Part shown: piece after piece, positions 1 to 64,000 of the stretch
How the letters are laid out: each line of letters begins with the position of its first letter
Position numbering within the stretch: position 1 is the first letter of the stretch
Assembly: GCA_044238365.1 (NCBI GenBank)
Contig: JBIIDM010000001.1
Span: 8,769-72,768, forward strand
Length of the DNA: 64,000 nucleotides
Reading direction: 5' to 3'
DNA from: Bdellovibrionota bacterium
GTDB lineage: Bacteria > Bdellovibrionota_C > UBA2361 > JBIIDM01
Position numbers and translations under genes: made by a program
The notes under the pieces: generated by a model
What the model saw: only the letters and a program-made list of their open reading frames with translations
What the model was told of the DNA's origin: nothing
The model's database searches: none

Positions 1-687
1 CATTGCAGTGGTCACCAAAGTCATATGAAACGGCGGCTCCGGGAGAGACTCCCGGTGAAATGCCAGCCACTCCCCAATTTCCGGCGGTACTGCTAAAAAT
101 GGACCGGTGTATTGTTGCGCAATTGCTGCCCATGCAGGCGGAAGGTCAGAACCGGGAACCCCTCCAACGCCTACTCCGACGCCCGTCGTAACGACGCCAG
201 GCGCGCCACCACCAGGTGCGCCACCGCCAGGCGCGCCACCGCCAGGCGCGCCACCACCAGGCGCGCCACCACCAGGCGCGCCACCACCAGCGACTATTCC
301 ATTTGGTCCAGCAGAACCAAGCACTATTCCAAACGCCTGCGTGGTTGCCGGAGGCTGCTCACTGGCGCCCTCTATGTAGTACTCCATCTGTAACCGCTCA
401 AGGCGAACTCCCTGGGTGGTAATGTTATTGCGAACAGTCAAACAACTCTGGGATCCGATTACAGCCCCCTCAAGATTATCTGCATTGCTAAGTGACACGA
501 CAACGCCACCTGAAAATACGTCGGGCTGACATACTTTAGATGCATCTACACTATTATAGGAAGTCATTGTAACCGACATACCCTGATCGTTCGTCGCCCC
601 GCCCCCGCCGCATCCCGCTGACGCGAGAAGCAAAGAAGCTAAAAGTGCCTGAGAACTGTATTGTTTCTTACTCGTTAAACTTTTCAT
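1..687 (-). CDS. Lipoprotein with a Gly-rich (GGAPG)n repeat, immediately downstream of pilQ. The 5' end is at 687 and the gene runs off the left edge of the window.
   Basis: I translated the minus strand myself. ATG at 687-685 sits 9 nt after a GGGGG Shine-Dalgarno-like motif that directly follows the pilQ stop. The N-terminus MKSLTSKKQYSSQALLASLLLASAGCGG is a classic lipoprotein signal with lipobox. The frame stays open with no stop all the way to position 1. It contains (GGAPG)x6 encoded by a 15-bp tandem repeat. The plus-strand ORF 107..379 (Pro-rich) has no signal or RBS and is rejected. Confidence 0.55.
   Translation of the reverse strand, partial: MKSLTSKKQYSSQALLASLLLASAGCGGGGATNDQGMSVTMTSYNSVDASKVCQPDVFSGGVVVSLSNADNLEGAVIGSQSCLTVRNNITTQGVRLERLQMEYYIEGASEQPPATTQAFGIVLGSAGPNGIVAGGGAPGGGAPGGGAPGGGAPGGGAPGGGAPGVVTTGVGVGVGGVPGSDLPPAWAAIAQQYTGPFLAVPPEIGEWLAFHRESLPEPPFHMTLVTTAM
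197..289. repeat. Tandem repeat, 6 units of 15 bp (ccaggcgcgccaccR), each containing a GGCGCGCC core.
   Basis: Direct reading gives units at 197, 212, 227, 242, 257 and 272. It encodes a Gly-Gly-Ala-Pro-Gly repeat in the minus-strand lipoprotein. Confidence 0.9.
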
Positions 688-702
688 CCTGAGTCCCCCT
701 AA

Positions 703-3225
703 TTAAATCGTCGCTTTCATTGCGGCATCATCAAAACTACCTTCGACAATGCGCGGAGTAACAAAGAATAGCAGTTCTTCATCTTTGTTAGTTCCATTTG
801 CTCTTCTAAAAAATGTCCCAAGTACTGGAATATCTTTAAAAAACGGCAATCCATTAAGGTCAGTCTGATCCGTTGTCTTGTATATTCCTCCGAGGGCAAA
901 AGTCTGCCCGCTGGAGATAAGGACCGATGAACGAGCACTTCTCTCAACTTCAGACGGAATCCCGTCTACTGACTGATTACCAAGTGTACTTGACTTCGCA
1001 TTCAGGTCGAGAAGTACATAATAATCGGGTGAAGCCTGGGGTGTAACAGTGAGAACAATACCAATTTCTATTGTCTCGGTAGCCGAATTTCCTTGACCTG
1101 CTGCACTTGCACCTTGTCCAGTCGCTACCGATACCCCCCCTTGTGGAAGTCGAATTCTTATCTTTTCAATGCTCTTGATAACCGCTGGTTTATTGTTGGT
1201 TGTCGCTACCGCCGGACGACTAATTATTCTTACCGTTCCTTCCTGCTCCAGCGCCGTCACAACGTCACTTAAGCTCTTGGTTCCATCGGCACTTCCCAAA
1301 AGTAAACTTACTGCATTGGTCGTTGATGCCGCAGCGTTATTCAACGTTCCTCCGATCTGCACGCTATTAGGAAATGATGAGCCGGTTGCGTTTCCGGTCT
1401 GAGGCGATTGTATGAAATTAAACCCCAACTGCGATCCGATATCCCTCAAAAGATTCCGAGTGGCTTCAACAATCTGCGTTTCAAGCAAGACTTGCGGAGT
1501 CCGCAAGTCAATCTTTGAAACAAGTTCCGCAACATTTGTCAGCCCACGTTTAGTGTCTCGTACGATTATCTGGTTAGTACGTTCATCGTAGCTGACCAGT
1601 CCCCTTTCGGTAACAACGCTATCAACCAGGGGCTTAAGCTCGGCAGCCCGCGCGTAGCTAACTCTCAGGTATTTTACATCTAACTCCTCGAGTTGCTCCT
1701 CTGCCTCCCTAGCTTGCTTTAATGCCTCTCTCTCATTCTTTAACCGCTCAACCGGCGCGATTCTAACTACATTTCCCTCTTGAACCTTATCTAGACCATT
1801 GGTCTTTAGTATAACGTCCAAAGCCTGGTCCCAAGGAACGTCAATGAGCCTAAGCGTAACCTTGCCAGTAACATCTTCACTCGCTATGATGTTGAGATTA
1901 GATACCTCGGCGATGATTCTTAAGGCATTGTCGATATCGGTTTCCTGCAAGTCCAGGGAGATAAGCCGTCCTGTATACTTCGGCTGATCTCCAAGGAATT
2001 TTTGAAAGTCGGGACCTTCAGAACTTCCACCCGTCGGAACAATATCAGCATCACTTGCGGGAGCTGCTTCGGGTACGTCCTTGGAAGCCGCTGCCTCTGT
2101 TAAGGCTTCAGGTTTTGCCTGCGCTCGAACATCATCGCGACCCTCGACACTCGACATAATGGACAGACTTCCATCCTGCTCAGGACTTACGTCGATGCGG
2201 CTTTCAGGCTTGGCGAATATCCTCAAAACTGTGTCACTACCTTCAGTAGTTGCTCTCACAGCCCTAATTAGCCCCTCTGAGCTTTTCGAAATAACCGGAG
2301 TTGGCGTGGACTGTTCGACTGAAGTACCAAAAATCCTGACAATGAACTCTGAAGGAGCCGTTCGGCTAACCTTGTACATAGGGGAAATTGTCGACGTCTT
2401 TGCTATAATCGTGTTGCTACCTCCCAGGGCCTCGACTATTTTCAGGTCGGTAAGAGCGCCAGTGTTTCTCGCCGTATCATTGGTTATGGAAGCTACTTCA
2501 GGAGTTGCCGATTGGATATCATCTGTTTCTAGCTTCGCATTATCATGTCCAACCTTCTCGGAGGTTATTGTTTCATGGATTGCCGGAATATTCAAAGCCG
2601 GAGTCGTCGTCGAAAGCGCGATCATGTCCGTTGCGACCTCACTCGCTGTCACTTTCGGCTGATACGCAGCATCACGAACCGTAACGATCAACCCGCCGGT
2701 TACCTCAGTGATTTCCGATCGCACACTCCCTACCCCTCCTGGAGTCAGCTCTATCACGACTCGAGTTGCCCCAAGCTTAGCTAAATGGCTTCCCGACGCG
2801 ACTCTTACGTCCTTGATAAACCGAGATCCTTGAACGCCGCCAGAAAGAGGCTGCAACGCAACCTTCTCCTTAAAGTCAAGTACTATTCGGTCCGGATTAG
2901 TCAGCTTGGTGCTTTCTAACTTACCAAATTTCGCCGCACCTGCTATAAAAATGCGATCGATATTGGCGCCTCTTAACAGCGTTATTTGCGAGGAATCCTC
3001 TCCTGAAGAGAATAAATCAGTTACCCCTTCGAGCTCACCTGCTCGAGCTAAATAGGTCGAACTAATCGTACCAATACCATCCGTCTTTAAATGGCTACTA
3101 TCGCTAATGCTTTGCGAAGGCATTCCTTTCTCATTCCTCGTTGTAGCACAACTAAAGAGCAAGGATGCGGAAGCGCAAACTACCACTGCACGATTTATCC
3201 GTCTGCTCACGTCACGTGATCTCAT
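703..3225 (-). CDS. pilQ: Type IV pilus secretin PilQ.
   Basis: 840 aa. The N-terminal signal/lipobox-like segment (LLFSCATT) is followed by AMIN-like repeats. The C-terminal secretin domain is present (VVRIAPVERL ... GLPFFKDIPVLGTFF ... VTPRIV). A GGGAGAG RBS precedes the ATG. It lies downstream of pilMNO. Confidence 0.9.
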   Translation of the reverse strand: MRSRDVSRRINRAVVVCASASLLFSCATTRNEKGMPSQSISDSSHLKTDGIGTISSTYLARAGELEGVTDLFSSGEDSSQITLLRGANIDRIFIAGAAKFGKLESTKLTNPDRIVLDFKEKVALQPLSGGVQGSRFIKDVRVASGSHLAKLGATRVVIELTPGGVGSVRSEITEVTGGLIVTVRDAAYQPKVTASEVATDMIALSTTTPALNIPAIHETITSEKVGHDNAKLETDDIQSATPEVASITNDTARNTGALTDLKIVEALGGSNTIIAKTSTISPMYKVSRTAPSEFIVRIFGTSVEQSTPTPVISKSSEGLIRAVRATTEGSDTVLRIFAKPESRIDVSPEQDGSLSIMSSVEGRDDVRAQAKPEALTEAAASKDVPEAAPASDADIVPTGGSSEGPDFQKFLGDQPKYTGRLISLDLQETDIDNALRIIAEVSNLNIIASEDVTGKVTLRLIDVPWDQALDVILKTNGLDKVQEGNVVRIAPVERLKNEREALKQAREAEEQLEELDVKYLRVSYARAAELKPLVDSVVTERGLVSYDERTNQIIVRDTKRGLTNVAELVSKIDLRTPQVLLETQIVEATRNLLRDIGSQLGFNFIQSPQTGNATGSSFPNSVQIGGTLNNAAASTTNAVSLLLGSADGTKSLSDVVTALEQEGTVRIISRPAVATTNNKPAVIKSIEKIRIRLPQGGVSVATGQGASAAGQGNSATETIEIGIVLTVTPQASPDYYVLLDLNAKSSTLGNQSVDGIPSEVERSARSSVLISSGQTFALGGIYKTTDQTDLNGLPFFKDIPVLGTFFRRANGTNKDEELLFFVTPRIVEGSFDDAAMKATI

Positions 3226-3765
3226 GAATTCTCTCCCTTCAAACGAAACTTCCTATTCAGCCGAGGGGAATCTACAGACTTTCATTACAAGTCGGTAAAA
3301 GCCACTCCAAACCGATTATTCAACTATTGACACTTGTCTAATTACGACACACTTCTTTTGCTGTACAACCGACCAATAGACTAAAACCTAATGGCTAAAT
3401 CAATTCCCACCTTAAATGCAGTCTGCCAACGTTACCATCGCGATAAGCGCCGCCAATTTCTCCTACTAGAAAACCGCCCTAGCCTGAGTACGCGCACCAG
3501 AAGTACATTTTGGAATCGAACAACTACAAACAATTAAAAATAACTTTCTTGACTCTAAAGCATTAGATCTCTCGTGACCACTATCTTTTTTTGTTTAAGA
3601 AAAAAAATCAGCGCCACGTCCAATAAAACTTCGTTCTTATCTATGTTTCTTAGCGCGATGACGATCAAATTTGCATTAAATGAAGGCTCCCAGACGCGCA
3701 GTCGACAAAAAGCCTTGCATGCTCAAGAGTGTGAGTGCAATGGCTGGATTTGTTAAAAATAGCTA

Positions 3766-4404
3766 CTACTCTCTTGGTCCCTTAGCTCCCTTTAACTTCG
3801 CTTCTTTTTCTTCCTCAAGCTTCTTTTTTTCCTCTGCAGTCAACTGTCTAAATGTAGTTACCAGGCACGATGTTCTCACCTTCATACTTCCCGGAATTCC
3901 CGTTAGTGGATTCTCCATGGATATTTTTGTAATATTCACTATACGATCTAACCGACCTACTTCGTCAAAAAATGTAGCAACTTGATGGTATGTTCCCAAG
4001 ACTTCAACGCTCACAGGTAATTCTACATAGAAATCTTTCGCTACTTCGTTCTCCTTTTTCCAGAGCTGAATATCAAGTCCTGCTGATTTTGCTAAACCGG
4101 ACAACGTAGAAAGCAACCTACCCATCTCTTCCATCTCCGGTAACTCCCTTTCTGCAGCAGCCACCCGATCTTCGAGCTTTCCCTTCAAATCTTTAAGATA
4201 TTTGAGATGTTTTTGCTTAATTTTAGCCTCTGCGACGTCCGATTTGAGTTTTTGCACTCGCTCGTTCATTTCGTATATTTCAGTTATAAACGCCGAAAGA
4301 ACAAAATAATACGAAAAAAAGCTAATGAATAAAATACTTCCAATCCATCCAGCTATGAGATGAGACTTGGGTCTCTCACTCAGACTATCGATAATATCAG
4401 CCAT
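3766..4404 (-). CDS. pilO: Type IV pilus assembly protein PilO.
   Basis: 212 aa with an N-terminal TM segment, then a coiled coil, then a conserved PilO-like core (YHQVATFFDEVGRLDRIVNI). It overlaps pilN by 8 nt, indicating translational coupling. Confidence 0.75.
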   Translation of the reverse strand: MADIIDSLSERPKSHLIAGWIGSILFISFFSYYFVLSAFITEIYEMNERVQKLKSDVAEAKIKQKHLKYLKDLKGKLEDRVAAAERELPEMEEMGRLLSTLSGLAKSAGLDIQLWKKENEVAKDFYVELPVSVEVLGTYHQVATFFDEVGRLDRIVNITKISMENPLTGIPGSMKVRTSCLVTTFRQLTAEEKKKLEEEKEAKLKGAKGPRE

Positions 4405-5035
4405 TTTTGTCCTTCAGCTCTTTAACAGTGACATCCTTGCCAGTGGACTTTGGCTTGCCGGCGCCCTCAAAACTGACAGCTGCTTCTATTAGAAACTTCG
4501 AGACCTTGATGTCCTTAAAGTCCTCTTGTGTAATTTCCACGATGGTCACCTTTGGAAAAAAGTCAGACTGCCCCAAGTCCTCCACGAACATTGAAACCAG
4601 GTCATTCTCCAGTGCATAACCGCTTATTTTCATTCCACCATCTGACGATTCGGAAATTTCACTGAGCCATGACTTATCGGGAATCGCTAAATTTATGCTG
4701 TCAAGAACCTGGACCGGGCCCTTTTTGCTCTTCTTTAACTGAGCGATGATCTGTAGCCTCTTCTTCAACTCATCTCGTTGTTTTTCGAGATTTGCGACCG
4801 CGGAGGTGTCTTTCTCTAATAATGCCTTTCTCTTGTTTAGATCGTCTTCTTGCGCACTCAATTCACTAAGAGCCGATCCGTAAGAAAAAACCAGGAAGAC
4901 TACTAATGAGATTACGCCTAAAATAGACATACCGGACAGCAAAAGATAGAGTTTGAATTTCGCTCTGTCTTTTCCCTCTTCTTTGATTAAATTTATACGA
5001 ATCACTCGTATCCTCCAAAAAAAACTAGGTATCAA
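4397..5035 (-). CDS. pilN: Type IV pilus assembly protein PilN.
   Basis: 212 aa with the N-terminal motif RINLIKEE (PilN INLLP-like), a single TM segment and a coiled coil. It lies between pilM and pilO. Confidence 0.75.
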   Translation of the reverse strand: MIPSFFWRIRVIRINLIKEEGKDRAKFKLYLLLSGMSILGVISLVVFLVFSYGSALSELSAQEDDLNKRKALLEKDTSAVANLEKQRDELKKRLQIIAQLKKSKKGPVQVLDSINLAIPDKSWLSEISESSDGGMKISGYALENDLVSMFVEDLGQSDFFPKVTIVEITQEDFKDIKVSKFLIEAAVSFEGAGKPKSTGKDVTVKELKDKNG

Positions 5036-5048
5036 AACAGATATTCTC

Positions 5049-6110
5049 CTAGTCTACTGACTCCTGGCGATCACCAAAAGATCTCTGAGCTAGGCCTACA
5101 GTCTGAGCAAACTGACTACACCGACTTATCAATTGGTCCTTATCCAATCCATCTGCAAAATTAACGCGGGTAAAGGGATCTAATATTGAAACATCACACC
5201 CCAGCTCTTCCCTCAACTTCTCAATCAAACCACCTAACAAACTAGTTCCTCCACTAAGTAAGACATTATCGATGCCCCCCTCAGCGCCCGAGGCATTCCA
5301 AAAATAACTCAGCTGCCTGCTAAGCTCCGAAACAGAATGTTCCACGAACTCTTCTACAATCAACGAAGCCTTTTCATCGGTGAGATTTAATTTTAATTTC
5401 TCCGCCTCTTCGATTGATATCTCCATCTCTTTTGAAATCTCCTCTGAAATAGTTTTTCCTCCGAGCGATATATCTCCTGCAAAAAGGCAATTTCCACCTC
5501 GGCAGATGTTGATTCCAGTGTATCTACCCCCTATATTGACCAGTGAAACTGTTTTTTCGACTAGAGAAGGATAGTTAAACTCAAAGCAGTTTTGCAAAGC
5601 AAACTGATCAACATCAACAATCCCGACGCTTAAACCTGCCTCATCAAATACTTCCACAAAGCGATCCACAACATCTTTCTTAACTGCAACTATCATAACT
5701 TCGTAATGATTCTTTCCTGCTTTGCCGATTACATGAAAATCAAGATAAACACTGTCTGCACCATGAGGAATAAAATTTGGAGCTTCAAATTCAATATGCT
5801 CACGCATTTCTTCTAGGTCCATGACCGGCAACCTCTGCTTCTTAGTGAATACACTAGGAGCAGGAACAGCTGTAACGATTTTCTTGTCCTGCAGGGTATA
5901 CTTCTGAGAAATTTCTCGGAGTAGATCGGCCACCTTTTCTACTCTCGAAATGGTGTTCTGTGCAAACACGTCAAAGCCATATTCAAAGTGACCAAAATTC
6001 ATAATAGTTAAAGAGTCATCTGCCCCCCTATCAACATCAAGCAGTTTTATCGCTGTTGCCCCAATATCGATGGCGATATATTTGTGCCTCTTTTCGAAAA
6101 AATTAATCAT
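5049..6110 (-). CDS. pilM: Type IV pilus assembly ATPase-fold protein PilM.
   Basis: 353 aa with an actin-like/FtsA-like fold signature (IAIDIGATAIKLL, GGGTS-like C-terminal motifs). It is the first gene of the pilMNO-Q cluster. Confidence 0.85.
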   Translation of the reverse strand: MINFFEKRHKYIAIDIGATAIKLLDVDRGADDSLTIMNFGHFEYGFDVFAQNTISRVEKVADLLREISQKYTLQDKKIVTAVPAPSVFTKKQRLPVMDLEEMREHIEFEAPNFIPHGADSVYLDFHVIGKAGKNHYEVMIVAVKKDVVDRFVEVFDEAGLSVGIVDVDQFALQNCFEFNYPSLVEKTVSLVNIGGRYTGINICRGGNCLFAGDISLGGKTISEEISKEMEISIEEAEKLKLNLTDEKASLIVEEFVEHSVSELSRQLSYFWNASGAEGGIDNVLLSGGTSLLGGLIEKLREELGCDVSILDPFTRVNFADGLDKDQLISRCSQFAQTVGLAQRSFGDRQESVD

Positions 6111-6486
6111 GGGGTAGCCTCGATTATATGCGTCCGTTTACTAGCCCGAATGAGGCCTGCTTCTATAGGATTCAGGGCACTATAGATCTGTCATGCTTTT
6201 TTAAACTTTAGACCTAAAAAGTACTAAAACAAACAGAGGTCAAAGAAATAAAAATACTCGATATGTTCAGCGTCTTGCCTAATTAGGCGTCTTTTTGTTA
6301 AGAATCAGGTATAACCCTCTCTAAGCCAACGAGCAAGCTAAGAATTGAGCGGTCCATTCAATCAAAAATGTAGCTAATAAGTAAGTTACCACGACTTTCA
6401 TCGCCTTGAACACGACAAAATGCTGAATTAGTGTATCATTTGCCTTCTGGAACATGCGCTAAGGCTGTTTACCACTTTCCCATCGG

Positions 6487-6569
6487 CTAACTTTGCAACC
6501 TAAGTTTCGGATAAGAAAAAAGGTAAGTGACTAAAGCAATTTTAGTCACTTACCTTTTTTCTTATCCGA
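6487..6569. repeat. Perfect 39-bp inverted repeat with a 5-nt loop (mini palindromic element). Its ends are related to the termini of the 180-bp MITE-like elements.
   Basis: The sequence aacctaagtttcggataagaaaaaaggtaagtgactaaa / gcaat / tttagtcacttaccttttttcttatccgaaacttaggtt was read directly. The arms resemble the element A/B terminus aacctgagttcgacgtaagaacaaaggtaa. Confidence 0.9.
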
Positions 6570-6688
6570 AACTTAGGTTGTCAGGTATTTTCCAGGTAGG
6601 GCGGCGTGTTAGAACACGTTTTGGAGCAGCTCAAATCTAAGGATGGCAATAATACAATTTTTTGGTGCTATATAGTGTCTACTCGATT

Positions 6689-8161
6689 CTAAGCCATTGA
6701 AGAGCGGGCTCGAAGGGCTGTTACCAGTTCTTGGGGAAGACCATCGAAGGAACCATTTGACATAAGGAGAACAATATCTCCCGTCCTTAGCTTAAGAAGA
6801 AGCGTTTTAATTATATCATCTACTGTAATGAGGGAGTACGCTTCCTTGCCGTGATTACGCAAGATTCCGGCTATCTCAGCCGTATTCAGGAGGTTCTCGA
6901 CCGAATCGTTATGTCGGGAAACCACTTCCTTTATAATGATTCCATCCGCAAACTTTAATGCTCGTTCGTATTCAGCCTGAAACACTCTGCGACGACTGGT
7001 ATTTGACCGCGGATCGAAAACAGCCCAGACCCTTGATTCCGGGTTGGCTGCCTTGACGCTTTTTAATGTTGCTGACACCGCTGAGGGATGATGGGCAAAA
7101 TCCTCAATTACCTGGACTTCCTGATCCTGATATAACATGGTAAGCCGTCGCTTTACGCCCTTAAAAGTTGAAATATGTCGAACAATATCCCCTAGGGGAA
7201 GTCCAATCGAAAGTAGGGAAACAATTCCTGCAGCAGCGTTAAGCGCATTATGAGAACCAATAAGCGGTATCCATACCGAAACCTCCTCTTTGGCTGCACC
7301 GGAGATGACGAAAGAAGTCCCAGCTTTATCTATTTTGATATTACCAATCCTCCAGTCGTTCGCAACCTCCTGACCATACGTTACCAGCCTTGCCGCGGAG
7401 CTCCTTCTCCATTTAGGTAAAAGAGACTTTATAGTTTCGTCATCCCCACACAATACGACCAAATCACCACTCGAGCGGCTGGACACCAAGCTGTCAAAGA
7501 CTTCAACAATGGCATTTAAATCCGAATAAATGTCAGCATGATCATATTCGATGGATGTTATAATCAGAATTCGTGGATCGTAAAAACTAAACTTTGGCAC
7601 CTTCGCAAAAAAGACCGAGTCGTACTCATCCCCTTCCAGCACTGTTTCACGTCCAGTACCGACACAAAGACTCCTATTCAGCCCCTCGATTTTAGCACCT
7701 ACGAAATAACCAGGTACACGATCTGCTTTCATTAAGATATGCGCAACAAGGGATGTTGTTGTTGATTTTCCGTGCGTCCCCGAAACAACAATCGGAAATC
7801 TCTCATTCACCAACAGATCGGCAAGGCAGGAGGGAAAACAAGTATAATTCAACTTCTGCATTTCTACATGCTGAACCTCTGGATTATCCGCACTTACCGA
7901 ATTTCCAATAATAACCAGCGATGCGTCGCCTGGAATATTATCTTTGTCGTAGTGATTAAATAGCGAAATGGCACTTTCCCGCAGAAGTGATGCCATGGGA
8001 TCATAAAATTCTTTATCACTCCCAGAAATCATAAATCCTAAATCTGCCAAGACCAAACCAAGTTGCCCCATCGCAACACCACAAATGCCGATGATATGAA
8101 TCTTTCCACCCTTGTTTACATTCTGAAGTTCCGTAACGCCACTAACACTAAAATAGACCAT
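6689..8161 (-). CDS. mpl: UDP-N-acetylmuramate:L-alanyl-gamma-D-glutamyl-meso-DAP ligase (murein peptide ligase, Mur ligase family).
   Basis: Mur-ligase N-terminus KIHIIGICGVAMGQLGLVLADLG is Mpl-like rather than MurC-like. A GTHGKSTT P-loop is present. The likely start is the internal Met (MVYFSV) at 8161, which removes the overlap with the upstream gene. The ORF track gives 6689..8197. Confidence 0.6.
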   Translation of the reverse strand: MVYFSVSGVTELQNVNKGGKIHIIGICGVAMGQLGLVLADLGFMISGSDKEFYDPMASLLRESAISLFNHYDKDNIPGDASLVIIGNSVSADNPEVQHVEMQKLNYTCFPSCLADLLVNERFPIVVSGTHGKSTTTSLVAHILMKADRVPGYFVGAKIEGLNRSLCVGTGRETVLEGDEYDSVFFAKVPKFSFYDPRILIITSIEYDHADIYSDLNAIVEVFDSLVSSRSSGDLVVLCGDDETIKSLLPKWRRSSAARLVTYGQEVANDWRIGNIKIDKAGTSFVISGAAKEEVSVWIPLIGSHNALNAAAGIVSLLSIGLPLGDIVRHISTFKGVKRRLTMLYQDQEVQVIEDFAHHPSAVSATLKSVKAANPESRVWAVFDPRSNTSRRRVFQAEYERALKFADGIIIKEVVSRHNDSVENLLNTAEIAGILRNHGKEAYSLITVDDIIKTLLLKLRTGDIVLLMSNGSFDGLPQELVTALRARSSMA

Positions 8162-8162
8162 A

Positions 8163-8816
8163 CTATTCCCCAATAAATTTCTCGTATAACTGCGCATATT
8201 CGATGTCTAACGCGTCATATCTTCGTTTCAGTTGAAAATAATGATCATTTCCCTTCGCTATCTGCGCTAACAGATCACCTATTTGCTCCTGTGAGTAAAG
8301 TAGTTCTTCTTGCATATCGTTTAGAAGCCGCGTTTGATCTTCTGTCATGGCTACCTCACTTCTAAGTTTCTCCAAGATACTCAGAGACTCATTAATCTGG
8401 TCCTTTAACGCTTCGTTGCGGAGCCTTAGCTCTTCCTCCCGGCCTTTAAGAATGTTAAGCTCTCCCTTGCTCTCGACTTCGCTGGCATCAAGTTCTCGTT
8501 CTGTTTCATCAAGCTCTCGCAGCCTCAGCTCAACGGATTCAAGTTCAACTTTTGCTATTGCAGCCCTACCTCTCTCCGCCTGTATAATATCTCCATGCTC
8601 GACAATCGACGAAACAACTACTTTCATCTCGTCAAATGGTACCAGATGCCCCTTAAATAACTCTATTCGGTCTATTACACCTTTACGTTCGACTAATATA
8701 TCACTTAAGCGTTGAAACTGATGACCCTGAGCATCCACCTTTCTCTTTGCAAAAAACCAGAAGATCCCAACAAGGAGTAGCGTTTCCACTAGTGCACATA
8801 TCAATATTAGAATCAT
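8163..8816 (-). CDS. Hypothetical membrane-anchored coiled-coil protein.
   Basis: 217 aa with an N-terminal TM segment (LICALVETLLLVGIFWFF) and a long heptad-rich E/L/R region. No recognisable enzymatic motif. Confidence 0.45.
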   Translation of the reverse strand: MILILICALVETLLLVGIFWFFAKRKVDAQGHQFQRLSDILVERKGVIDRIELFKGHLVPFDEMKVVVSSIVEHGDIIQAERGRAAIAKVELESVELRLRELDETERELDASEVESKGELNILKGREEELRLRNEALKDQINESLSILEKLRSEVAMTEDQTRLLNDMQEELLYSQEQIGDLLAQIAKGNDHYFQLKRRYDALDIEYAQLYEKFIGE

Positions 8817-8832
8817 AGGACATGTATTTAAT

Positions 8833-9008
8833 AACCTGAGTTCAACGTAAGAACAAAGGTAACTGGTTGAAATTGCTTTACAAACGAGGTGAGAGTGATA
8901 TCAAAGCGCAGGCTGAAGCTTGTTACGTCGAGCATTTTATATCATGAGCAACGAAGTGGATGAAGTAATTTCATCCATTTACCTCAGTTCTTACGTCTAA
9001 CTCAGGTT
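8833..9008. mobile_element. MITE-like palindromic repeat element, copy A (~176 bp, non-coding).
   Basis: Terminal inverted repeats aacctgagttcaacgtaagaac ... gttcttacgtctaactcaggtt enclose an internal imperfect palindrome. It is about 90% identical to copy B at 18979-19160. It is intergenic, between the coiled-coil gene start and the VWA gene end. Confidence 0.8.
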
Positions 9009-9145
9009 ATAAAATTCAGAGCTCAAAAAGGTGCTCAATCTACTAAAGATTATTCACGAAACGAGCCCCCATGGTGGTATGAAGTCCCTTGAAGGTGACG
9101 GATTCTGAATAATCCCAGCTAAAACCGTATCACACTTTGATAAGA

Positions 9146-11149
9146 CTATTCCGGTTCTGGGACGTTATCTTCTGTGTTCTCGTTAATATTCGTTTTCTCA
9201 GGACTTGGACTTAGTTGTGAACTAAGCCCTCCAGATTCTGATGGTTTATTCTTCCGATAGCGCGGATCGAAAAAATCAACCTCGCTCCTGGATGCCAACT
9301 TTTCAATCTCGACCAACATGCTAAGGGTCTCACGAGGAACTCCTGGCGGAAGCGCGCCCTGCATACCTGTGCCGAACTTATTTTTGATCAAAAACATGAA
9401 GAAACCTAAAACCCCAAGATTTAAAAGCGAAAGAAACGTTAGGGGGATTGAGTTATCCGCTACATCAGCTTCGGGCTCAACTTCCTTATGAGGTTTCTCT
9501 TCGGGGGATTTCTCTTCAGGAATGTCCTTTACCTCGACAATTTCCTCCTTGTTAAAGGTTAAAATCGAGGACCTTTGATGGATTGCCCCTCGGCCCTTCA
9601 TATTGGCCTTGAGTTCAGCCTGAAGCTTATATTTACCCGGTTTTAGCTCGTTTGCAGACCCGAAGAAAAGATCCCCACTCTTATTTTTCTGCAGGCTCAT
9701 CTTCGTGCTCTTATTCTTTGTTTTAGCTGTTAAAGTCACAACTACCCCCTTCAACCCTTGAGGTGCCTCGATCTTGATGAGGAAGTTGTCTCCCTCTTCT
9801 CGCTCGTGAGCTTTCTTCAAAGGGGAGGTTCCTAGTACTTCCCCCAATTCTTTCGAAGTGACCCTGGAAAGAGATAGATTCTGAGACTCTACTTCAAACG
9901 GGAGCAACTGCTCCCTCTCGAACGTAGGGCTTTCGGCAATAACTTTTAGGCGATAACGACCATGCTCTGGTAATGCTAAATAAGCCGAATAAACCCCGTC
10001 TTGTGCAGACGAATCTCCATGTTGTCCATCATCACGAAGATTTGCTTCGATGATAGGCTCTGAAATCTTATCATTAGAACTTACCTGTACTTTCATAGTA
10101 AGCAGGGCAGACATTGAAGAAAGCGCCAACGGTTTTTCCCCTTCCATTAGGTTTGCCTCAATCTTTGTGGGTTCCTCTGCCACCACAAAGGTCGGCCACT
10201 TGGTATCAAGTGATAATTTCGTAAGAATCGTTGCATACCCGTCATCAAGATTTGCGCCCACAACACGCCATGAGCCCGCCATGGGCTCCTTAATCGTCAT
10301 AACTTCGAAATTCTTACCTCGATACCAGCGAATATTCGGAATATCCCCAACGCCGTGATACCTATGATTATCGGGTGCTACAAGAGTCACCTGAGCTCCT
10401 AACTCCTTTGTCACATAAAATGTTGCTTCCTCAACTAGTTCATCTATAAAAAAACCATGTTCACCCATCATAGTGATTTGTGGTCTTTTGGCGGCCAATA
10501 AAAGGTCGGCAAACGATTCATGTATCTTTTCTGAGGTTGGTGTATACCAAAATAACCCCCCGCCTTTGCTTGAGATATTTTCCAACAATCCACGATCAGC
10601 TTCCAGACTAAACGCTAGAGCAAACGTTCGAATGCCGTTAGAAAGCTCACTCGGAACGACTTTTTCAACAAGAGCATTTTTTAACTCTTCAGCTTGACCT
10701 CTGATAGGATGTGGCTCAAATTTTCCGTCAGAAAGTAATACAATAATCTTTTCAGAATCGTCTCGACCGTTTTTCCTAAGGGTCTGCGCCGCCATTTCAA
10801 AAGCAAGCCCAATGTCTGTATATTCTCCCTTGGTCTGTATGGATTTCAAGCTTCTTGTAAAACCATCTCTGTCGACCCTTCCATTCAAGGGGACAATAAT
10901 TGTTGGTTTCTCGTCAAAGGCAATCAGGGAAACCCGATCATGCTCTCCTAGAAGTTCAACAAACAACCCAATTCCCTCACTTCTCAGGTTAAGAGGGTCC
11001 GTTATCAACATGCTTCCGGATGAATCGAGAAGTAAAACGACATCCAAATTCTTAGTATCACAAAAAGCTGGGACCAGCGGGAAAATCATGGTCAGTAACC
11101 CCGCCACAATTATACATCCGCGCAAAGCGCTGTTGGTCATCTTATACAT
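9146..11149 (-). CDS. von Willebrand factor A (VWA) domain protein with a C-terminal TM anchor.
   Basis: 667 aa with an N-terminal signal and MIDAS motif (VVLLLDSSGSM ... LLSDG). A TM segment lies near the C-terminus (LGVLGFFMFLI). Confidence 0.7.
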   Translation of the reverse strand: MYKMTNSALRGCIIVAGLLTMIFPLVPAFCDTKNLDVVLLLDSSGSMLITDPLNLRSEGIGLFVELLGEHDRVSLIAFDEKPTIIVPLNGRVDRDGFTRSLKSIQTKGEYTDIGLAFEMAAQTLRKNGRDDSEKIIVLLSDGKFEPHPIRGQAEELKNALVEKVVPSELSNGIRTFALAFSLEADRGLLENISSKGGGLFWYTPTSEKIHESFADLLLAAKRPQITMMGEHGFFIDELVEEATFYVTKELGAQVTLVAPDNHRYHGVGDIPNIRWYRGKNFEVMTIKEPMAGSWRVVGANLDDGYATILTKLSLDTKWPTFVVAEEPTKIEANLMEGEKPLALSSMSALLTMKVQVSSNDKISEPIIEANLRDDGQHGDSSAQDGVYSAYLALPEHGRYRLKVIAESPTFEREQLLPFEVESQNLSLSRVTSKELGEVLGTSPLKKAHEREEGDNFLIKIEAPQGLKGVVVTLTAKTKNKSTKMSLQKNKSGDLFFGSANELKPGKYKLQAELKANMKGRGAIHQRSSILTFNKEEIVEVKDIPEEKSPEEKPHKEVEPEADVADNSIPLTFLSLLNLGVLGFFMFLIKNKFGTGMQGALPPGVPRETLSMLVEIEKLASRSEVDFFDPRYRKNKPSESGGLSSQLSPSPEKTNINENTEDNVPEPE

Positions 11150-11447
11150 GAGCTAACATCACTTAAACTCCTGAAAAATCTAACAGCATTACTTAAATGG
11201 CATTCAGAGAAGATCCCCCTGTTACTCCCATGATACCTCCAGTGACAGAACGCAAACGCAACAACGCATATAACTATTTGAAATTAATTAAGATAAAAAG
11301 CCCAAACATAAAGGCACCAATGTGGCTCCCCACATGGAGCATTTCAGATTCGTAGCACCGAAGTCGATAGAATGATTCGATCATATAGGACCATTCTTCC
11401 GCAATATAAAGGTCGGTAGTAAGATTCTAATTAGAATAGTATAAATC

Positions 11448-12038
11448 TTGATTTTCAACACGTGTAAAGTCTACTGCTCCTCACCAACAAAAATGAAATT
11501 ACTCTTGAAATTACTTCTTTTTTTTCCACTGATGAGTTACGGCCTTTGCTTCCGTGCTCTTTGTGAAGGCATTCCATTCCAACTTCCCCCTAAAAGTGAA
11601 ATCCTCAAAATCAAAAGCACTACGATTAAAACAAACAAAGGCTCACTATACTTCGAATTATTTCCTGAGGTAGCGCCGCTCCACGTTACAAACTTTAAAT
11701 ACTTAGCGGACAAAGGATTTTTCACGGGTGCAACATTTAAAGATTTCGAATATATTCTTCAGGCAAAGCCCACCGCACGATTGAAGTACTCACTTTCCCC
11801 AGAGTTCTCCAAGCGACCACATTCCCGTGGAGCACTTGGAATGGCCCGGTGGGAAGACGAGATTAACCCGGAACGACGGTCGAGCGCTTCACAGTTTCAT
11901 ATTCTTAAGCATGATGGTCGGCACATGGATACCCGCTACTCGATCTTTGGCACTCTGGTAAAAGGATGGAAGGTGCTGGAGAACTTAAGATCGGAAGACT
12001 CCGTCACCGAGGTTATTGTATATATCCGAAAAAAGTGA
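11448..12038 (+). CDS. Peptidyl-prolyl cis-trans isomerase, cyclophilin type (probably secreted).
   Basis: The cyclophilin-like core is YFELFPEVAPLHVTNFKYLADKGFF ... IFGTLVKGWKVLENL. The probable true start is Met at ~11493 (MKLLLKLLLFFPLMSYG signal peptide). Confidence 0.55.
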   Translation: MIFNTCKVYCSSPTKMKLLLKLLLFFPLMSYGLCFRALCEGIPFQLPPKSEILKIKSTTIKTNKGSLYFELFPEVAPLHVTNFKYLADKGFFTGATFKDFEYILQAKPTARLKYSLSPEFSKRPHSRGALGMARWEDEINPERRSSASQFHILKHDGRHMDTRYSIFGTLVKGWKVLENLRSEDSVTEVIVYIRKK

Positions 12039-12446
12039 GTCCTCATGTCAATGTCAATTTTTCATGACTTCCTCCCTATGTGGGCAGAGCGGGACGTGCC
12101 ATCCAGCTCGGTATTGATCCCTACGATCCTACCGTCATCGCATCAATACTCTATGATACTCTGCAAGCAGAAGGGCAAACTCTTAACGCCTGGCCCGGCG
12201 GGTTTATGTACCCACCATGGAGCCTTTGGATTTTCTTTCTGTTTTCCCTCCAGGCTACACATCAATTGCGCTCGCTGCTGGCTAGGCCCATTTTTTGCGG
12301 AGCCGTGATGCTGTCTCTATCCTTTCTTGCTGTGCTAGCGCAAATTCAAATTGAGCACCTTGCCTATTTTATGAACAAGTCCAGAGTGCCAGAGGATCAA
12401 ACCCGCGGCCCCTTCGGTGACGATTAAACCACACCGCCCCCCCACG

Positions 12447-14864
12447 CTATTCCCCGTAAAGATACCCCTCAACGTCCTGCTCCTCTCTACTCTGCGGAGC
12501 GTTCGGACGCGACCCTTTTAAAAAGTACATGGTAATGCCATCGGGATCCTCACGGCTTGTTTCCGATCCTGAATACCGGTTCACCAGATAGGGGGTTACA
12601 CCCTGTGGTACGGGAAAGGTAGAGACCTGCGCTACCTCATCACTTTGACTAACTAAAGTAATGCCATAATCCTCTGCCTCTCTTTCAGCCAATTGAGCTC
12701 GTTGCCTTCGTTCAACCTCTTCCTTTTCGGCTAAGTACCCTTTCATAATATCAAGCCATATAGGTGCCGCAATCTTTCCACCTGTCTCCTTCGACCCAAT
12801 ATTTCTACGCTTATCAAATCCCACCCATACCCCACAAACATACCGTGGTGTAAATCCAATAAACCAAGCATCCATCTGGTCATTTGTCGTTCCTGTTTTT
12901 CCGGCTACTGGGCGCCCAAGTTCTTTTAACTTCGTCGCCGTTCCCCTCTGAACAACACCAGTTAACATGTGAGTTAGGACAAAGGCCGAATTCTCATCAA
13001 CTACCCTCTTAGGCCCAACTCCGCCCGGTGCACCCATAGACGAAGAGTACAAAATAGCTCCGTCTCCTGATTCTATTGTCGTTACCACCTTAGTCGGTTG
13101 TAACACCCCTCCCCCTGCAAAGACACCATACGCCCGCACAAGCTCGAACAAGGTAACCTCGCTGGTTCCGAGGGCTAGCGAAAGATTCCTTCCCAATTCG
13201 CTTTGAACTCCCATGGCCCGAGCCAACTTAATTATCGGATCTACTCCAAAGTGAGAAATCAAATCGGCTACAATCAAGTTTCTCGATTGTTCGAGCCCTT
13301 TTTGAAGAGTTATTGGCCCGAGGTATTTTCCGTCATAGTTCTTTGGTTCCCAAATATCAGTGCCTACCCGGAAGGAGCGAGGAACATCCTGTACTATGGT
13401 GGCCGGCGTATAACCAAAATCTTTAATTGCAGCTAGGTACACAAATGATTTAAAAGCAGAACCAGGTTGACGCTTTGCCTGCGTAACACGATTGAAGCCA
13501 CCCTCAACGTAGCTATATCCACCCTGTAATGCTAAAATTGATCCATCGTTTGGATTTAATAGGAGTGCTGCCCCCTCAATTTCCGGTTTCTGGTCCAGAG
13601 AAAGATGAGAAACATCGCCGGAAACTTCGATGACATCGCCAACTCGAAGGGCACTTGTTACTGGGACCACCCGCTTATTACCGTCCGCATCAACCCGCTT
13701 GTTAGCCCATTCCGCATCACTTAAGTCGACGGTTCCAAACGTGTCCCCGTCGAGCTGAACGTTTGCCTTTTTGTGTGTCTGGTCCCACTCCGTCACTAAT
13801 GCGCAAACAGGCTCTGGATACTTCTGAGACTTAAGATCTCGATTTGCACTTACAAATTCACTAATAAATCTCTCGGCGCCGACCCCTGATGCGATTGGCC
13901 CCCGCCATCCAATTCGTTTATCAACACTCCGAAGTCCACGCCTCAGTGACTCCACTACGAGGCGATCCGCTTCCAAATCCAATGTTGTATGGACTTTCAG
14001 GCCATCGCGCTCTAGATCAAACTGCGGAAAGGATTTTTTGAACTGTTCACGAAATTCTCTCAGGAAATAGGGAGCCGCCATGAATCTTTTTTCGACCTCG
14101 GAGTGATACACTATCATCTCCTCCCTTAATGCTGCAGCCGACTCATCGGAGGAAATAAAACCCGCCTCCACCATACGTTGTAGTACGTACCTCCTTCTCC
14201 TCGTAGCGGCCTCTTTATCAACTAATGGCGAATATAAACTCGGAGCCTTAGGCAATCCAGCAAGCAGAGCGGCTTCGGCAAGGGTCAATGCATCAAGTTC
14301 CTTATGAAAGTACTCCTTAGCCGCTGCCTTAATTCCATAGGCGCCGTTTCCGAAGTAAATCTGGTTGAGATATATCTCAAAGATATCGTCTTTAGACAGA
14401 CTCTTTTCCAGTTGATAAGACAAAATAGCCTCTTTTAGCTTCCGTTCGACTGTCTTTTCGGGAGACAAAAGGAGATTCTTCACTACCTGTTGGGTAATAG
14501 TAGACCCCCCCTGTGCTACCTGCCCACTTTCAAGATTCTTTAAGGCGGCTCGAAGAATACTTAACGGATTAATTCCAGGATGGGAGTAAAAGGCTACATC
14601 CTCAGCAGCAAGCACCGCTTGTTTTACTTGCTGAGGAACTTGTTCAATCTTGATCGGGTACCTTCGTTCAACAAAAAACTCTCCAATTAATGCTCCATTA
14701 TTCGCATACACTGAACTAACCGAAGGTGGCTTGTAGTCGGAAATAGAGGAAATCTTGGGCATGTCACCAAACAACCGGACGAAGACTACGTAGCCGACGA
14801 CAACTACCCCAAAAATAAAAAGGAGGATAAGTAGAAGAATAGCCCGAAGAAAGAGTCTAACCAT
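12447..14864 (-). CDS. mrcA: Class A penicillin-binding protein 1A (transglycosylase/transpeptidase).
   Basis: 805 aa with an N-terminal TM segment. GT51 motifs are present (EDVAFYSHPGINPLSILRAALKNL ... GGSTITQQVVKN). A transpeptidase domain follows (SAFKSFVYLAA, KTGTTND). Confidence 0.9.
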   Translation of the reverse strand: MVRLFLRAILLLILLFIFGVVVVGYVVFVRLFGDMPKISSISDYKPPSVSSVYANNGALIGEFFVERRYPIKIEQVPQQVKQAVLAAEDVAFYSHPGINPLSILRAALKNLESGQVAQGGSTITQQVVKNLLLSPEKTVERKLKEAILSYQLEKSLSKDDIFEIYLNQIYFGNGAYGIKAAAKEYFHKELDALTLAEAALLAGLPKAPSLYSPLVDKEAATRRRRYVLQRMVEAGFISSDESAAALREEMIVYHSEVEKRFMAAPYFLREFREQFKKSFPQFDLERDGLKVHTTLDLEADRLVVESLRRGLRSVDKRIGWRGPIASGVGAERFISEFVSANRDLKSQKYPEPVCALVTEWDQTHKKANVQLDGDTFGTVDLSDAEWANKRVDADGNKRVVPVTSALRVGDVIEVSGDVSHLSLDQKPEIEGAALLLNPNDGSILALQGGYSYVEGGFNRVTQAKRQPGSAFKSFVYLAAIKDFGYTPATIVQDVPRSFRVGTDIWEPKNYDGKYLGPITLQKGLEQSRNLIVADLISHFGVDPIIKLARAMGVQSELGRNLSLALGTSEVTLFELVRAYGVFAGGGVLQPTKVVTTIESGDGAILYSSSMGAPGGVGPKRVVDENSAFVLTHMLTGVVQRGTATKLKELGRPVAGKTGTTNDQMDAWFIGFTPRYVCGVWVGFDKRRNIGSKETGGKIAAPIWLDIMKGYLAEKEEVERRQRAQLAEREAEDYGITLVSQSDEVAQVSTFPVPQGVTPYLVNRYSGSETSREDPDGITMYFLKGSRPNAPQSREEQDVEGYLYGE

Positions 14865-16296
14865 TTATTTTGGCAAATGCCTCTTTCTTTGGTATGAGGG
14901 AAGAGTACGTATCTTCTGATATCTTATATAGACCATTCCATCCGGCCCGCTTTAAAAGATGAAATCCACCATCAGCCTGGGTTTTGGAATCACCAACCTC
15001 GAATTCTGCTAAAGTACCACCGCTTTCGTACACCTTAATTGCCAAAATTGGCTTGAACTCAGCCTCTAGACTTAGGTCAGCAAGTCCTTCAACCTCAAGA
15101 TTGGATATGTTATGTAAGAATCCCCCAATAATCGCAGGCTCCCCTGGTTTGCCATCGACCAGCCAGGTCTTTTCTCCCTCGCCAGATGACTGTAAACCTA
15201 CAAACACACCATTTAAAAAGAACTCAGCTTTCTCGACATTTACTGAGTTAAAGGCAAAGACTCTTCGGTCAATCAGTTGGGACTCACCAACCAGAAAATC
15301 ACCGACCTTACTTCCACTTACCTCATAGACCCCCTTACCCACTGAAGGAATATTAACAAAAGTATTCCCATCTTTCGCACTGGTAATCCCCACTATAAAA
15401 GGTTCTTTTGCACCACTAAAAGAAAGTTTCACGTCCGGTATCTCAAGATCATAATTTTCGGTTTTAAGAACTCCGTCATCATGAAACGTTGAAACCTCCA
15501 GCGATCTAAGTTTTCTAGTAAGTTCAGACAGAGCTGCTTCGTCAACCCTTGCGGAATGCGACGACTCTAAACTCCACAGTCCATCACTCTTCACAAGACG
15601 AACCTGTGAGCTCGAGTCAACAGCGCCTTGGGGGTCCTTTCTGTTTATATCCAAAACCAGACTATTGAGATCATCTATATTTACATCGACCGGCGTTTTG
15701 TCTCGAATCTCATCGACACTCTTGTTAGAGGCAAAATATAGCGTGTCAGGAATCAGGTAGAGCTCCCCTGTGTCCCGAACACGGGCATACCGCTCTCCAA
15801 GATATTCCGATTTCTTTCCGAGTTCTATTATCGCTGTTCTCTTATCCCAGAAGGCGGAGACCGTTACATCTGGCTCCGTTAAACCATAGACTCCCCAATC
15901 GCCCTCGACATCCTCCTTTGGAATAGGGTCTCCCAATTCCAGGTCAGCAAGAGCATTCACCAGTCCATCCACAGAGCCGGCGTCAAGCATAGCTTCTTTG
16001 TTTCCCTCCAGACTCCATGATATCTGTGACTGATAGCTATTTTCCAAAGAATCTTTTCCAGGCTTGGATGTCACTTCAGGGGATGCATGACCGTTGACGA
16101 TCGTAAACCCACCTCCCCTTCGTTTGACCTCAACCCTCTCCAGTTTGGCGGGATCTATTCCTCCCAAAAAAATCTTACCCGTTCGCTCCTGTTCAATTCG
16201 GGGCATTTCAACCTGAAATACAAACAGGCTCAAAATTCCCACTAAGAATGCCAATAGAGCAATTTTCTTGAACGTCACAACACTCTCCAGTTTCAA
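14857..16296 (-). CDS. DUF4340-like secreted protein associated with the GldG-type ABC cluster.
   Basis: 479 aa with an N-terminal signal/TM segment. It sits directly downstream of the GldG-like gene and overlaps the PBP1A start by 8 nt. The functional call comes from the conserved context (ATPase, ABC-2 permease, GldG, DUF4340) and is an inference. Confidence 0.45.
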   Translation of the reverse strand: MKLESVVTFKKIALLAFLVGILSLFVFQVEMPRIEQERTGKIFLGGIDPAKLERVEVKRRGGGFTIVNGHASPEVTSKPGKDSLENSYQSQISWSLEGNKEAMLDAGSVDGLVNALADLELGDPIPKEDVEGDWGVYGLTEPDVTVSAFWDKRTAIIELGKKSEYLGERYARVRDTGELYLIPDTLYFASNKSVDEIRDKTPVDVNIDDLNSLVLDINRKDPQGAVDSSSQVRLVKSDGLWSLESSHSARVDEAALSELTRKLRSLEVSTFHDDGVLKTENYDLEIPDVKLSFSGAKEPFIVGITSAKDGNTFVNIPSVGKGVYEVSGSKVGDFLVGESQLIDRRVFAFNSVNVEKAEFFLNGVFVGLQSSGEGEKTWLVDGKPGEPAIIGGFLHNISNLEVEGLADLSLEAEFKPILAIKVYESGGTLAEFEVGDSKTQADGGFHLLKRAGWNGLYKISEDTYSSLIPKKEAFAKING

Positions 16297-16450
16297 ATAA
16301 TTCCTGGTGCCTGCTCCGCTTGCAGGCGGACTTTAGTACTCAAGCAGCCGGTTTTTCGACAATAAGAACAACCCCTTTTCTCGAACAATAAGCCGTTTAT
16401 CGAACTTCAAAGTGAGTTGCCAAGAGACCCGAACATTAACATTGGAAAAA

Positions 16451-18079
16451 TTACGCCAACCCCGCTCCAACTTCTCTGCGCTTCCACCATATGAACAAGC
16501 CCAAAATAAGTATCAATTCGGGCAACACAAAACTGGAAACCAATATGGTCTTAATATCGTCTGGTGTCATTGCGGTCTCTGAAGCAGAAAGACTTCGGGG
16601 TCTAATGGACAAACCGGTCTCCTGACCTGATACCCACCCAATTGAGTTCAAGGCAAGGTCTTTGTTAAACACATTACCTATGACCCCATTTTTGACCCAG
16701 TCAGAATCGCCGTATACGACTACCTTTGACTTTACAGCTGAATTTTCCGACGATTGTGCTGTATCGCCAGTTTCCCCTGAACTTACCGGCTTTTCATACG
16801 CAACCGCCAGTGTTACAGGTCCCTTAACGTCATCACCCGAGAATTCCACCGTAGGTTGTTCTGAATCGAAGATGGCAGCCAAATCCCTCTCAGACCAAGA
16901 ATCAGCACCCGTTTTAACCAATTCAACGTATTTCGCGTTGCTTGAAGAATCTGACTTAGGGGTGTCGATAGAAGAAGCGATATTAAATAACGTCAGATCC
17001 TGTCCAGCTCGTAAATCGCGCGTAATGGAATGTGCGCCGTAGGTTTTCGCAATAGGCTCAAGACCCAAGGCAGGACCAGCAAATAAACGCTGAACAGTAT
17101 CGATTACGACATCCTCTCGAACTTCAATCCCAAACCGTTTAGCTAAGTCACGAACCTGGATGGAGCCCCGTGGATCAACGAACATCAGCAGACCCCCACC
17201 TTTTTCTGCATAATTTGACAACATCTGAATTTCAGAATCCTGCAATTGCTTGGTTGGAGCAATCAAAAGCACAGAAGCGGCGTCATCTGGGATAGCTTGC
17301 AAAGTAGCTGTTATTAAGGATTCAACATTTAAATGCTCATTTTTTAAAGAATCCACCAAAGTCTTCAGTCCAGCAGGACTGGTATCATCAACCGACGGCT
17401 CCCCGTGCCCAGCAACAACGTAGACCTTCTTAGCGGCGCCGCCCTTCAATTTTAGTATTGCGCTGGTTACCGCCTGCTCCGTGATTTCATCAATCCGCGA
17501 GACGCCCTTTTCGTCTCCTTCGCCATACTCAATATAGAGTTGATTTCCCTGGCTCATTTGATACCGATCAATAAGATGCGGTTTAGTTCTGGGGTCTACT
17601 ATTTCGAAGGTAACCTTTGAACGGCTGGTCTCCTGATAAAGTCGTAGGAGGTCCCCGACCGGGCCCAACTTTTCACTCTCCGCCTGAAAGGCTATGAGTT
17701 TAACTGGCTTCGAAAGATTAGCCACCACATCACGACTCTGTGGCGCCAGACTGAATACACCATTTTTAGTAAGGTCAAAACGCTTATTATGACGAATACT
17801 CAACCAGTTGATCAGAACTAAGAATGCCAAAAAAAGAGCGGTATAAACGATTGCACCGGACCCAAATCGGAGACTCCTACCAGGAATAACCCCCCCCTTC
17901 TGGCCGAGGGACCTGGTACCTTCACCAACAAACCAGGCCAAAATAGACAACAAACCTACCACGATGTGCCCATACGTAACGACCGGTACAACTGAACCAA
18001 TCATCGTTAACAACGCAACCCCGACTACAAAGAGAACGAAGCCAAATATTCCTAAGAACTTCAAAAAACTCGTTTTCAT
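16451..18079 (-). CDS. GldG-like ABC-transport auxiliary component.
   Basis: 542 aa with N-terminal TM helices, a large periplasmic domain and a C-terminal TM segment (ELILILGLFIWW). It lies downstream of the ABC-2 permease and ABC ATPase genes. Confidence 0.55.
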   Translation of the reverse strand: MKTSFLKFLGIFGFVLFVVGVALLTMIGSVVPVVTYGHIVVGLLSILAWFVGEGTRSLGQKGGVIPGRSLRFGSGAIVYTALFLAFLVLINWLSIRHNKRFDLTKNGVFSLAPQSRDVVANLSKPVKLIAFQAESEKLGPVGDLLRLYQETSRSKVTFEIVDPRTKPHLIDRYQMSQGNQLYIEYGEGDEKGVSRIDEITEQAVTSAILKLKGGAAKKVYVVAGHGEPSVDDTSPAGLKTLVDSLKNEHLNVESLITATLQAIPDDAASVLLIAPTKQLQDSEIQMLSNYAEKGGGLLMFVDPRGSIQVRDLAKRFGIEVREDVVIDTVQRLFAGPALGLEPIAKTYGAHSITRDLRAGQDLTLFNIASSIDTPKSDSSSNAKYVELVKTGADSWSERDLAAIFDSEQPTVEFSGDDVKGPVTLAVAYEKPVSSGETGDTAQSSENSAVKSKVVVYGDSDWVKNGVIGNVFNKDLALNSIGWVSGQETGLSIRPRSLSASETAMTPDDIKTILVSSFVLPELILILGLFIWWKRREVGAGLA

Positions 18080-18174
18080 GGATAACTCCCTAACTCTGCC
18101 TGAAAATTTTTTTCCCCAAAATCAGATATCGAAAAATCAAGGGGTGTTCAACCAATTAAATACGTATGGCTGGT

Positions 18175-18951
18175 CTACCGGCACCTCTCGGCTTCGAGTA
18201 CACGCTGGGATAAAAATAATCCAAATGAGATCATTGAAATGAAGTAAACCAACGCTTCGGTCGTAATCACCCCTTTCATCATGTCCTTTACCTGAACTAT
18301 CGGAGATAGCTTCAACAGCACATCTCCTGCAACTCCACCAATGCTCTGAGCCGGAGCGTGAATAACATAAAGCAATAGCATCACCACCATACTGGAAACG
18401 CCAGCAACCACCTGATTACTTGCACATGATGAGACTGCAACCCCTATGCTCGCAAAGCTAAGGGCACATAAGGTCATACCAAGCAGACCGCATAACATGG
18501 GAAGAATTTCTGGCGCAGGGTTGCCGTAATAGAGAAGTAATGACGGATAAGTGAACGTACCCACCATCATAATTATCAGCAAAGACGCCACGCCAAGAAA
18601 CTTACCCATAACGATATCGAAGACAGACAGTGGTGAAGTAAGAAGCAACTCAAAAGTGCCCCTCTTTTTCTCTTCCGCAACAACTCTCATCGTTAGTAGT
18701 GGAACAAGGAATACAAGGACCACTATCATGGTTCCGTACATACGCTCGACGACCCACTCATTTAGATTAGGTGCCTCCCCTTGCATAAAAGGCATAGAAC
18801 GAAACCTCACCAAGCTTTCATTAAAATAAAGGACGAGTACAAAAAAGAAATAACCCGCCATTACCAGAAACCCAGTGATTGAAAAATACGCTAGGGGCGA
18901 GACAAAGAACGAAAAGACCTCTCTTCGAGCAATCGCAATTACGTTTTTCAT
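18175..18951 (-). CDS. ABC-2 family transporter permease (GldF-like).
   Basis: About 6 TM helices. The ORF track start at 19002 lies inside repeat element B, so I place the start at the internal Met (MKNVIAIARREVF) at 18951, just outside the element. Confidence 0.7.
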   Translation of the reverse strand: MKNVIAIARREVFSFFVSPLAYFSITGFLVMAGYFFFVLVLYFNESLVRFRSMPFMQGEAPNLNEWVVERMYGTMIVVLVFLVPLLTMRVVAEEKKRGTFELLLTSPLSVFDIVMGKFLGVASLLIIMMVGTFTYPSLLLYYGNPAPEILPMLCGLLGMTLCALSFASIGVAVSSCASNQVVAGVSSMVVMLLLYVIHAPAQSIGGVAGDVLLKLSPIVQVKDMMKGVITTEALVYFISMISFGLFLSQRVLEAERCR

Positions 18952-18978
18952 GATGTCAATATTCCCAAAAAAATTATT

Positions 18979-19160
18979 AGCCTGAGTTCGACGTAAGAAC
19001 AAAGGTAAATGGTTGAAATTGCTTTAGAAACGAGGCGTGCAGTGATATAAAAGCGCAGGCTGAGAAGCTTGCTACGTCGAGCATTTTATATCATGAGCAA
19101 CGAAGTGGATGAAGTAATTTTAACCATTTACCGCACAGTTCTTACGTCGAACTCAAGTTA
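18979..19160. mobile_element. MITE-like palindromic repeat element, copy B (~182 bp). It is inserted between the ABC ATPase and permease genes of one operon.
   Basis: The ends are cctgagttcgacgtaagaac ... gttcttacgtcgaactcaagtt. The internal sequence aligns to copy A over its full length. The element abuts the ATPase stop codon. Confidence 0.8.
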
Positions 19161-19934
19161 TTAGCTGGCTCCGTGCTTAGTCTCGCCACCATTCGAGGAT
19201 GGAATTGCGTCATCATTTTCGATGGGTTTATCGTAGCTAACACACTCAAGAAACAGTTGCTCAAGAGTTCGATCTCTTGTTATTTCTGCGAGTTTTCCCT
19301 CCCGTACAATCGTTCCCCTATTAATAATAACAACCTTGCTGCAGACCATGGTAACTTCTGGAAGGATATGGGTACTCAACAATAAAGTCTTTTCTTTGCC
19401 CAGGTCCTTGATCAGGTTTCTAATATCTATGATTTGACGCGGATCTAACCCACTCGTAGGCTCATCCAGAATCACCACTTGAGGATCGTGAACTATTGCC
19501 TGTGCAAGGCCAACCCTCTGCCGATACCCCTTGGAAAGCTGACCACAAAGGCGCCGAAACACATCCTTGAGAAAACAACGCTCGGCTGCTTTCTCAACAC
19601 TTTCCTTTAAATTTTTGCTCGCTACTCCTTTAATCCGTGCTACAAAATACAGGTACTCCTCCACTGACATCTCCTCATACAAAGGGGGATTTTCCGGAAG
19701 ATACCCGATTACCCGCCTTACCTGGTCAGCTTCTTTTTTTATGTCAAATCCGGCTATTTTTGCCGTTCCAGATGAAGGCGGCAAAAAAGTAGACAACATT
19801 CGAATGGTAGACGTCTTTCCGGCACCGTTTGGACCGAGAAACCCGACTATCTCACCTCGTTCAGCAGTAAAACTAACTTGATTTACGGCCTTATATTCTC
19901 CGTATGCTTTAGAAAGTTTATGTACCTCGATCAT
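19161..19934 (-). CDS. ABC transporter ATP-binding protein (GldA-like).
   Basis: Walker A GPNGAGKTS, ABC signature LSKGYRQRV and Walker B ILDEPTSGLD are all present. Confidence 0.9.
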   Translation of the reverse strand: MIEVHKLSKAYGEYKAVNQVSFTAERGEIVGFLGPNGAGKTSTIRMLSTFLPPSSGTAKIAGFDIKKEADQVRRVIGYLPENPPLYEEMSVEEYLYFVARIKGVASKNLKESVEKAAERCFLKDVFRRLCGQLSKGYRQRVGLAQAIVHDPQVVILDEPTSGLDPRQIIDIRNLIKDLGKEKTLLLSTHILPEVTMVCSKVVIINRGTIVREGKLAEITRDRTLEQLFLECVSYDKPIENDDAIPSSNGGETKHGAS

Positions 19935-20635
19935 GATAATACCACCATAAAGTGAATTGTTTGTTCAGGTACCCTGCCAATTAATGACAAGATCCATGAC
20001 TGTTAGAGGGCAGAGTGCCGCAGGTCTTAACAAAACAGGAAGAGTCAAATGGGAGTCTCTGCAGCCATTTAAGCCTAAAAATTCCAAATTCGCCCGCACG
20101 GATCTCCTACTAAGCGGGGCCGCATCTTAGTAACGCTGACCCCCAATCCCGTTAGGGCTAGCCGACACACGAATAGTGAATCGAAGCAATGAGTATCGTC
20201 AAGTGGTTGTAAGGAAGTACCCTGCTGTAAGTTATACTGCGCTTCATTTAGCTTCAGGATTCGATGGGAGAATAGAGTTAAGCGGCTGAAAGCTTATTGT
20301 CTTGAACAAAGCATACGCGTACTCCGTTGCAACGGTAATGGTGGATTCTAGGACATCAATCAAGGTAAACATTTCAGTGCGTTATCCATATTTTACCACC
20401 ATATTAGATGAGCACCAGCAAATCCAGAACCCCCGTAAGAAAGACCCACAGGGAGGGAAGCACACGACCGCTCGATAACCCGGAAACTTCGTTGGTGAGT
20501 ACGATTTTTTGTAAGTACCTCCCCCAGAACTGACCAAACATTAGTTTACGCGAGCGGTATAACCCACCATATCATCATTAATAACTATTTGAAATTACCT
20601 AATTTATGGCATATCCCCCACCGTGAAACTGCCTT

Positions 20636-21067
20636 GTGAAGGTAATTGAATCATTTGAGTTAGACAAAGAGACCTTGGTATATAGAACAACGCAGCGTTT
20701 GCGTTTCACTTGGTTCGTAAACATTAAGAGAGGTTGGAACATGGGCAATTCACAGGTCAGAAATGAAAATTTCTTTGATAAGTTTGGTCTTGAAGTCACA
20801 ACAGGAGTAGTTGAACCAGGGAAAACGTACCCTATATATGGCATGATTACTAAGTTCTACAATGACACGCCGGGAGAAGTGGAAGTTGAGATTAATTTTA
20901 AGATACGAGCCAAAATGACTATTCCGGACGCCTCCAAAGTGGAAACACTAAAACAACGGTCATTTGAGCCCGGGATTTTCGTGGGAACAGTCGTAAGCAA
21001 TGTAGATGAACTTATCGTAGACTGCTCGACCGTTATATTTGGAAAAAAGGTCAATTACCAGGCCTAG
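20636..21067 (+). CDS. Hypothetical protein.
   Basis: 143-aa ORF. An alternative start MGNSQV lies at ~20741. No recognisable motifs. It follows a 700-bp non-coding stretch. Confidence 0.35.
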   Translation: MKVIESFELDKETLVYRTTQRLRFTWFVNIKRGWNMGNSQVRNENFFDKFGLEVTTGVVEPGKTYPIYGMITKFYNDTPGEVEVEINFKIRAKMTIPDASKVETLKQRSFEPGIFVGTVVSNVDELIVDCSTVIFGKKVNYQA

Positions 21068-21191
21068 TGCAAGGACTAGAAACTTACGGGCCTGTTCCAA
21101 TGGTCCCGTTAGGCTCTTTTTGCTTTTGATCTATGTAGTTATAATATATAGTGCGAGGGAGCTTTAACGAATCAATTTATGGACTCTCTCT

Positions 21192-21782
21192 GTGAAGGAC
21201 ACTCTACAAAACCTTCTGTTCGTTCTTTTATGTCTCTCCGGCGTATTATTCGTCCGAGGGAGTGTGGTTGAAGGATTCAGGATTCCTAGCCAGTCAATGA
21301 GCCCGACTTTGGAGGTAAACGATTATATTCTGGTCTGGAAGCTTGCTTATGGCTTCAATCCTCCTTTTTCCAATAAACCGATAATCAGATGGTACAATCC
21401 TGCCCGAGGTGTTCCCATTGTCTTCTTCCGAGAAGATGATCCCTCTACAAAAATCGACGAGTCTGCTCTTCATCTCATAAAGAGAGTCATAGGACTTCCG
21501 GGAGAGAAATTAGAAATTGTTGGAAAAAAGGTCTTTATCAATGACGCAGAGCTGCATGAACCTTACGCAGTCTGGAAAAGGAACGGAGCCGAATTTGAGC
21601 ATTTTGGTCCCGTCGTTATCCCCCCTACAGGCCTCTTTGTTATGGGTGATAACAGAGATGAATCTCAAGATTCGAGATTCTGGGGCGACCAGCCCTTCGT
21701 GTCAATTAACAAGGTCATAGGTAGAGCTTTCATGATCTACTATTCGAAGCAATACTCAAGATTTGGAAAGGTGGTTAGTTGA
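21192..21782 (+). CDS. lepB: Signal peptidase I.
   Basis: An N-terminal TM segment is present. The catalytic-Ser box SQSMSPTL and the GDNRDESQDSRFWG box are both found. Confidence 0.85.
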   Translation: MKDTLQNLLFVLLCLSGVLFVRGSVVEGFRIPSQSMSPTLEVNDYILVWKLAYGFNPPFSNKPIIRWYNPARGVPIVFFREDDPSTKIDESALHLIKRVIGLPGEKLEIVGKKVFINDAELHEPYAVWKRNGAEFEHFGPVVIPPTGLFVMGDNRDESQDSRFWGDQPFVSINKVIGRAFMIYYSKQYSRFGKVVS

Positions 21783-22690
21783 TGATAAACAATTCATTAC
21801 AAGGATATATTTGGCCGGAATCAACAGTGATGATAGTGAGTGGACACGATGCCGAGAGGTACCTCCACAATCGCCTGACCCAAAACATTCGCTCTATCCA
21901 GCCCAACGAAGCAAAATATTTTGCGGCCACTACTGCCCAATCGAAAATTCAAGGTATTGGCTCAATTCTTAAACTTGAAGATAACTCATACTTGCTTTTT
22001 TCTACGATAGGAAACCGAGACAGATTTGTCAAAGCGATCACCGAATTTAAGGTCGCCGACCGTGTTGTCTTTGAACCCCTTCCAAAGTCTAGAATTACAA
22101 CCATTGTCACCACGGATAAATTTTCAACCTCTCCGCTCCAAGGAATGGAGCCGCAAACGTTCACCGGCACAAATTCATCCTCCAGAGATGTCGCAAAATC
22201 GGCTGATGGAATATCTTTTAGCTTCTCCTCCCCGCTGGGCTTTGATCTTGTGGAACTAGCCCCGCCATTTCGTGAAATAGAAGAAATATCCTGGACTCAG
22301 TTTAATGGTATTCGCGTAAATGCACGGCTTCCGCTATTTACTATTGATTTTGACGAAAGTACCCTGATTATGGATACGGGCCTCAAAAATCATATTGGGT
22401 TCGGTAGTGGATGCTATGTTGGACAAGAAGTAATCGAGAAAATCGACGCTCGTGGCAAAGCGCCTCATCGATTTGATTTCTTTCGATGTGAGGACAGTGA
22501 TGACTTACTCACCCCCGGCGCTCCAGTCGAGGCCCAGAAAGAAGGAACATGGAAAATTTCGGGAAAGATCAGTTCATGCGCTGCATCTCCTAATAATGGA
22601 GCAGAGAAATGTCTGATCGCTTTTTTAAGAAACGAAGACTTTAGCGAATACAGAAGTAACGGCATAACGCTCACACCTAATAATCCGTAA
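21779..22690 (+). CDS. YgfZ/GcvT-like folate-binding protein.
   Basis: The N-terminal segment GHDAERYLHNRLTQNI resembles the YgfZ/aminomethyltransferase signature (GxDxxxFLQGQLTxDV). It overlaps lepB by 4 nt. Confidence 0.45.
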   Translation: MMINNSLQGYIWPESTVMIVSGHDAERYLHNRLTQNIRSIQPNEAKYFAATTAQSKIQGIGSILKLEDNSYLLFSTIGNRDRFVKAITEFKVADRVVFEPLPKSRITTIVTTDKFSTSPLQGMEPQTFTGTNSSSRDVAKSADGISFSFSSPLGFDLVELAPPFREIEEISWTQFNGIRVNARLPLFTIDFDESTLIMDTGLKNHIGFGSGCYVGQEVIEKIDARGKAPHRFDFFRCEDSDDLLTPGAPVEAQKEGTWKISGKISSCAASPNNGAEKCLIAFLRNEDFSEYRSNGITLTPNNP

Positions 22691-22814
22691 CTCTTTGTTA
22701 CTCAAAAGAAGACTTATAGATTCCTAGTAACTCTACTCAGGTGCCCTCAACATAAATGCGCCCCAAAAGCGAGCTAACCAGCTGTAACTGCCAGTGATTT
22801 TTCAAGGTCGGGGA

Positions 22815-22912
22815 AAGTGATTGTTTTGTGAATGAGGCGTGGTACTCCAGGTCGCAGTGAACAAAATCAATCACTGGACGAAGAGATTGGGAAAATACCT
22901 GAGCAGTTACCT
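22815..22912. repeat. Degenerate or chimeric repeat fragment (copy D) sharing modules with element C.
   Basis: gaggcgtggtactccaggtcgcagtga (22834-22860) matches 36276-36303 in about 25 of 28 positions. It also shares gacgaagagat and a cctgag..cagttaccttt end-like segment. A local 14-bp inverted repeat flanks the shared module. Confidence 0.6.
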
Positions 22913-23785
22913 TTAATCAAACTTTACGAAGGCAGGCGCGGCGACCTCACGAACCGAATCATCTCGGTCGGGACTGGTAATCTGTAATATCAGGACCACA
23001 AAAAGAAGATCTATCCAGAACACAACTGCCCTTAAAATCGATATCAACGAAACCTTATTGTTTATTATCCAAAAGGAATTAAAGAAAATAGGCTTTGTCC
23101 ATACGTCACTCAAATATGCATCAAACACAGAAAATAAAAAGGATGAAACAAATGATATCGAAATTAAAATAAGTCCTCCGTTAAAAAAATTAATTAGTTT
23201 ATTAGGAAGAAATATTCGCTTAATGTGCATCAATACAAACATGATTAAAGCAAGGTACGTGAAAATGAATAGTAGCTGGGTTGACAACATCACATTTTCA
23301 GTACGAATGTGCTCTACTGTACGTAACGTTAACATATAGTGAAGTCGATCAAAGGCTCGAAGTAAAACCCGTTGGAAATTTTCGCCGGTTTGGACTCCTT
23401 CTCCCATTATTAGTTTTTCCCAGCCTATGTCCATCAATAGCGAAAAAAGTACCACACAAACCATTCGCAAGGAAAAATCAAACCATGCACCGATACATTT
23501 GACCGAAGTTCTGGTTAACGATCCGGCGACCATGGCGGGAACCGACCATGTCAGCACCTGGCATAAAACTGATAAGAAAAGTATAACTCCAAATCCAATT
23601 GGATTTTTAACGTCAATTACGGCTACGTATGCGTTAAAAAACTGGGTTCCCTGAATCGATAATATATACGCGACAACAACAGAAAGGACCCCTACTGCGA
23701 AAAGCCGATTAAGCACCCTTACGAAATCTACTGGGGCCGACGCTGAAGAACTGGAAGTAGCAGTCTTATCTTTCACAGAAACCAT
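22913..23785 (-). CDS. Hypothetical polytopic membrane protein encoded in a locally AT-rich gene.
   Basis: 290 aa with at least 7 hydrophobic segments and F/I/L/N-rich, AT-biased codons unlike neighbouring genes. Repeat debris lies on both sides. Confidence 0.5.
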   Translation of the reverse strand: MVSVKDKTATSSSSASAPVDFVRVLNRLFAVGVLSVVVAYILSIQGTQFFNAYVAVIDVKNPIGFGVILFLSVLCQVLTWSVPAMVAGSLTRTSVKCIGAWFDFSLRMVCVVLFSLLMDIGWEKLIMGEGVQTGENFQRVLLRAFDRLHYMLTLRTVEHIRTENVMLSTQLLFIFTYLALIMFVLMHIKRIFLPNKLINFFNGGLILISISFVSSFLFSVFDAYLSDVWTKPIFFNSFWIINNKVSLISILRAVVFWIDLLFVVLILQITSPDRDDSVREVAAPAFVKFD

Positions 23786-23949
23786 CTTAAAAAAATTTAA
23801 AACACAACGTTCAAACCCAGACGATACGCAAAAAGGGCCTTAAGTGACTCTGATTACCTCCTCTCTTCTCATATTATAAGTTGCTCGACCTAGCATGCTA
23901 TGCCGCGCTAATCTCATTAACGCCTGGTGTCTAAAGTAATTCTATCCCG

Positions 23950-23976
23950 TTACCTTTGTTCTTATCCGAAACTCAG
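23950..23976. repeat. Solo terminal-repeat remnant of the mini-palindrome subfamily.
   Basis: ttacctttgttcttatccgaaactcag closely matches the right arm of the 6487-6569 element (ttaccttttttcttatccgaaacttagg). No partner arm is visible nearby. Confidence 0.55.
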
Positions 23977-24102
23977 CTTATTACGGTGCTACCCATTTAG
24001 AGGAAATTTTAAAACTGTTACAAAACACGACGCTTCTGAGGTATGATGCTATGCCGATACTAATCGTGGCATCCTAAATTAAAGAAAGAAAAGAAAAAAA
24101 CA

Positions 24103-24774
24103 ATGTCTCAGACTGAATCTCTAATTGAATTTCTAATTTCAAGCCAAGTTCTTAAGTTCGGAGAATTTACGACCAAATCGGGGCGCACAAGCCCCTATTT
24201 CCTAAACTTTGGCGCAATAAGTACCGGAACTCAAATCAAGTTCCTCGGGACGTCTTACGCGGAGAAAATCGAATTATCTTTTCTCAGTCAAGCTAATGTA
24301 GTGTTTGGCCCCTCGTACAAGGGTATTCCTCTGGCAGTCGCTATTGCCAGTCACCTTGATTCTCCACAACGAACGACGTTCTTTTGCTTTAATCGAAAAG
24401 AAGCTAAGGCTCATGGCGAGGGAGGAACCTTAGTTGGACGTCAGTTACAACCTGGAGACAAGGTGGTAATAGTTGAAGATGTTGTTACCGCTGGAACAAC
24501 CGTTCACGAAGTTGTCCCTCTGATTCGCCAGATCCCCGGTGTCGAGATTCTGGGTATGGTCATTGCTGTAGATAGGGAAGAGAAGATTACGGAAAGCGAT
24601 GATTCAACGGCCTGCGAAGTATTAGGGAGACAGTATGACTTACCTATACTTTCGTTATTGAAAATTCGGGACATACTCAAATATCTATCAGCTCCCAACA
24701 AAAGTGGTGTGGCTCTGAGTGATCAGGAAATTAAAGCTGCAACCCTCTACCTAAATCAGTACGGATGTAAATGA
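24103..24774 (+). CDS. pyrE: Orotate phosphoribosyltransferase.
   Basis: FGEFTTKSGRTSPYFLNFG and the PRPP-binding motif KVVIVEDVVTAGTT are both present. Confidence 0.85.
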   Translation: MSQTESLIEFLISSQVLKFGEFTTKSGRTSPYFLNFGAISTGTQIKFLGTSYAEKIELSFLSQANVVFGPSYKGIPLAVAIASHLDSPQRTTFFCFNRKEAKAHGEGGTLVGRQLQPGDKVVIVEDVVTAGTTVHEVVPLIRQIPGVEILGMVIAVDREEKITESDDSTACEVLGRQYDLPILSLLKIRDILKYLSAPNKSGVALSDQEIKAATLYLNQYGCK

Positions 24775-25166
24775 GACTTTTGGCAATTATTTTAACGCTG
24801 CTTTCTATAGCTACAATAGTTCCACCTGCTGCCTTATCTGCCGACAACAACCAGATTGCCGAAAGCGTGTATAGCGAAATTAATAGCCCGTTTTGTAAAG
24901 GGAAGTTACTTCGCGACTGCCCCAGCTCTGGTGCATCTGGATTAAAGCAGGAAGTTGTTGATTTGGCGGCACAGGGTAAAACCAAAGAAGAAATCATCAG
25001 TGCGCTTTATGCCCGCTATGGGGATGAAATCAGAGCTGTCCCAAGTTCTTCATTTATTGGAAAGTTGGCTTGGCTTGTCCCATTTTTGTTCATGGCAATA
25101 GTTTTGATTATTATGGGATTCTGGGTGAAGGCGAATATTTCGCGGAACAGGGAGAAGATTGGATGA
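24771..25166 (+). CDS. ccmH: Cytochrome c-type biogenesis protein CcmH-like.
   Basis: Signal peptide, a Cys-containing segment SPFCKGKLLRDC and QEVVDLAAQGKTKEEIISALYARYGDEIRAVP are present. The last aligns with E. coli CcmH QEVYRMMQEGKSDEEIVDFMVARYGDF. A C-terminal TM segment follows. It overlaps pyrE by 4 nt. Confidence 0.6.
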   Translation: MRLLAIILTLLSIATIVPPAALSADNNQIAESVYSEINSPFCKGKLLRDCPSSGASGLKQEVVDLAAQGKTKEEIISALYARYGDEIRAVPSSSFIGKLAWLVPFLFMAIVLIIMGFWVKANISRNREKIG

Positions 25167-25364
25167 TTTTCCCATATTAGATTGGTTTGATTCCTGTGAC
25201 TGTTGCTTTGTTCGTAAGGGGCTCCGTGGAGTGAAAAGAAACCAAGGACCAGTTCTTTAACTTTGATGACTGCTTCTTCCCTGAAGAAATCATACCGTTC
25301 CAGTAAGGTTATTAATCAGACCCAGATCATTTCTACGCCCCTTGCCTATCTTTGTTTCGACCAG

Positions 25365-25395
25365 TATAGTTGGTCAAAAATCAACTTTTTGACCA
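25365..25395. promoter_or_regulatory. Palindromic candidate operator (TTGGTCAAAAA-N5-TTTTTGACCAA) immediately upstream of the AAA ATPase start.
   Basis: A perfect 11-bp inverted repeat ends 3 nt before the ATG at 25399. Confidence 0.4.
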
Positions 25396-25398
25396 ACT

Positions 25399-26577
25399 AT
25401 GTTAGCTAGATTAATAACCAGTCGTATAAATTCAACATTTTCTAGTATTCTCCTTACAGGGCCTCGACAGGTAGGAAAATCTACGCTCCTTAGATCATTA
25501 AAACCAGATCTAGAGGTAAATCTCGCGGATCAGGGAGTTTTTATTCGACATTCCAAAGATCCCGAACTCATTCGAAAGTTAGTACTAGCTCTACCAAAAG
25601 GCTCGACCATATTACTTGACGAGGCTCAACGACTACCAGAAATTCTCAATACAATACAAGTATTAATCGATTCTGAAGGGTATCGATTTCTTGTAACCGG
25701 CTCTAGTGCAAAGAAATTGCACAGAGGCAAAGCAAATTTACTACCAGGTCGACTAATCAGTGAATATCTAGACCCACTCTCATATCTTGAGGTCGGAAAA
25801 GACAACTTTGACCTCGCCAGAGCACTGCGCTTTGGAATGCTTCCAGGCATATTTTTGAATAAAGATGAGGGGGGGAGGATCTTAGATAGTTATGTTGACT
25901 TATATCTTCGTGAAGAGATTCAAGCCGAGGGATTAGTCCGATCTTTAGGGAGTTATGCCAGATTCTTGGAACTTGTAGCTATAACAAGTGGGCAGTGGCT
26001 AAACTATTCGAAAATTAGTTCAGATAGTGAAATTCCAAAAGAGACTATTCGGAATTTTACGAGCGTTCTTGAGGAAACGTTATTGCTGTTTAGGATCAGC
26101 TCGTTTCAAATCAGCAAAAAATTTACTCAAAAGTCCCAAACTCGTAAGGTCCAACAAAAGGAAAAAGTTTTATTGTTTGATGTTGGGGTAAGAAACTCCC
26201 TGTTACGAATTGGAGGCAACGAAGTGCCTCTCCATGACGTTGGATCAGTATTTGAGCAGTGGATGATTCTACAAATCATCTATCTAAATCGAGCTCTTAA
26301 TAAGAAATGGAAAGTTTCATCCTTCCTTGATAGTAATGGCTTGGAAGTCGACTGTGTCATTGAAACCGAAAATGAGCTACTTGGTATAGAAATTAAGTCT
26401 GGTACGAAATATAGATCAGACTGGATAGTGGGGCTGAATTGCTTTGTTGAATATGTTGGTACAGTAAAGCCCGTAAAGAAGTTTATAGCCTATACCGGTG
26501 ATGATGTTCAGAAACTTGATGATCAGACTATGGTTTATCCGTATTCTTTGTTGCTTGAAGTGCTTTTTCAATATTGA
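25399..26577 (+). CDS. AAA-family ATPase (AAA_14 + DUF4143 architecture).
   Basis: Walker A LLTGPRQVGKSTLL and Walker B-like ILLDEAQRLPE are present. The C-terminal region is typical of DUF4143 proteins. Confidence 0.7.
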   Translation: MLARLITSRINSTFSSILLTGPRQVGKSTLLRSLKPDLEVNLADQGVFIRHSKDPELIRKLVLALPKGSTILLDEAQRLPEILNTIQVLIDSEGYRFLVTGSSAKKLHRGKANLLPGRLISEYLDPLSYLEVGKDNFDLARALRFGMLPGIFLNKDEGGRILDSYVDLYLREEIQAEGLVRSLGSYARFLELVAITSGQWLNYSKISSDSEIPKETIRNFTSVLEETLLLFRISSFQISKKFTQKSQTRKVQQKEKVLLFDVGVRNSLLRIGGNEVPLHDVGSVFEQWMILQIIYLNRALNKKWKVSSFLDSNGLEVDCVIETENELLGIEIKSGTKYRSDWIVGLNCFVEYVGTVKPVKKFIAYTGDDVQKLDDQTMVYPYSLLLEVLFQY

Positions 26578-26643
26578 TGGGCACTATGGAGAATTTGCTT
26601 TGTTTCCTCATCAAGTTTCGAACAATCCATATAGCGCTTCCCC

Positions 26644-27594
26644 CTACCAAGCTGTCAACAACAACACACTCAATATTCCCGGAAGATAAATCACCGATGC
26701 ACGAAGCAGCCGATACGCATTCTTGGTGTTCTTCGCCCGAAGAAAATCCACCGAAGCCTTCAAGTAAACATAAAATAAGGCCACCGCTGCCGGTGCATAA
26801 ACAACCGAACATCGCGCATAAAAAAGCGGAAGCAACGATACGCCAAGCAAAAGGACCAGAAAGAAAGCAATTTGAAAAAACATTTTGCGCCCCGTCTCAT
26901 CAACGGAAGGAAGCATGACAAACCCGCCCCGTTCATAATCTTCTTTATAAATCCAGGCAATGGAGTAAAAATGTGGGTGCTGCCAACAAAAAAGCAAAAG
27001 AAAGAGAACGACACCACCCAGATCAATCTGCCCCGATCCGGCGACCCATCCTCCCAATGGCGGTAACGCGCCTGGAATAGCTCCCACTACGGTATTCCAC
27101 CAGGAAATCTTCTTCATGGGTGTATAAATCCCCAAATACAAAACTGCTGTTACGGTCGAAATCAGGCCGCAAAGCGGATTTATAAGTATCCATAACATCA
27201 CACACCCGCTGATCGTTAACAACAAACCGAAAACCAAAGCAATCATCGGCTCAAGAGTTCGAGAAGGTAACGGTCTCTTCTGAGTTCTCCGCATCAAACG
27301 ATCTTCGTCCTGTTCAAGATACTGATTCAAAACGCCGACTCCGGCACAACTAGCACTCGACCAGAGTAACAATTCGGCCAGGCGCAGCAGATCTAGCTCA
27401 CCACGGGATCCCAGCAAATACCCGATTAGTGTAGTAATCTGTACCATCACCACTATTCTTGGTTTGGTAAGAGAAAGATATTGGCGGGCTATTTGTCCGG
27501 GAGCCAACTCGGTTCGTGCCAAATCACGTTCAGCCAATTCATTGGATAAAGTTAGATCCAGACTCATAATCTTCTTCCTAGTAACAGCAAACAC
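26644..27594 (-). CDS. ctaB: Protoheme IX farnesyltransferase (heme O synthase).
   Basis: A UbiA-family polytopic membrane protein with the LTKPRIVVMV... motif region. It overlaps gpsA by 1 nt. The start is possibly the internal Met at ~27567. Confidence 0.8.
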   Translation of the reverse strand: MFAVTRKKIMSLDLTLSNELAERDLARTELAPGQIARQYLSLTKPRIVVMVQITTLIGYLLGSRGELDLLRLAELLLWSSASCAGVGVLNQYLEQDEDRLMRRTQKRPLPSRTLEPMIALVFGLLLTISGCVMLWILINPLCGLISTVTAVLYLGIYTPMKKISWWNTVVGAIPGALPPLGGWVAGSGQIDLGGVVLFLLLFCWQHPHFYSIAWIYKEDYERGGFVMLPSVDETGRKMFFQIAFFLVLLLGVSLLPLFYARCSVVYAPAAVALFYVYLKASVDFLRAKNTKNAYRLLRASVIYLPGILSVLLLTAW

Positions 27595-28607
27595 TACTCG
27601 TTCTTTAAAGGACGAGCGAGTAACAACTCAAGCCCATTGAGAGGAGATATGTTCCCCTTCAATACATCCGACAAGCTAAATGATAGTGGCATATCAACCC
27701 CCCTATCCCTAGCTAAATCTATTACGAATGGCAATGACTGTACCCCCTCTACGGTCCCAATACAAACCCGTTGGGCCTCCACCACCCCCAGAGAGCCAAC
27801 CATAAGTCCAAACTGACGGTTACGGCTCAGATCAGAAGCAGCCGTCATTACCAAATCCCCTAACCCCGAGAGACCATACAAAGTTTCGCGTAAAGCACCA
27901 AATGATATTGAAAACCTCACCATTTCAGCCAGCCCACGGGTAATAATTGCAGCCTTCGCTGAATCACCCCAGCCACACCCATCGGAGATGCCAGCTATTA
28001 TCGCAATAATGTTCTTTAAGATCCCTCCCCATTCAACCCCAACTACGTCTGTAGAGGTATAAATTCGCATCTTCCGGCGGGAAAAAAGGTTGGCAACAGC
28101 CGTAGCAACATCAATATCACAGGAGGCTGAGACAATACTTACAGGCTTTGCACTAACGACATCCGATGCAAAAGATGGGCCTGACAGCACGGCTATTTTG
28201 GCGTTGGGAAAAACTCTTGCCAAAAGTACCGAAGGTGTATCGCGAGTACCACCAATCCCCTTAACACAACTGACTACAATACCAGCAAAACGTTCCGTAA
28301 AACCTGAGCCTGCAAATGAACCACTCTCAAATGCGGAGACCAAATGCTTTGACGGTATGCATACCAACAGCACAGGAACGTCATACAGTTGTTCGAGCGA
28401 AGTCGTAAAGTCCCAGAGATCATTGAATTTATGCCCCGGGTGGCATAATGACCTACGATCCCCAAGAAGACCCGGGACCAACTCAGGATCCCGCACAATA
28501 CCGGTAACTTGAATCCCCCCTTCGCTCAGGTGAATCCCTAACGCCGAACCCCATGCGCCTAAACCGAGGATTCCTACATTTTGAGCTACACCATCACCCA
28601 GGTTCAT
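27594..28607 (-). CDS. gpsA: NAD(P)H-dependent glycerol-3-phosphate dehydrogenase.
   Basis: The N-terminal NAD-binding segment ILGLGAWGSALGIHL is present. It overlaps the gyrA stop by 4 nt, suggesting a gyrA-gpsA-ctaB operon. Confidence 0.85.
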   Translation of the reverse strand: MNLGDGVAQNVGILGLGAWGSALGIHLSEGGIQVTGIVRDPELVPGLLGDRRSLCHPGHKFNDLWDFTTSLEQLYDVPVLLVCIPSKHLVSAFESGSFAGSGFTERFAGIVVSCVKGIGGTRDTPSVLLARVFPNAKIAVLSGPSFASDVVSAKPVSIVSASCDIDVATAVANLFSRRKMRIYTSTDVVGVEWGGILKNIIAIIAGISDGCGWGDSAKAAIITRGLAEMVRFSISFGALRETLYGLSGLGDLVMTAASDLSRNRQFGLMVGSLGVVEAQRVCIGTVEGVQSLPFVIDLARDRGVDMPLSFSLSDVLKGNISPLNGLELLLARPLKNE

Positions 28608-28610
28608 TCC

Positions 28611-31148
28611 TCACTTAACCCCCGAATCATCAACCGGGACATCCTCAACGGCTACATCACCCTCTGGAAGCTCATCTTCCAAAACCTCAATATCCTCGTC
28701 GTCAACATCGGCCAAATGAGCAACCGCGGCAAGCTTCTCGCCTTCTTCAAGGTTCATTAGCTTCACCCCCTGAGTATTTCGTCCGATCACAGAAACGTCA
28801 GCTACTTTGAAACGTATTACCTTTCCTGACGACGTAATCATCATGGCCTCTTGGCCCTCAGCTACAACAAAAGCAGCAACCACTGACCCATTTCTGCCTG
28901 AAGTCTGAATATCAATTAACCCCTTTCCGGCCCGCGACTGCGCACGGTAATTACTCAAGGTTGTCCTCTTTCCGAAGCCGTTTTCACAGACGGTAAGCAG
29001 CGTACCTGAAGCGTCGACTTCTTTGGAAACTATGGACATGCTCACGACCTCATCGCCGTCATCGAGCTGAATTCCCTTTACCCCGCGAGCAGTTCTTCCC
29101 ATACTTCGAACATCATCCTCGGCAAAACGTATCGACATTCCGCTCTTGGTAACAAGCATCACCTCATCGGAGCCATTAGAAACTCCAACACCAATCAGAA
29201 CATCATCTTCATCTAAAGTGCTTGCGATAAGCCCGTGTTTACGCTCACGTGAAAACTCCATTAAACTGGTTTTCTTAATAACTCCGAATTTAGTAGCCAT
29301 GATTACAAAAGAACCCTCGGAGTATTCCTTTACAGGCAGGAACGCTGTCACTCGCTCATCTTCGCGCAGGTCAAGTAAGTTTATCAGTGCTCTTCCACGC
29401 GCTGTCCTTGATGATTCTGGGATTCTGTAAACGGAGAGCCAATATAATCTACCAAGCGACGTGAATATCAGTAGTTTGGTAAGATTTGAAGCAATAAAAA
29501 TATGCTCAACAAAATCATTATCTTTGGCGGACGCACCAGTAATTCCGCGCCCCCCTCTCTTCTGTGCTTTATAGACCTGCAGGGGGATTCGTTTAACAAA
29601 GCAATTATGACTTACGGTTACCGCCATGTCCTGATCTTCAATCAAGTCTTCAATGAAAATCTCCCCTTGATCGTCAATTATGTCTGTGCGTCGCTTATCC
29701 GCAAAGCGTTCTTTCATCTCCTTAAGTTCCGAGATAATTAATTCATCGATAAGAATCGACGATGCCAATAATTTCTCAAGTTCCGCTATGCCTTGCTGAA
29801 CTTCCTGGTGCTCCTTTTCTATAGCTAAGCGTTCCATCCCGGTTAATTTTTGAAGTCGCAAATCAAGGATTGCAACCGCCTGCTCAGTTGACAGTTCATA
29901 ACTCGCTATAAGCGACTCACGAGCTAATTGGGGACTATCGCTCTCCTTAATCAAGATAATCACGTCATCAATATTCATAAGAGCTATTCTAAAGCCCTCA
30001 AGGATATGCATCCGTGCTTTCAGTTGGCCGAGCAAATACTGCGACCTTCGCGTAACCACATCTCTCCGATGGTCAACAAAACAGTTAATTAACTGCTTCA
30101 GAGAAAGAACCTGTGGCTTCCCCTCGACAATCGCTAGATTAATAATCCCGAAACTGATCTGAAGCGGTGAGGACTTGAAAAGTTGATTTAGGACCACTTC
30201 TGCTGTGGCATCTTTCTTGAGTTCGACTACAATTCGTAAACCGTGTCGATCGGACTCATCTCGCAGTCGAGAAATTCCCTCAATCTCCTTGTTGTTCACA
30301 AGAAACGCTATACGTTCCACCAATCGTGACTTATTAACCTGAAAAGGTATTTCTGTTACTACTATCGCTTGTACTTCTCTTGTGGCTGTTTTAAGTGTCT
30401 CGACACTAGTACGGGCCCTTACTGATACGACCCCGCGTCCTGTAGTGAATGCGGAATATATAGCCGCTTTTCCGTGAATTATTCCACCGGTCGGAAAATC
30501 AGGCCCGGGAATGATTCGGATTAACTCATCAACTCCAATATCCGGGTTATTAACCACGGCGATAACTGCATCAATTGTTTCACCGACATTATGCGGCGGC
30601 ATATGGGTAGCCATACCCACGGCAATCCCGCTAGCCCCGTTGATCAAAAGATTGGGCACTCGCGCCGGTAAAACAGTCGGCTCAACATTAGAATCATCAA
30701 AGTTATTAATGAAATCGACTGTTTCCTTGTCAATATCTTCTAGAATAGGCTCTGCTACCGCGGCCAAGCGACACTCGGTATACCGGTATGCTGCAGCAGC
30801 ATCTCCATCAATGGCCCCGAAGTTGCCCTGACCATCGATCAACGGATAGCGCATATTCCATGGCTGTGCCAAACGAACAAGAGCATCATAAACGGGACCG
30901 TCTCCATGAGGATGAAGTCTCTTAAGCACTTCTCCAACAACCCCGGCACATTTCGAGTGTTTACGGTTGGAGAGATGTCCTTCATCGAACATGGCGTAAA
31001 GAATTCTTCTCTGTACAGGCTTAAGCCCATCCCGCACATCCGGCAGAGCTCGACCGATGATTACACTCATCGCGTAGTCCATATAGGACTGCTTCATTTC
31101 CTGCTCAATGAAGATCAATTCATCTGCGCCCAAGTTAACCGTGCTCAT
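28611..31148 (-). CDS. gyrA: DNA gyrase subunit A.
   Basis: The N-terminus is ELIFIEQEMKQSYMDYAMSVIIGRALPDVRDGLKPVQRRILYAM, with active-site Tyr context RYTE. The C-terminal beta-pinwheel repeats are present. Confidence 0.95.
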   Translation of the reverse strand: MSTVNLGADELIFIEQEMKQSYMDYAMSVIIGRALPDVRDGLKPVQRRILYAMFDEGHLSNRKHSKCAGVVGEVLKRLHPHGDGPVYDALVRLAQPWNMRYPLIDGQGNFGAIDGDAAAAYRYTECRLAAVAEPILEDIDKETVDFINNFDDSNVEPTVLPARVPNLLINGASGIAVGMATHMPPHNVGETIDAVIAVVNNPDIGVDELIRIIPGPDFPTGGIIHGKAAIYSAFTTGRGVVSVRARTSVETLKTATREVQAIVVTEIPFQVNKSRLVERIAFLVNNKEIEGISRLRDESDRHGLRIVVELKKDATAEVVLNQLFKSSPLQISFGIINLAIVEGKPQVLSLKQLINCFVDHRRDVVTRRSQYLLGQLKARMHILEGFRIALMNIDDVIILIKESDSPQLARESLIASYELSTEQAVAILDLRLQKLTGMERLAIEKEHQEVQQGIAELEKLLASSILIDELIISELKEMKERFADKRRTDIIDDQGEIFIEDLIEDQDMAVTVSHNCFVKRIPLQVYKAQKRGGRGITGASAKDNDFVEHIFIASNLTKLLIFTSLGRLYWLSVYRIPESSRTARGRALINLLDLREDERVTAFLPVKEYSEGSFVIMATKFGVIKKTSLMEFSRERKHGLIASTLDEDDVLIGVGVSNGSDEVMLVTKSGMSIRFAEDDVRSMGRTARGVKGIQLDDGDEVVSMSIVSKEVDASGTLLTVCENGFGKRTTLSNYRAQSRAGKGLIDIQTSGRNGSVVAAFVVAEGQEAMMITSSGKVIRFKVADVSVIGRNTQGVKLMNLEEGEKLAAVAHLADVDDEDIEVLEDELPEGDVAVEDVPVDDSGVK

Positions 31149-31165
31149 ACTCTCTCTCTTCCGAT

Positions 31166-32803
31166 TTAATCAATGCCTGAAACGAATCTTAACAGTGTTC
31201 TTACTCCAAACCCAACCCCACCGAAGGAAGAATCCGCATTTTGTTTATCAGCGAATGCTGGACCTGCGATGTCGAGATGAACCCAATCGGAGGTACGAAT
31301 AAACTCCTCAAGAAAAAGAGCTGCCGTAATAGCGCCCCCCCACTTTCCTCCAGAAATATTCTTTATGTCCGCAGTGTTACTCTTCAGGAGCCCTGAGTAA
31401 TCATCGTGGAGCGGGAGTTGCCAGAAATCCTCTCCACTCTCTTCCCCGCATGCCTTCATTTGCGAAATCAACTCATCGTTTCTACTAAATAAACCTGCAA
31501 CACTTGAGCCCAAGGCGACAACACAAGCCCCTGTAAGAGTTGCCACATCAATTACAGTGGTTGCTCCATCCTGTTGAGCTATTGACAGAGCATCAGCTAG
31601 AATCAGACGTCCTTCAGCGTCAGTATTGAGCACTTCCACTGTTTTACCAGAATGGGTGCGAATAATATCCCCCGGTTTATAGGAATGACCATCGACTAAA
31701 TTCTCTACTAAAGGGATATAGGCGGTGACGTTGTTTTGATTTACACGGCTATCCATTCGGCTCAATGCGTGCATAACTCCGATAACAGCGGCAGCACCCG
31801 CCATATCAAATTTCATCCATTCCAGGGAATCGGCGGGCTTTAGCGATAACCCTCCGCTGTCGTAGGTTACGCCTTTCCCAACTAATGCAACGCTCTTTCC
31901 GTTCTTTCTTGCCCCGCCAGAAGCCAGGCGCAGTTTTACCAGATACGAACCATCCGGACTGCCACTCCCCACGGCTAGTATGCTGTTTGCGCCAATTTCC
32001 TTTAACTTCTTCGTGTCAAGAACCTCGACGGACACCTTTGTGTTTTTAAAGATCTCTTTGCAAACTCTCACAATATGACTAGGAGAACAATCGCTCGGAG
32101 GAGTATTGATGAGATCCCTCGCCACGTGAACCCCTGCTACCGCCGCTGATACCTGCGCAATTCGTGACGTTACCGACGATCGAACGGCTTTTTCCGAATA
32201 ACGATCTGCTCTATCAATGTATTCAATTTCAAGCTCTACTGTTTTGGTATCTTGCTTATTGGGCGCACTTGGTAGTTTTCGAGAACCCGGCCGTCGTGCA
32301 TCCCAAGGGAATAGTACCGCTGTCTCGAACTCTCCTTTGTATTTAGAAAATTCATAATCTTCGAGCTGGGCGCCCTCTACAATTGCCAGAATTTCTCGTA
32401 AGCCCAACTCGCCTATAACTTCAAGCCGCACGCTCTTAATTCGAAGTCGTCGGCACATCCTTGTTATTGAAACCCCGAGGCGCAGGAATCGTCTCACTGA
32501 AACGCGAGTAGAAGTATCCCCTGCAATTTTAAAGAAATAAAGGTAACAACATGAAGGGTCTAGGCTAGTTAACTCCAGTTCAGAGCTCTTCGATCCCCAC
32601 CAATCCTGAAGCTTTTCATGCAACGAGTTTAACCCAGCGTTTGAAACTACGTCCGTTAAAAATCCTGCGTAACCGTCACAACTTTGCAACTGGGGACTTT
32701 CGGTAAATAGGGTCACGACACACTCGGGAACTTTACGTTCTTTCGTCTTTTTTCCAGAAGGATTACCACCTTTCTGTACTGTTGAAAGCACAAAACGAAT
32801 CAT
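31166..32803 (-). CDS. pepA: Leucyl aminopeptidase (M17 family).
   Basis: The M17 signature NTDAEGRLILADAL and VGKGVTYDSGG are both present. Confidence 0.8.
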   Translation of the reverse strand: MIRFVLSTVQKGGNPSGKKTKERKVPECVVTLFTESPQLQSCDGYAGFLTDVVSNAGLNSLHEKLQDWWGSKSSELELTSLDPSCCYLYFFKIAGDTSTRVSVRRFLRLGVSITRMCRRLRIKSVRLEVIGELGLREILAIVEGAQLEDYEFSKYKGEFETAVLFPWDARRPGSRKLPSAPNKQDTKTVELEIEYIDRADRYSEKAVRSSVTSRIAQVSAAVAGVHVARDLINTPPSDCSPSHIVRVCKEIFKNTKVSVEVLDTKKLKEIGANSILAVGSGSPDGSYLVKLRLASGGARKNGKSVALVGKGVTYDSGGLSLKPADSLEWMKFDMAGAAAVIGVMHALSRMDSRVNQNNVTAYIPLVENLVDGHSYKPGDIIRTHSGKTVEVLNTDAEGRLILADALSIAQQDGATTVIDVATLTGACVVALGSSVAGLFSRNDELISQMKACGEESGEDFWQLPLHDDYSGLLKSNTADIKNISGGKWGGAITAALFLEEFIRTSDWVHLDIAGPAFADKQNADSSFGGVGFGVRTLLRFVSGID

Positions 32804-32823
32804 AATACGGCCTACTTATAAAC

Positions 32824-33270
32824 TTAAAGTCGGGGAGCTCCTATTACGCCTGCCCCATCAATAAACACCAGATACGCTCCGAGATACCCAACAAACACTA
32901 AGACACCGATAAGGGTCAAGAATATCATCCAGTAGAGCACATTAAAACCCACTTGCATCTTTACCACGTACGGTTTCATAAACCCTAACGCTGGAAGAAG
33001 CAACGCACCGACAAGAACAACCTTACCGACCCGATGGTGAATCGCTATATCATCTTCCGGAATCAGAAATGTTTTAGACGCAAACGACGACGCCAGATAG
33101 CCGGTGAAGAAGGCGAGCACTACCATAACCGCACCGAAAATCTGAAGAATCCGGACCGCGATATGGGATTTTTCACCAATGAGCCCCTGCAAGACTTCTA
33201 TCACTAGCGCAGCTATGAACGCACACAAGGGAAATGACGCAAAAAAGGGATGATAGGCAAGGTGATTCAT
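32824..33270 (-). CDS. Small polytopic membrane protein (hypothetical).
   Basis: 148 aa with 4 predicted TM segments. Confidence 0.4.
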   Translation of the reverse strand: MNHLAYHPFFASFPLCAFIAALVIEVLQGLIGEKSHIAVRILQIFGAVMVVLAFFTGYLASSFASKTFLIPEDDIAIHHRVGKVVLVGALLLPALGFMKPYVVKMQVGFNVLYWMIFLTLIGVLVFVGYLGAYLVFIDGAGVIGAPRL

Positions 33271-33326
33271 GTGTTATAAAGTCAGTCACTAATTCTGTTT
33301 TAACTAACCCGAATTTTTCGTCCTAA

Positions 33327-33491
33327 AAAGAGCAGCCTTGCGGTTTAAAGCGGCTCCATATATTTGAAATTACAAAGAATTTAGTGATTTTTGGTGACAA
33401 TCAAATATCACCGATACGATGAGATCCAAAATCGCTAAATTCTTTGTAATTTCAGCTAGATGGGCCACTTCAAACCGCAAGGCTGCTCTTT
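33327..33491. mobile_element. Second, unrelated palindromic repeat-like element (~165 bp).
   Basis: The ends are aaagagcagccttgcggtttaaag ... ccacttcaaaccgcaaggctgctcttt, a perfect 19-bp core inverted repeat. The internal sequence ttgaaattacaaagaatttagtgatttt pairs with aaaatcgctaaattctttgtaatttcag. It lies in the divergent promoter region between the membrane protein and the Wzc-like gene. Confidence 0.75.
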
Positions 33492-33863
33492 CTAGACTCA
33501 TGGAAGGAACCACCGCCAGTAGTTACCATACTTCGTGAATTCAGATTACAAGTAAAGAGGGTAGTTACGAAACGCTCAGAATGCATCGGACCCTGACTAC
33601 CGGTCTGGATCGAACAAACCACAGAACTCGCCGATTCCCGTCAAAAAAATTAGTTAAGAAACGCTGAAAAACGCACCGTCTTGCAACACTATCCGGTAAG
33701 CGAATTTCGTAACGAAATCCAGTGATAACACGCTGATATTAATATAACTTTCGAGCCTTAAAACATACTGTTCATTTTTTTAACCCCTTATTATTGGTTA
33801 AGTTACCATAATACGGTAAAAAGTAGAGGCGTCTATATTTAAACTTTTGAGGCCACAATCAAC

Positions 33864-36167
33864 GTGTCGAACAAACATCCAATTCCATATGGCTTTACCC
33901 CTGTTCGGTCATCCGACAGTTCGGACGCCCGGTTGCATAATCAGCTTGTAATACCACCCCATAGGGGCCAACAATTTCCGGTGTACGACGACGCTCTTGA
34001 AGAAGAGAAGACCTTAGCCGATTACCTCGCTATCCTCAAAAAATACGTCAAGTTTCTGGTCGTTTCAACGCTTGTATCAGTGTTCGCCGCGGCAATATAC
34101 GTTCTAGTGACCACCCGTGAATATTCTGCGACAGCAACCCTTCAGATTGATACCTACCTTCCAACGCTTGTGGGCGTCGCTCGGGAAGACGTACTCCGTC
34201 AGCAAACATCAGAAGAAAACTATATATCAAACCAGGTTGCGGCTCTTAGAGGCTACCCTCTTGCGGATCGGGTACTCTCCAAGGAGGACGTGATGAAGGA
34301 ATTCCGGGAACTATATCCCAAAGATGCCAAAGAGGTTGTTCCTGATCCAGACTCTCCATATAAACACTCTGCATCGGATCTGGAAAAATACGTCAAGCTT
34401 TTAAGTATATACCCAATAAGCGACACCTCGCTTGTTAGAATTTCTACGATTACAAAGGCGCCCAAGTTTGCAGCACTATTGGCAAACACTCACGCAAAGG
34501 AATTCATCGAAATGACGAAAAGTTTCCGTCTGAGTGATGATGTTCATAACGTGGAGTTTCTCGGTCAACAAGCCGACGAACTTGAAAAGAAACTCCTCGC
34601 GTCAGAGCAAGGGCTATCAAGATATGCGGAGGCAAACGATATCATCGCATTTGAAAACGGAGATTCGGTCGAGGTCGGTAGACTAAACGGGGCCCATCAA
34701 GCTCATGAAGCTGCGAAAGCCCGGCGTATAGAAGTCGAAAGCAGATATAAAGAGGCTGAAAAGTCGCTCAAAACCGGTACAACGCTAGTCGACGATGCAG
34801 CAATTACCTCCATTCGCCAACAGCTATCCCAATCCCAAGCTGAGTACGCTGAACTGAGCCAGCGATTTAATCCTAGATATCCGAAAATGATAGAGATCCA
34901 GAACAAGATTAGGTCATTAAAGGGTCAGATAGAAATGCAACGGAAAGGGGCACTTCGAACACTGAAGGGTCAGCTGGATGCAGCACTGGCGACGGAGAAA
35001 GATCTGAAGACCGAACTGCAATCCCAAGAAACAAAAGCGTACAGAATTGCTAATGCACTGGTAGAATATAATCGCCTCAAGCGAGAACGAGACTCTCTAA
35101 AGGCATTGCAACAGAACGTTGAAACCCAGCTCCAACAAACCCGCTTTAGTGTAGACAATGCCAATAAAGGCAATATCTATCTGACCGAACCAGCCGTTGT
35201 TCCTGATTCTCCAAGTAAACCTAAAGTGAGCGTAACGCTCCTGTTAGCACTTATTTGCGGACCGATAGTTGGTGCTGCACTGGCGTTCTTGTACGAATCT
35301 TTCGACCAAACGCTAAAAGGTCCGGAAGAATTAGAGAAGGTCCTGCGAACTCCCGGCCTTGGAATCATTCCGCACTACACATTTGACGTTGCTGACTTAG
35401 CGGTGGGTGCCGACGATAACCTACCAGCCCTTGCTACCTTAAACCTTGTATCGATCAGGGAGCCGTTTTCATTAGCAAGCGAAGGATTTAGGACAATCAG
35501 AGCCGGAATTCGCCTATCCTCAGCTGATAAGCCGGTTGAAGTAATCGTGGTAACAAGCAGCGACCAGGGTGAAGGGAAGTCCACATTGGTTGCTAACCTA
35601 GGAGTCGTCTGTGCACAGGATGACGCTAAAACTATCCTGATTGATGCAGACCTGAGAAGGGCAACACTTCATAACTGTTTCGGAATTAGTCATGAAGAGG
35701 CTGGTTTGACCGAGATTCTTACAGGTCAAATGTCGCTTGAAGAATGTATTCAAAAAACTGCTGTAGAAAAATTGGATGTCCTTCCTGCTGGAGGCGCAGT
35801 GCCGAATCCTGCCGAGCTAGTAGGATCAAGAAAGATGAGAGACCTGATTAACTCGCTCCGCGAACAATACGATTATATTATAATCGATACGCCGCCGGTC
35901 GCCCCTGTCGCCGACTCCCTTGTTCTTTCTCCTCTTGCTGACGGTGTGATAATGGTGGTTCGCTCGAAGAAGACCATTAGAAAGGAAGCAAGGAAAACCC
36001 TCTATAAACTAAGGGAGTCCGGATCGAGAATTCTCGGAGTTGTTCTGAACGATGTTGAACCATCAAGAACCCTCATCAAAAGTGACTACCTTATAAAAAG
36101 CAAGCCCCGAGCACGATTCGGCAATCCGAACTGGGAGGAACCAGGAAAAAGCGACAAGGCAGCCTGA
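33864..36167 (+). CDS. Polysaccharide co-polymerase with C-terminal tyrosine autokinase domain (Wzc/GumC-like).
   Basis: Two TM segments flank a long coiled-coil periplasmic domain. The C-terminal Walker A VTSSDQGEGKSTLVANLG and DTPPV motif are present. The C-terminus has only two tyrosines rather than a Tyr-rich tail. Confidence 0.8.
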   Translation: MSNKHPIPYGFTPVRSSDSSDARLHNQLVIPPHRGQQFPVYDDALEEEKTLADYLAILKKYVKFLVVSTLVSVFAAAIYVLVTTREYSATATLQIDTYLPTLVGVAREDVLRQQTSEENYISNQVAALRGYPLADRVLSKEDVMKEFRELYPKDAKEVVPDPDSPYKHSASDLEKYVKLLSIYPISDTSLVRISTITKAPKFAALLANTHAKEFIEMTKSFRLSDDVHNVEFLGQQADELEKKLLASEQGLSRYAEANDIIAFENGDSVEVGRLNGAHQAHEAAKARRIEVESRYKEAEKSLKTGTTLVDDAAITSIRQQLSQSQAEYAELSQRFNPRYPKMIEIQNKIRSLKGQIEMQRKGALRTLKGQLDAALATEKDLKTELQSQETKAYRIANALVEYNRLKRERDSLKALQQNVETQLQQTRFSVDNANKGNIYLTEPAVVPDSPSKPKVSVTLLLALICGPIVGAALAFLYESFDQTLKGPEELEKVLRTPGLGIIPHYTFDVADLAVGADDNLPALATLNLVSIREPFSLASEGFRTIRAGIRLSSADKPVEVIVVTSSDQGEGKSTLVANLGVVCAQDDAKTILIDADLRRATLHNCFGISHEEAGLTEILTGQMSLEECIQKTAVEKLDVLPAGGAVPNPAELVGSRKMRDLINSLREQYDYIIIDTPPVAPVADSLVLSPLADGVIMVVRSKKTIRKEARKTLYKLRESGSRILGVVLNDVEPSRTLIKSDYLIKSKPRARFGNPNWEEPGKSDKAA

Positions 36168-36194
36168 GAAAATCCGGGCACCCCACCACCTGCT

Positions 36195-36350
36195 AACCTG
36201 AGTTCGACGTAAGAACTGCGGTTGCTAGGGTTCGCGAGGTTGGTTGATGTCGAGGCAAGAGGTACTTTCAGGAACGAGACGTGGTACTCCACGTCGCAGT
36301 GACGGAGAGTACCTCTTAACGAAGAGATCAGCCAACCTCGCGAACCCTAG
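36195..36350. repeat. Chimeric repeat element, copy C. It has an A/B-type left terminus plus a different palindromic module.
   Basis: It starts aacctgagttcgacgtaagaac (identical to the B terminus). It then continues with ctagggttcgcgaggttgg ... ccaacctcgcgaaccctag and an inner hairpin gaggtac..gacgtggtactccacgtcgcagtga..gtacctc. No right A/B terminus is present. It abuts the manC stop. Confidence 0.7.
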
Positions 36351-37790
36351 CTAAACGCGGCCGTAGACGTCAGTAAAACGGACGATATCATCCTCACCTA
36401 AGTAGCTTCCTGTCTGCACCTCAATCAGCTCGAGAGGAATCAAACCCGGATTCTTGAGATAGTGCTTGGTTCCTAAGGGGATATACGTCGAGCGGTCCTC
36501 ACCCAGCAAGATCTCCTCATCGCCCCGTCCCACTACCGCGGTGCCTTTTACAACGACCCAATGCTCAGCTCGATGGTGGTGCATCTGAATGGAGAGCTGC
36601 TGGCCCGGATGTACGGTGATTCTTTTTACCTGGAAGCGATCCTCTAGAGCTATCGTCTCATAGCTCCCCCAAGGTCGGTAGACCTTCTTATGAAACTGAT
36701 ATTCTTGGCGTCCCTGAGCCTGCAGGTGGGTTACTATCTTTTTTACCTCCTCCACTCGGTCCTTTGCAGCTATCAAAATCGCATCTGATGTCTCAACTAT
36801 CACTTGGTCGGATATGCCGAGTGCCGCAATCAAGCGTCCTTCTGAGTGGATAAAGCAACCGTGAACATCCTCTACAATTACATCACCGAGGGTTACATTG
36901 TCTGATGAATCTTTGGGTTGAATCTCCCACAGGCTTGACCACGATCCAACATCACTCCAACCAGCCTTGAGAGGAATAGTCACCGCTTTGCTCGTCTTTT
37001 CCATTACCGCGTAATCGATAGAATTCGAGGGGCTGGAATTAAAAGCATCCTCTTCAAGACGAACAAAATCCAGGTCGACCCTTCTATTTTCATAGGCAGC
37101 CTCACAAGCTTTAAGTATCGCTGGTTCAAATTGTCCAAGTTCAGATAAAAAGTTCGCTGCTCCGAATAAGAACATTCCACTATTCCAGAAGTAGTCCCCG
37201 GACTTAACGTACTCCTCCGCCACCTTTAGATTCGGCTTTTCAACAAATCGCGCTATTGGTAGCCAGGAGCCCTTTCCGGCTTCTCCCTTAACTACCTGAA
37301 TATACCCGTAACCCGTATGAGCAGCTTCCGGAACCACACCGAACGTTACCAGCTTACCGATATTAGCAGCTTCAATCCCAGACCTTACAGCCTGATGAAA
37401 AGCACCGACATCCTTGATCACATGATCAGCTGGAAGTATCAACAACAATGCCCCTGAGCCATATCTATGAATACTGTCGAGAGCGGCAACTGCTATCGCC
37501 GGTGCCGTATTCCTGGGTGAAGGCTCCAGGATAATGGTTCCTTTCCCTAAAAGACCCTTTTGCTGAAGTTCTGAAGCAACTATAAAACGATGCTCTGAAT
37601 TAGAGATTATTACCGGTGGTTGAATTTCTTCGCCAATTATATTGTTTCCCTTAACCAGCACCCGATCAATTGTTGCCCCTAAGAGGGAATCATCTCCGAT
37701 GAGTGACAAAAACTGCTTAGGAAACGCCGCCCGAGAAAGAGGCCATAAACGACTTCCCGATCCCCCGGACAAAATCACTGGAACAATCAT
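36351..37790 (-). CDS. manC: Mannose-1-phosphate guanylyltransferase / mannose-6-phosphate isomerase (bifunctional).
   Basis: The N-terminal segment is PVILSGGSGSRLWPLSR. A C-terminal cupin domain is present (HHRAEHWVVVKGTA). Confidence 0.85.
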   Translation of the reverse strand: MIVPVILSGGSGSRLWPLSRAAFPKQFLSLIGDDSLLGATIDRVLVKGNNIIGEEIQPPVIISNSEHRFIVASELQQKGLLGKGTIILEPSPRNTAPAIAVAALDSIHRYGSGALLLILPADHVIKDVGAFHQAVRSGIEAANIGKLVTFGVVPEAAHTGYGYIQVVKGEAGKGSWLPIARFVEKPNLKVAEEYVKSGDYFWNSGMFLFGAANFLSELGQFEPAILKACEAAYENRRVDLDFVRLEEDAFNSSPSNSIDYAVMEKTSKAVTIPLKAGWSDVGSWSSLWEIQPKDSSDNVTLGDVIVEDVHGCFIHSEGRLIAALGISDQVIVETSDAILIAAKDRVEEVKKIVTHLQAQGRQEYQFHKKVYRPWGSYETIALEDRFQVKRITVHPGQQLSIQMHHHRAEHWVVVKGTAVVGRGDEEILLGEDRSTYIPLGTKHYLKNPGLIPLELIEVQTGSYLGEDDIVRFTDVYGRV

Positions 37791-38392
37791 TCGAACTTCC
37801 TTGTAAATATTAAACGCTGGTAGCTACGGCCTCATATTACGCAGTAACGGTGTAAAAATTATGACTTTACTGAGTAGTCAATATAATCCTATCTCTTTTT
37901 TAAAAGCAACAAATTGATATAAGGGCATGGTCCAGGAAAGAGGGACCCGGATACAGAGGTGCTTAACTTTGAGGGTGGTAAAATCTGAAATTTGGCACGG
38001 CCGCTTGAATTAAAATAGATCGGCTGGGGGCTTCGGACCTCGTGAATCAACCCTACCGTGCGGCAAAAACAAACCGAATCAAATTTGTTCCTAAAAAAAA
38101 GCACGCAGCGCTTATCTGATGAAACCGTAACACAGTATATGCATTTCGTCGTCCCCGTCTCAAAAACAAAAGACCCGAAATGGTCCAAACAACTACAGTG
38201 CCCAAAATTAAATTAAGGACTCGAAATAGTGCGCCTGAAATAAGAACGTCAGGCACTATTGCCAATGAAAGAATTCCTACCACGCCCTCTGCGCAAAAGC
38301 TAAAAATACCGCGATTCACATATGAATTCGGTCACCCCCCCTTTTACGTCTCTAAAATTCTGCACATCCCCTTCAGCAAAACACTATCACAC

Positions 38393-39547
38393 CTAAATCG
38401 GCAATCTCCCGCCAAGTCCAAAGTTGATAAAGCCCTGGATTGCCTTAAAGACGTCCTGAGAGAATCTCTTACCTGTTGCCGACGGAACCCTAACGATATC
38501 TCCATTTTTAAGGTATGGATTTTCTTGGGAGCCACTTTGAATCGACTCTAAATTGAATAACAAAGTAACTTTTTCCTGATTCCCCAGCCGCCTGACGATT
38601 TCAACCTCATCAAATTGGGCACCATAAGAAATGCCACCTGCTGCTGCTAACGCCCCAACCAATGTTGCATTCTCGCCCAGAGTGAACTGGCCTCGTTTTT
38701 CTACTTCTCCTTCAACCATAACCTGGCCGGAAGGTTGAATGATTATAATATCCCCTCCTCTCAATGGAACTTGAACAGGTGACGTGCTATTCAAACCAAA
38801 CGCTGCGGCCACGGGAATCTCAATGCCCTGGTCTGTCTGCATAGTTTCGATAACATCTTCTTCTAGGGCGCTCCTCGCCATAGCGACCATGGAGGACCCG
38901 TCCGAAGCAGACTGATCTGCTTCGATAAAAGTTATAAAATTGCCCGATTCCTTGGTCAATCCACCCGCTGCCCCAACAACTTCCAACAACGTATTTCTAT
39001 CTTTACGTAAAATTTGCTTTCCTGGATGGGCCACGGCTCCCACTACAGACACCTGATGTCCGGAGTAGTCCGATATAGACAAGACCACCTGTGGGTCTCT
39101 TAAATGACCTGACAACTTTCCCTTTAATCGATTAGTAGCCTGAAGTTCTGTAAGGCCTCCTAATTCGACCATACCTATCAAAGGAAGTGAGACGACCCCA
39201 GTCTGCGCAATCCGGACTTTCGTATTCAGCTCATCGACTCCAAATACGGCCAATTGAATTTCGTCTCCAGGGGCTAGAATATAGTCACTCTCCTTATCCT
39301 GGTCAGTCGCACCGACATCTCGGGAGCTTAAGAGGCCATAAAGCTTTTCGCGGTTTTTCTGCTCATGCTGCTGATACAGCTGCAAATCCTCCTCTATTGT
39401 TCTTACCTGCTTACCTGACCTCCTTGCCTCCGCCACAACCTGTGAATGAGGTTTGGTATAGCTACGAGGGGCACACGAATAAAGAGATAAAAATACAAGC
39501 GACAATCCGACGCCTCGAATATTCCTGGAAAGGGCTGAAATTCGCAT
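38393..39547 (-). CDS. Polysaccharide export outer-membrane lipoprotein (Wza-like).
   Basis: A lipoprotein signal LSLYSCA and Poly_export-like segment LAPGDEIQLAVFGVDELN are present. SLBB-like repeats follow. Confidence 0.7.
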   Translation of the reverse strand: MRISALSRNIRGVGLSLVFLSLYSCAPRSYTKPHSQVVAEARRSGKQVRTIEEDLQLYQQHEQKNREKLYGLLSSRDVGATDQDKESDYILAPGDEIQLAVFGVDELNTKVRIAQTGVVSLPLIGMVELGGLTELQATNRLKGKLSGHLRDPQVVLSISDYSGHQVSVVGAVAHPGKQILRKDRNTLLEVVGAAGGLTKESGNFITFIEADQSASDGSSMVAMARSALEEDVIETMQTDQGIEIPVAAAFGLNSTSPVQVPLRGGDIIIIQPSGQVMVEGEVEKRGQFTLGENATLVGALAAAGGISYGAQFDEVEIVRRLGNQEKVTLLFNLESIQSGSQENPYLKNGDIVRVPSATGKRFSQDVFKAIQGFINFGLGGRLPI

Positions 39548-39794
39548 TCTTGATGACCAACTAGTTCAAAATAAAAACATTAACAAATCACGCACTGCGA
39601 CCGTAATGGCGTTAAGGTTAAACCGTTGAAAGGTTAAGTCAAGACTCGGTGTAATTTTGCCCTAATTGTTCGTAGAAGGCCCGACTTAGTAAGTCGTTGA
39701 AGCAAGGCTTTATCCTCTCTTCAAAATAATTTTTAGACTTCGTGAGTCCCAAGTTAGTAACTGTGGCGTATGGGCGCTTAAGAGTGTGTGAGCG

Positions 39795-40994
39795 TCAGGT
39801 TCGAACTGGGATCCTGAAAATTCGAATAAATGTATACGCAATAAACACTGAAAAAACAGAGCAAAGCGCCCCCATCTTTGCCTGGGCCTGTAATTCGACA
39901 TCAGAAAACGCTGCCGCTGATATAAACAACGAAACCGTAAGACCCAGTCCTGCAACTATCCCAACAAAAAATAGTTCTCGGTACCCCATTCCCACCGGCA
40001 GATCGAACCCTAACCACTTGGCAAAGGAACCAAACACGAAAATCCCCGCTGGCTTTCCAAATAACAACCCTACACTTACCGCTACCGTCGGCAATCCAAT
40101 GGCCGAAAGCGGCACACCGGCATTTACAATGCCAAAACCAAAAAGCCCAAATTCAACTACCCGTCTAATGTCCTTGTCAAAGTGACCCAACGTATCAGTC
40201 AGCTCAGGGGTCTCTTCAACAAATAACCCCAAATCCTTATCGGCAGAGGGAAAAAACGGGATTATCGGAACCAATGCGAGTGCTGGATGAAGGTGGGCCT
40301 TATAAAGCCCGACCCAACTTAATAAACCCGGACCACACACGTAGGCCCAGTGATTGAACGTGCGATTTTTCCGAAGAAAGAAGGCCCACGCCATCGCGAT
40401 AATGACCAGAATCAAAATAACTGGATTGGGCGTTGCGTTGGGCGTTGGGTAGAAAAAACATATTATCGCTAATCCGACTCCATCATCGACAATGGCTAAA
40501 AGTAGGAGGTAGCTTACGGCTGGATGGGAGGCCCCCAACAAGAATCTTGCAACCAACCATGCCATGGCAATATCTGTGGCTGTCGGTATGGCCCAACCGG
40601 CCAATAGCTCACTAGATCCGAATCCATAGACAATTATAATATAAATAAGAGCTGGTCCAACAATTCCACCAAATGTTGCAAAAAGCGGGTTGATCGCCCT
40701 TTTAATAGGACTCAGATCGCCACCCGGCAACATGCTCTCAACAACTTCTTTGGTCGCTAAACCAAAGAACAAGGCCATAAAAATCTCATTTACTAAAAAA
40801 CGAGTATCAAAGTGGGCATCGTGTCCAACAAAGGAATATTCCAAGAGGGAGTCATAAGAACCTGGCGCCAAATTCGCCCAAGTCAACCCTAACAACACAC
40901 CAAATAATAAGGGTAACGAGTATTCGGTTAAGACCTTTATGCCCTTTGAAACGGCAACGTGCCTAGGAGTAGTGGGCTTGGGTTTAGTTACCAA
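39795..40994 (-). CDS. nhaA: Na+/H+ antiporter NhaA.
   Basis: 399 aa and polytopic. The characteristic NhaA N-terminal region is LPLLFGVLLGLTWANLAPGSY. Confidence 0.8.
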   Translation of the reverse strand: MVTKPKPTTPRHVAVSKGIKVLTEYSLPLLFGVLLGLTWANLAPGSYDSLLEYSFVGHDAHFDTRFLVNEIFMALFFGLATKEVVESMLPGGDLSPIKRAINPLFATFGGIVGPALIYIIIVYGFGSSELLAGWAIPTATDIAMAWLVARFLLGASHPAVSYLLLLAIVDDGVGLAIICFFYPTPNATPNPVILILVIIAMAWAFFLRKNRTFNHWAYVCGPGLLSWVGLYKAHLHPALALVPIIPFFPSADKDLGLFVEETPELTDTLGHFDKDIRRVVEFGLFGFGIVNAGVPLSAIGLPTVAVSVGLLFGKPAGIFVFGSFAKWLGFDLPVGMGYRELFFVGIVAGLGLTVSLFISAAAFSDVELQAQAKMGALCSVFSVFIAYTFIRIFRIPVRT

Positions 40995-41000
40995 GGGAAA

Positions 41001-41378
41001 TTAATGGTGAGACTCGCCATGCTCCATTGCCTTCAGTTCCTCAAGCTCCTTGTGTTGTTTCGCCTTCTCCTGCGTTATTACTTCGGGGGCCCTTGGATCA
41101 ACCCTAAAAGGATTATCGATAAACACGCCTCCAATCATTATAGCGAGAAGCAAAATCGGCACGACAGCATAAAAGCGCGTCATTGTGTCTTCGAACTTAA
41201 GGTGCATAAAGTACATTGCCACCAGAAGGGCCTTTATAGAGGCTACAAACATCGCAACGACAATGTTAAAATTACCCATGTCCACGTAGGCCACTGCCAC
41301 CGTTACGACAGTCAGAACGAGCAAAATGCCTAAAATAACTATGTACGAGGGCCCGTGATGTTCTTCGTGAGTACTCAT
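41001..41378 (-). CDS. Cytochrome c oxidase subunit IV (bacterial caa3-type small subunit).
   Basis: 125 aa with 3 TM segments. It lies directly downstream of coxC. Confidence 0.55.
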   Translation of the reverse strand: MSTHEEHHGPSYIVILGILLVLTVVTVAVAYVDMGNFNIVVAMFVASIKALLVAMYFMHLKFEDTMTRFYAVVPILLLAIMIGGVFIDNPFRVDPRAPEVITQEKAKQHKELEELKAMEHGESHH

Positions 41379-41418
41379 AGGATGGGTCCTTAAAAACTTT
41401 CAAATCAGTTATAACAAT

Positions 41419-42081
41419 CTACCCGACCAGATATAGGAGCGGAAAAAGATAAATCCAAATCAAGTCAACCAAGTGCCAATAAAGGGCGCCCAACTCGACC
41501 GGGGTATAGTACCTGGAAGAAAACCTACCCTTTGAGGACTTTCTTATTCCGTAAAACCAAAGGATAAACATTCCAAAAATAACGTGCAGCGCGTGAATTC
41601 CCGACATACAGAAATACAGCCCGAAGAACGATTTGTAATGAGCAAAGTTTTCCGAAAACTTAGGATCCAGCGGGAACAAATGGTGCTGCCATTTATCGTA
41701 GTATTCGTATGATTTTATTAAAAGGAACGCAAACCCACAAAAAATAGTAATCCAAAGTTTCCTGGTTACGCCCTCGTTATTGCCTTTTTTCGCATCATCA
41801 ACAGCAGCTGCGGCCAAATAACTACTAAAAAGCAGAATAACGGTATTAGTGGCCCCTATTAGTTTATTTAAATGCTGACTCGCAACATGAAAAATATCGA
41901 GATACATTGCCCTGTAAACCGCAAAGCTACAAAACATAACCCCAAAAAGCAAAAGCTCGGTAGCCAAAAACAACCACATACCTAATTTAGCAGCTTCGTA
42001 CGCTGTCTTGGAGTCCATGTGATGAACATAGGGTGGATCGCCTGGGTTAACATGGTGCGTACTATGAGCGGTCATATTCAT
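41419..42081 (-). CDS. coxC: Cytochrome c oxidase subunit III.
   Basis: Polytopic, with conserved His residues and WYWHLVDLIW-like region (ALYWHLVDLIWIYLFPLLY). Confidence 0.8.
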   Translation of the reverse strand: MNMTAHSTHHVNPGDPPYVHHMDSKTAYEAAKLGMWLFLATELLLFGVMFCSFAVYRAMYLDIFHVASQHLNKLIGATNTVILLFSSYLAAAAVDDAKKGNNEGVTRKLWITIFCGFAFLLIKSYEYYDKWQHHLFPLDPKFSENFAHYKSFFGLYFCMSGIHALHVIFGMFILWFYGIRKSSKGRFSSRYYTPVELGALYWHLVDLIWIYLFPLLYLVG

Positions 42082-42127
42082 TCTTCTGAATTAATTCCAA
42101 GTTAATCTGATATCATTCCAATTATTT

Positions 42128-43726
42128 TCAGTGCGCTTTGGTACCATAAGAATACGGCTCAAAATCTACCACCGGGATCTCCTCAAAATTCTCATGTATA
42201 GGAGGCGATGATGTCATCCACTCCAAACCAATTGCATTGTAAGGATTATCCCCGGCTAATCTTCGGCTAAATATCCAGGCATACAACAGGTTAACAAAAG
42301 CAAAGGTGTAACCCAGGGCATTTATATAAGCACCGATAGTTGACACAAAGTGAAGGTCCGCAAACTGAGGAAGGTAATCATAATACCGTCGGGGCATTCC
42401 ATGAAAGCCCAGTACAAACTGTGGTAAAAACGTCAGGTTAAATCCCACCATCACCAAGAGCCAACCGAAATTGGCTGTAGCCTCGTTGTACATCTTCCCG
42501 GTAATTTTTGGAAACCAGTGATGCAAAGCAGCAACTAATCCAATGACCGCACCCCCTTGTATGGTGTAATGGAAGTGCGCAACCACAAAATAGGTATCAT
42601 GAAAATAAACATCAATGGCAAGCACCGCAAGGTAAACACCCGTAGTTCCCGCTATCATAAAGAGAAAAACAAACGCCATGGCATAGAGCATCGGTGTCGA
42701 AAATGTTATCGATCCACGATACATGGTACTGATCCAGTTGAATACCTTGATCGCAGTCGGAATTGCTACACCGAAAGTTATAATCGAAAATATCGCGGCC
42801 GACGTATCGGAAATCCCCGAAACAAACATGTGATGGGCCCAGACCAGGAATCCAACTGCCGCTATTCCAACAGAAGAGATAACCATTATTTTATACCCAA
42901 ATAGCGGCTTACGGGAAAATACTGGTATTATTTCGCCGATGATTCCAAACGCCGGAAGCACCATTATGTACACCACGGGGTGAGAATAGAACCAGAACAA
43001 ATGTTCAAAAAGTACCGGATCTCCCCCCTTGGTCGGATCAAATATCCCGACCCCAAATGCTCGTTCAAACAAAAGCAATAACAACGTCATGCCGACCACG
43101 GGAGTTGCGACGACCTGAATCACCGATGTGGCATATACGGTCCAAACAAATATAGGAAGTCTCATCCAGTACATGCCTGGGGCACGAAGTTTATGGATAG
43201 TCACAATAAAATTAAGTCCTGTGAGAATCGAAGAGAATCCTAGTACAAACGCCGCTGCTGTCATTAAAATCACCGCTGACTGCGTTTGGATACTATAGGG
43301 CGTATAAAATGTCCATCCCGTATCTACCGGTGCCGAAAGACTAATTAAAGCCATTATTGCCCCAACCACGTAGACATAGTAACTCATGAGATTAAGCCGG
43401 GGAAAGGCTACGTCCTTAGCACCAATCATCAATGGCAGGAGAAAATTACCCATGACTGCTGGTATTCCAGGCACGATAAAAAGGAATATCATGATAACGC
43501 CGTGCATCGTAAACCAACGATTATACGAATCAGCGGACATTATCTGAGTACCCGGATAGGCCAACTCTGTCCGTATCATCAACGCGGCAATCCCTCCAAA
43601 AAAGAAGAAAGTAACCAGCGAAAAAAGATAGAGCAGCGCTATCCGCTTATGATCGACAGTTGATAACCAAGACCAAATAGTGGTCTCGTGGTTAAGGTAA
43701 TTTTTTGCTGTATGAGACTCGGACAT
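42128..43726 (-). CDS. coxA: Cytochrome c oxidase subunit I.
   Basis: It has 12 TM helices. Heme/CuB His ligands lie in contexts WAHHMF and HFHYTIQGG. KRIALLYL is also present. Confidence 0.95.
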   Translation of the reverse strand: MSESHTAKNYLNHETTIWSWLSTVDHKRIALLYLFSLVTFFFFGGIAALMIRTELAYPGTQIMSADSYNRWFTMHGVIMIFLFIVPGIPAVMGNFLLPLMIGAKDVAFPRLNLMSYYVYVVGAIMALISLSAPVDTGWTFYTPYSIQTQSAVILMTAAAFVLGFSSILTGLNFIVTIHKLRAPGMYWMRLPIFVWTVYATSVIQVVATPVVGMTLLLLLFERAFGVGIFDPTKGGDPVLFEHLFWFYSHPVVYIMVLPAFGIIGEIIPVFSRKPLFGYKIMVISSVGIAAVGFLVWAHHMFVSGISDTSAAIFSIITFGVAIPTAIKVFNWISTMYRGSITFSTPMLYAMAFVFLFMIAGTTGVYLAVLAIDVYFHDTYFVVAHFHYTIQGGAVIGLVAALHHWFPKITGKMYNEATANFGWLLVMVGFNLTFLPQFVLGFHGMPRRYYDYLPQFADLHFVSTIGAYINALGYTFAFVNLLYAWIFSRRLAGDNPYNAIGLEWMTSSPPIHENFEEIPVVDFEPYSYGTKAH

Positions 43727-43749
43727 ATATTATTTCCTAAAAGACCGTC

Positions 43750-45057
43750 TTATCCCTTTATCTCTTTCAAGAACCCAATTATTGCCTCAATATCGGCTTC
43801 ACTGAGTTGACCTGAGTACGAAGGCATAGCTCCGGGGTACCCTTTGACCAGATGCTTTTGCGGCTCAAGAATTGATTCTCGAATATACGCTTCATCAGCC
43901 TCGTATGCGGCCCCATCCTCAAAAGTCGCACTTCTGCCATACAAACCTTTCCAGGTTGGCCCAACGCCACCGGGTGCTCCAGTAACATTGTGACATGCCG
44001 TACACTGGGCCACGACGGCAACTTTCTTCTTGAGTTCTTCAAACTTAATTTCTTCCGGACTTCCGCCTGGTGAACCAGAGGATGATCCGCCAGAAGACTC
44101 CTCAATTATAATTGGAGCTGGGGCAGTTCCATCTAAAGTTTTAATAAATGCAATAAGATCAGTAATCTCTTCACTTGATACCTGTCCTTCGTAACCGGGC
44201 ATAACATTTGGATACCCCTTAACAATATGCTTGGAGGAATATAAAATAGACTCAGCTATGTAATTATCGTCTGCCTTGTACTTGGTACCATCATCGAACT
44301 CACCCTCACGCCCGTACAGCTTCAAAAATGTTGGGCCAACCAGCGGATTTCCGTTTAATGTATGACACGTCTTACAGGGCAGCTTGCTGTTATATAGATA
44401 GCGTCCCTTCTCGGCTGGTGAATTTCCTGTATCTTCTTTCGTGTTCAACCAACGCTCGTAGTCGGCTTCCGAAACAACATGCATCTTTGCCAACATTTTC
44501 GAATGGCTGGTACCACAATATTCAGTACAGTACACCTGCTGCATCCCGGTTTTAATTGGCCTAAACCATTGATAGGTATAGTGCCCTGGAACGGCATCCA
44601 TCTTTGTTCTCATGCCTGGAACAAAAAAGCTGTGGAGTACATCCTTCGCCGTTAAAATCAGCTTGATCGGCTTGTTGACCGGGACCGTAAACTCATCTAC
44701 CGTTTGCTTTCCATTTGGATATGCAAAGCTCCATTGCCACTTCTCCCCTAAAACGTTGATCTCCAACGCATCTTTAGGGACATCCCTCATTAGCCGGTAA
44801 CCGTAATACCCATAGGCAGCAATAAAAATACAGACGAGTGTTGGAAGCAAAGTCCAGCACACTTCTAAAATAGTACTGCCCTCGATATGAGGCGTTTCGT
44901 GGTCAGTCTCTCCACGCTTCCGGTATTTCACGGCAAAATAAATCATTGTTCCGACAATCGCCACGGTAAAGAACACTGACAAGTCAGTGACTAAATTCGT
45001 AATATTATCGACTACGGGGGCGAATTCTGAGTCTGCTGATGGAAGATAACGGAACAT
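43750..45057 (-). CDS. coxB: Cytochrome c oxidase subunit II fused to a di-heme cytochrome c domain (caa3-type).
   Basis: The CuA site is CTEYCGTSHSKM. Two CxxCH motifs (CKTCH, CTACH) lie in C-terminal repeated cytochrome c domains. Confidence 0.85.
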   Translation of the reverse strand: MFRYLPSADSEFAPVVDNITNLVTDLSVFFTVAIVGTMIYFAVKYRKRGETDHETPHIEGSTILEVCWTLLPTLVCIFIAAYGYYGYRLMRDVPKDALEINVLGEKWQWSFAYPNGKQTVDEFTVPVNKPIKLILTAKDVLHSFFVPGMRTKMDAVPGHYTYQWFRPIKTGMQQVYCTEYCGTSHSKMLAKMHVVSEADYERWLNTKEDTGNSPAEKGRYLYNSKLPCKTCHTLNGNPLVGPTFLKLYGREGEFDDGTKYKADDNYIAESILYSSKHIVKGYPNVMPGYEGQVSSEEITDLIAFIKTLDGTAPAPIIIEESSGGSSSGSPGGSPEEIKFEELKKKVAVVAQCTACHNVTGAPGGVGPTWKGLYGRSATFEDGAAYEADEAYIRESILEPQKHLVKGYPGAMPSYSGQLSEADIEAIIGFLKEIKG

Positions 45058-45064
45058 GCCTTAA

Positions 45065-45916
45065 TCAAGCCTTTTTTTTGACAAAATAAATTACGATCGA
45101 TACACAGGTAAACAAAAATAGTGTTGTCCCAACGCGCGCAAAGTTCCACGCTGCAAGCGTATATCGCCCCTTTAACGGGTCAAAGCGATAACAAAAGAGC
45201 ATCAGATGATCTACTAACGTGCCTATTTTTCCTGCGGATGCCTCTACCAGCGCTAACTTTACATCCCTTGGTGAAAACTTAATATCCGAAAAATACTTCG
45301 AAACTTGCCCACCTGGGGTGATTATAATAAGGGCTGAGCTGTGAGCATACTCTCCCCCTTCTTCACGATATTTAAATCCAACCTGCCCCATCAAGCGCTC
45401 GATTTGATCCTCTCCTCCTGTTGCAAACATCCACGACCCTGGGGAAAGTCCTGCCATTTCGCGAAACTCCTCGCCCCTCGAATGGGCTATAGCAGATAGC
45501 TCACTGTGCTTGAAGCTCACCGTAAGTGCAGAGTAGTCCTCACCTGCCTTTAAACCAAGTTCCTTGAATAATTGAGCTGCTCCTGCCAACGCTAAACCAC
45601 ACAAGCGAGGGCACGAATAATAAACAGGAACAAGAACCAACGGCTTACCCTCAGCCAGTCTATCCGCGACTGCAAATTTCGTACCGTATTCGTCGGTTAG
45701 TTCAATCGAACCATCCACGTGCTCCCCGAGCCGCTGATTGATTCCTACGGCCTGCTCGACTTTCCCGCCGTCCAAGCCGTAGGAAACTGCGCCACCAACC
45801 AACAATATCAGAGCTAGAGGAAAAAAGATTAAATATCTTAGGGATGCTCTGACGTAAAAGGTGCTATCACCACGACAAACTGCATTGATCATTATCATGA
45901 ATCCCCCAGACAACAC
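45065..45916 (-). CDS. SCO1/SenC copper chaperone for cytochrome oxidase assembly.
   Basis: A TM anchor and the thioredoxin-like motif VYYSCPRLCG (CxxxC) are present. It is the first gene of the cox cluster. Confidence 0.7.
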   Translation of the reverse strand: MLSGGFMIMINAVCRGDSTFYVRASLRYLIFFPLALILLVGGAVSYGLDGGKVEQAVGINQRLGEHVDGSIELTDEYGTKFAVADRLAEGKPLVLVPVYYSCPRLCGLALAGAAQLFKELGLKAGEDYSALTVSFKHSELSAIAHSRGEEFREMAGLSPGSWMFATGGEDQIERLMGQVGFKYREEGGEYAHSSALIIITPGGQVSKYFSDIKFSPRDVKLALVEASAGKIGTLVDHLMLFCYRFDPLKGRYTLAAWNFARVGTTLFLFTCVSIVIYFVKKKA

Positions 45917-45989
45917 GGGAATATATCACAGGAATTGAAGAGCAGGCGCTTCTTGAGGAGACCGAAATTACCCCAAGAGTGAAGCAACG

Positions 45990-46124
45990 CTACTGTCCAA
46001 AGACTGCATCAAAGCTCTTTTTAGCTGCCTTAAATACTTTCTTCAATGCGACTTGTCTTCTAGCAAGCAACTTCTTATCGCGATTTTTTCGTCTAGTTTC
46101 AGTAATTTTAGTATTAGATGCCAT
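45990..46124 (-). CDS. Possible small basic protein (44 aa), below the ORF-track size cutoff.
   Basis: From my own translation: MASNTKITETRRKNRDKKLLARRQVALKKVFKAAKKSFDAVFGQ*. A GAGAG RBS lies 8 nt upstream. It sits in the gyrB to sco1 intergenic region on the same strand as both. Confidence 0.3.
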   Translation of the reverse strand: MASNTKITETRRKNRDKKLLARRQVALKKVFKAAKKSFDAVFGQ

Positions 46125-46557
46125 AAAATTCTCTCATTAACTCTACAAATAAACTCTATTTAAACACCTTGCGAAAATGGTGATTTCGTACCGCGTACAA
46201 AATCCATCCACACTACTGGCTATAACGTTAACGAACGTAGCTAATGCGGAAACACACAAAGAACTTAAGCTAAAAATCATGAAAATATCCATTGACTTAA
46301 CCCAATATCAACACGGGGTCGGACAGAATTCAGGCTGATCATAGCCGTGCCGATTGGGAAAAAAATTCCATACCAAAGTACGTATCCCTAGAGTTGAGCC
46401 CAATGCAATGTACATCACTTTCCAAAACACAGTCAACCAATACAATAAGTAACTGCACGGGCTCGCCCGGCATGATCGTGAACACCGGAAGTTTTATTTT
46501 ATGTCCAATTTCAAGGCCTTGCCCCCTCCAGTGGCACGAGCTAATCGATAATCCGAC

Positions 46558-49032
<2,475 letters not shown>

Positions 49033-49137
49033 TCATTAGCGCCTTCTGTCACCAGAGTCCCGCCCAACTCCGGTCATTCCCAGCTACAGATATCTAAATC
49101 GAGCAAACCAACCTTGAGCAGCTCGGAAAGAACGCCA

Positions 49138-50199
49138 TTATAAAAACAAAACATCAAAACCTTCGTTCTGTATACTATCGGCCAGTTCCAGGTTGGTCGA
49201 GGTAACAAATACCTGCCATCCTGTAGCCCTTATTACGCGAAGTAAGGACCTTCTACGTTTTTCATCAAGTTCAGAATCAACATCATCAAGAATAAGAACA
49301 GGGGTCTGATGAAGGGAATTAGATAGGTTTTGGGCCGTTGCTACCGTGAGCGCCAATGTTGCAGCCCTTATTTGCCCCTGCGATCCGAACTCCTTAATAG
49401 GCCTCCCACCCATCAGGATCTCCATATCATCAAGGTGGATGCCGATTTGAGGACGTCTGAACCGAAGCTCTTTCTGCAACTGTCTCTCTAATGTGCTGAA
49501 AGCCTCCTGCTCAGATCGAACTACACCAAAGGTTGTCACGTATCTTATTTTGAGATCAACTCCCTCGCCGAATAGCTCTTGAAACACCACCGAAAAATTT
49601 GCATTAAGCTTATCGATTACTTCGTATCGACGCTGAATTATCTCCCAAGCTGATTTTGCAAGTAACTCGTTCCACGTTCTAATATCTGAAGGATTTGCGC
49701 CTTGTTTAAGCAGCGTTCTCTTATGGGCAAGTGTTCGACCATAAAAATTGTACAGCTCTATTAAAGGTGGATTAAGTTCAATAATATGTTTATCAACGAG
49801 CCCCCTCCGTACGACTGCCCCTCCCTTTACGACTCCCAGACTATCAGGGGAAAAACCTATCACCAGAAAACTGCCCACAAAATCCTTGATCTTGGTAATT
49901 AACTTACCATCCCGAGATATCTGCCGTCGCCCGGACTCGACCGTTACTGACAAATTAAAAGAACCAATATCATCGGAACAAAGACCCGAAACTATAGCTG
50001 CAGAGTTTTCATGTTTAATAAGTGCCCGAAGCTTTGAACGCTTCAATGAAACTCCTGTCCCTAACAGATAAATCGCCTCTACCAGATTCGTTTTTCCTCT
50101 ACCATTTTGAGATAGAATAAAATTCAGGCCCCCTCCAAATGAAAATGAGTTTTCCGCAAAGTTCCTAAAATTCTGTAAATACAATGATCGTATCTGCAA
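49138..50199 (-). CDS. recF: DNA replication and repair protein RecF.
   Basis: The Walker A is GQNGRGKTNLVEAIY. It sits in the conserved position between dnaN and gyrB. Confidence 0.9.
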   Translation of the reverse strand: MQIRSLYLQNFRNFAENSFSFGGGLNFILSQNGRGKTNLVEAIYLLGTGVSLKRSKLRALIKHENSAAIVSGLCSDDIGSFNLSVTVESGRRQISRDGKLITKIKDFVGSFLVIGFSPDSLGVVKGGAVVRRGLVDKHIIELNPPLIELYNFYGRTLAHKRTLLKQGANPSDIRTWNELLAKSAWEIIQRRYEVIDKLNANFSVVFQELFGEGVDLKIRYVTTFGVVRSEQEAFSTLERQLQKELRFRRPQIGIHLDDMEILMGGRPIKEFGSQGQIRAATLALTVATAQNLSNSLHQTPVLILDDVDSELDEKRRRSLLRVIRATGWQVFVTSTNLELADSIQNEGFDVLFL

Positions 50200-50214
50200 A
50201 ATCTTCCCCTTCGA

Positions 50215-51324
50215 TTACTCAATTCTTATCGGCATTACCATGGCTATTGAGTGTTCATCATCGCAAGGGTAGAATCTGGCTGGCTCATTTCCATTCAATA
50301 TTTCAATAACGATCTTTTCTGATATCAAAAACGAGCTAACAACATCTATAAGGAACCGAGCATTGAAACCAACACTGATTGGTTCATCGGTACCAACAAT
50401 GACCAACCGTTCTTCACTCTCTCCAAGCTCTGGACTACGGCTTGATATTCGCATGCTATCCTCTGCGATGTCGACCCTTACCCCCTGCCCCTGAGAGGCA
50501 AGGATAAGCGAAACACGGCGCAATGCGTCAGAGAACTCCTGGACCAGGATTTCAATCTTGACTCCTGAGGACTTGGGAAAAGCCCGAGCATAATCGGGAT
50601 AATCAACATCCATAAGACGAAGCGCAAACTTTGAGGAATCACTCTTAAAAACGACAAACCCCCCTCCGAATCCAACTTCAACCTCTTTAAGATGACCATC
50701 GTCAAAAACTCTACGTAGTTCAGAAAGGCCTCTTTTAGGGAAAAGCACCCTATGCCCAAGCCGCAAATCGGGGATATCTCTAGTTGAAAGCGCAAATCTA
50801 TGTCCGTCAGTGGCAACCATAGTTACCCTTCCATCGGAAGTCGGTTCAAAACAAATACCACTCAAATTAAACTTAGCCTCATCATGAGAAGCCGCATAGA
50901 TAGTTCTGTTGATCATTTCAGCAAAAATACGGCAATCGATCTTCCGATCTGTCACCAGGTCTAATCCCGGAATTTTTGGAAACTCAAGAGCGCCCAGCAC
51001 ATTCAATTTATATTTGGTGGTATTAGATTTAATTTCAAGCTTTTTTGCGTCCGAGAGTGAAAGATTCATCAAGCCTGTCGGCAGCTGGCGAACAACATCG
51101 GCAAACATCTTTCCGGGGACTGAAAATGTAGCTGATTGCTTTACTTCGGCAGGTACTTGCATAGAAACAGAAACTTCCAGATCCGTCCCCGACACTTCTA
51201 TTTGCCCATTATCTATCCGCACTAAAAAATAAGACATAATCACAAGAGGAGATTTTTTGCCTATAAATGCCTGGAGTGTATTCAAGGCCTTCGACAAATC
51301 ATCCTGCTGAACGACACACGACAT
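50215..51324 (-). CDS. dnaN: DNA polymerase III beta sliding clamp.
   Basis: 369 aa with a three-domain beta-clamp pattern. It lies directly downstream of dnaA. Confidence 0.9.
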   Translation of the reverse strand: MSCVVQQDDLSKALNTLQAFIGKKSPLVIMSYFLVRIDNGQIEVSGTDLEVSVSMQVPAEVKQSATFSVPGKMFADVVRQLPTGLMNLSLSDAKKLEIKSNTTKYKLNVLGALEFPKIPGLDLVTDRKIDCRIFAEMINRTIYAASHDEAKFNLSGICFEPTSDGRVTMVATDGHRFALSTRDIPDLRLGHRVLFPKRGLSELRRVFDDGHLKEVEVGFGGGFVVFKSDSSKFALRLMDVDYPDYARAFPKSSGVKIEILVQEFSDALRRVSLILASQGQGVRVDIAEDSMRISSRSPELGESEERLVIVGTDEPISVGFNARFLIDVVSSFLISEKIVIEILNGNEPARFYPCDDEHSIAMVMPIRIE

Positions 51325-51637
51325 AAAAGACTCCTATATCTAGATTAAATATATATATTCATAGTAGTAGTAGTAGTTAGGTGTGGTTTCTGTTGATAGA
51401 CTGCCTAACTAATTGAAACAGTAGAACTTCCCAGGCTCGGTTGTTGTGGTTTTTAGCTTGGCGTATTCCCGGGTTATGCCCACAAAAGCATTTTGTGGAC
51501 TATCTAGATATAGATAGTCCACAGGTAGTGCGTAGGTTTTCCACAGGAATTACCGGAAAAAACATAAAAAAATCAACAAGATGGCTCCGTTGATAACAAA
51601 ACCACCGCTTGCGACAATCTAAAATCAGAAACATTCT
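51325..51637. promoter_or_regulatory. Candidate oriC in the dnaA-dnaN intergenic region.
   Basis: DnaA-box-like 9-mers were read directly: TTTTCCACA at 51537-51545, and the inverted pair TGTGGACTA (51494-51502) / TAGTCCACA (51515-51523) around a TCTAGA core. An AT-rich stretch taaatatatatattcatagtagtagtagtag (51345-51376) could act as an unwinding element. Gene orientation and plus-strand G+T richness switch around this locus. Confidence 0.55.
51362..51376. repeat. (TAG)5 trinucleotide microsatellite within the candidate origin.
   Basis: tagtagtagtagtag was read directly. Confidence 0.9.
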
Positions 51638-53194
51638 CTAGCTGAAAAGTTTCCTTTCTATTTCGGAGACAAGTTCTCTCACAGAAGCCTCGTCGCTGAC
51701 CTTGTTTGCGACGACACTCGCGGCGTGGATTACGCTGGAGTGGTCTCGTCCGCCAAATTTTTCGCCAATCTCGGGGTAGGAAGCTGTTGTATGTTTCCTG
51801 CAGAGGTACATGGCTACATGTCGAGGAAACGAGAGATTTTTTGTCCGTCGTTTAGATATTATTTCTGACACTTTGATTGAGAAGTGTTGTGCTACCGCCT
51901 TCTTGATGTCCTCTATGTTGACTGATATTTTTTTCGGTTCTAGTAGGGGTTTGAGGGCCACTTGGGCCATTTGCAGCGTAATTGGAACCTTCTGCAGGCT
52001 GCTAACGGCATGCAATCTGGTTAGTGCTCCCTCTAATTCCCTAACGTTTGAGGAGATATTCTCGGCTATAAGGTATGCAACGTCCTCGGGAAGGTGAAAG
52101 TTCTCAAGGAGAGCTTTGCGTTTAAGAATTGCAGCTCTAGTCTCAAAATCTGGCGCTTGCAGATCCGCCGTTAAGCCCCAGGCAAAGCGGGTCTGAAGCC
52201 GCTCTTCAATTCCATCAATTTCGGAAGGAATTTTGTCAGAAGTCATTACGATCTGACGCTTGCAACTATAAAGGGCGTTAAACGTGTGGAAGAACTCTTC
52301 CTGGGTTCTTTCCTTTCCGCTTATGAACTGAATGTCGTCAATAAGGAGTATCTCAATGCTTCGTAGCCTTGTCTTGAATTCCTCCATTTTTGCGTTCCGA
52401 AGCGCCTGAATGAGCTCATTCGTAAAGGCCTCAGAAGAAATATAAAGCACTTTCGAGTTGGGGTTTCGGCTGAGAGCGGCATTTCCAATCGAGTGTAGAA
52501 GGTGTGTTTTGCCAAGCCCTACGCCGCCGTAGATAAATAGAGGGTTGTAGCTTTCACCTGGTTGTTCAGCGACTCTACAGGCAGCGGCGTTACAGAATTG
52601 ATTGTTGCTTCCAACTACAAAGCTTTGAAAGGTGTATTTGGGGTTTAGGTTGTTGAAAGTGTGGTGATCGTTTGGCGTACTGGTAGATTCGACGGGCTCG
52701 GCGGTGGGACTGGCGTGGCGTCGTTTTATAACGGTTCGAGATGATCCATCAAGTTGGCTTGCTAGTAGCGATTCATTTGGTGCCTTTGGTTCCTGAACAA
52801 CGTACGTGAGAATCAAGTTGGGAACGTTAAGCAATTCCTTAAGAAGCGTTTCTATTCGCCGGGAGTAGTTTCGCTCTATAAGTTGGCACTGAAGTTTTGT
52901 CGGCGCAGAGATTGTTAGGGCTGTTTCGTCAAATTCCCTTACGTCACCTTCTGTAAGTTCAACGATTAGCGGTTCGAAGTATGCGGAAAAGGCATGTTGA
53001 CCTACTTCGGTCTTAATCACCTCCAACATGTCATTCCATGCGTTTACTACTAATCCTTCGTGAATGGGTTCTCGGACAAAAGGTACGCCGTTTTGAAGTT
53101 GGTTGTAGGTGGTGTTCTCTCTAGTTGTGTTTTTGGTTGTGTCACTAGTAGTTGACTGGGTTGTTGATAAAAATAAATCTGGCGCAATATTCAT
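51638..53194 (-). CDS. dnaA: Chromosomal replication initiator DnaA.
   Basis: The AAA+ Walker A is GGVGLGKTHLLHSIG. The C-terminal DNA-binding domain carries GGRDHSSVIHA. The N-terminus has a T/N-rich low-complexity ~50-aa extension before domain I. Confidence 0.95.
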   Translation of the reverse strand: MNIAPDLFLSTTQSTTSDTTKNTTRENTTYNQLQNGVPFVREPIHEGLVVNAWNDMLEVIKTEVGQHAFSAYFEPLIVELTEGDVREFDETALTISAPTKLQCQLIERNYSRRIETLLKELLNVPNLILTYVVQEPKAPNESLLASQLDGSSRTVIKRRHASPTAEPVESTSTPNDHHTFNNLNPKYTFQSFVVGSNNQFCNAAACRVAEQPGESYNPLFIYGGVGLGKTHLLHSIGNAALSRNPNSKVLYISSEAFTNELIQALRNAKMEEFKTRLRSIEILLIDDIQFISGKERTQEEFFHTFNALYSCKRQIVMTSDKIPSEIDGIEERLQTRFAWGLTADLQAPDFETRAAILKRKALLENFHLPEDVAYLIAENISSNVRELEGALTRLHAVSSLQKVPITLQMAQVALKPLLEPKKISVNIEDIKKAVAQHFSIKVSEIISKRRTKNLSFPRHVAMYLCRKHTTASYPEIGEKFGGRDHSSVIHAASVVANKVSDEASVRELVSEIERKLFS

Positions 53195-53614
53195 CTAGAA
53201 ACCAAAAAAAGACGAAAAAGAGAGCATCGGTTCAGTTAGATAGGACTAGTGGAGAGTAGCGAAACCTTAGCAATTTACAACAGTAATATCTAGATAAAAT
53301 CTAGACTAGCGGCTTTAATCTAGTAATATTATAAGGTTGGTTGGTTATTTTTTTTTCTTAGTAAAAGTTAGATAAACTAGATAACGTTTTTCGTTGGCCT
53401 GGAGTGGCTGTGGCAGGGGCGGGGCTTGGGCTTTGATGGGCATTTTAGATGGGGGTGAAATCTAATCGGAGGCTGTGCGGGTTTTGTTCAAGAGGAGCGA
53501 CTCCCGCGTGTGGGTTGATATTAGATATGGCCAAACGCGAATGCGTGGGCCAGCTATTAGGAGTCCCTTCGTGTGTTCTAATTTCAAGGGTCTAGCCCGC
53601 TCCCGTGAGTCTTT

Positions 53615-54322
53615 CTACTGGCTTGTTACTTCAAAGATAGAGTGGTCGCTTAGTAGGTATTTGCGTTCAAATGGGCTTAGATAGTCGGTTCGGGGGGTGA
53701 GCGGTGTAAGTTTGTGGGGTAGGTTGTGGGTGGCAAGAGCAACCGAAAACTCAAGCGCGTAGATTCTCCAGTTGGTTCTTAGGGTGATCGACTCGCTGAT
53801 ATGCAGTAGAGTTGGAAAGATGGGGTGAGCATGCCATCTTCGTTTTATATGTTTCTTTTTGGGCCAGGGGTTTGGGTACAATATATAGGTGTCGCATCTA
53901 AGGTTGTGTTCAGCTAGACTACTCCAGACGTCCTCACATCTCTGTTGGGTAATCAGAAGATTAACCGGAAGAGACGGTTTTTGTTTGGATAATCTATGAG
54001 CTGATTTATCAAAACCCACGATAAATTTGTCGGGATAGGCTTTAGCTAGAGCGACTGAGCTCTCACCGGTACCGCAACCCGAATCTAAGATAATAGGTAT
54101 TCGCAGCCGACGCACCTCATCTAAGCAGCTGTTTAGATGGACAAGTTCCGCGCTCTTTTTGATTTGTTTTAAGTATTTGAATTCACTATATTTATTTACC
54201 AAATTTTCCAAATCAGGGTGTACTGAAACTTGATTTGACGTTACCGGGTTGCTGTTACCAAGAGCAGGGGCGTCTTGACGGGCTGTCCGTGTTGTTGCAG
54301 GACTATTTTCGGGTGTGTTCAT
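53615..54322 (-). CDS. trmB: tRNA (guanine46-N7)-methyltransferase.
   Basis: The SAM motif is ILDSGCGTGESSVALA. The TrmB motif is YILYPNPWPKKKHIKRRW. Confidence 0.8.
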   Translation of the reverse strand: MNTPENSPATTRTARQDAPALGNSNPVTSNQVSVHPDLENLVNKYSEFKYLKQIKKSAELVHLNSCLDEVRRLRIPIILDSGCGTGESSVALAKAYPDKFIVGFDKSAHRLSKQKPSLPVNLLITQQRCEDVWSSLAEHNLRCDTYILYPNPWPKKKHIKRRWHAHPIFPTLLHISESITLRTNWRIYALEFSVALATHNLPHKLTPLTPRTDYLSPFERKYLLSDHSIFEVTSQ

Positions 54323-55150
54323 GAGAGTTGTGAATTGTGGTGTGTTGATGCTGAGCTGAATAGGGCAGAGAGTATAACGATAGTTTTATGTGAGTCAAAA
54401 TTCCAAAATACCCCAATAGTGATGTGTTGGTGTGTTATAAAGAGCATGGTTGTTTTTATTTCATGCTTTCGTTTATGGATTTGTCATGATGTTGCTGTCA
54501 GTCAAATCGTGAGTATGTGCGTTGGTAATCGTGAGAAACCGTTTGTGGAAGAAAGCTTCAGTCTAACAGTCTTAATTTGCGGTGTTTTATTCGCCATTGG
54601 TTCAGTGTTAGTGGTGTATGTTATAGACTGTTTTGCGGTGCCCTTGTCAATCGGTCCTAGGTCGGTCGGAAGGTTTTTTGTTGATCTTAGGATTTCGTAT
54701 AATCTAAAGCGATGCACCGAGCGTATGGGTCATGTTCATCCCGGCAGTAAGGTAGATTGGGGAGCTCTTGTGTTTGTTCAGAAGTCGGTAGTTGGATCTG
54801 AGATAGAAATTAGATGTCGGGATCACAATTTGGCCGTAATTGAATTGATGTTAACGTACTACGCGGGTGATTTGGAGTCCCTTAAGCTGGTCGATTCATT
54901 AGGCGAGCTGCTGAGCGAACGGCGATCAACATTATCCTTACTTGGCGAAATCGTTCGTTCTCACGGGGCAATACTTGGAAGAGTGAGATCAAAGGGCAAG
55001 TCCGCGCCTGGTTGGGTAAAGTCGGGGTTTGGCAAGCGAGAAGAGGAGCTGCGCAATGATTTAAGCAGCAATGCTCTTGAGATTAATAGAATTACTTCAA
55101 AACTTCGGGAGCGAATTTCCGGGCCACGTTCACAGGAGGTGATTCAGTAA
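54275..55150 (+). CDS. Hypothetical membrane-anchored coiled-coil protein (start uncertain).
   Basis: The long open frame crosses a GT-rich segment, and its 5' part overlaps trmB. The likely start is an internal Met at ~54428-54520. A TM segment LTVLICGVLFAIGSVLVVYVI and a charged helical C-terminus are present. No motif identified. Confidence 0.3.
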   Translation: MTGCPCCCRTIFGCVHESCELWCVDAELNRAESITIVLCESKFQNTPIVMCWCVIKSMVVFISCFRLWICHDVAVSQIVSMCVGNREKPFVEESFSLTVLICGVLFAIGSVLVVYVIDCFAVPLSIGPRSVGRFFVDLRISYNLKRCTERMGHVHPGSKVDWGALVFVQKSVVGSEIEIRCRDHNLAVIELMLTYYAGDLESLKLVDSLGELLSERRSTLSLLGEIVRSHGAILGRVRSKGKSAPGWVKSGFGKREEELRNDLSSNALEINRITSKLRERISGPRSQEVIQ

Positions 55151-55180
55151 TTACAATTTATTCCCGTATCTTTAATTCAG

Positions 55181-55891
55181 ATGATTCTTTTTGAGAATGC
55201 CCATATACTCTGTCTAAATAAACCGAGATTCGTGCATTCAACGGGTCGGGGTTTCGATACGTTACGGGACACTATTTTCGGGTTGTGCCCAGAGGCGCTG
55301 TTTTCGTCGCCTCATCCAGCGGATTCGGGATTAGTGAACAGGCTTGACTTTGAGACTTCTGGAGTTGTTGTCGTCGCAAAATATCCTGAAAGCTGGATGG
55401 ATTGGCACAAGGCTTTTATTGGTGGTGAGGTTCGAAAAGAATACATTGCTCTGGTGGAAGGGGTTCCAGCGGGACCCAAGAGTATATCCAATTTTATTGG
55501 ATCAAGATATCGTGGTTCCTCAAAGGTGACGATATCTGAAAGTCCCAAGGCTCGATATTTAGCTGCTGAATCAAATTTGGCACTCCTCCACGTGGGTGAT
55601 AACAGCCTGGTTTCTCTGGTGCGAGTTTCTACCTCTACAGGTAGACGCCACCAAGTGAGGGCTCATTGTGCGCACCTAGGGCATCCCCTAGTAGGAGATT
55701 TCCTTTATGGTGCCAATCGCGATCTTTTGAGGGATTTAGGGGTGAAAGCGGATCAGCTTGCTTGCGATAATGCGGGGTTTTTTCTGCATGCTTCGAGGGT
55801 AGTTCGAGGAAAGATTGTTATTGAGGCGCCTTTGGTTGATCAGTTCAAGGATGTGGTAATGGTGCTATTTGCCAGAGGTTGGATGATGTAA
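55181..55891 (+). CDS. RluA-family pseudouridine synthase.
   Basis: The catalytic motif region is GLVNRLDFETSGVVVVAK (HRLDxxTSG-type). Confidence 0.75.
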   Translation: MILFENAHILCLNKPRFVHSTGRGFDTLRDTIFGLCPEALFSSPHPADSGLVNRLDFETSGVVVVAKYPESWMDWHKAFIGGEVRKEYIALVEGVPAGPKSISNFIGSRYRGSSKVTISESPKARYLAAESNLALLHVGDNSLVSLVRVSTSTGRRHQVRAHCAHLGHPLVGDFLYGANRDLLRDLGVKADQLACDNAGFFLHASRVVRGKIVIEAPLVDQFKDVVMVLFARGWMM

Positions 55892-55970
55892 GAAAGTTGG
55901 TAGTTTGTGGATATAAAAGTACTTACGCTACACCTGGTGTAAGATTTCAATCTTTTTTAAGAGAATAAAT

Positions 55971-56936
55971 ATGGAAACCAAGCATTACAAAGTAGTCATA
56001 ATTGGCTCAGGGCCGGCTGGCCTAACGGCTGCCATATATACTGCTAGGGCTAATTTAAGCCCTATCCTTATTCATGGTCCCTTGGCAGGAGGGCAATTAA
56101 CAACTACCACAGATGTGGAGAACTATCCGGGGTTTCCTGAGGGCATTATGGGCCCAGAGCTCATGGAACGCATGGAAGAGCAGGCTAAAAAATTTGGTAC
56201 TGTGATCCTGGAGCAAGTAGTGAGTAGTCTGGACGTAAAGGATCGCCCGTTCAAAGTAACGCTTGAAGGTGGAGATAGTATAACAGCCGATTCGGTAATT
56301 CTGGCGACTGGAGCAAATCCACGCTATCTGGGAATTGCTGGTGAACGGGAGCTATTAGGGTATGGGGTTAGTACGTGTGCAACGTGCGATGGAGCCTTCT
56401 TTCGGAATAAAGTTATTACTGTAATAGGCGGTGGAGATTCAGCCTGTGAAGAAGCTAATTTTTTAAGTAAATTTGGAAGCAAAGTTTTTCTGATTCACCG
56501 CCGTGATCAATTGCGAGCCTCAAAGATAATGCAGGATCGTGTATTCAAGAATCCCAAGGTGGAAGTTCTATGGGATAAGGTCCCCACTCAGGTACTTGGT
56601 GATAAGTCGAATGGCGTAACGGGACTAGAGCTTAAGGATACTCGCACCGGAGAAGTATCCGAGATAGCTGCTGATGCTATGTTTGTCGCAATCGGTCATG
56701 TACCGAATTCTGGTTTGGTAAAAGGGGTCGTTGATCTTGACGATAATGGCTATATTAAACCGGCACGGGCGCACTCAACGGCTACTAGCGTTCCGGGTTT
56801 ATTTGCGTGTGGTGATGTTCAGGATCACGAATATAGGCAGGCGATTACTGCTGCAGGGAGTGGTTGTATGGCGGCCTTGGAGGCGGAGCGGTTTTTGGAG
56901 GCGGGGGGGAGTAGGGGGGCGGTTATTGGCAGTTAA
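55971..56936 (+). CDS. trxB: Thioredoxin-disulfide reductase.
   Basis: FAD site VVIIGSGPAGLTAAIY and the redox-active CATCDGAFF are both present. An NADPH GG motif VIGGGDSACEEA is also found. Confidence 0.9.
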   Translation: METKHYKVVIIGSGPAGLTAAIYTARANLSPILIHGPLAGGQLTTTTDVENYPGFPEGIMGPELMERMEEQAKKFGTVILEQVVSSLDVKDRPFKVTLEGGDSITADSVILATGANPRYLGIAGERELLGYGVSTCATCDGAFFRNKVITVIGGGDSACEEANFLSKFGSKVFLIHRRDQLRASKIMQDRVFKNPKVEVLWDKVPTQVLGDKSNGVTGLELKDTRTGEVSEIAADAMFVAIGHVPNSGLVKGVVDLDDNGYIKPARAHSTATSVPGLFACGDVQDHEYRQAITAAGSGCMAALEAERFLEAGGSRGAVIGS

Positions 56937-56938
56937 GC

Positions 56939-56962
56939 ACGGCCTTAAGGGCCGTGGTTTAA
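56939..56962 (+). terminator. Probable intrinsic terminator after trxB.
   Basis: The sequence cacggcc-ttaag-ggccgtg forms a 7-bp GC stem. It is followed by gtttaatt and lies 2 nt after the trxB stop. Confidence 0.45.
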
Positions 56963-57327
56963 TTGGTGAAGGTGGGATTCTTGCCGGTGTTTTAGTTTCC
57001 AATGCTTTTCGCCAGTATTTTTGACGGTGCTGCTGGACCATATTCCACTAAGGTGATGTCTTTGGGGCGACGACTTTGTCGGCGTTTAATTCTTGAACGT
57101 CGGCGGGGGTAAGGTTGATGCCAAGAATCCCCTTAAGTTCAAGTAAAGCAATTTTGACTTCGTCATCAGAGAATCTACGATTTGAATGCATGCGAAGGAG
57201 GGGCTTAGCATCATTATAAGAGATAGCCCAATTTGTGAGACCAATAAAGGTATTCTGCGGAGCAAAAGTTAAATCTCCGCAGAAAAAATAAATACAGACT
57301 CAGAGCAGTACGCGCTGCCGCTTAGCC

Positions 57328-57636
57328 CTACTTAAGTAGCGCTACAACGAACCCGAAAATTACAAGTGTTTCAATAAACACCAGGCCGACGATCAAATAC
57401 GTTACCATTCCACCAATGGCACCAGGGTTTCGTCCGGCAGAATCCATAAATGAGGACAATGCCTTACCTTGAGCCAAGGCACCACCTAGTGCAGCTAGAC
57501 CAAATGCAATACCGGAGGCAAGCGAGCCAGAAGAACCTTCGGTTCCCTCGGCGAGAGCTAAGGCAGGAAGTAACGCTATTAACAGGACAATAACTAGTTT
57601 TCTGAACATGCTTTGTTTCCTTGATAGAACTGACAT
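57328..57636 (-). CDS. atpE: F0F1 ATP synthase subunit c with an N-terminal signal-like extension.
   Basis: The C-terminal hairpin is GLAALGGALAQGKAL ... RNPG ... LIVGLVFIETLVIFGFVVALL with the conserved carboxylate (E) in TM2. An N-terminal ~30-aa hydrophobic extension is present (MFRKLVIVLLIALLPALALA). Confidence 0.65.
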   Translation of the reverse strand: MSVLSRKQSMFRKLVIVLLIALLPALALAEGTEGSSGSLASGIAFGLAALGGALAQGKALSSFMDSAGRNPGAIGGMVTYLIVGLVFIETLVIFGFVVALLK

Positions 57637-57692
57637 TTTAAGACTCTTTCGAGGGCAGAAGAGACCACAAGACCTACTAAAAGTAAAGAGTT

Positions 57693-58460
57693 CTAGTGAT
57701 CTTCTTCATGAGCCGTCGCAAGAAGGACGTAGATCATTGTAAGCATTGAAAAAACGAACGCTTGCATTAGACTTACAAATAGAGCGAGCACAAATAGTGG
57801 ACTGGCTAATCCGATTGAAAACGGTCCAAGCAGATTATGAATCGTTTCCATCAGGATATGGTCAGCTTTAATGTTCCAGTATAAGCGCAGATTAAGAGTA
57901 AATGGCCGCAGTAGTGTACTGAAGATCTCAGCGCAGAATATTATTGGTCCCACTAGGAAAAGCAATGCACCACTCACTGGACCAGCAAAGTGCCGCAGAT
58001 AGCCAGCAAGACCATTTTCCTTTATTCCGCAGGCATTAAAATAGATGAAAACTACCAACGCAATTCCCACGTTCAGCCAAATGCAATTAGTGATAGGAGG
58101 CACTCCTGGAATGATCCCAAGAAGGTTAGAGAAGAGCACAAAGAAAAAGATGGTCACAACGAACGAGATATGCTTTCGGTTCTTGGATCCAAGTACTGAG
58201 TCATAAATCTTAACGAAGGACTCAACCATTAGATCCGCTACACCGAGCAGGGATGCCTTCTCTTTAGGAACGGCAAATTCCTCAGGTGACATCCGATCAA
58301 GTTGCTCACCCAGCTTTTTTGCAATGCCAATTAGCGCGCCGCCGAGTACCAGCGCACAAACGAACATCTGAATATCCGGGTTAGGGATAAAGTTTAAATA
58401 AGTAAAGTGTTGAGACATTGTTTTGCTTATAAAAGGTTGGCACAACTCCGTGGCGATCAA
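57693..58460 (-). CDS. atpB: F0F1 ATP synthase subunit a.
   Basis: 255 aa and polytopic. The conserved Arg region LRLYWNIKADHIL matches a-subunit LRLFGNMxAGH. Confidence 0.75.
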   Translation of the reverse strand: MIATELCQPFISKTMSQHFTYLNFIPNPDIQMFVCALVLGGALIGIAKKLGEQLDRMSPEEFAVPKEKASLLGVADLMVESFVKIYDSVLGSKNRKHISFVVTIFFFVLFSNLLGIIPGVPPITNCIWLNVGIALVVFIYFNACGIKENGLAGYLRHFAGPVSGALLFLVGPIIFCAEIFSTLLRPFTLNLRLYWNIKADHILMETIHNLLGPFSIGLASPLFVLALFVSLMQAFVFSMLTMIYVLLATAHEEDH

Positions 58461-58496
58461 TACACTACTTTAATAACTCTTTCAACATAATCCGGG

Positions 58497-61400
58497 TTAG
58501 GCTGCGTCTTCGAGTTGAAGAGAGGGAACTTCTGAGATAATCGAAGATATCTTTTGTAAGTTTATTAGAACTCCGTCATCTGGTTTTATCGTTAAGCGTT
58601 CCGATATCAGGAGGTTAAGACGCTCCTGAAAGCCTTCCAGCTCCTGGAGTGTCGTATTTATTGAAGCTGCCATTCTAGTGCTTGTGGGTACGCTGTCTGC
58701 CAAATTCTGGATTTTTCGATATTGCGGTTTTAGATATTTATCCCTAAGTGTTTTTAAGACAAAAGGTGTAAACAAGTGTCCGTAAGTGAGAGCTTTAAAA
58801 GATTGCTTTGGTCCACTACACAACTCCCAGTAGATAGGCCGCTTTCCGTACGTCTTTGCGTGTTCCTTAAAAAAATCCTTGAAGAAATAGTTTCGTAAGA
58901 TATTTTCGGCATCCTCGACCTGCGATGTATAACCCGCGCTGAAGAGTCGTTGGGAAAGGTAGTTTAGATTTTTATTTAGGTTTTTTTTGCCATAAGTAAG
59001 GCCAAGGAACACCTTAAATAACTCATACAAATCTCGTGAGGAATCAGAATCAGCATCTTTCGAAAGTAGGACCAGAGAATCCTTCGGACTGCAAGGGTGA
59101 GCTCCAGGCGAATCCTGAATGCCAACCATGTCGAGCTTATATCTACCTAGAATAACCCCAACACCATAGGAGATTAGTCGCTTGACGCAGTCAACTTCTG
59201 ACCAGACCGGGTACGTCGAGGTGCTTCCTTCTGACTCAGACTCCTTTGGTTCAGGTAGTCCAAAGGCTTGTGTGAATATTAGATTGTTCTTGTTTTCGAT
59301 TGATTCAAGCTTCGTTCGTTGGGATTTTCGCATTTCCAGAAAGCTTCTGATGGAATCTTCCAGAGAGATGCTCTTTTCTTTCGGAATAAAGGGCAGCCTT
59401 AGGAATGTCCAGTTTTCTTCGTGGTGCGACATCTCCTCTTTCATTATCTCAACGGCCCGCTCGAAAAGGGGTTTCAGCTTTGGTTGCAATGGCTCTAGGC
59501 CTTTTGCTGGCACCGGTAGGGATGAGATATTTCCCGTCTGGAAATGAAGAGTAGGATTTATCGCTTTTATAAATTTTTCGGCTACCTTACTGCAAAGGTA
59601 GCAGCAGACCGCCTCGAAAACGTCATCCGATGGAAAGATCCCCGATCCGGAAATATCACTGATAAACCCGTAAGGGAGGTATCGTGCTCCAAAGTGACTC
59701 GAACTTACATCCGACCAGGTAACGCATCTTCTAAATTGAAATGCAGGATCACCCAGAGTTCCCTTTGAAGTCTTCCGTAGAGTATGCAAAAATTCAGATA
59801 TTTCTTGGCCGTCATTTTCAAAGTTGATTACATAATGGTGGTTGCCATACCATTGACGGTATTTTCCTCCTTTGTTGTAGGGGAACCATTTTTTACCCGA
59901 TAGGGCAGCTTCTTTTCGAGAAGTACACTCAAAGGCGATCGATTCTTGTGATACTTCAAACCACCGTCGTATAAAGCGCGCATTATTTGAGGTCTGTATC
60001 CCCACGCGTGTAGGATATTTATCACCCAAAAGCGAGTTTTCCCTAAAGGCATCAAAGGCCGCATCTTCGAGCCAGAATGATAGGGGCTTTTCCGGGAGCG
60101 CGTTAAAGTCTTTGTTCGAGCGGAAGTATAGCCAACCACATTCCGGATAGGTAATTGCTTCAATTACTTTGGGTGATTGTACGTCTCTTCCCTTAAAAGG
60201 TTCCAGATTGATGAACACCCCTTTAAAATCTTCAATTCGCTTTTTCTGTAGAGTGAAGGTGCAAATAGGGACGGTAGCGCCATCAAATGCTGAGTACTGA
60301 AGCTTTATAAGTGATGTTATTGTTGTGTTATTTAATACAAAGTCTCTAAGGTTGCGGTACGAAGTGATGAACATCCAAACAAATGGACTCATAAACCCAA
60401 TATGCCCATCATCCTTTGTAAGTTGCCAGTTTCTGATAATAAAAGCAGAGAACATATCTCGGCTGTAAGCCGCATAGTTCGCGTTTAGGTAGCTTCTTAA
60501 ATCATCGGGATAGTATTTCGAACTTAGGTAGGGTGGGTTTGCAAGGACGCAGTCGTATTGAGAGCACAATAGCAGGGCTCGAAGTACCAGTTGCATTAGA
60601 GCGAGAGCATGTTTTCGGGCCGAGGCGTCTTTGGTAGCTATTACGTGATTTAGGAAGTGCACAGCCGTTGTTAGCAATATTTGTTCATGTGCGGGTACAA
60701 TAGTAAGGGACCCCAGTGATGATGCATTTGAAAAATAAGCAGCAAACCGGATAAAGTCATCTTTGCTGATAGACTCAACTATCTGCCCGTTCTCAACACA
60801 GCTGGGGACTCCATAGCGGGTTTTGCCTTTAAATCGACTTACCGTTTCGCTATCTTTTGGGAGGATTTCAGTACAGGCTGCGTTGATCTGAGCTTTGTCG
60901 ACACTCTCTAGCGAGTAAATGTGAGGCACCGGAGTGTCAAAACCATTCAAAATCTTCGGATTGTCTATTCGGGCTCGCATTAGTAAGGCAAAGCTGGCCA
61001 TTTGGGCAGCTCGCTCATCGATATCAAGACCATAGAGGTTTGAATTTAAGATTTTACCCGCGATTTCGGATGGTGAATAGCCCATTTCAAGATACATATC
61101 TTTTAGTGTATCAAAGGCTTCTACAAGAATATGACCTGAACCGCAGGCTGGGTCAAGGATTGTAAGGTTTTCGGGGTTAAGGGGATCTAATTGAGATTTT
61201 GTCCCTTTGGAGCGCTTACTCGTTAGATTTTGCTCGGAAAATTCCGGCATAAGATATTCCCAACGGCTCTTAAGGACCGGTGACCGGTGTGAGCCTAGCC
61301 AGGTTTTTCCGAGGGTGTTCTGGACAAGATAGCGGACAATCCAGCGGGGAGTAAACAGCTGGGTGGCAGCCGGAATATCGCCGGGTTCGAGTTTTTTTCC

Positions 61401-62072
61401 AGTGAGCTCGCGCTTTCTTTGCGCGATATAGTACTGGTAGAGCCAGCCAATGATTTCCACCCCCTCTAACCAATCGGATTCGGGTATTGAAACGACTAAG
61501 TCTCCGATCAAAGACTCTTCTCCAAGAAGAGTGTTCGGTAGCAGGGAGGAAAGCGCTAGTGTTATCTCTTCAAAAAGAAACGGCATAGCACCGTGTAGCT
61601 CGTTACACTGGGAGATAAGAAGAGTTCTAAATATGCTTTCGTTCGACTTTCCCGTTGCTACCATTTCCTTGAGTTGAATAATGTCCCCTGCGTGTGGAAA
61701 TTTCGCGACTTTTTTTGATAATACGCGGAGATTGCTTAGGCTAGGGTCAGTTGCATGGCTCAGGATCTGATGAGAAAGGAAGCCATGAACCTCCATGTAC
61801 CGAAGGGCTACGAGGCGGTTGAACCAAGTATATGAGGTTCGTTCGATTACATCATTGAATGAGTGTGCAGAGAAGAGTTGGGTGAGTTCTTCAAGTATGA
61901 GAGTACACTCATCTTCGGTATAAAATCCGGTAGATTTAAGGACCTTCGATGCCTTTTCAGAAGGGCGAGACCGTTTCGGAGAGAATCCGAGTGAATTTGC
62001 CCGAGAGGCGATAGCTTCGGTGAAGTTTTCTCGAGCTTTGACCGCATATTTTTTTAAGGGTTTAATATTCAT
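58497..62072 (-). CDS. Large PglX-like N6-adenine DNA methyltransferase (BREX PglX / type IIG family), with no partner BREX genes in the window.
   Basis: 1191 aa. The N-terminal KKYAVKARENF ... SYTWFNRLVALRYMEV block matches what I recall of PglX-family N-termini. SAM motif I is ILDPACGSGHILVEAF and catalytic motif IV is VLANPPY. A long C-terminal region follows. No brxA/B/C, pglZ or brxL is nearby. Confidence 0.7.
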   Translation of the reverse strand: MNIKPLKKYAVKARENFTEAIASRANSLGFSPKRSRPSEKASKVLKSTGFYTEDECTLILEELTQLFSAHSFNDVIERTSYTWFNRLVALRYMEVHGFLSHQILSHATDPSLSNLRVLSKKVAKFPHAGDIIQLKEMVATGKSNESIFRTLLISQCNELHGAMPFLFEEITLALSSLLPNTLLGEESLIGDLVVSIPESDWLEGVEIIGWLYQYYIAQRKRELTGKKLEPGDIPAATQLFTPRWIVRYLVQNTLGKTWLGSHRSPVLKSRWEYLMPEFSEQNLTSKRSKGTKSQLDPLNPENLTILDPACGSGHILVEAFDTLKDMYLEMGYSPSEIAGKILNSNLYGLDIDERAAQMASFALLMRARIDNPKILNGFDTPVPHIYSLESVDKAQINAACTEILPKDSETVSRFKGKTRYGVPSCVENGQIVESISKDDFIRFAAYFSNASSLGSLTIVPAHEQILLTTAVHFLNHVIATKDASARKHALALMQLVLRALLLCSQYDCVLANPPYLSSKYYPDDLRSYLNANYAAYSRDMFSAFIIRNWQLTKDDGHIGFMSPFVWMFITSYRNLRDFVLNNTTITSLIKLQYSAFDGATVPICTFTLQKKRIEDFKGVFINLEPFKGRDVQSPKVIEAITYPECGWLYFRSNKDFNALPEKPLSFWLEDAAFDAFRENSLLGDKYPTRVGIQTSNNARFIRRWFEVSQESIAFECTSRKEAALSGKKWFPYNKGGKYRQWYGNHHYVINFENDGQEISEFLHTLRKTSKGTLGDPAFQFRRCVTWSDVSSSHFGARYLPYGFISDISGSGIFPSDDVFEAVCCYLCSKVAEKFIKAINPTLHFQTGNISSLPVPAKGLEPLQPKLKPLFERAVEIMKEEMSHHEENWTFLRLPFIPKEKSISLEDSIRSFLEMRKSQRTKLESIENKNNLIFTQAFGLPEPKESESEGSTSTYPVWSEVDCVKRLISYGVGVILGRYKLDMVGIQDSPGAHPCSPKDSLVLLSKDADSDSSRDLYELFKVFLGLTYGKKNLNKNLNYLSQRLFSAGYTSQVEDAENILRNYFFKDFFKEHAKTYGKRPIYWELCSGPKQSFKALTYGHLFTPFVLKTLRDKYLKPQYRKIQNLADSVPTSTRMAASINTTLQELEGFQERLNLLISERLTIKPDDGVLINLQKISSIISEVPSLQLEDAA

Positions 62073-62364
62073 TCAGTGATTCCATGATAGGGTAAGCGTC
62101 GGGCTTTTTTTTATCGCCGATGGTGACTACCCGGGTATTTTGATACTTACTTTGAAAAATCGGTCACAGCTAGTTGCAGCTGCCAAGGATTTCTACCAGG
62201 CCGAGTAGAACGATTGTTTTGTACATGAGCCCCTTTTGCAAATGAGCCTACATGAACTAAATCAATCGATTGACGAGGAGACTCGTGAATATCCTTAGAG
62301 CAGTGACGACCACTGAAACAATGATCAGTGAGAGTGAATACCTTAAATCAAGCTAATATGCCAA

Positions 62365-63183
62365 ATGAACGAGAAAGAAATTAGGAGTTTTCAAAGGACA
62401 GTGTACAAAAATGCGTCGCCGCTACGTTTATTGCCGTGGCGTTGGAACGATAATCCTTATCATGTGGTAGTTTCGGAATTAATGCTCCAACAAACCCAGG
62501 TAGATAGGGTGCTGCCCAGATTTGCGGAGTTTACGATGTGTTTTCCCTCTTTCGGGGTGCTAGCGAACGCCAGCTTTGAGGAGGTGTTTAGTCGGTGGCA
62601 GGGGTTGGGATACAATCGTCGAGCCCAACACCTTCATACTCTTGCAAAAATAGTCTCCACTGATTATTTGGGCGAGCTTCCTCGCTGTAAAGAGTTACTT
62701 CGTACCTTACCCGGAATCGGGACTTATACAGCAGCTGCTATCTCAGTGTTTGCTTTTCAAGAGCCAGCAGCCATGATAGAAACAAATATTAGAACGGCGT
62801 ATCACCACAGTTTCTTCTCGGGCGAGGAGGGCATTCGTGATGCGCAGCTCTTCCCCATAATTGAGCAGACTATTGATAAAGACGATTGTAGGTCGTGGTT
62901 TTATGCTCTAATGGACTACGGTTCTAAGCTGAAGTCTGTTCATCGGGGCATAGGGCAGATGAGTGCTCACTATAAAAAACAATCGAAGTTTGTGGGATCT
63001 AATCGACAGGCTCGAGGGCAGATATTATCCCTTCTGTCGAAAGTGGGGCCCTGCAGGTTGCTGCAGCTCGTGGCTGAAGTAGGGCGTGAAAAAGATGAAG
63101 TAATGCGAATAGTTATAAGTCTAGAGAAAGAAGCGTTTGTCGTGCGTGACAGGTGGGGCAGGTATACCATCAATCCCGCTTGA
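62365..63183 (+). CDS. MutY-like HhH-GPD DNA glycosylase lacking the Fe-S cluster loop and the C-terminal NUDIX-like domain.
   Basis: LPWRWNDNPYHVVVSELMLQQTQVDRVLPRFAEF aligns with the MutY N-terminus, and the catalytic Glu is conserved. HhH is LPGIGTYTAAAI. The Asp-equivalent position reads IETNIRT (Glu instead of Asp). There is no CX6CX2CX5C cluster, with only one Cys in that region. The protein is 272 aa, against ~350 for MutY. Confidence 0.55.
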   Translation: MNEKEIRSFQRTVYKNASPLRLLPWRWNDNPYHVVVSELMLQQTQVDRVLPRFAEFTMCFPSFGVLANASFEEVFSRWQGLGYNRRAQHLHTLAKIVSTDYLGELPRCKELLRTLPGIGTYTAAAISVFAFQEPAAMIETNIRTAYHHSFFSGEEGIRDAQLFPIIEQTIDKDDCRSWFYALMDYGSKLKSVHRGIGQMSAHYKKQSKFVGSNRQARGQILSLLSKVGPCRLLQLVAEVGREKDEVMRIVISLEKEAFVVRDRWGRYTINPA

Positions 63184-63220
63184 GTTGGGTTGAGGCATTG
63201 AATTTTATCGGGATTATCGG

Positions 63221-64000
63221 ATGGGGACTAATTTTGACGTCGTAATAGTTGGCGGAGGGCACGCAGGGGTTGAAGCCGCGGCCGTTGCTGGAAGAATGGG
63301 GGTACGTGTTGCTCTGGTAACGCTTCGTATAGCAGGAATAGGACAAATGTCGTGTAATCCCGCTATCGGAGGCGTTGGAAAAGGGCAACTGGTAAAGGAA
63401 GTTGATGCGCTCGGTGGCATAATGTCGCGGGCAATTGATGCCACGGGGATTCAGTTTAGGCTTCTGAATTCAAGCAAAGGGCCAGCGGTACAGAGTTCCC
63501 GGGCCCAGGCGGATCGGGATCTTTATCGCCTGAAGGTTCAGGAGCTCTTGAGGCAGACTCCCAATATTACTGTAATTGAAGGAGAGGTCGACGTAATTCT
63601 CGTCGATGGAGGTCGAACAAGCGGAATAAGACTGAAAGACGGGGTGATGCTTAAGGCAGCTTCGGTCGTGATCACGTCGGGCACGTTTCTTCGGGGATTG
63701 ATGCATACTGGAGAGTCTCGGACCGAAGGTGGAAGGCGGGGGGATCTCGCCTCTAAGGGAATCAGTGCCTCGCTCTTATCACATGGGTTTACCCTCGGCA
63801 GATTAAAGACCGGGACGCCGCCCCGTTTGCAGCGGAGTACCATAAACTTTGATATTTTGACCCCTCAGTCGGGTGATCCTGATCCTCGTCCCTTTTCCTT
63901 TCTGAATAATCAAATTTCGCAGCCGCAGATCTGCTGCTATTTAACCGAGACTAATCCCAGAGTTCATGAGCTTATTCAGCATAATAAGCACCGGAGTCCG
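63221..64000 (+). CDS. mnmG: tRNA uridine-5-carboxymethylaminomethyl modification enzyme MnmG (GidA). The N-terminal part is in the window and the gene runs off the right edge.
   Basis: ATG at 63221. The FAD-binding N-terminus is FDVVIVGGGHAGVEAA ... MSCNPAIGGVGKGQLVKEVDALGG. It is open to the end of the window. A classic origin-proximal gene. Confidence 0.85.
   Translation, partial: MGTNFDVVIVGGGHAGVEAAAVAGRMGVRVALVTLRIAGIGQMSCNPAIGGVGKGQLVKEVDALGGIMSRAIDATGIQFRLLNSSKGPAVQSSRAQADRDLYRLKVQELLRQTPNITVIEGEVDVILVDGGRTSGIRLKDGVMLKAASVVITSGTFLRGLMHTGESRTEGGRRGDLASKGISASLLSHGFTLGRLKTGTPPRLQRSTINFDILTPQSGDPDPRPFSFLNNQISQPQICCYLTETNPRVHELIQHNKHRSP

Follow-up and report, generated by a model that had tools for sequence, protein, structure and literature searches.

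Within the window, the whole 64,000-nucleotide (64-kb) stretch of DNA that was analyzed, a cluster of type IV pilus genes lies close to one end, with every gene on the minus strand. The product of pilM (353 aa; positions 5049-6110) gives a full-length match to the Pfam family PilM_2 (actin-like; PF11104; E = 9.3e-67). pilN (4397-5035) matches Pfam PilN (PF05137; E = 2.8e-15) and encodes 212 aa when read from a TTG start, or 202 aa according to the gene callers. pilO (3766-4404; 212 aa) matches Pfam PilO (PF04350; E = 1.7e-33) and ends in a double stop, TAGTAG. The last two genes are adjacent and co-oriented, with pilN overlapping the start of pilO by 8 nt. The secretin gene pilQ (703-3225; 840 aa) encodes the Pfam domains AMIN, STN/N0, Secretin_N (N1), and Secretin, and its product scores 322.8 bits against the NCBIfam model for the type IV pilus secretin PilQ (TIGR02515), for which the cut-off is 284.35. 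At positions 1-687, also on the minus strand, are the first 229 codons of a gene that is cut by the edge of the window; its translation has a signal peptide and a lipobox, and we refer to the product as lipoprotein A.

The preliminary description of this DNA had named pilM, pilN, pilO, and pilQ as present and co-oriented, and the Pfam and NCBIfam matches agree. The cluster belongs to the type IVa pilus pilMNO(P)Q family. It has PilM in first place, PilN and PilO side by side, and a PilQ with AMIN, N0, N1, and secretin domains; it departs from the canonical operon in having no pilP between pilO and pilQ and in not being tightly packed as a single operon.

The distance from the pilO stop codon to the pilQ ATG is exactly 540 bp (3226-3765, minus strand), as first reported, and by ORF, Pfam, PilP-profile, and Rfam searches this spacer is non-coding. 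It ranks fifth in length among the intergenic stretches of the window, where co-directional genes are separated by a median of 40 bp and junctions of at least 500 bp are found in 3 of 38 cases. The spacer had been called AT-rich, which holds only mildly: its GC fraction is 0.406, compared to 0.451 for the window, and other intergenic stretches have the same composition (0.38-0.45). Two of the three homopolymer runs that had been listed are real, namely, T8 (3600-3607) and A7 (3586-3592), and the third, an A8, is the complement of the T8 run. On the gene strand the spacer has an excess of G over C much as its neighboring genes do.

The sequence was assembled from a metagenome, and the gene callers (JGI and others) disagree over the start of pilQ, giving products of 806 or 840 aa; both circumstances would fit an artefact of assembly or gene calling in which the true gene was overlooked. 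Nevertheless, an independent Logan assembly from a different run (L002) and a JGI/NCBI contig both reproduce the spacing of 540 bp, so that an assembly artefact can be set aside. Spacers homologous to this one, with the conserved blocks described below, were also recovered from different samples (L003/L004 and L011/L012), and a mechanical listing of ORFs in six frames yielded nothing conserved. We regard the chance of an artefact as negligible.

Search for pilP in the spacer and in related loci

In diderm bacteria, PilP is counted among the core components of the alignment subcomplex of type IVa pili. The three frames of the spacer on the gene strand contain about 10 to 13 stops each, and the longest start-to-stop ORFs, both with TTG starts, are 37 and 33 aa long. 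Stop-to-stop stretches reach about 55 aa, so that the original statement that only peptides shorter than 15 aa are present was too severe; its substance, that the gap has no ORF of the size of PilP, agrees with the ORF listing and the three-frame translation. A hidden pilP with an alternative start codon, a possibility raised at the outset, was not seen when ORFs were listed down to 20 aa and the three frames were translated.

Similarity searches of the same DNA were equally empty. Six-frame translations of the spacer, and of the 1080-bp spacer of the related locus L005, matched no Pfam family at E ≤ 1. For a more sensitive search we used a PilP profile made from 26 ORFs found in the pilO-pilQ interval of related metagenomic loci and bearing an RDPF motif and a beta-domain; two of the seeds were compared with Pfam PF04351, and both passed, with 58 and 46.5 bits. 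The profile was run with HMMER filters off (--max) against stop-to-stop segments of at least 25 aa at E ≤ 10. It detects every pilP-bearing locus, with E-values from 1e-17 to 1e-78. At E ≤ 10 it finds nothing in the spacer or in the six frames of the whole 64-kb window, and nothing in the related loci L002-L016, L019, L020, L022, L024-L026, L037, L076, and L097; in the pilP-less relatives this means no PilP within 6-10 kb of the cluster. Pfam was also run on ten proteins from the window, chosen as small or secreted, and revealed no PilP. The view that the gap is not a recognizable pilP pseudogene is thus upheld by both the Pfam and the profile searches.

Relatives and their contigs were retrieved by PilO similarity, and pilP proved to be missing from the slot between pilO and pilQ across a whole clade. 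The pilO-pilQ gap is about 970 bp in L003 (PilO 84% identical to that of the window), 930 bp in contig P0003 (85%), 354 bp in L011 (77%), 1080 bp in L005 (55%), 98 bp in L008/L009 (47%), 146 bp in L013 (39%), and 2021 bp in L015 (39%), and pilP is absent from all of them. Neither the window nor any close relative has a conserved ORF at this position; the gap in L015 holds a C5 DNA methylase gene (PF00145) on the opposite strand and a 64-aa ORF. A scan of metagenomes with a PilO alignment, in which over-extended pilQ ORFs in high-GC contigs were corrected, added 80 loci. The scanned loci fall into two groups, those in which pilP abuts pilQ and those in which pilP is absent, and the spacers of the second group measure 84, 173, 315, 338, 344, 354, 368, and 481 bp. 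In the sister loci that were checked, pilP abuts pilQ or lies within about 10 nt of it, and pilMNOPQ has almost no intergenic DNA.

In a neighbor-joining tree of PilO, the loci without pilP all group into a single clade, with GC contents of 35-52%, which is nested among sister groups, at 51-73% GC, that all have pilP. A neighbor-joining tree of PilQ (C-terminal 358 columns) also places the pilP-less loci together, with all 11 of 11 tips monophyletic in 94% of 50 bootstraps. Each tree is drawn from a single protein, and the monophyly seen in both points to a single departure of pilP from the slot. On this evidence a single event, in the ancestor of a diverse group, removed pilP from the slot, and the length of the junction has drifted since. 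The common ancestor of this uncultured, low-to-mid-GC clade would have either lost pilP from between pilO and pilQ or relocated it, and the opened junction would then have changed length rapidly through insertions and deletions, palindromic inserts, and, in one case, a methylase cassette.

The affiliation of the clade can be described only loosely: homologues of a neighboring gene come from metagenome-assembled genomes labelled “Bdellovibrionales,” “Candidatus Dadabacteria,” and “Pseudomonadota,” and a flagellin gene adjoins the cluster in relatives. A scan of a genome collection for close relatives gave a single match, to one distant Myxococcales locus. Members of the clade turn up in numerous metagenomes from freshwater, soil, marine, and wastewater samples.

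These comparisons bear on whether the spacer might be a decayed pilP, inactivated in this genome, with the remains of the gene still filling the slot. In favor of this, the length of 540 bp is close to that of pilP (the PilP ORFs of related loci are 141-268 aa long), and the G-over-C skew of the spacer is like that of the genes on either side. Against it, no residual PilP similarity was detected in any frame by Pfam or by the clade-tuned profile, and the slot has no pilP throughout a deep clade in which spacers are as short as 84 bp; any decay would therefore be ancient and not confined to the genome studied here. Purifying selection, moreover, acts on half of the spacer as non-coding sequence, as described below. 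We consider a pseudogene very improbable. Across the clade the spacer ranges from 84 to 2021 bp, which makes the pilP-like length of 540 bp a coincidence, and the initial picture of a pilP-sized hole in this particular genome was misleading inasmuch as the absence is clade-wide.

Conserved blocks in the spacer

Alignments and nhmmer searches divide the spacer into two conserved blocks and intervening DNA that varies. Block A extends over positions 3502-3645, with a core at 3536-3606, and Block B, a leader or promoter region next to pilQ, covers the last 134 bp before the gene (3226-3359); both are given here on the minus strand, the gene strand. Together they make up about half of the spacer (278 of its 540 bp). 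Outside the blocks the spacer cannot be aligned with those of the closest distinct relatives, L003 and L011, from which it is separated by large insertions and deletions, and the extra DNA in the L003 spacer includes a 43-nt inverted repeat.

The core of Block A (about 71-72 bp) is 93% identical to its counterpart in L003, with only two substitutions, and an exact 35-mer from it is common to L002, L003, L004, L011, and L012. The T8 and A7 runs sit within this block, the most conserved part of the spacer. Matches by nhmmer have E-values of 1e-36 to 1e-40 and are confined to near relatives, and the window has one copy. Block B shows 80-86% pairwise identity over about 135 non-coding nucleotides among the window, L011, and L003; taken together with the start of pilQ it is 90% identical to L003, and its nhmmer matches (E = 1e-40 to 1e-43) come from this sub-lineage only. 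For comparison, the same genomes agree at only 27-39% of the four-fold degenerate sites in pilO and pilM, a level that represents saturation, and the whole genes are 74-77% identical at the nucleotide level. The region upstream of pilM, used as a control in the same three genomes, is conserved only around the ribosome-binding site. With the blocks known from three distinct sequences, their identity lies far above that of neutral sites and of the pilM control, which places both A and B under strong purifying selection.

The more distant pilP-less relatives L005, L015, L008, and L013 have neither block by nhmmer, and any mechanism based on the blocks is accordingly limited to the sub-lineage of the window. 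In L099, whose PilO is 63% identical, no Block A is visible in the 226 bp that its short contig provides after pilO. No regulatory motif common to the spacer and the pilM upstream region was found beyond a chance-level 10-mer.

The conservation of the blocks is not that of protein-coding sequence. Both substitutions in the core of Block A are non-synonymous in its sole open frame, the antisense ORFs over Block A vary from 13 to 60 codons, and a short ORF in Block B is a 10-codon upstream ORF in the window, has an in-frame extension in L003, and has no start codon in L011. The nature of the substitutions and the failure of the short ORFs to be conserved indicate that neither block encodes a protein, and a conserved leader peptide in Block B was discarded as a candidate on the same comparison.

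Riboswitches that respond to c-di-GMP are often found beside pilus genes. We found no known RNA family or riboswitch in the spacer: the Rfam 15 covariance models gave no match at gathering score anywhere in the window, and the region at 2900-4100 gave only chance-level hits (E = 1.4-7). Block B may form a hairpin at 3257-3315 (minus strand), seen in a consensus fold and kept in the window, L003, and L011, and its predicted stability is no better than that of dinucleotide shuffles (z = 0.01). One base pair in this hairpin and one in a small stem upstream have changed on both sides, although with three sequences covariation is nearly uninformative. The 3' arm of the hairpin contains a pyrimidine stretch, UUCCCCUC (3263-3270), that is complementary to an upstream GGAG(U/C)GG and, in part, to the Shine-Dalgarno sequence AAGGGAGAG (3231-3239), as read from the DNA. 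This complementarity makes a translational switch conceivable, and we offer it only as a lead.

Promoters and terminators were sought by a consensus scan of positions 3100-3900. A promoter had to match at least 9 of 12 hexamer positions at a spacing of 16-18 nt, and a terminator had to combine a GC-rich hairpin with a T-run behind it; the scan reported neither a sigma-70-type promoter nor an intrinsic terminator. Below its threshold, with matches to consensus at 8 of 12 positions, is a pair of candidate hexamers in Block A, TGGTCA (3575-3580) and TAGAGT (3552-3557), separated by a 17-nt spacer. Both of the substitutions in the Block A core fall within those 17 nt, as would be expected of a promoter.

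We therefore favor a reading, itself probable, in which the spacer is an intergenic regulatory region within the pilMNO-pilQ cluster of a clade that lost pilP from the slot or moved it elsewhere. More specifically, the selective constraint supports a cis-regulatory region for pilQ, one that would uncouple the secretin from pilMNO. Block A would most likely be the pilQ promoter, with TGGTCA and TAGAGT as its hexamers and the T8 and A7 tracts upstream of them acting in the manner of an UP element. Transcription from there would place a leader of about 315 nt ahead of pilQ, with Block B as its conserved 3' 134 nt, including the hairpin and the ribosome-binding site. In this way pilQ, probably along with the lipoprotein genes behind it, could be expressed and controlled separately from pilMNO.

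Two other accounts of the same DNA need to be weighed against a pilQ control region. One sees in Block A not the pilQ promoter but a small RNA gene of its own, or an antisense transcript. Its core of about 70 nt is more conserved than the neighboring protein-coding genes, and it lies about 310 nt upstream of pilQ at a distance from Block B that varies among relatives, both of which would suit a separate unit. On the other hand, Block A has no Rfam match, its folding on either strand is no better than that of dinucleotide shuffles (z = -0.20 and -0.32), the three sequences show no compensatory pairs and a positive covariation term, there is no terminator on either strand, and pairing between Blocks A and B stays at the level of shuffled controls. 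An RNA gene in this position thus appears quite unlikely. The preliminary description had proposed that the spacer might carry an sRNA or an internal promoter; block conservation speaks for the promoter, and a structured sRNA finds no support.

In the other account the junction is a permissive one where mobile or selfish DNA has been inserted and deleted, most of the spacer is junk from those events without a regulatory function, and pilQ is transcribed by read-through from the pilM promoter. The junction is certainly plastic, as the range of 84-2021 bp, the methylase gene and 64-aa ORF in L015, the inverted repeat in the extra DNA of L003, and the unalignable sequence outside the blocks all illustrate, and with no terminator predicted after pilO, read-through from pilMNO is possible. 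Yet the 278 bp of Blocks A and B are conserved above both neutral sites and the pilM upstream control, the spacer of the window has no similarity to plasmid or phage DNA and contains no repeats or terminal inverted repeats, and Block A is single-copy in the window. The last three observations led us to reject a dispersed repeat or MITE, and we judge an origin of the spacer as mostly junk to be unlikely as well.

PilP and the genes downstream of pilQ

Every pilP-less locus with enough sequence has two or three clade-typical genes after pilQ. The first encodes lipoprotein A (about 240-320 aa), which has a variable Gly/Pro-rich insert, and the next encodes lipoprotein B (about 340-380 aa), with two beta-sandwich domains joined by a Gly-rich linker. 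A small TPR protein is often third; its resemblance to pilotins is weak and below the cut-off. Lipoprotein A matches no family in Pfam or NCBIfam. A search for its homologues retrieved four proteins only, swamped by the Gly-rich insert, and the resulting shallow model (pLDDT 63; core 80-93) gave only generic beta-sandwich matches. Comparison of the three downstream proteins, A, B, and C, with the PilP profile by hhalign gave probabilities below 2%.

Replacement of PilP by lipoprotein A or B is possible and at present unsupported. Weak homologues of lipoprotein A follow pilQ in three pilP-bearing loci, which indicates that A is not a simple PilP replacement, and lipoprotein B occurs only in the pilP-less clade among the flanks that were sampled. 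These observations allow a bolder, and in our view doubtful, proposal: that the pilus works without any PilP, that a downstream lipoprotein (B being the lead candidate) links PilN/PilO to the N0 domain of the secretin, and that Blocks A and B set the level of pilQ and the lipoproteins independently of pilMNO.

Two further candidates for a substitute were rejected. PilO does not have a longer tail in the pilP-less clade, the C-terminal tail lengths being the same in both clades. PilQ carries a predicted lipoprotein signal (…LLFSC, Cys26), the lipobox having been read off the sequence; the N-terminus with its lipobox is kept in relatives of both the pilP-less and the pilP-bearing clades, and a lipidated PilQ is therefore not a substitute specific to the clade.

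For annotation, the message is that a pilP-sized gap at this locus does not signify a missed gene. More broadly, here is an uncultured clade in which pilM, pilN, pilO, and pilQ are intact and under purifying selection with no pilP in or near the cluster, and the two blocks upstream of pilQ, more conserved than the surrounding genes, offer a handle on separate regulation of the secretin.

Comparison with known pilus clusters

The canonical type IVa pilMNOPQ operon is that of Pseudomonas aeruginosa, Myxococcus xanthus, and Neisseria. The cluster in the window has the same order and orientation of pilM, pilN, pilO, and pilQ and the same domain families, and its overlapping pilN and pilO are as in translationally coupled operons. 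The difference lies at a single junction: pilP (PF04351) stands between pilO and pilQ in the canonical operon, and here there is none. The pilP-bearing sister loci differ from it at the same point, since their pilP abuts pilQ where the window has 540 bp of partly conserved non-coding DNA.

Some secretins are self-piloting lipoproteins, termed “liposecretins,” an example being HxcQ of P. aeruginosa. The PilQ of the window resembles them in having a signal peptide that is predicted to end in a lipobox cysteine, but because the PilQ proteins of the pilP-bearing sister clade have the lipobox too, it does not explain the absence of pilP. Thermus thermophilus reportedly has a pilMNOWQ cluster for type IV pili and competence with pilW in the slot. 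Neither that cluster nor the present one has a PilP-family protein between PilO and PilQ; in Thermus the slot is taken by the pilW gene, whereas here it holds no gene.

The operon of cultured Bdellovibrio (B. bacteriovorus HD100) is likewise canonical, with PilP at this position, where Bacteriovorax encodes a secreted protein (PMC6060248, supplement).

The closest precedent is in the cyanobacteria, nearly all of which have a pilMNOQ cluster without a PilP homologue, a longer version of the protein being encoded at another place in the genome (PMC12288463). In both cases pilM, pilN, pilO, and pilQ are clustered and pilP is not among them, and this precedent, together with the possibility of an unlinked pilP, limits the surprise of the present arrangement. 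The lineage is a different one, with a flagellin gene beside the cluster in relatives and homologues labelled as Bdellovibrionales, Dadabacteria, or Pseudomonadota, and the clade thus provides a second large pilP-less example beside the cyanobacteria and a defined group of genomes for finding out whether PilP has been relocated, replaced, or become dispensable. A pilMNOQ cluster without pilP was therefore already known. What had not been described is a strongly conserved, probable control region for pilQ and a conserved set of lipoprotein genes after it: the cyanobacterial description (PMC12288463) includes neither the long, partly conserved spacer nor the lipoprotein genes that follow pilQ.

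Conservation around the pilO-pilQ junction

Two conserved non-coding stretches of the pilO-pilQ spacer, Block A (window 3502-3645) and Block B (3226-3359), lie within the region immediately upstream of pilQ (3226-3645); comparing the window with two metagenomic contigs that carry related pilP-less loci, L003 and L011, shows them to be 80-93% identical. The region upstream of pilM in the same genomes served as the comparison, and conservation there (window 6111-6330) is near nil. This contrast with Blocks A and B makes the constraint specific to the control region of the secretin.

The junction also varies in length and content. The L003 spacer is ~430 bp longer than that of the window, and an imperfect inverted repeat of 43 nt (81% complementary, 26-nt loop; L003 7152-7263) sits within the extra DNA. 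The 39%-identical relative L015 carries a 2-kb insert at this position (L015 6631-8651) with a C5 cytosine DNA methylase (PF00145) on the opposite strand and a 64-aa ORF, and therefore gene insertion is tolerated at the junction.

The palindrome upstream of pilM

The 578-bp spacer that separates pilM from the mpl-like Mur-ligase gene holds a perfect inverted repeat of 40 bp with a 5-nt loop, forming an 85-nt palindrome (window 6496-6580). It occurs once in the window and was found in none of the fetched relatives, including L003, which is 84% identical. The independent Logan contig L002 ends at approximately this palindrome.

PilQ and the genes that follow it

Residues 1-26 of PilQ (window 3148-3225) form a predicted signal peptide with a lipobox at its end (…LLFSC), and lipobox-type N-termini are kept in relatives both with and without pilP. 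The JGI gene call for pilQ (806 aa) begins at Met35 and so loses the signal peptide. Directly after pilQ on the minus strand is the cut 5' part of the putative conserved lipoprotein A (window 1-687), with a GGAPGG-type Gly/Pro repeat at about 107-379, which lifts the local GC to 0.70. In all pilP-less relatives whose sequence extends far enough, the genes after pilQ encode the putative lipoproteins A and B as well as a small TPR protein. Lipoprotein A matched no Pfam or NCBIfam family, and the other two gave weak sub-threshold matches, none above cut-off; predicted models of the post-pilQ proteins are generic beta-sandwiches. In L097, a more distant relative without pilP whose MAG is labeled Pseudomonadota, the genes at the pilM and pilO positions (281 and 137 aa; 4143-6103) have no Pfam match on record, and despite these blanks the synteny is retained: priA, pilMNO, a 344-bp gap, pilQ, A, B and accBC.

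A region resembling a replication origin

Elsewhere, window 46558-53194 looks like the neighborhood of a replication origin: gyrB (46558-49023) and dnaN (50215-51324), both named by source annotations, are adjoined by recF-like and dnaA-like ORFs, followed by spacers of 313 and 420 bp.

Follow-up and report, generated by a model that had tools for sequence, protein, structure and literature searches.

What is the long inverted repeat that separates an mpl-like Mur ligase gene from pilM, how did it get there, and does it affect the genes on either side? The stretch of DNA in which these questions arise, referred to here as the window, was analysed at its full length of 64 kb. A repeat search places the palindrome, called H in the following, at positions 6496-6580, where 85 bp form a perfect structure with arms at 6496-6535 and 6541-6580 and a loop at 6536-6540. 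The arms are 40 nt each and complementary at 40/40 positions around a 5-nt spacer, with zero differences over 80 nt. The initial annotation had reported a perfect inverted repeat of 83 bp, and the repeat is indeed present: the 39-nt arm that it quoted, starting with AACC, occurs exactly twice (once per strand, 0 mismatches) at 6497-6535 and 6541-6579. The 83-bp feature therefore corresponds to 6497-6579, the interval 6487-6569 originally given for it lying about 10 nt too far to the left. The same annotation considered such a repeat very unlikely by chance, and the arm does not appear in any of 100 shuffles. Folding energies are in line with this. As RNA, H reaches -67 kcal/mol when the minus strand is folded (z -14.2) and -70.2 for the plus strand (z -13.7), so that the free-energy calculation proposed at the outset returns -67 to -70 kcal/mol with z about -14. 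The DNA fold of the 85-mer has an energy of -43.9 (z -17.5), and no shuffle folds equally well.

H might be a chimeric product of assembly or amplification, and three contigs (L001, L002, L006) stop inside or at it. However, the identical 85 bp are found with the same unique flanks, distinct on each side, in the window and in two independent assemblies from different studies (L003 from ENA and L004 from JGI), which indicates that H is no assembly artefact, and breaks at a perfect palindrome are what de Bruijn assemblers are expected to produce. An artefact thus has a negligible probability, and the palindrome itself accounts for the assembly breaks upstream of pilM in the source organism.

The genes around H are all encoded on the minus strand, where the order is the mpl-like gene (8197 to 6689), H (6580 to 6496), pilM (6110 to 5049), pilN, pilO and pilQ. 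The repeat had been located between the mpl-like stop codon and the region upstream of pilM, and this is where it lies. The features of the interval are as follows.

6689-8197, minus strand: mpl-like Mur ligase gene; on the sense strand, H follows 108 nt after its stop codon.
6516-6560, both strands: core of H, made of A6 (6516-6521), a 14-bp stem GGTAAGTGACTAAA (6522-6535), the loop GCAAT, the other strand of the stem (6541-6554) and T6 (6555-6560).
6383-6410, minus strand: promoter-like block TTCAAG, 16 nt, TGgTAACTT, between H and pilM, conserved in L031, L034, L038 and L077.
5049-6110, minus strand: pilM, first gene of pilMNOQ, whose ATG is 385 nt downstream of H.

The promoter-like block belongs to a conserved part of the spacer (window 6426-6374) in which TTCAAG, 16 nt and TGnTAnnnT are present in 5/5 genomes (the window and the four relatives just named). 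Read by eye, the motif in 6374-6426 resembles an extended -10 promoter and is a putative promoter for pilMNOQ; a consensus promoter scan gave no call there. Just ahead of the pilM start is a second conserved block (GGCTAGTAAACGGACGCATATAAT, 6123-6146). Neither block includes H, which is located 85 nt upstream of the putative -35.

The palindrome has relatives within the window. Together with them it belongs to a previously undescribed MITE-like family of about 175 bp, five pieces of which are present in the 64 kb, namely H and the following four copies.

8833-9008, plus strand: copy A, full-length at 176 bp, with the VWA gene on one side and a 217-aa ORF on the other.
18979-19159, plus strand: copy B, full length, 181 bp, with the target duplication ATT, within an apparent ABC-transporter operon.
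23826-23976, minus strand: copy C, decayed and nearly full length (HMM positions 4-163, E 3e-17), with a terminus that matches the H arm at 27/30 positions.
36195-36222, minus strand: copy D, a solo right end, 28/28 to the consensus right end, abutting an unrelated palindromic element at 36224-36351.

A solo copy of the arm had been noted at 23950-23976. The sequence exists and matches the H arm at 27/30 positions, but it is not solo, being the end of copy C, which extends over about 150 nt. A search for further copies, also proposed in the initial annotation, adds to the five in the window 24 loci in JGI metagenomes that carry the exact 27-nt terminus (degenerate terminus pattern), most of them from two samples. 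One of these two main sources, Ga0169931, also contains a relative with 83% PilM identity (L039). Relatives with 83-84% PilM identity carry a family copy (L032) or a truncated one (L038/L039), and family copies are found in at least three related organisms. The degenerate terminus pattern, which H itself matches, has 0 matches among GTDB species genomes, so that the family is in no representative genome, and none of the PilM-relative loci from GTDB (identity of 44% or less) carries it. BLAST of the family consensus against plasmids gave no match, two pattern scans of viral contigs gave 0 matches to the family termini, and Rfam gave 0 matches at gathering thresholds over the whole window. Plant miRNA-precursor models that appeared below threshold in a permissive Rfam scan of the spacer were rejected because such models fit any long hairpin. 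The literature searched held nothing relevant linking MITEs with Bdellovibrio or its phylum.

Some smaller observations concern individual copies. On one side of copy B is the ATPase stop codon TAA (19161-19163), which overlaps the duplicated ATT, and on the other, at 18951, is the ATG with which the permease gene probably starts; the TTG start listed for the permease at 19002 lies within copy B and is probably wrong. Two weak matches to the family HMM (E about 0.01) were also seen. One is in L079, a contig from the same organism, roughly 1.1 kb past the end of the window, where a decayed right-end remnant (6141-6186 of that contig) overlaps the gidA stop codon. The other, at 11278-11399 of the window between the VWA and PPIase genes, may be what is left of an element interior.

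In size, terminal inverted repeats, target duplications, copy number and intergenic location, the family behaves as a bacterial MITE, and the element family postulated in the initial annotation is accordingly multi-copy, bounded by terminal inverted repeats and target-duplicating. The alignment of 14 full-length copies has a mean column identity of 89%. Full copies measure 175-181 bp and are non-coding, none being spanned by an ORF. The terminal 22-nt inverted repeats are nearly invariant, with 94% of cells paired, and complementarity continues to about 53 nt. Perfect direct repeats of 3 bp border 10 of the 14 full copies (CAT four times, AAT, ATT, TTT, TTA, AAA, TAC and GAC), and a mini-copy (L015) has one as well. 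Among 20 copies examined, none is inside an open frame of at least 100 aa and all are intergenic. Insertions are in some cases nested in, or cut off by, other repeat families, as for copy D in the window and for the copies in L007 and L038.

The position of H within this family can be read from its alignments. Positions 2-53 of the family HMM align with the minus strand of H, from 6578 to 6527 (E 1.4e-4), and the BLAST match has an E value of 8e-9. Over 53 nt, H is 80% identical to the consensus left end, 70% to the consensus right end and 83% to copy C, and over the terminal 30 nt it matches copy C at 27/30 positions. Ungapped, it matches both the left end of copy A and the family consensus at 23/30. 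A relationship with the termini of copies A and B had been claimed at the outset, with identity below 60% named as evidence against it; values of 80% over 53 nt and 23/30 ungapped uphold the claim. Both arms carry the signature of left ends, AAA before GGTAA, in place of which right ends have TGC, TGA or TGTGC. Moreover, the apex of H, GTGACTAAA-ATTGC-TTTAGTCAC, aligns with a subterminal stem-loop at positions 31-53, ATGGTTGAAA-TTGC-TTTAGCCAC, that is present in every left end. The loop of H and its immediate flanks agree with that stem-loop at 13/14 positions, in that orientation only (counted by eye from the alignment). Judged from its sequence, H on the minus strand is therefore the left end, positions 1-53, followed by an exact inverted copy of positions 1-30.

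Two features of the family are missing in H, a target duplication of its own and distinct left and right ends. Indeed, H has TGC on one side and GTC on the other, and no direct repeat is found at any offset. True derivatives in which a left and a right end are joined by deletion occur elsewhere in the family, one of 55 bp with the target duplication CTT (L015) and one of 91 bp (L011). Copy C and L013 (90% over 31 nt) have terminus variants resembling H, and the A6 variant of the terminus is also present in ordinary copies (L008, L013). A second palindrome of the H type was not found in the 64-kb window, in the extra contigs L079 and L080 (about 10 kb in all) or in a metagenome scan with a pattern that fits H.

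The age of H at this site was approached through relatives. The best PilM matches among 185,579 GTDB species genomes reach at most 44% identity and belong to Bdellovibrionales, Bdellovibrionota and Oligoflexia MAGs, and closer relatives (80-87% and 61%) are found on metagenome contigs only. The host is no cyanobacterium. The gene order PPIase, VWA, 217-aa ORF, mpl and pilMNOQ is kept in relatives, and the spacer between mpl and pilM varies as follows.

L077, PilM identity 80%: spacer of 162 nt.
L035, PilM identity 61%: spacer of 474 nt.
The window, PilM identity 100%: spacer of 578 nt.
L031, PilM identity 84%: spacer of 649 nt.
L038, PilM identity 83%: spacer of 791 nt.
L034, PilM identity 83%: spacer of 1029 nt.

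H is absent from this spacer in 5/5 syntenic relatives (L031, L034, L035, L038, L077). The contigs of the closest relative (L036/L037, PilM identity 87%) cover 335 nt upstream of pilM and stop short of the H position. The long spacers of relatives are taken up by MITE-like repeats of another family, whose ends resemble CCCGGATTATTCACGAG and of which L034 has two copies; repeats of this type are in L031 (5351-6000), L034 (4971-6000), L036 (1-335) and L038 (1154-1945), and the window has no copy of such an end within 3 mismatches. In L038/L039, a 5'-truncated copy of the family of H lies 75 nt before the pilM ATG. The range of 162-1029 nt, together with the presence of several MITE families, makes the mpl-pilM spacer an insertion hot spot. 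Alignment of the relatives' spacers is confined to the two short conserved blocks, a divergence too great for an exact empty site to be defined, and a search for a conspecific empty allele gave none. On these comparisons, H is a lineage-specific addition to the mpl-pilM spacer.

How one transposon end became a perfect palindrome can be considered on the basis of this anatomy. The explanation that we favour, and hold to be fairly probable, is that H is an immobile fold-back relic of a small non-autonomous MITE-like transposon that has spread in an uncultured Bdellovibrionota-like clade, with a snap-back origin and a terminator function that we infer. The combination of a left end with its perfect mirror copy and no target duplication points to a snap-back or template-switch origin. 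In particular, DNA synthesis would have been accompanied by a fold-back of a left-end fragment at its subterminal hairpin, after which the nascent strand would have copied itself by snap-back or by a quasi-palindrome template switch. Such self-copying would have made a perfect 40-bp palindrome out of a 9-bp hairpin and replaced the rest of the element. Quasi-palindrome template switching and snap-back synthesis have been described in E. coli and phage T4. There, as proposed for H, a short or imperfect hairpin becomes a longer, perfect palindrome when the nascent strand copies itself, and a switch of this sort would explain the identical arms, the apex that corresponds to a pre-existing hairpin and the loss of adjacent sequence. 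The classical cases correct a few bases, whereas about 30 nt would have been mirrored in H by a process deduced from its anatomy. An intermediate, that is, a left-end fragment at the site of H, was not found.

The zero differences over the 80 nt of the arms and the missing 3-bp repeat, taken together, fit neither a recent nor an old ordinary insertion, and this bears on the two explanations that do without self-copying. The initial annotation had described H as essentially two termini fused. On this reading, H would be a plain internal-deletion derivative with a left and a right end, and its arms would later have become identical through gene conversion inside the hairpin or selection for perfect pairing. 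The derivatives of 55 and 91 bp show that the family does produce such forms, and a full-length relative with an H-like terminus (copy C) is present in the window. However, both arms of H are left-type (80% versus 70%) and 100% identical, neither has a signature specific to right ends, the apex is the native subterminal loop of the left end, and the 3-bp duplication is missing, whereas the verified derivative L015 keeps one. A further homogenisation step would also still be required. The description as fused termini is hence not retained, and we regard an origin of this kind as unlikely. It is equally unlikely that H is an ordinarily transposed copy from an actively mobile subfamily whose master is a short perfect palindrome. 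The H-like termini of copy C and L013 do indicate that an H-like subfamily exists, and the survey of the host genome covers about 75 kb; yet a recent insertion, as zero mutations in 80 nt would imply, should keep the 3-bp repeat that H lacks, and the 64 kb, the two extra contigs and the metagenome scan contain no second palindrome of this type.

A broader possibility is suggested by the structure of the family as a whole. The consensus of the entire element forms a hairpin of 70 pairs in which 94.4% of cells are paired, compared with 31-37% in controls with slid partners. Compensatory changes of both partners are found at 13 pairs, a number that 0/500 shuffles reach; all are in the subterminal and interior helices and none in the terminal 22 nt, which are conserved in sequence. 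Most of this covariation reflects one subfamily split, that of three Ga0114940 copies (L009, L014, L028), and therefore stands for few independent events. Wobble cells, 74 G.T against 18 A.C on the strand in which the consensus is written, may hint that one strand is the folded one; the counts are themselves biased, as the structure was predicted on that same strand and they trace to few ancestral positions. The family might accordingly be a structure-dependent element that moves or acts as a folded single strand, DNA or RNA, in which case hairpin-primed synthesis would have left H as a by-product, since used by the host as a bidirectional terminator or insulator and as an RNase III site before pilMNOQ. 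We consider this whole chain improbable. As for a partner enzyme, a Pfam search found no transposase among the 42 window ORFs of at least 150 aa. Next to L021 and L024, two odd copies that share a left flank and diverge in their interiors, are genes for a glycosyltransferase-like protein and for a membrane protein and no transposase gene, and no autonomous element with the family ends was found in the window, plasmids, viral contigs or GTDB genomes.

Whether the fold-back relic has any effect on transcription depends on its core. An intrinsic terminator consists of a stem-loop followed by a U-tract, and an upstream A-tract is typical of the bidirectional ones. The core of H reads the same on both strands, its nested 14-bp stem and T6 being read directly from the sequence; the hairpin has an energy of -18.7 kcal/mol on either strand and is followed by U6CUU on both, and its stem is AT-rich (5 G-C pairs of 14, 36% GC). 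This core looks like a bidirectional intrinsic terminator, a structurally plausible assignment from which a function may be deduced. Mirroring of an A-rich stretch of the terminus would be enough to create the series of A6, 14-bp stem, 5-nt loop, stem and T6, and since full-length copies of the family are without a T-tract, the terminator-like property is new to H. A generic terminator scan did not call H, because it followed the stem outward (up to 20 pairs) past the T-run, beyond which there is none. No other terminator-like site was detected by the terminator scan on the sense strand between mpl and pilM.

RNA polymerase coming from mpl would thus transcribe the 14-bp hairpin and then U6, while any RNA that reads through would form a perfect 40-bp duplex, long enough to be a substrate of RNase III. 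In this way, H would uncouple the transcription of mpl from the pilMNOQ promoter 85 nt downstream, and its likely effect would be to insulate that promoter from mpl read-through. Such an effect would be incidental and not ancestral, given that relatives do without H. The same relatives, the AT-rich stem and the position of copy B inside an operon without obvious harm argue against a selected role, and the full-length copy B in that operon implies that elements of the family are not necessarily blocks to transcription. An inert H, whose terminator-like core would be a by-product of the mirrored A-rich stretch and would leave transcription unaffected, is a serious possibility, if not the one to which we incline. 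It agrees with the absence of H in all relatives examined, with the A6 variant already present in two ordinary copies, with the negative generic scan and with a spacer that collects several MITE families in the clade. Against it, a 14-bp hairpin of -18.7 kcal/mol followed by U6 has what intrinsic termination usually requires in structure, and it is the sole structure of this sort between mpl and pilM.

Like the family described here, bacterial MITEs such as Correia/CREE of Neisseria, RUP, ERIC and Nezha are short, non-coding, multi-copy and intergenic, with terminal inverted repeats, target duplications and long hairpins. The target duplication of Correia elements is TA, in contrast to the 3 bp of the family of H, which further differs from known MITEs in its unrelated sequence, without an Rfam family at threshold, and in its uncultured Bdellovibrionota-like host clade. 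H itself differs from them in having no target duplication and in being a perfect palindrome made from one end only. Bacterial MITEs are often co-transcribed with neighbouring genes, and the hairpins of Correia elements are cut by RNase III (PMC10969869). SPRITE repeats are dispersed and combine a hairpin with a U-tract, resembling an intrinsic terminator (PMC10969869, PMC3049150). That shape belongs to the whole SPRITE family, whereas here only the mirrored derivative has it, and sequences and hosts are unrelated. Bidirectional intrinsic terminators have in common with H the symmetry of A-tract, stem-loop and T-tract and a location after a stop codon; the stem of H, however, extends to 40 bp and is AT-rich, and no convergent plus-strand gene needs termination. 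The literature searched held nothing relevant on a MITE acting as a bidirectional terminator. REP/BIME sequences, mobilised by RAYT, are, like H, extragenic palindromes able to stabilise or terminate transcripts. REP units carry a conserved 5' tetranucleotide and are imperfect palindromes, 20-40 nt long and without target duplications, and membership in this class was rejected as the family unit measures 175 bp and has terminal inverted repeats and 3-bp target duplications.

What is new is a MITE-like family, unrecorded until now, from a Bdellovibrionota-like clade that has hardly been sampled, and the recognition of the mpl-pilM spacer as a hot spot for several families. H is a clean natural example of the conversion of one transposon end into a perfect 85-bp palindrome, and, if the terminator reading is true, of mobile-element debris that makes a ready-made bidirectional terminator in one step. 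Current concepts are unchanged, similar roles being known for Correia, SPRITE and REP elements. H is otherwise an ordinary kind of genomic relic, and both a perfect palindrome made from the left end only and the creation of a terminator-like module in one step are neat and unsurprising to a specialist.

Other repeats were seen in the window. Two copies of another palindromic repeat family, at 22784-22910 (ends GTAACTGC...GCAGTTAC) and at 36224-36351 (28-nt arms), are 78% alike over 54 nt (22807-22860 versus 36249-36302); the latter truncates copy D, and a relative of these repeats adjoins the truncated family copy in L007. A third palindromic element of about 173 bp (33323-33495) is composed of nested repeats, with 32-nt arms that are 91% and 36-nt arms that are 89% complementary, and is upstream of a Wzz/tyrosine-kinase-like gene (33864-36167).

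The window as a whole is core chromosome, with gyrA, cox genes and dnaA-dnaN-recF-gyrB. The last cluster occupies about 50000-53600 (dnaA at 51638-53194), with an AT-rich stretch at 51330-51377, and the cumulative GC skew has its minimum near 50-52 kb of the window, so that this region is probably the chromosomal replication origin. A tRNA/tmRNA search of the window found none. Seven tandem units of 15 nt each (GGCGCGCCACCACCA-like; 165-305), located just past the pilQ 3' end, are very GC-rich compared with the rest of the window. Finally, a 1191-aa ORF at 58497-62072 has Eco57I/MmeI-type methyltransferase domains and resembles a Type IIG restriction-modification enzyme.

Follow-up and report, generated by a model that had tools for sequence, protein, structure and literature searches.

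A dispersed family of miniature palindromic elements with IS982-type termini in an uncultured Bdellovibrionota lineage

Two short, non-coding palindromic elements lie in a stretch of 64,000 nucleotides from a Bdellovibrionota bacterium (the whole stretch is called the window hereafter) and, with a probability of about 85%, are non-autonomous miniature transposable elements (MITEs) derived from an insertion sequence of the IS982 family. The MITE family to which they belong is hitherto uncatalogued; IS982-derived MITEs as such have already been described. A reading of the DNA that used only its letters and a list of its open reading frames (the sequence-only reading) had proposed a MITE-like, non-coding family, and this proposal is now borne out by further family members, by target-site duplications (TSDs), and by empty sites. 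The parent types that it offered as examples, IS630/Tc1 or IS200/IS605, have to be given up, because the termini are of the IS982 type and the duplication comprises 5 bp of variable sequence instead of TA.

With boundaries set by comparison with other copies of the family (Table 1), the two full window copies align over their whole length at 89.9% identity, so that the earlier estimate of about 90% stands, with refined boundaries. Both copies are closed by terminal inverted repeats (TIRs) of 21 bp with the consensus ACCTGAGTTCGACGTAAGAAC, from which each end of the window copies departs by one mismatch; across 17 aligned copies, the TIRs are unvarying save for scattered single changes. If up to three mismatches are allowed, the window contains the 22-mer terminus five times, as compared with no occurrence in 100 shuffles. 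Between the termini, the interior of copy 1 is imperfectly palindromic, its 56-nt arms being complementary at 84% of positions, and the whole copy is predicted to fold into a hairpin of −75.3 kcal/mol (z = −9.3) on the plus strand and of −63.1 kcal/mol (z = −8.7) on the minus strand. Open reading frames entirely within copies 1 and 2 do not exceed 35 aa. A 275-aa frame with a TTG start does reach into copy 2, but it represents the flanking permease gene called too long; by homology, that gene starts with the ATG at 18949–18951. The inverted-repeat termini, the palindromic interior, the capacity for long-hairpin folding (as a prediction), and the lack of coding content that had been read from the sequence are thereby all upheld.

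Table 1. Positions in the window of the repeat elements, their target-site duplications, and the adjoining ATPase gene.
Feature	Position	Strand	Details
Copy 1 left TSD	8829–8833		TAATA; its reverse complement, TATTA, is single in L010 and L011
MITE copy 1	8834–9007	+	174 bp; TIRs 8834–8854 (ACCTGAGTTCAACGTAAGAAC) and 8987–9007
Copy 1 right TSD, decayed	9008–9012		TATAA; 3/5 positions match
Copy 2 left TSD	18975–18979		TATTA
MITE copy 2	18980–19158	+	179 bp; TIRs 18980–19000 (GCCTGAGTTCGACGTAAGAAC) and 19138–19158
Copy 2 right TSD	19159–19163		TATTA
ABC ATPase gene	19161–19934	−	TAA stop, 19161–19163, within right TSD of copy 2
81-bp member	6498–6578		Variant terminus ACCTAAGTTTCGGATAAGAAA; perfect palindrome, 40-nt arms, 5-nt loop
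Truncated member, one arm only	about 23880–23978	−	Terminus AGCTGAGTTTCGGATAAGAAC, read on minus strand
Solo terminus	36196–36223	+	Exact 21-mer, then TGCGGTT, the sequence of the MITE right-arm type

The family is neither limited to two copies nor confined to the window, as the sequence-only reading had supposed in treating the pair as members of a larger family. When the terminus pattern is relaxed, eight termini representing five elements are found in the 64 kb; these include, besides the two full copies, an 81-bp member, a truncated member, and a solo terminus that adjoins an unrelated long hairpin. Outside the window, the exact 20-mer CCTGAGTTCGACGTAAGAAC retrieves 47 further loci from the JGI metagenome collection, mostly from metagenomes Ga0169931 and Ga0114940 and otherwise from TARA and two further samples. 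Several types can be differentiated among these members: a 173-bp type with 86–98% mutual identity and 82–91% identity to the window copies; a 174-bp type, in which the stem has another sequence and its complementarity is kept; marine types of 192–242 bp with a different interior; minis of 53–54 bp (L034 and L005) that are scarcely more than two termini; and solo hairpins of 29 nt (L042 and L056). The species-representative genome collection adds at least two matches, in Maribacter and Tannerella metagenome-assembled genomes (MAGs). The exact 20-mer is absent from the viral contig collection, a distant blastn search of plasmids with the whole element returns no match, and a search of the full text of papers with a 17-mer finds nothing. 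Moreover, the copies are not a local segmental duplication, as had likewise been maintained, since the flanks outside the 5-bp TSDs are unrelated.

The 81-bp member is flanked by the 5-mers TTGCA and TGTCA, which match at 3/5 positions. An old insertion would not ordinarily be so perfect a palindrome, and its state suggests either that it formed very recently or that one arm has been corrected against the other. In four Logan contigs, the sequence stops inside the repeats (three in copy 2, and L072 in the 81-bp palindrome), as is expected for dispersed repeats.

The parentage of the family is indicated by its terminus. In a short-query blastn search of annotated plasmids, the terminus matches 32 records of Piscirickettsia, 30 of Leptospira, and 5 of Nostoc. 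For instance, plasmid pPSB1-1 of Piscirickettsia salmonis (NZ_CP012509.1) carries a 1078-bp element with ACGTGAGTTCGACGTAAGAAC at its opening, GTTATGTCGAACTCACGT at its close, and the 8-bp duplication TGTTATTA on either side; its broken reading frame matches NF033520 transpos_IS982 (1.6e-34 and 1.2e-17) as well as PF13612, and its left end agrees with the TIR of the MITE at 20/21 positions. Similarly, IS982 copies from Leptolyngbya, Leptospira noguchii, Moraxella, and Acinetobacter lwoffii bear AC(C/G)TGAGTTCGA/G at both ends, the A. lwoffii copy having at both ends ACCTGAGTTCGA, which is common to the MITE. A copy from Persicobacter bears this pattern at its right end only, the start of the record cutting the copy, and, past ACCT, the ends of the copies from Vibrio and Francisella have diverged further. 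Apart from the unannotated Persicobacter record, these plasmid copies from Leptolyngbya to Francisella are annotated as IS982 family and measure 976–1037 bp. In addition, a Maribacter MAG contains the exact 22-mer followed, 85 nt on, by a truncated IS982-type N-terminus (MNSTNKITEIFCSIDDFC) that aligns with intact IS982 transposases (tblastn, E = 2e-9), and in a Nostoc plasmid the terminus precedes, by about 770 nt, the coding sequence of an IS982-type transposase. The identity of the MITE terminus as an IS982-family terminal repeat accounts for the occurrence of the same 20-mer in several phyla. Beyond the 21-bp terminus, comparison by eye reveals no resemblance between the MITE and the interior of the IS982 copies inspected.

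A cognate transposase had been put forward as something to look for elsewhere. No IS982 transposase gene occurs in the 64-kb window, the 6.5 kb that follow it, or any of the 47 metagenome loci, and none of the 30 larger open reading frames of the window is a transposase according to a Pfam scan. Likewise, no autonomous parent is found beside the solo termini of L013, L026, L039, L043, and L046; the gene upstream of the solo terminus in L026 is IS30-like and unrelated. As a separate observation, a Leptospira interrogans record (NZ_CP020413.2; L060) has two IS982-type termini in the same orientation (2794–2814 and 3003–3023), 209 nt apart and with no transposase nearby, and similar matches exist in 30 Leptospira records; these sequences suggest that IS982-derived miniature elements or remnants may be present in Leptospira as well.

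The second line of evidence concerns the duplications that flank the elements. Among all fetched loci, 23 elements are complete in that both termini are present, and a comparison of the five bases on each side of them gives perfect 5-bp direct repeats for 19, with 17 different sequences (e.g., TAAAG, TGACA, GATAA, CTGTA, TCTTA, TATTA, and GAATA). Control 5-mers, both those next outward and the distal ones, show 0/22 perfect matches, and no pair of flanking 5-mers fits an inverted repeat. Two shorter readings of the flanks were rejected, namely a TA or 3-bp duplication and a 3-bp duplication combined with a fixed A...T terminus; since duplications that begin with G or C (GATAA, GAATA, and CTGTA) or end with G (TAAAG) are repeated in full, the length is fixed at 5 bp. 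The base counts over the 19 duplications (T in 16 at position 1, A or T predominating at positions 2–3, T in 12 at position 4, and A in 18 at position 5) give the target consensus T-W-W-T-A. Five autonomous IS982 copies with clear duplications have 6, 6, 7, 7, and 8 bp, as against 5 bp in the MITE; the range for the IS982 family in ISfinder is 3–9 bp, which would include 5. Furthermore, the 53-bp element of L034, with little beyond its two TIRs, has its own duplication (TCTTA), so that the terminal repeats alone appear, from sequence comparison, to be enough for transposition. The recent activity that had been proposed for the family can be argued only weakly for the window copies, which are 90% identical and of which one has a duplication decayed to TAATA/TATAA.

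The same duplications weigh upon the other transposition systems to which such an element could be ascribed. The TA that stands just outside ACCTGAG in many copies would suit a TA-targeting MITE of the IS630/Tc1-mariner type, but several junctions lack TA (e.g., GATAA, TGACA, and TAAAG), the duplication is of 5 bp in 17 different sequences, and the terminus matches IS982-family ends; this origin is extremely improbable. Tn3-family elements have ends of about 38 bp beginning with GGGG and make 5-bp AT-rich duplications, and a Tn3-derived miniature element (TIME) would consequently agree with the length and AT-richness of the TSDs; the ends here, however, are of 21 bp, begin with ACCTGAG, and match IS982-family elements whose transposase is identified by profile, leaving a TIME as a very unlikely identification. 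About equally slight is the chance of a REP/REPIN-like or IS200/IS605-type palindrome moved in single-stranded form by a Y1 (RAYT/TnpA) transposase. The terminus can fold upon itself, as in L042 and L056, where AACCTGAGTTC-GACGTAA-GAACTCAGGTT forms a hairpin of 11 bp without a mismatch, and the full element resembles an inverted doublet, both of which would suit such movement; yet Y1 transposition is not known to leave a target duplication, whereas 19/23 elements here have one, the same termini bound insertion sequences of the DDE type (IS982), and no Y1 transposase is present among the 30 larger window frames scanned against Pfam. Integron attC sites, DNA-uptake sequences, dif sites, and RNA families, ribozymes included, were also considered and rejected: there is no Rfam match, the TSDs speak against non-DDE mechanisms, and the sequence does not appear to fit the R'/R'' boxes.

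Insertion is further documented by relatives that lack the copies, whose loci were retrieved through flanking proteins. At copy 1, the minus strand of the window reads CTGAATT-TTATA-(174-bp element)-TATTA-AATACATG, and the corresponding sites read CTGAATT-TATTA-AATACATG in L010 and CTAAATT-TATTA-AATGCATG in L011 (Mpl identity of 74% and 77%, respectively). The site of copy 1 in these two relatives is thus clean, contiguous, and unoccupied. At copy 2, the element is absent from L006 (ATPase identity of 96%), in which the spacer measures about 55 nt as compared with 209 nt from ATPase stop to permease start in the window. Alignment of L006 with the window extends as far as GCCAGCTAA in one flank and TA(T/A)(A/T)AATTTTT in the other; because 30 nt of sequence peculiar to L006 stand at this point, the site is not clean. 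The sequence before insertion at copy 2 would have been GCCAGC-TAATA-ATTTTTTTGGG, and the stop codon of the ATPase gene would have lain inside the target and been restored when the target was duplicated. The exact family terminus does not occur in the syntenic 13–20 kb of L006–L009. A diverged member with a variant TTTCGG-type terminus follows directly after the PBP1A stop codon in L007 and L008, and contig L011 begins inside a terminus, which indicates that the family exists in the wider lineage at different sites. At the site designated c6, the alignment with L007 and L009 is too diverged for exact boundaries.

As to the surroundings of the window copies, the precise placement at gene boundaries that had been claimed holds with small corrections: the right TSD of copy 2 contains the ATPase stop codon, the left end of copy 2 is 28 nt from the permease ATG, and copy 1 lies between a VWA gene, whose stop codon is 138 nt upstream of it, and a 217-aa gene, whose ATG follows 17 nt after its end. 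The copies sit in presumably transcribed spacers of operons, and copy 2 would be co-transcribed within the ABC transporter operon. The genes adjoining the repeats resemble gldA/F/G. A Bacteroidota host, which these genes and the matches in the Maribacter and Tannerella MAGs might suggest, was rejected in view of the Mpl and GyrB homologues. The window as a whole belongs to the core chromosome, comprising pilMNOQ, mpl, the VWA protein, PBP1A, and an ABC ATPase/permease/auxiliary set, together with signal peptidase, gyrA, wzc/manC, cytochrome oxidase, and gyrB-recF-dnaN-dnaA; for Mpl and GyrB, the closest homologues with a name come from Oligoflexia, Bdellovibrionales, 'Deltaproteobacteria', and Dadabacteria MAGs at 45–65% identity.

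The long hairpin invites the question of whether folding itself is under selection. An alignment of 17 full copies gives a consensus fold of 70 pairs, in which the 21-bp terminal helix undergoes no compensatory change, whereas the next helix is changed in a compensatory manner in 11/27 pairs. Altogether, 15 pairs are compensatory, as compared with 5.9 ± 1.8 in column shuffles and 1–5 in slid controls; most of this signal originates from one split between two subfamilies (3/17 sequences), and the covariation therefore counts positions and not independent events. The pattern fits a terminus that would be read as sequence and a stem that would be kept as structure. There is a small chance, to be entertained tentatively, that the inner stem is selected for pairing and that the hairpin has a function of its own, which might be transposition as a folded single strand or a structure in operon RNA.

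Another reading, in which a host-selected structured element (a hairpin that stabilizes or terminates mRNA, or a palindrome that binds protein) is retained for its hairpin and mobility is secondary, can be deemed unlikely. Although the pairing of the inner stem is kept by compensatory changes between subfamilies, and the copies occur in transcribed operon spacers, the covariation derives largely from the single subfamily split, and the copies are missing at the same sites in close relatives. Moreover, the window has no Rfam match at gathering thresholds and only chance-level matches to microRNA and lncRNA families at E values up to 10; promoter-like sites are absent from copy 1 and copy 2; the lone terminator-like match in each copy is weak and lies on the strand opposite the flanking genes; and on that opposite strand, too, the predicted fold is stabler in both window copies.

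With the elements taken as IS982-derived MITEs, their mobility can be envisaged as follows. A DDE transposase of the IS982 family, encoded elsewhere in the genome or formerly present in it, would bind both TIRs and cut the target with a 5-bp stagger, thereby moving the element in trans. The preference for T-W-W-T-A would steer insertions to AT-rich gene ends, and, as TAA stop codons can lie in such targets, copies could come to abut stop or start codons and leave the genes intact. The inner stem, presumably kept complementary by compensatory change, may help to bring the ends together; alternatively, its pairing may make the insert tolerable when transcribed in operons.

The host lineage also contains at least three other families of structured palindromic repeats. 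A second hairpin family has window copies at 22783–22912 and 36224–36351, both between convergent genes, and only an apex of about 55 nt is common to the two (78% identity, including GTGGTACTCCAsGTCGCAGTGA); their stems are long and non-homologous, each being internally complementary. L017 (165–294) holds a 92% identical copy of the repeat at 22783–22912, and the copy at 36224–36351 together with the adjoining solo terminus (36190–36365) has a predicted folding energy of −105.9 kcal/mol. Since neither shared termini nor TSDs are seen in this second family, it is not obviously a MITE and may be something else. A third dispersed palindrome occupies 33323–33495 of the window; inverted repeats are nested inside it, and its ends are CTAAAAAGAGCAG...CTGCTCTTTYTAG. 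Related copies occur in L030 (836–938) and L040 (355–403), and no flanking duplication is evident. A fourth family, whose members measure about 190 bp, has TAGCCCGGATTATTCACGAG as its termini and TTCAGACTTCCATGTGTTCCAACACTATGTCAGCC as a conserved centre. It is represented in L010 (about 7660–7850, with more in 7440–8510), L011 (8150–8290), L030, L044, L048, and others; it fills the same intergenic spacers in relatives of the window organism, has no copy in the window itself, and adjoins other repeat families in L017 and L039.

Several further features of the window deserve mention in their own right. The genes gyrB, recF, dnaN, and dnaA stand in a row on the minus strand (46558–53194), the cumulative GC skew reaches its minimum near 52 kb (about position 52000), and the chromosomal replication origin is probably within the window. 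Near the origin region, a 1191-aa protein with N6-methylase domains of the Eco57I/MmeI type (58497–62072) is probably a type IIG/IIL restriction-modification enzyme. Between PBP1A and a peptidyl-prolyl isomerase, relatives carry a GT87 glycosyltransferase gene (L006, 9540–10955; L011, 4253–5182), whereas the same spot in the window (12045–12427) has only small open reading frames of 87 and 115 aa, so that gene content differs there. At the left edge of the window (165–305), seven tandem, G+C-rich units of 15 nt (approximately CGCCAGGCGCGCCACCACCAG) are present, and no complete open reading frame of at least 150 aa is listed over them.

The repeats are of practical consequence for annotation and assembly, in which they break short-read contigs and mislead the programs that call open reading frames, and they mark lineage-specific insertions within housekeeping operons near the probable replication origin. 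The IS982-family TIR is conserved almost to the base in Pseudomonadota, Spirochaetota, Cyanobacteriota, Bacteroidota, and the host lineage, and can consequently be used as a search key for such elements. The fixed terminus set against a covarying stem also makes the family a convenient natural system in which to examine the requirements of MITE transposition; the general understanding of transposition is left unchanged.

The nearest described counterparts are MITECca01 and MITECca02 of Cardinium, which are of the IS982 type, derive from ISCca4, and amount to 169 copies of about 240 bp (PMC9769881). By their description, these elements are alike in being short (about 240 bp versus 174–179 bp) and without a transposase, in their IS982-like inverted repeats, and in their many dispersed copies that are mostly intergenic and lineage-specific (PMC9769881). 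They differ in that the host is an endosymbiont of the Bacteroidota and not an uncultured free-living lineage, and in that the parental insertion sequence is present and intact in Cardinium, whereas none is found here in the window, the 6.5 kb beyond, or the 47 loci. Autonomous IS982 elements share with the MITE the terminal repeat, ends that start with AC, and short, AT-rich direct TSDs; they are, however, 976–1078 bp long, encode a DDE transposase, and, where measurable, have TSDs of 6–8 bp, as opposed to a non-coding element of about 175 bp with TSDs of 5 bp. The comparison with Correia, RPE, and BIME elements that had been drawn earlier is retained as an analogy of form only. The Correia elements of Neisseria, along with ERIC, RUP, and BOX, are likewise imperfect palindromes of about 100–200 bp, intergenic and often co-transcribed, but bear no sequence relationship to the present family; Correia elements duplicate TA, whereas the MITE described here duplicates five variable bases and has IS982-type ends.

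Follow-up and report, generated by a model that had tools for sequence, protein, structure and literature searches.

Palindromic repeats inside operons

Non-autonomous DNA transposons (MITEs) are already known inside operons, with Chunjie, Correia and ERIC sequences providing the closest described systems. Chunjie, from Geobacter uraniireducens Rf4, is 178–235 bp in length. As relayed in a later account, one copy is found in the pst operon, the structure of which is undisturbed (Chen et al. 2008, Genetics 179:2291; PMC2516098, via PMC10969869). Correia elements (CREE), of Neisseria, are hairpin-forming MITEs of ~100–200 bp. They are often co-transcribed, have terminal repeats cut by RNase III, and contain a conserved central IHF site (PMC10969869). 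ERIC/IRU sequences, of Enterobacteriaceae and Yersinia, are imperfect palindromes of ~127 bp. These occur in transcribed intergenic regions, including those within operons, and have effects on mRNA stability that depend on their orientation (PMC10969869).

Here we describe a short palindromic element, called copy B, between the ABC ATPase and ABC-2 permease genes of one operon. It was found in a 64-kb stretch of DNA, which we refer to as the window. The host is an uncultivated Bdellovibrionota/Oligoflexia-related bacterium. Copy B belongs to a new MITE family. Hence, an undescribed family, along with co-resident families of hairpin repeats, is added from an uncultivated Bdellovibrionota-related lineage.

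Comparison with the known systems reveals likenesses of form. Like Chunjie as described, copy B is short and non-coding, has terminal inverted repeats and direct repeats, and is one of multiple intergenic copies, with one inside an operon. The likeness is one of general form, and the sequence and host are unrelated. Furthermore, set against what is relayed of Chunjie, the insertion of copy B overlaps the upstream stop codon and its empty sites come from related uncultivated lineages, not from a paralogous operon. Correia elements are also hairpin-forming MITEs and offer the best functional analogy for a long terminal stem carried in mRNA. However, their termini differ, and it is for Correia elements, rather than for copy B, that promoters, cleavage by RNase III and binding of IHF have been demonstrated. 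ERIC sequences resemble copy B in being imperfect palindromes that can lie between the genes of an operon. In this case, the sequences are unrelated, and the described effect of ERIC is exerted via RNase E.

Filled and empty sites at the ATPase-permease junction

The operon is encoded by the minus strand and includes the ATPase gene (19161–19934; 257 aa; Pfam ABC_tran, E = 3.5e-31). This is followed by genes encoding the ABC-2 permease (18175–18951; 258 aa; Pfam ABC2_membrane_2/3), a GldG-like ABC_transp_aux protein (16451–18079; Pfam PF09822) and, last in the conserved four-gene block, a DUF4340 protein (14857–16296; Pfam PF14238). The same gene order is kept in every orthologous locus fetched. 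Note that the nearest named relatives of the permease, and of GyrA, are ~60–64% identical and derive from MAGs labelled Oligoflexia, Bdellovibrionales, Bdellovibrionota or Deltaproteobacteria.

A first-pass annotation, made from the DNA sequence, had proposed a MITE-like insert at positions 18979–19160, between the ATPase and permease genes. The insert is real and these limits are correct to within 2–3 nt. By repeat search, BLAST and a family profile (nhmmer, E = 4.6e-52; the alignment of copy B took in 17 other family copies), the element proper, CCTGAG...CTCAAG, occupies 177 nt of the plus strand (18981–19157). What we call the ‘top’ orientation of the family corresponds to the plus strand of the window for copy B, and is antisense to the operon. 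The element ends in two 20-bp inverted repeats, CCTGAGTTCGACGTAAGAAC (18981–19000) and GTTCTTACGTCGAACTCAAG (19138–19157), both located on the plus strand by the repeat search and invariant across the family. They are complementary at 19 of 20 positions. A second pair of arms (19004–19024 with 19112–19132) lies immediately inside, with more pairs further in, and the entire near-palindromic element forms a single long imperfect hairpin. In the RNAalifold consensus, the inner hairpin (19004–19132, plus strand) consists of a long stem, conserved central loops (CGAGGCGTG, 19031–19039, and GAGCAACGAAG, 19095–19105, plus strand) and an apical stem-loop.

The 7-bp sequence TTATTAG is found on both sides of the element. 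The left copy (18974–18980) is identical to the right copy (19158–19164), which takes in the ATPase stop codon (19161–19163; minus-strand TAA) as well as the last base of the Ser codon before it. The plus strand from 18974 to 19164 is, in order, TTATTAG, CCTGAGTTCGACGTAAGAAC ... GTTCTTACGTCGAACTCAAG, TTATTAG. The intergenic gap between the ATPase stop and the permease start (18952–19160) measures 209 nt and, as had been suggested, is taken up by the insert: only 22 nt, preceding the permease ATG, remain outside the element and its duplication. For annotation purposes, the insertion explains why an operon that is tightly packed elsewhere should contain a gap of 209 nt.

The position of the permease start codon matters for this interpretation, and two candidates were available. 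The first-pass annotation preferred ATG 18951 to TTG 19002, which lies inside the element. In all, 1407 permease homologues were found. Among the 120 listed, nearly all are 256–263 aa in length, with a start that corresponds to ATG 18951. Homologues of 256–260 aa match the 258-aa permease product over 100% of its length. Judged by these comparisons, the true start is ATG 18951, not TTG 19002, as the earlier preference would have it. Because the homologues start at ATG 18951, we regard the TTG 19002 start as an artefact of a reading frame that stays open from the element onwards. It would add 17 codons (LFLRRTQANNFFGNIDI), translated from spacer and element sequence. This spurious extension, absent in homologues, is the sole open frame in copy B, which is otherwise without coding capacity. 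Hence, since the permease starts at 18951, no part of copy B is coding, and the opposing case, of a permease that starts at 19002 and an element that is partly coding, does not hold. Note that the public gene call P0244 is exactly the 275-aa product expected from TTG 19002. This call is an annotation artefact, and the wrong start codon, already in the public record, can now be corrected. By exact match, neither the 258-aa nor the 275-aa form of the window permease is listed in the gene-position index.

Both flanking genes, the ATPase stop codon and the permease initiation region are intact after insertion. The ATPase has the same length as its orthologue and an unchanged C-terminus (...GAS*). 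Similarly, the permease has the length and ends of its orthologues, with a dN/dS of ~0.02 against locus L001, a comparison in which synonymous sites are saturated. The residual native spacer (18952–18973, minus strand) contains the translation-initiation region of the permease (GGGAA...GACATC) and lies 3' of the insert in the mRNA. It is conserved in relatives with an empty site (TTTTGGGAAAAATGACATC-ATG and similar). The conserved stretch TTTTGGGRA...ATGACATC, before the permease ATG, is kept 3' of the insert and outside the predicted hairpin.

Logically, if copy B is an insertion, related genomes should include loci without it, and such a comparison of orthologous loci had been suggested in the first-pass annotation. 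Junctions were taken from members of the permease 90% identity cluster (13 sequences) and from more distant orthologues. Seven related lineages have an element-free junction of between 24 and 57 nt, and none of the empty orthologous spacers has similarity to the repeat. The spacers, in order of permease nucleotide identity to the window, are 24 nt (L040 and L041; 87.8%), 57 nt (L047; 85.2%), 42 nt (L044–L046; 83.3–83.4%), 57 nt (L042; 82.2%), 25 nt (L001; 79.5%) and, for the more distantly related loci, 53 nt (L002; 73.0%) and 34 nt (L003; 71.9%).

The closest empty site, of L040 and L041 (sequence AGCTAATAATATTTTGGG), reads ...GCCAGCTAATAATATTTTGGG... and contains the 7-bp target once. The filled site of the window reads ...GCCAGCTAATAA, then the element, then CTAATAATTTTTTTGGG..., with the target present twice. 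Followed up to the permease start, the empty site is ...GGAGCCAGCTAA / TAATATTTTGGGAAAAATGACATC / ATG and the filled site is ...GGAGCCAGCTAATAA, 177 nt, CTAATAATTTTTTTGGGAATATTGACATC / ATG. From these sequences it follows that CTAATAA is single in the empty allele and flanks the element twice in the filled allele. Deleting the element, together with one duplication (184 nt in all), gives back a spacer of 25 nt. We conclude that the target CTAATAA, overlapping the ATPase stop codon, was duplicated at this locus. The pair of filled and empty sites is unusually clean, with a target that overlaps a stop codon. It also provides a natural test case: one operon with, and without, an 85-bp hairpin between ATPase and permease genes.

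These data bear on whether anything was inserted at all, since the segment of 180 nt could instead be native to the operon, as an ancestral leader or attenuator that regulates the permease gene. Its position, exactly between two cistrons, and its very strong fold would suit such a role. Distant orthologues (L005–L007) also have a long spacer, of 177 nt, at the same junction. However, the L005 spacer has a sequence that is unrelated and unrepeated, and its fold is unremarkable (z = -0.25); for want of repetition and structure, we also rejected the L005–L007 spacers as a second insertion at the same site. Furthermore, a native leader is at odds with the element-free junctions of seven related lineages, the nearest of which has an unduplicated target, and with the occurrence of the same sequence at dozens of unrelated loci, each with its own duplication. 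We consider a native leader barely conceivable.

Two other assemblies inform on the age of the insertion. Locus L043, from another sample and with a permease 99.9% identical at the nucleotide level, starts TACCTTTGTTCTTACGTCGAACTCAGGCTAATAATTTTTTGGG..., and so has the same end of the element in the same position. Likewise, the first bases of the contig with P0244 lie within the element at the ATPase-permease junction. Since L043 and the P0244 contig share the insertion, and L040 is empty, the insertion postdates the split from the L040 lineage. By sequence comparison, it is common to very close strains in three data sets. The filled allele is represented in the source of the window and in samples SRR33769837 and ERZ21982217, and the empty allele in 3300043099 and 3300045065. 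Most copies of the main subfamily are from one metagenome, and locus L044, also from that metagenome, has no insert at the junction. That contigs of two other samples break inside the element could point to an assembly artefact, with a repeat collapsed or mis-joined into the operon. Against this, the independent assemblies join the same element end to the same spacer and permease gene, while in the window the sequence is continuous across the element, the duplication is perfect and the stop codon is intact. Breaks at repeats are, in any event, expected of a real multi-copy element. An artefact is therefore extremely improbable, and insertion of the element accounts for the breaks seen here in assemblies of this lineage.

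The repeat family and its proposed mobilisation

Between three and five copies of the family are found in the 64-kb window. Copy A (8835–9006, plus strand) is 90% identical to copy B and in the same orientation. Its hairpin is more decayed, and its duplication is degenerate (TTAATAA / TTATAAA). Copy C (23826–23976, minus strand) is in the opposite orientation and is degenerate but near full-length (nhmmer, E = 3.5e-17, model positions 2–161). A short relative of 85 nt (6496–6580) is a perfect 40-bp palindrome with variant termini (CCTAAGTTTCGGATAAGAA). Finally, a solo terminal repeat of the A/B type (36194–36218, plus strand) abuts a different hairpin (36219–36350). The window itself is chromosomal, with the dnaA-dnaN-recF-gyrB origin region and a GC-skew switch near 52 kb.

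Beyond the window, the terminal-repeat pattern matches 30 metagenome contigs, almost all of two samples. Taking window and metagenome loci together, BLAST and the nhmmer family profile identify 19 near full-length copies and ~11 copies at contig ends, plus mini versions. One mini version (L019) consists of the two terminal repeats alone, is 51 nt long, and has a perfect 7-bp duplication. Many metagenome contigs terminate within the element, as expected of a multi-copy repeat. The copies neighbour unrelated housekeeping genes, encoding a SpoU methylase, ribosomal protein S14, Dus, an epimerase and carbonic anhydrase, and none of the copies is inside an open frame of at least 100 codons. A further case of presence and absence is found in L003 (84% permease identity), where a degenerate family member follows the PBP1A gene; the window is empty at that position. 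Viral contigs, searched for the family, gave no match. In a scan of a genome collection with the terminal-repeat pattern there was, among the matches listed, one chance match to non-repeat sequence of a Flavisolibacter MAG.

We compared the 7 nt either side of 15 complete copies. In 14 of these, at least 5 of the 7 flanking positions match, compared to 22% of mismatched pairs of left and right flanks. The mean number of matches was 5.7, versus 3.5 for the control. The matches are concentrated at positions 2–6, each shared in 13–15 of the 15 copies, with positions 1 and 7 shared in about half. Of the 15 copies, 13 have A next to CCTGAG and 14 have T next to CTCAGG. Hence, nearly all copies have AT-rich duplications of 5–7 bp, with perfect 7-bp repeats in three (copy B, L019 and L035). 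Most simply, the element would have A...T ends and make an AT-rich duplication of 5 bp, though the three perfect 7-bp copies do not fit this cleanly. Under either geometry, the flanking duplications are transposition footprints. Correia elements, for their part, duplicate TA.

Copy B combines small size and lack of coding sequence with terminal inverted repeats, a target-site duplication, dispersed copies, and presence or absence alongside an intact empty site. These are the hallmarks of a MITE. We conclude that copy B is very probably a non-autonomous DNA transposon, inserted in the short spacer, of 24–25 nt, between two cistrons of an ABC transporter operon of the gliding type (gldA/F/G-like).

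A different route of mobilisation can be envisaged, in which the palindrome is REP/BIME-like, or derived from IS200/IS605, and was moved via single-stranded DNA by an HUH (Y1) transposase, rather than being a DDE-type MITE. That the whole element is one long hairpin, and possibly folds asymmetrically with respect to strand, would be in keeping with this. So would the co-resident h22 family of hairpins, which has no visible duplication. However, target-site duplications surround nearly all copies of the copy B family, and HUH-mobilised elements are not known to make these. The ends are also symmetric 20-bp inverted repeats, the 51-nt version with only these repeats still duplicated its target, and there is no RAYT or TnpA(Y1) gene in the window. 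Mobilisation by an HUH enzyme thus appears very improbable.

For a DDE-type MITE, a transposase encoded elsewhere would move the element in trans, by binding the invariant ends of ~20 bp. The window, the fetched metagenome loci and viral contigs yielded neither a cognate transposase nor an autonomous element with the same ends. Solo or partial ends (L015, L026 and L027) were inspected for an autonomous partner alongside; the ORFs there are housekeeping genes, not transposases.

The element ends were compared with those of ISEcp1, using inverted repeats taken from a plasmid copy. The end CCTGAGTTCGACGT matches the ISEcp1 right inverted repeat, CCTAAATTCCACGT, at 11 of 14 positions and the left repeat at 10 of 14, for one member that was chosen post hoc. 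In both cases the termini begin CC and the 14-bp repeats follow CCTNNNTTCNACGT. ISEcp1, of the IS1380 family, makes 5-bp duplications (PMC2887853), and this resembles the 5-bp core of the copy B family. The systems differ in that an extra A...T is found between the CC/GG ends of the copy B family and its 5-bp core, and some copies have 7-bp duplications. On sequence grounds, we treat an IS1380-type link of the ends as a lead, not as membership. Tn3-family ends, by comparison, are 38 bp in length and begin GGGG. TIMEs, which are Tn3-derived inverted-repeat miniature elements, are described as MITEs of bacteria that are moved in trans and duplicate 5 bp of their target (PMC4133298), and in this respect resemble copy B as interpreted here. 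Membership of the TIMEs is unlikely because the ends of the copy B family begin CCTGAG.

The hairpin and its possible roles

The first-pass annotation regarded the insert as prone to hairpin formation, and proposed that its fold energy be compared with shuffled controls. This expectation was borne out. The operon-sense (minus) strand of copy B folds with an energy of -68 kcal/mol, compared to -33.7 (sd 3.4) for dinucleotide shuffles (z = -10.2), and none of 200 shuffles folded as well. The predicted hairpin is self-contained in a 331-nt mRNA context, with the base of the stem 29 nt upstream of the permease AUG.

Scans revealed no terminator-like sites in copy B in the sense of the operon (minus strand), and no sigma-70-like promoters on either strand between 18000 and 20400. 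The combination of hairpin and downstream U7 run was considered as an intrinsic terminator or attenuator, and rejected: the U7 run begins 7 nt past the base of the stem, with the duplicated CUAAUAA in between, and the scan was negative. No IHF-like site was recognised in copy B.

The first-pass annotation had named attenuation, cleavage by RNase III and a decoupled ATPase:permease stoichiometry as possible effects of the insert. In the proposed mechanism, the operon would still be transcribed as one mRNA, carrying an imperfect hairpin of ~85 bp with its base 29 nt before the permease AUG. In the folded model, the hairpin would be sufficiently distant from this AUG not to occlude initiation. 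By analogy with Correia elements, and with ERIC elements and their effect on mRNA stability, the 20-bp terminal stem is a plausible candidate substrate for RNase III, which may cut the long terminal stem in the mRNA. Such a cut would split the ATPase and permease segments of the transcript and could shift the ATPase:permease ratio. By the analogy with Correia elements, cleavage would be the most likely effect of the insertion at the RNA level. For the operon as a whole, the most likely state is that the insertion is tolerated and nearly neutral, with the element as a passenger. It would be tolerated because the element landed in one of only a few suitable bases, just after the stop codon in a 24-nt spacer, sparing both the reading frame and the initiation region. 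The biology of the insertion would then be ordinary, unless the hairpin contains a functional module.

The pattern of conservation within the hairpin was analysed across 18 copies, using the RNAalifold consensus and pair counts. Terminal helices 1 and 2 show no covariation because their sequence is conserved. Conversely, compensatory double changes are found at 10 of 27 pairs in inner helix 3, and at 14 of 62 pairs overall. Across the alignment, 94.6% of cells are paired, compared to 31–40% with slid partners, and none of 500 shuffles reached the covariation score. In the central loops, the motifs CGAGG and GAGCAACGA vary little or not at all between subfamilies. Changes of this kind, together with conserved loops, exceed the needs of a purely selfish, decaying repeat, and the hairpin may itself have a function.

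The two strands of the element also differ in folding. In every member the top strand folds better than the bottom (-90 versus -68 kcal/mol for copy B), and the same is true of the two subfamily consensus sequences (-104 versus -84 and -103 versus -85). The eight wobble positions common to at least three copies are all G-U on the top strand. We do not rely on the overall strand asymmetry of wobble pairs (92 G-U versus 19 A-C cells) since this count is biased by structure prediction. An arm-versus-arm wobble count, independent of predicted structure, gives 4:2 and 6:3 for top versus bottom, which is not significant.

Taken at face value, such observations could mean that the hairpin is a functional single-stranded module, either a structured RNA or an ssDNA hairpin recognised by the transposition machinery or a host protein, that is mobile by chance and has a selected inner stem and loops. 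At this locus, the copy in the operon would then serve as a regulatory RNA element or as a gene for an antisense small RNA. Pairing maintained by double changes, nearly invariant loops and better folding of the top strand in all members would fit, as would the related core found at corresponding positions in two further families of hairpin repeats. Weighing against this, almost all of the double changes stem from one split between two subfamilies, so the inner-stem signal reflects few independent events. Furthermore, both arms of a palindrome can be converted together by template switching, with no need for selection. At this locus, the strand that folds better is antisense to the operon and, with respect to neighbouring genes, copies show no significant bias in orientation (~10 place the bottom strand, and 4 the top strand, in mRNA, according to crude ORF calls). 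The lack of sigma-70-like promoters by scan, and of significant asymmetry in structure-independent wobble counts, also disfavours a functional module. Searches with Rfam 15 covariance models found no match at the gathering score in the window, with only noise at E up to 10, and copy B and the two other hairpins (of the h22 and h36 families) gave no match at gathering or permissive thresholds. In an informal comparison by eye, the conserved core does not fit the motifs of hammerhead, twister, pistol or hairpin ribozymes. On balance, we consider a selected module of this sort unlikely, and prefer the MITE interpretation, with copy B as a tolerated passenger.

The two other hairpin families, from the same genome, share with copy B a short core (YGAGRCGTG, GCAGTGA and ACGAAGWGR), which is found at corresponding positions of the same strand. 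A broader proposal is that the A/B, h22 and h36 families carry a common functional internal-loop module (CGAGGCG... / ...AACGAAG) on covarying stems, spread by different vehicles, with strand-specific effects on transcripts. The module could, for example, be a single-stranded RNA or DNA site for binding or processing by a host or transposon protein. We think this quite unlikely. If true, strand-specific effects would be expected for transcripts containing the module, that of the ABC operon included. Copies of the h22 family are located at 22784–22910 and 62174–62307 in the window, and in L010 and L027. The h36 hairpin (36219–36350) directly adjoins the solo end of the A/B type.

The ATPase/permease junction in distant orthologues

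At three metagenome loci encoding permease orthologues (L005, L006, and L007) the ATPase and permease genes are separated by a 177-nt spacer (L005 positions 2222-2398). The sequence is unrelated to copy B, the MITE between the corresponding genes of the window, and permease identity is 73%. No repeats of the L005 spacer were detected among the fetched loci and its structure is not unusual (z = -0.25). Note that a public gene call for the permease, P0244, describes a 275 aa product, its extra N-terminal stretch lying at window 18952-19002, with a TTG start inside copy B. This call is a propagated mis-annotation.

A core common to three hairpin families

Copy B belongs to the A/B-type MITE family. 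This shares a core of three motifs, YGAGRCGTG, GCAGTGA, and ACGAAGWGR, with two other hairpin repeat families, h22 and h36; motif order and strand are identical. The core is found at window positions 19031-19045 and 19100-19108 (copy B), 22833-22886 (h22), and 36275-36327 (h36). Across the window, ACGAAG[AT]G[AG] occurs five times, always on the plus strand, and four of these matches are within hairpins of the three families.

The second family, h22, is about 127 nt long with ends GTAACTGCC...GCAGTTAC. Copies are present at window positions 22784-22910 and 62174-62307, and at two metagenome loci (L010, 166-293, and L027, about 4812-4937). No target duplication is visible. Identity is 92% for the L010 copy, whose apical stem has a compensatory change. 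The diverged h22 copy adjoins a large type IIG restriction-modification gene (Eco57I/MmeI-like, 1191 aa, window 58497-62072).

A solo A/B-type terminal repeat (window 36194-36218) is fused to a different hairpin of 133 nt, whose plus strand folds at -106 kcal/mol; together the two span 36194-36350. The right arm of this hairpin overlaps the stop codon of a mannose-1-phosphate guanylyltransferase-like gene (36351..37790).

Other palindromes, repeats, and the replication origin region

An 85-nt element (window 6496-6580) has variant termini, CCTAAGTTTCGGATAAGAA, and is related to copy C, a degenerate A/B-type member, and to a copy at metagenome locus L003. Its 40-bp stem (-62.5 kcal/mol) is perfectly complementary, suggesting that it formed very recently or that its arms were corrected. 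A further long, unrelated hairpin of about 173 nt (window 33323-33495) comprises two nested arm pairs, 89-91% complementary, and is intergenic, ahead of a Wzz/tyrosine-kinase-like gene. At the start of the window (165-305), seven 15-nt CCAGGCGCGCCACCA-like units form a tandem array. These probably code, on the minus strand, for a Gly/Ala/Pro-rich repeat in a gene running off the window.

The chromosomal replication-origin gene cluster, dnaA, dnaN, recF, and gyrB, occupies window positions 46558-53194, with all genes, including dnaA (53194..51638), on the minus strand. Near 52 kb (region about 51330-53600), GC skew changes from about -0.15 to +0.2. The dnaA/dnaN intergenic space holds an AT-rich palindrome (51330-51377).

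Follow-up and report, generated by a model that had tools for sequence, protein, structure and literature searches.

A 175-bp palindromic repeat between divergent transcription units of an uncultured freshwater Bdellovibrionota bacterium: probable membership in a small MITE family

Correia elements duplicate a TA dinucleotide of the target, and REPINs are doublets of short REP units that make no target duplication. Prokaryotic MITEs are shorter than 500 bp, carry no transposase, have terminal inverted repeats (TIRs) of about 4–30 bp, are AT-rich, intergenic and dispersed, and give a stable stem-loop transcript (PMC10969869). According to the same review, the direct repeats beside MITEs fade with age, and QMITE2 combines TIRs of 23–29 bp with a core of 113–145 bp, its transcript being predicted to fold very stably (PMC10969869). 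Among autonomous elements, the 14-bp terminal repeat of ISEcp1, of the IS1380 family, begins with CCTAGA (IRL CCTAGATTCTACGT), and the direct repeats that ISEcp1 makes are AT-rich and 5 bp long (PMC6061673).

The palindrome considered here lies in a window of 64 kb (the whole stretch of DNA analysed, 64,000 nucleotides). It resembles the Correia elements of Neisseria, ERIC/YPAL of enterobacteria and Yersinia, and QMITE2 of Coxiella burnetii in its size class (about 100–200 bp), in the lack of a transposase, in its TIRs, in its AT-rich, intergenic and dispersed character, and in the very stable stem-loop predicted for its transcript. It differs from them in several respects: the literature, Rfam and plasmid and phage records gave no described element of similar sequence; its candidate target duplication has 5 bp, versus TA in Correia and 7–9 bp in QMITE2; and the host is an uncultured freshwater bacterium. 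Regulatory effects have been shown for Correia and ERIC. Since the element has most of the features listed in the review, a MITE is its most likely identity, and we consider it probable that the palindrome belongs to a small family of such non-autonomous DNA transposons. The family is apparently undescribed, the literature search having found the terminal sequence in no paper; the kind of element is well known, and the relevance of an apparently new MITE family from an uncultured freshwater bacterium is mainly for annotation.

Structure and extent of the palindrome

The window contains the 20-mer AAAGAGCAGCCTTGCGGTTT in two places only, 33327–33346 on the plus strand and 33472–33491 on the minus strand; shuffled sequence contains on average 0.02 matches to it, and none of 100 shuffles contained two. 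A repeat finder returned outer arms at 33323–33354 and 33464–33495 with 91% complementarity and, adjoining them, inner arms at 33356–33391 and 33428–33463 with 89%. The perfect inverted-repeat ends and the self-complementary interior described in the initial annotation are thus both confirmed. The length of 165 bp given there was too short, 5 bp missing at each end: alignment of the family places the ends at 33322 and 33496 (175 bp), the points at which similarity to three further copies, L068, L069 and L070, begins and stops. In the orientation of L069 and L070 the element lies on the minus strand of the window, and its flanks are unrelated to theirs.

As a hairpin, the element has a left arm at 33323–33391 and a right arm at 33428–33495, which form a stem of 69 bp with seven non-Watson–Crick positions and one 1-nt bulge (33355). 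The stem encloses an asymmetric centre of 36 nt (33392–33427, TCTCAYCGTATCGGTGATAYTTGATTG) with small local hairpins, the sequence and orientation of which are kept in all copies. The calculated RNA fold energy is −94.3 kcal/mol (z = −14.3) for the plus strand and −105.6 kcal/mol (z = −16.1) for the minus strand, values that no shuffle matched on either strand, and the RNA of the element, if transcribed, would form a very stable hairpin. The GC content of the element is 38%, compared with 45% for the window.

The left terminal inverted repeat (33322–33335, CCTAAAAAGAGCAG) is the same 14 nt found at the ends of L068, L069 and L070, and the right one (33483–33496, CTGCTCTTTCTAGA) differs by two changes from the family consensus CTGCTCTTTTTAGG; apart from these two changes, the 14-nt termini are conserved in all copies. 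Every element end reads C-TA...TA-G, and the next base outward is also conserved, giving CCTA...TAGG in L068–L070. The CCTA/TAGG bases are more simply read as part of the element than as target. Insertion of the IS630 type at TA or CTAG, which fits the window copy alone, was downgraded because CCTA/TAGG is conserved as element sequence in L068–L070.

A dispersed family of 175-bp copies

The element is read through by an open reading frame of 43 aa (33373–33501, minus strand), which has been called in metagenome annotations and which we judge to be no real gene. A HMMER search with this ORF against 1.84 billion representative proteins returned five further ORFs (P0018–P0022) with amino acid identities of 56–71% and E values of 2.7e-6 to 3.4e-4. 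They have in common an element-encoded core, ...LKRAVSRSKAAQLAELTSNLAILGLTVSVILDCDPKSLNSL, and their N-termini are unrelated, as would be expected of frames that begin in unique DNA and run on into a copy of a repeat. A word-indexed protein search with the same ORF found only the ORF itself; since a control ORF from a multi-copy palindromic family of the same window (A/B, see below) found nothing, this search is insensitive and its negative result was discarded. P0009, P0010 and P0018–P0022 are artefact ORFs in public gene calls that arise from reading through the repeat, and the element thus yields a spurious 43-aa "hypothetical protein".

At the DNA level, the family is verified at four loci (the window, L068, L069 and L070); P0018 and P0020 are known from their ORFs only, the former as an element-derived ORF behind greA on its contig. 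L069 carries a complete 175-bp copy at 233–407, near fliD, with 83% identity to the window copy over 174 nt (BLAST, E = 5e-50). Another complete 175-bp copy lies at 163–337 of L070, behind a gene for a thioredoxin-like protein, and is 77% identical to that of the window (BLAST, E = 2e-35). The copy in L068 starts at 579 and is truncated at about 693, where it abuts an end of an A/B-family repeat, before a response regulator gene; it is 83% identical to the window copy over 114 nt (BLAST, E = 5e-31). All three complete copies (window, L069, L070) are exactly 175 bp long. None of the flanks of the four copies matches another by BLAST, and all of the DNA-verified copies sit between called genes, at varied positions relative to them.

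Over their shared part, L068 and L069, which sit at separate loci, are identical at 114 of 115 positions, a sign of recent spread. The source samples of the family copies come from the same lakes as the species of the window or its closest relative; it should be noted that the number of copies counted within the 64-kb window is one and that L068–L070 are metagenome contigs that may derive from different organisms. A search of the window with the family profile (nhmmer) gave a single match at 33497–33322 (E = 8e-56), with no second copy or fragment of the 175-bp element in the 64 kb.

The copy in L069 is flanked by TTAAA flush on both sides, a perfect 5-bp duplication. The flanking 5-mers of the older copies agree in three of five positions, both in L070 (ATCAA/ATGAC) and in the window (ATGAG/ACGAA), which fits a target duplication that has faded in the diverged copies, one clean case being no proof.

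Searches of other collections gave no additional members. The 18-nt end of the window copy found only single-arm chance matches of 18–21 nt in unrelated taxa among 185,579 species genomes and the JGI metagenome set, a result of little weight, as the family does not conserve this 18-mer and neither set contains the window locus. In viral contigs, a 16-mer of the window end found nothing, the two-end family pattern had no match, and the conserved inner 17-mer had chance matches. The element had no blastn match to plasmid and phage records.

The A/B palindromic repeats are represented in the window by at least five copies or fragments (6496–6580, 8823–9018, 18975–19163, 23904–23983 and 36186–36222), with ends TAACCTGAGTTCGACGTAAGAAC; one copy has perfect arms of 40 nt. 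They resemble the 175-bp element in occurring in the same genome, in being intergenic and palindromic, and in size, and differ from it in their termini, in having no sequence similarity to it and in their number in the window, where the 175-bp family has one copy. Members of both families stand side by side in L069 (A/B at 1–95) and in L068 (A/B at about 795–820), and in the latter an A/B repeat truncates the 175-bp copy. The initial annotation had treated the palindrome as unrelated to A/B and as evidence of a second MITE-like family in the region, and both statements are supported: no similarity to the other palindromic repeats of the window was found, and 175-bp copies, one of them truncated (L068), occur in unrelated contexts separately from A/B.

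The insertion site and its counterparts in relatives

The 593-bp gap that contains the element separates two divergent units. The minus-strand unit begins with an ORF for a 148-aa membrane protein without a family match (32824–33270), which heads a tightly spaced gene string that continues with pepA and gyrA at spacings of 17–20 nt and then gpsA. On the plus strand, the gap is bounded by a gene for a Wzc-like polysaccharide co-polymerase/tyrosine autokinase (33864–36167). Directly upstream of the 148-aa ORF is a conserved block (33271–33321, minus strand), with homology to the closest relative, L066 (85% at the nucleotide level), as far as 33319, and the element abuts the distal edge of this block.

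On the other side, a degenerate spacer (33497–33585) separates the element from the 3' remnant of a 304-aa gene (33586–33709, plus strand). The remnant corresponds to codons 256–304 with a frameshift and an in-frame stop, as found by tblastn with the proteins of L012 and L010 and by alignment. The 304-aa gene belongs to no Pfam family; four related lineages have it in intact form, placed between the 148-aa gene and wzc. A part of the spacer, 33545–33589, may derive from codons ~54–68 of the lost gene, on the marginal evidence of a local alignment to L066 with a score of 36, which was reached in 3 of 200 shuffles. The element marks a site of recent gene loss beside the capsule/EPS locus.

Contigs of the same species, at 99.6–100% identity, carry the element wherever they reach the site (L001, L002 and L004–L007, and partially L003, L064 and L065), and the locus is identical or nearly so in several lake metagenomes. 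Two single-nucleotide polymorphisms within the species fall inside the element: A/G at 33397, in the centre, and C/T at 33471, which converts an A·C mismatch into an A-T pair. Three independent assemblies (L003/L063, L064 and L065) end inside the element, at 33384–33391, where 28 nt begin that the L069 copy has in identical form (AAAATCACTAAATTCTTTGTAATTTCAA). A repeat that occurs more than once in a sample would be expected to interrupt assembly in this way, and the element is probably what breaks these metagenome assemblies; nearby strain polymorphisms could contribute.

The element is absent from the orthologous site in four lineages, represented by L066, L012–L014, L010/L011 and L009. The nucleotide identity of their 148-aa gene to that of the window is 85% for L066, 79% for L012–L014, 80% for L010/L011 and 77% for L008/L009, the L008 contig ending too near this gene to show whether the 304-aa gene is present. 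The homology of the relatives to the window stops 3–37 nt short of the left end of the element (at 33285–33319). In L066, it extends from the 148-aa gene to 33319, three bases before the element, and resumes at 33586. Neither arm of the palindrome is similar to the sequence of the relatives at this site. Judging from these alignments, in which four lineages lack the element and nothing at the site resembles its arms, it is foreign to this locus and would have arrived after the split from these lineages. A single copy conserved in position across relatives, named in the initial annotation as the sign of an ancient regulatory palindrome, is thus not what the orthologous intergenic regions contain.

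The suggestion, also made there, that the element modulates expression of the EPS locus finds no support in the arrangement of the site. The element is 368 bp from the start of wzc, with the decayed remnant of the 304-aa gene in between, and wzc retains an upstream region of its own: about 280 bp directly before the gene, with operator-like inverted repeats, are conserved in relatives that lack the element. These inverted repeats, at 33780–33801 (TTAACC..GGTTAA) and 33802–33819 (GTTACC..GGTAA), lie about 45–85 bp before wzc and are kept in L012. The distance of the element to the string with the 148-aa ORF, pepA and gyrA is 51 bp, far less than that to wzc. As far as the sequence allows one to judge, both divergent units appear to keep their own proximal control regions, and the simplest reading would be that the spare room between the divergent promoters tolerated the insertion and that the 304-aa gene decayed afterwards. 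A scan for consensus promoters and terminators gave nothing above the shuffle expectation.

Origin of the element and alternative explanations

The features that point to a MITE can be stated together. At 175 bp, the element has as its sole ORF one of 43–47 aa without a coding signature. It has a perfect 20-nt inverted repeat in the window copy and conserved 14-nt ends across the family. The copies are dispersed over four DNA-verified loci with unrelated flanks, with two more seen from ORFs. Four related lineages lack the element at the orthologous site, and the element is AT-rich, lies between genes and has a stable fold (−94 and −106 kcal/mol). The presence of a second MITE-like family, A/B, in the same window also speaks for a MITE-rich host.

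For such an element, we infer the following history. A transposase encoded elsewhere would recognise the two identical ends and cut out or copy the element, which would then insert into AT-rich intergenic DNA and duplicate about 5 bp of the target. Comparison with the relatives suggests that a copy landed, in the ancestor of the species, just beyond the conserved promoter-proximal block of the string with the 148-aa ORF, pepA and gyrA, and that the neighbouring 304-aa gene then decayed by deletions that removed or blurred the target duplication. Today the window copy would most likely be a neutral, passive passenger between two divergent transcription units.

Mobilisation by an IS1380-type transposase is possible. 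The 14-nt ends of the element start with CCTAAA or TCTAGA, similar to the start of the ISEcp1 repeat, and the TTAAA flanks of L069 resemble the duplications made by ISEcp1; the agreement of the termini is limited to the first 6 nt, and the duplication is clear in one copy only. The predicted parent insertion sequence would have CCTARAAAGAGCAG-like ends, encode a DDE transposase and be a member of the IS1380 family. Neither a transposase, of IS1380 type or other, nor a full-length IS with the ends of the element was seen in the scans with the 18-nt window end, and the resemblance is a lead rather than a classification. The self-complementarity over the full length exceeds the needs of a transposase and is not explained by the MITE reading itself.

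This last property raises the question of a route of spread other than a classical DDE transposase that cuts or copies: a RAYT/HUH enzyme might move single-stranded hairpins, as with a REPIN-like doublet, or recombination might be responsible. REP sequences and REPINs are likewise intergenic, hairpin-forming and dispersed, and such a route would suit an element that is a hairpin as a whole rather than at its ends alone, that has a clear target duplication in one of three copies and for which no parent IS was found. We nevertheless regard it as unlikely: there is no short REP-like unit repeated within the element and hence no inverted doublet, the length is fixed at 175 bp with the 14-nt termini as the most conserved outer part, L069 is flanked by a flush 5-bp direct repeat of a kind that HUH-type elements do not make, and no conserved penta- or tetranucleotide lies beside the insertion sites. 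Still further from the data, and extremely improbable, is a one-off palindrome produced by local inverted duplication or template switching during deletion of the 304-aa gene. The adjacent deletion scar and the lack of a clean target duplication at the window copy would agree with such an event, which is in practice refuted by the related copies at unrelated loci; in addition, neither arm resembles the ancestral sequence of the site in relatives. An equally remote reading is that the element encodes a small protein of 43–47 aa and that its palindromic form is incidental. That the ORF is called in several metagenome annotations and has five related ORFs could be taken in its favour, but the start codon falls in DNA beyond the repeat, the N-termini vary from copy to copy, the amino acid identity (56–71%) is below that of the DNA (77–83%), the differences at codon positions 1, 2 and 3 (6/9/5 and 6/13/5) have no third-position excess, and no family match was found.

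The alternative that bears on function is a cis-regulatory or small-RNA hairpin (a 5'-UTR stabiliser, an RNase III target or a supercoil-sensitive cruciform) that tunes the divergent genes and is for this reason nearly perfect. Of 75 pairs, the window copy has 70 Watson–Crick and 5 G-U pairs, much better pairing than in L069 and L070, with 60 and 49 Watson–Crick pairs, respectively. The element stands between divergent units, 51 bp from the first ORF of the gyrA-containing string, and known MITEs can act in this way, as in the cases of Correia (RNase III) and ERIC (RNase E; PMC10969869). Against this, the strand that folds better in the window copy is the opposite of that in L069, the arm mismatches are divided 3:2 between the strands, the copies occupy varied positions relative to genes, relatives run the same genes without the element, and it belongs to no Rfam family. 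The whole window had no match at Rfam gathering thresholds, and a permissive search of the region gave only plant miRNA hairpins far below threshold, which are generic long hairpins (the best, MIR2630, scored 49 against a threshold of 144 bits). Covariation was likewise not significant. In the alignment of four sequences, 88.7% of the cells pair, compared with 34–52% in slid controls, and three pairs are altered on both sides, compared with 2.4 ± 0.8 in shuffles, 231 of 500 of which were as high. A strand-specific RNA, an idea that came from the better minus-strand fold, was rejected on the 3:2 division of the transition mismatches and the preference of L069 for the other strand. Overall, we hold a regulatory hairpin to be improbable.

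The better hairpin of the window copy could reflect either descent from a more perfect master copy or homogenisation of the arms. That it has been kept nearly perfect by selection or arm-to-arm conversion as a working DNA or RNA structure is very unlikely in our estimate. If it were so, the element might act as a cruciform that absorbs negative supercoils between divergent promoters upstream of the gyrA operon or, alternatively, as a 5' hairpin that sets the stability of the gyrA-containing transcript; it would then be a domesticated MITE through which supercoiling or RNA decay is linked with the expression of gyrase and/or capsule genes. Unless the structure of the window copy proves functional, no new biology is to be expected from the element.

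With regard to the surroundings, the minus strand at about 46500–53200 carries gyrB, recF and dnaA, and near 52 kb the sign of the GC skew is reversed; the window is therefore chromosomal and close to the replication origin, which it probably spans. In this origin-proximal region, the palindromic repeats belong to at least three families unrelated to one another. The third repeat is a 128-bp palindrome at 36224–36351, between the convergent ends of wzc and manC, the interior of which (36249–36302) is 78% identical to 22807–22860. Tandem copies of a 15-nt unit (CGCCAGGCGCGCCAC-like, about seven or more) occupy 165–305, at the start of the window. A PilM-like protein encoded at 5049–6110 (minus strand) matches the Amuc_1101 family of Akkermansia below the threshold (E = 1e-48), a weak hint at Verrucomicrobiota. 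A 1191-aa ORF at 58497–62072 (minus strand) has methylase domains of the Eco57I/MmeI type and is likely a type IIG restriction-modification enzyme.
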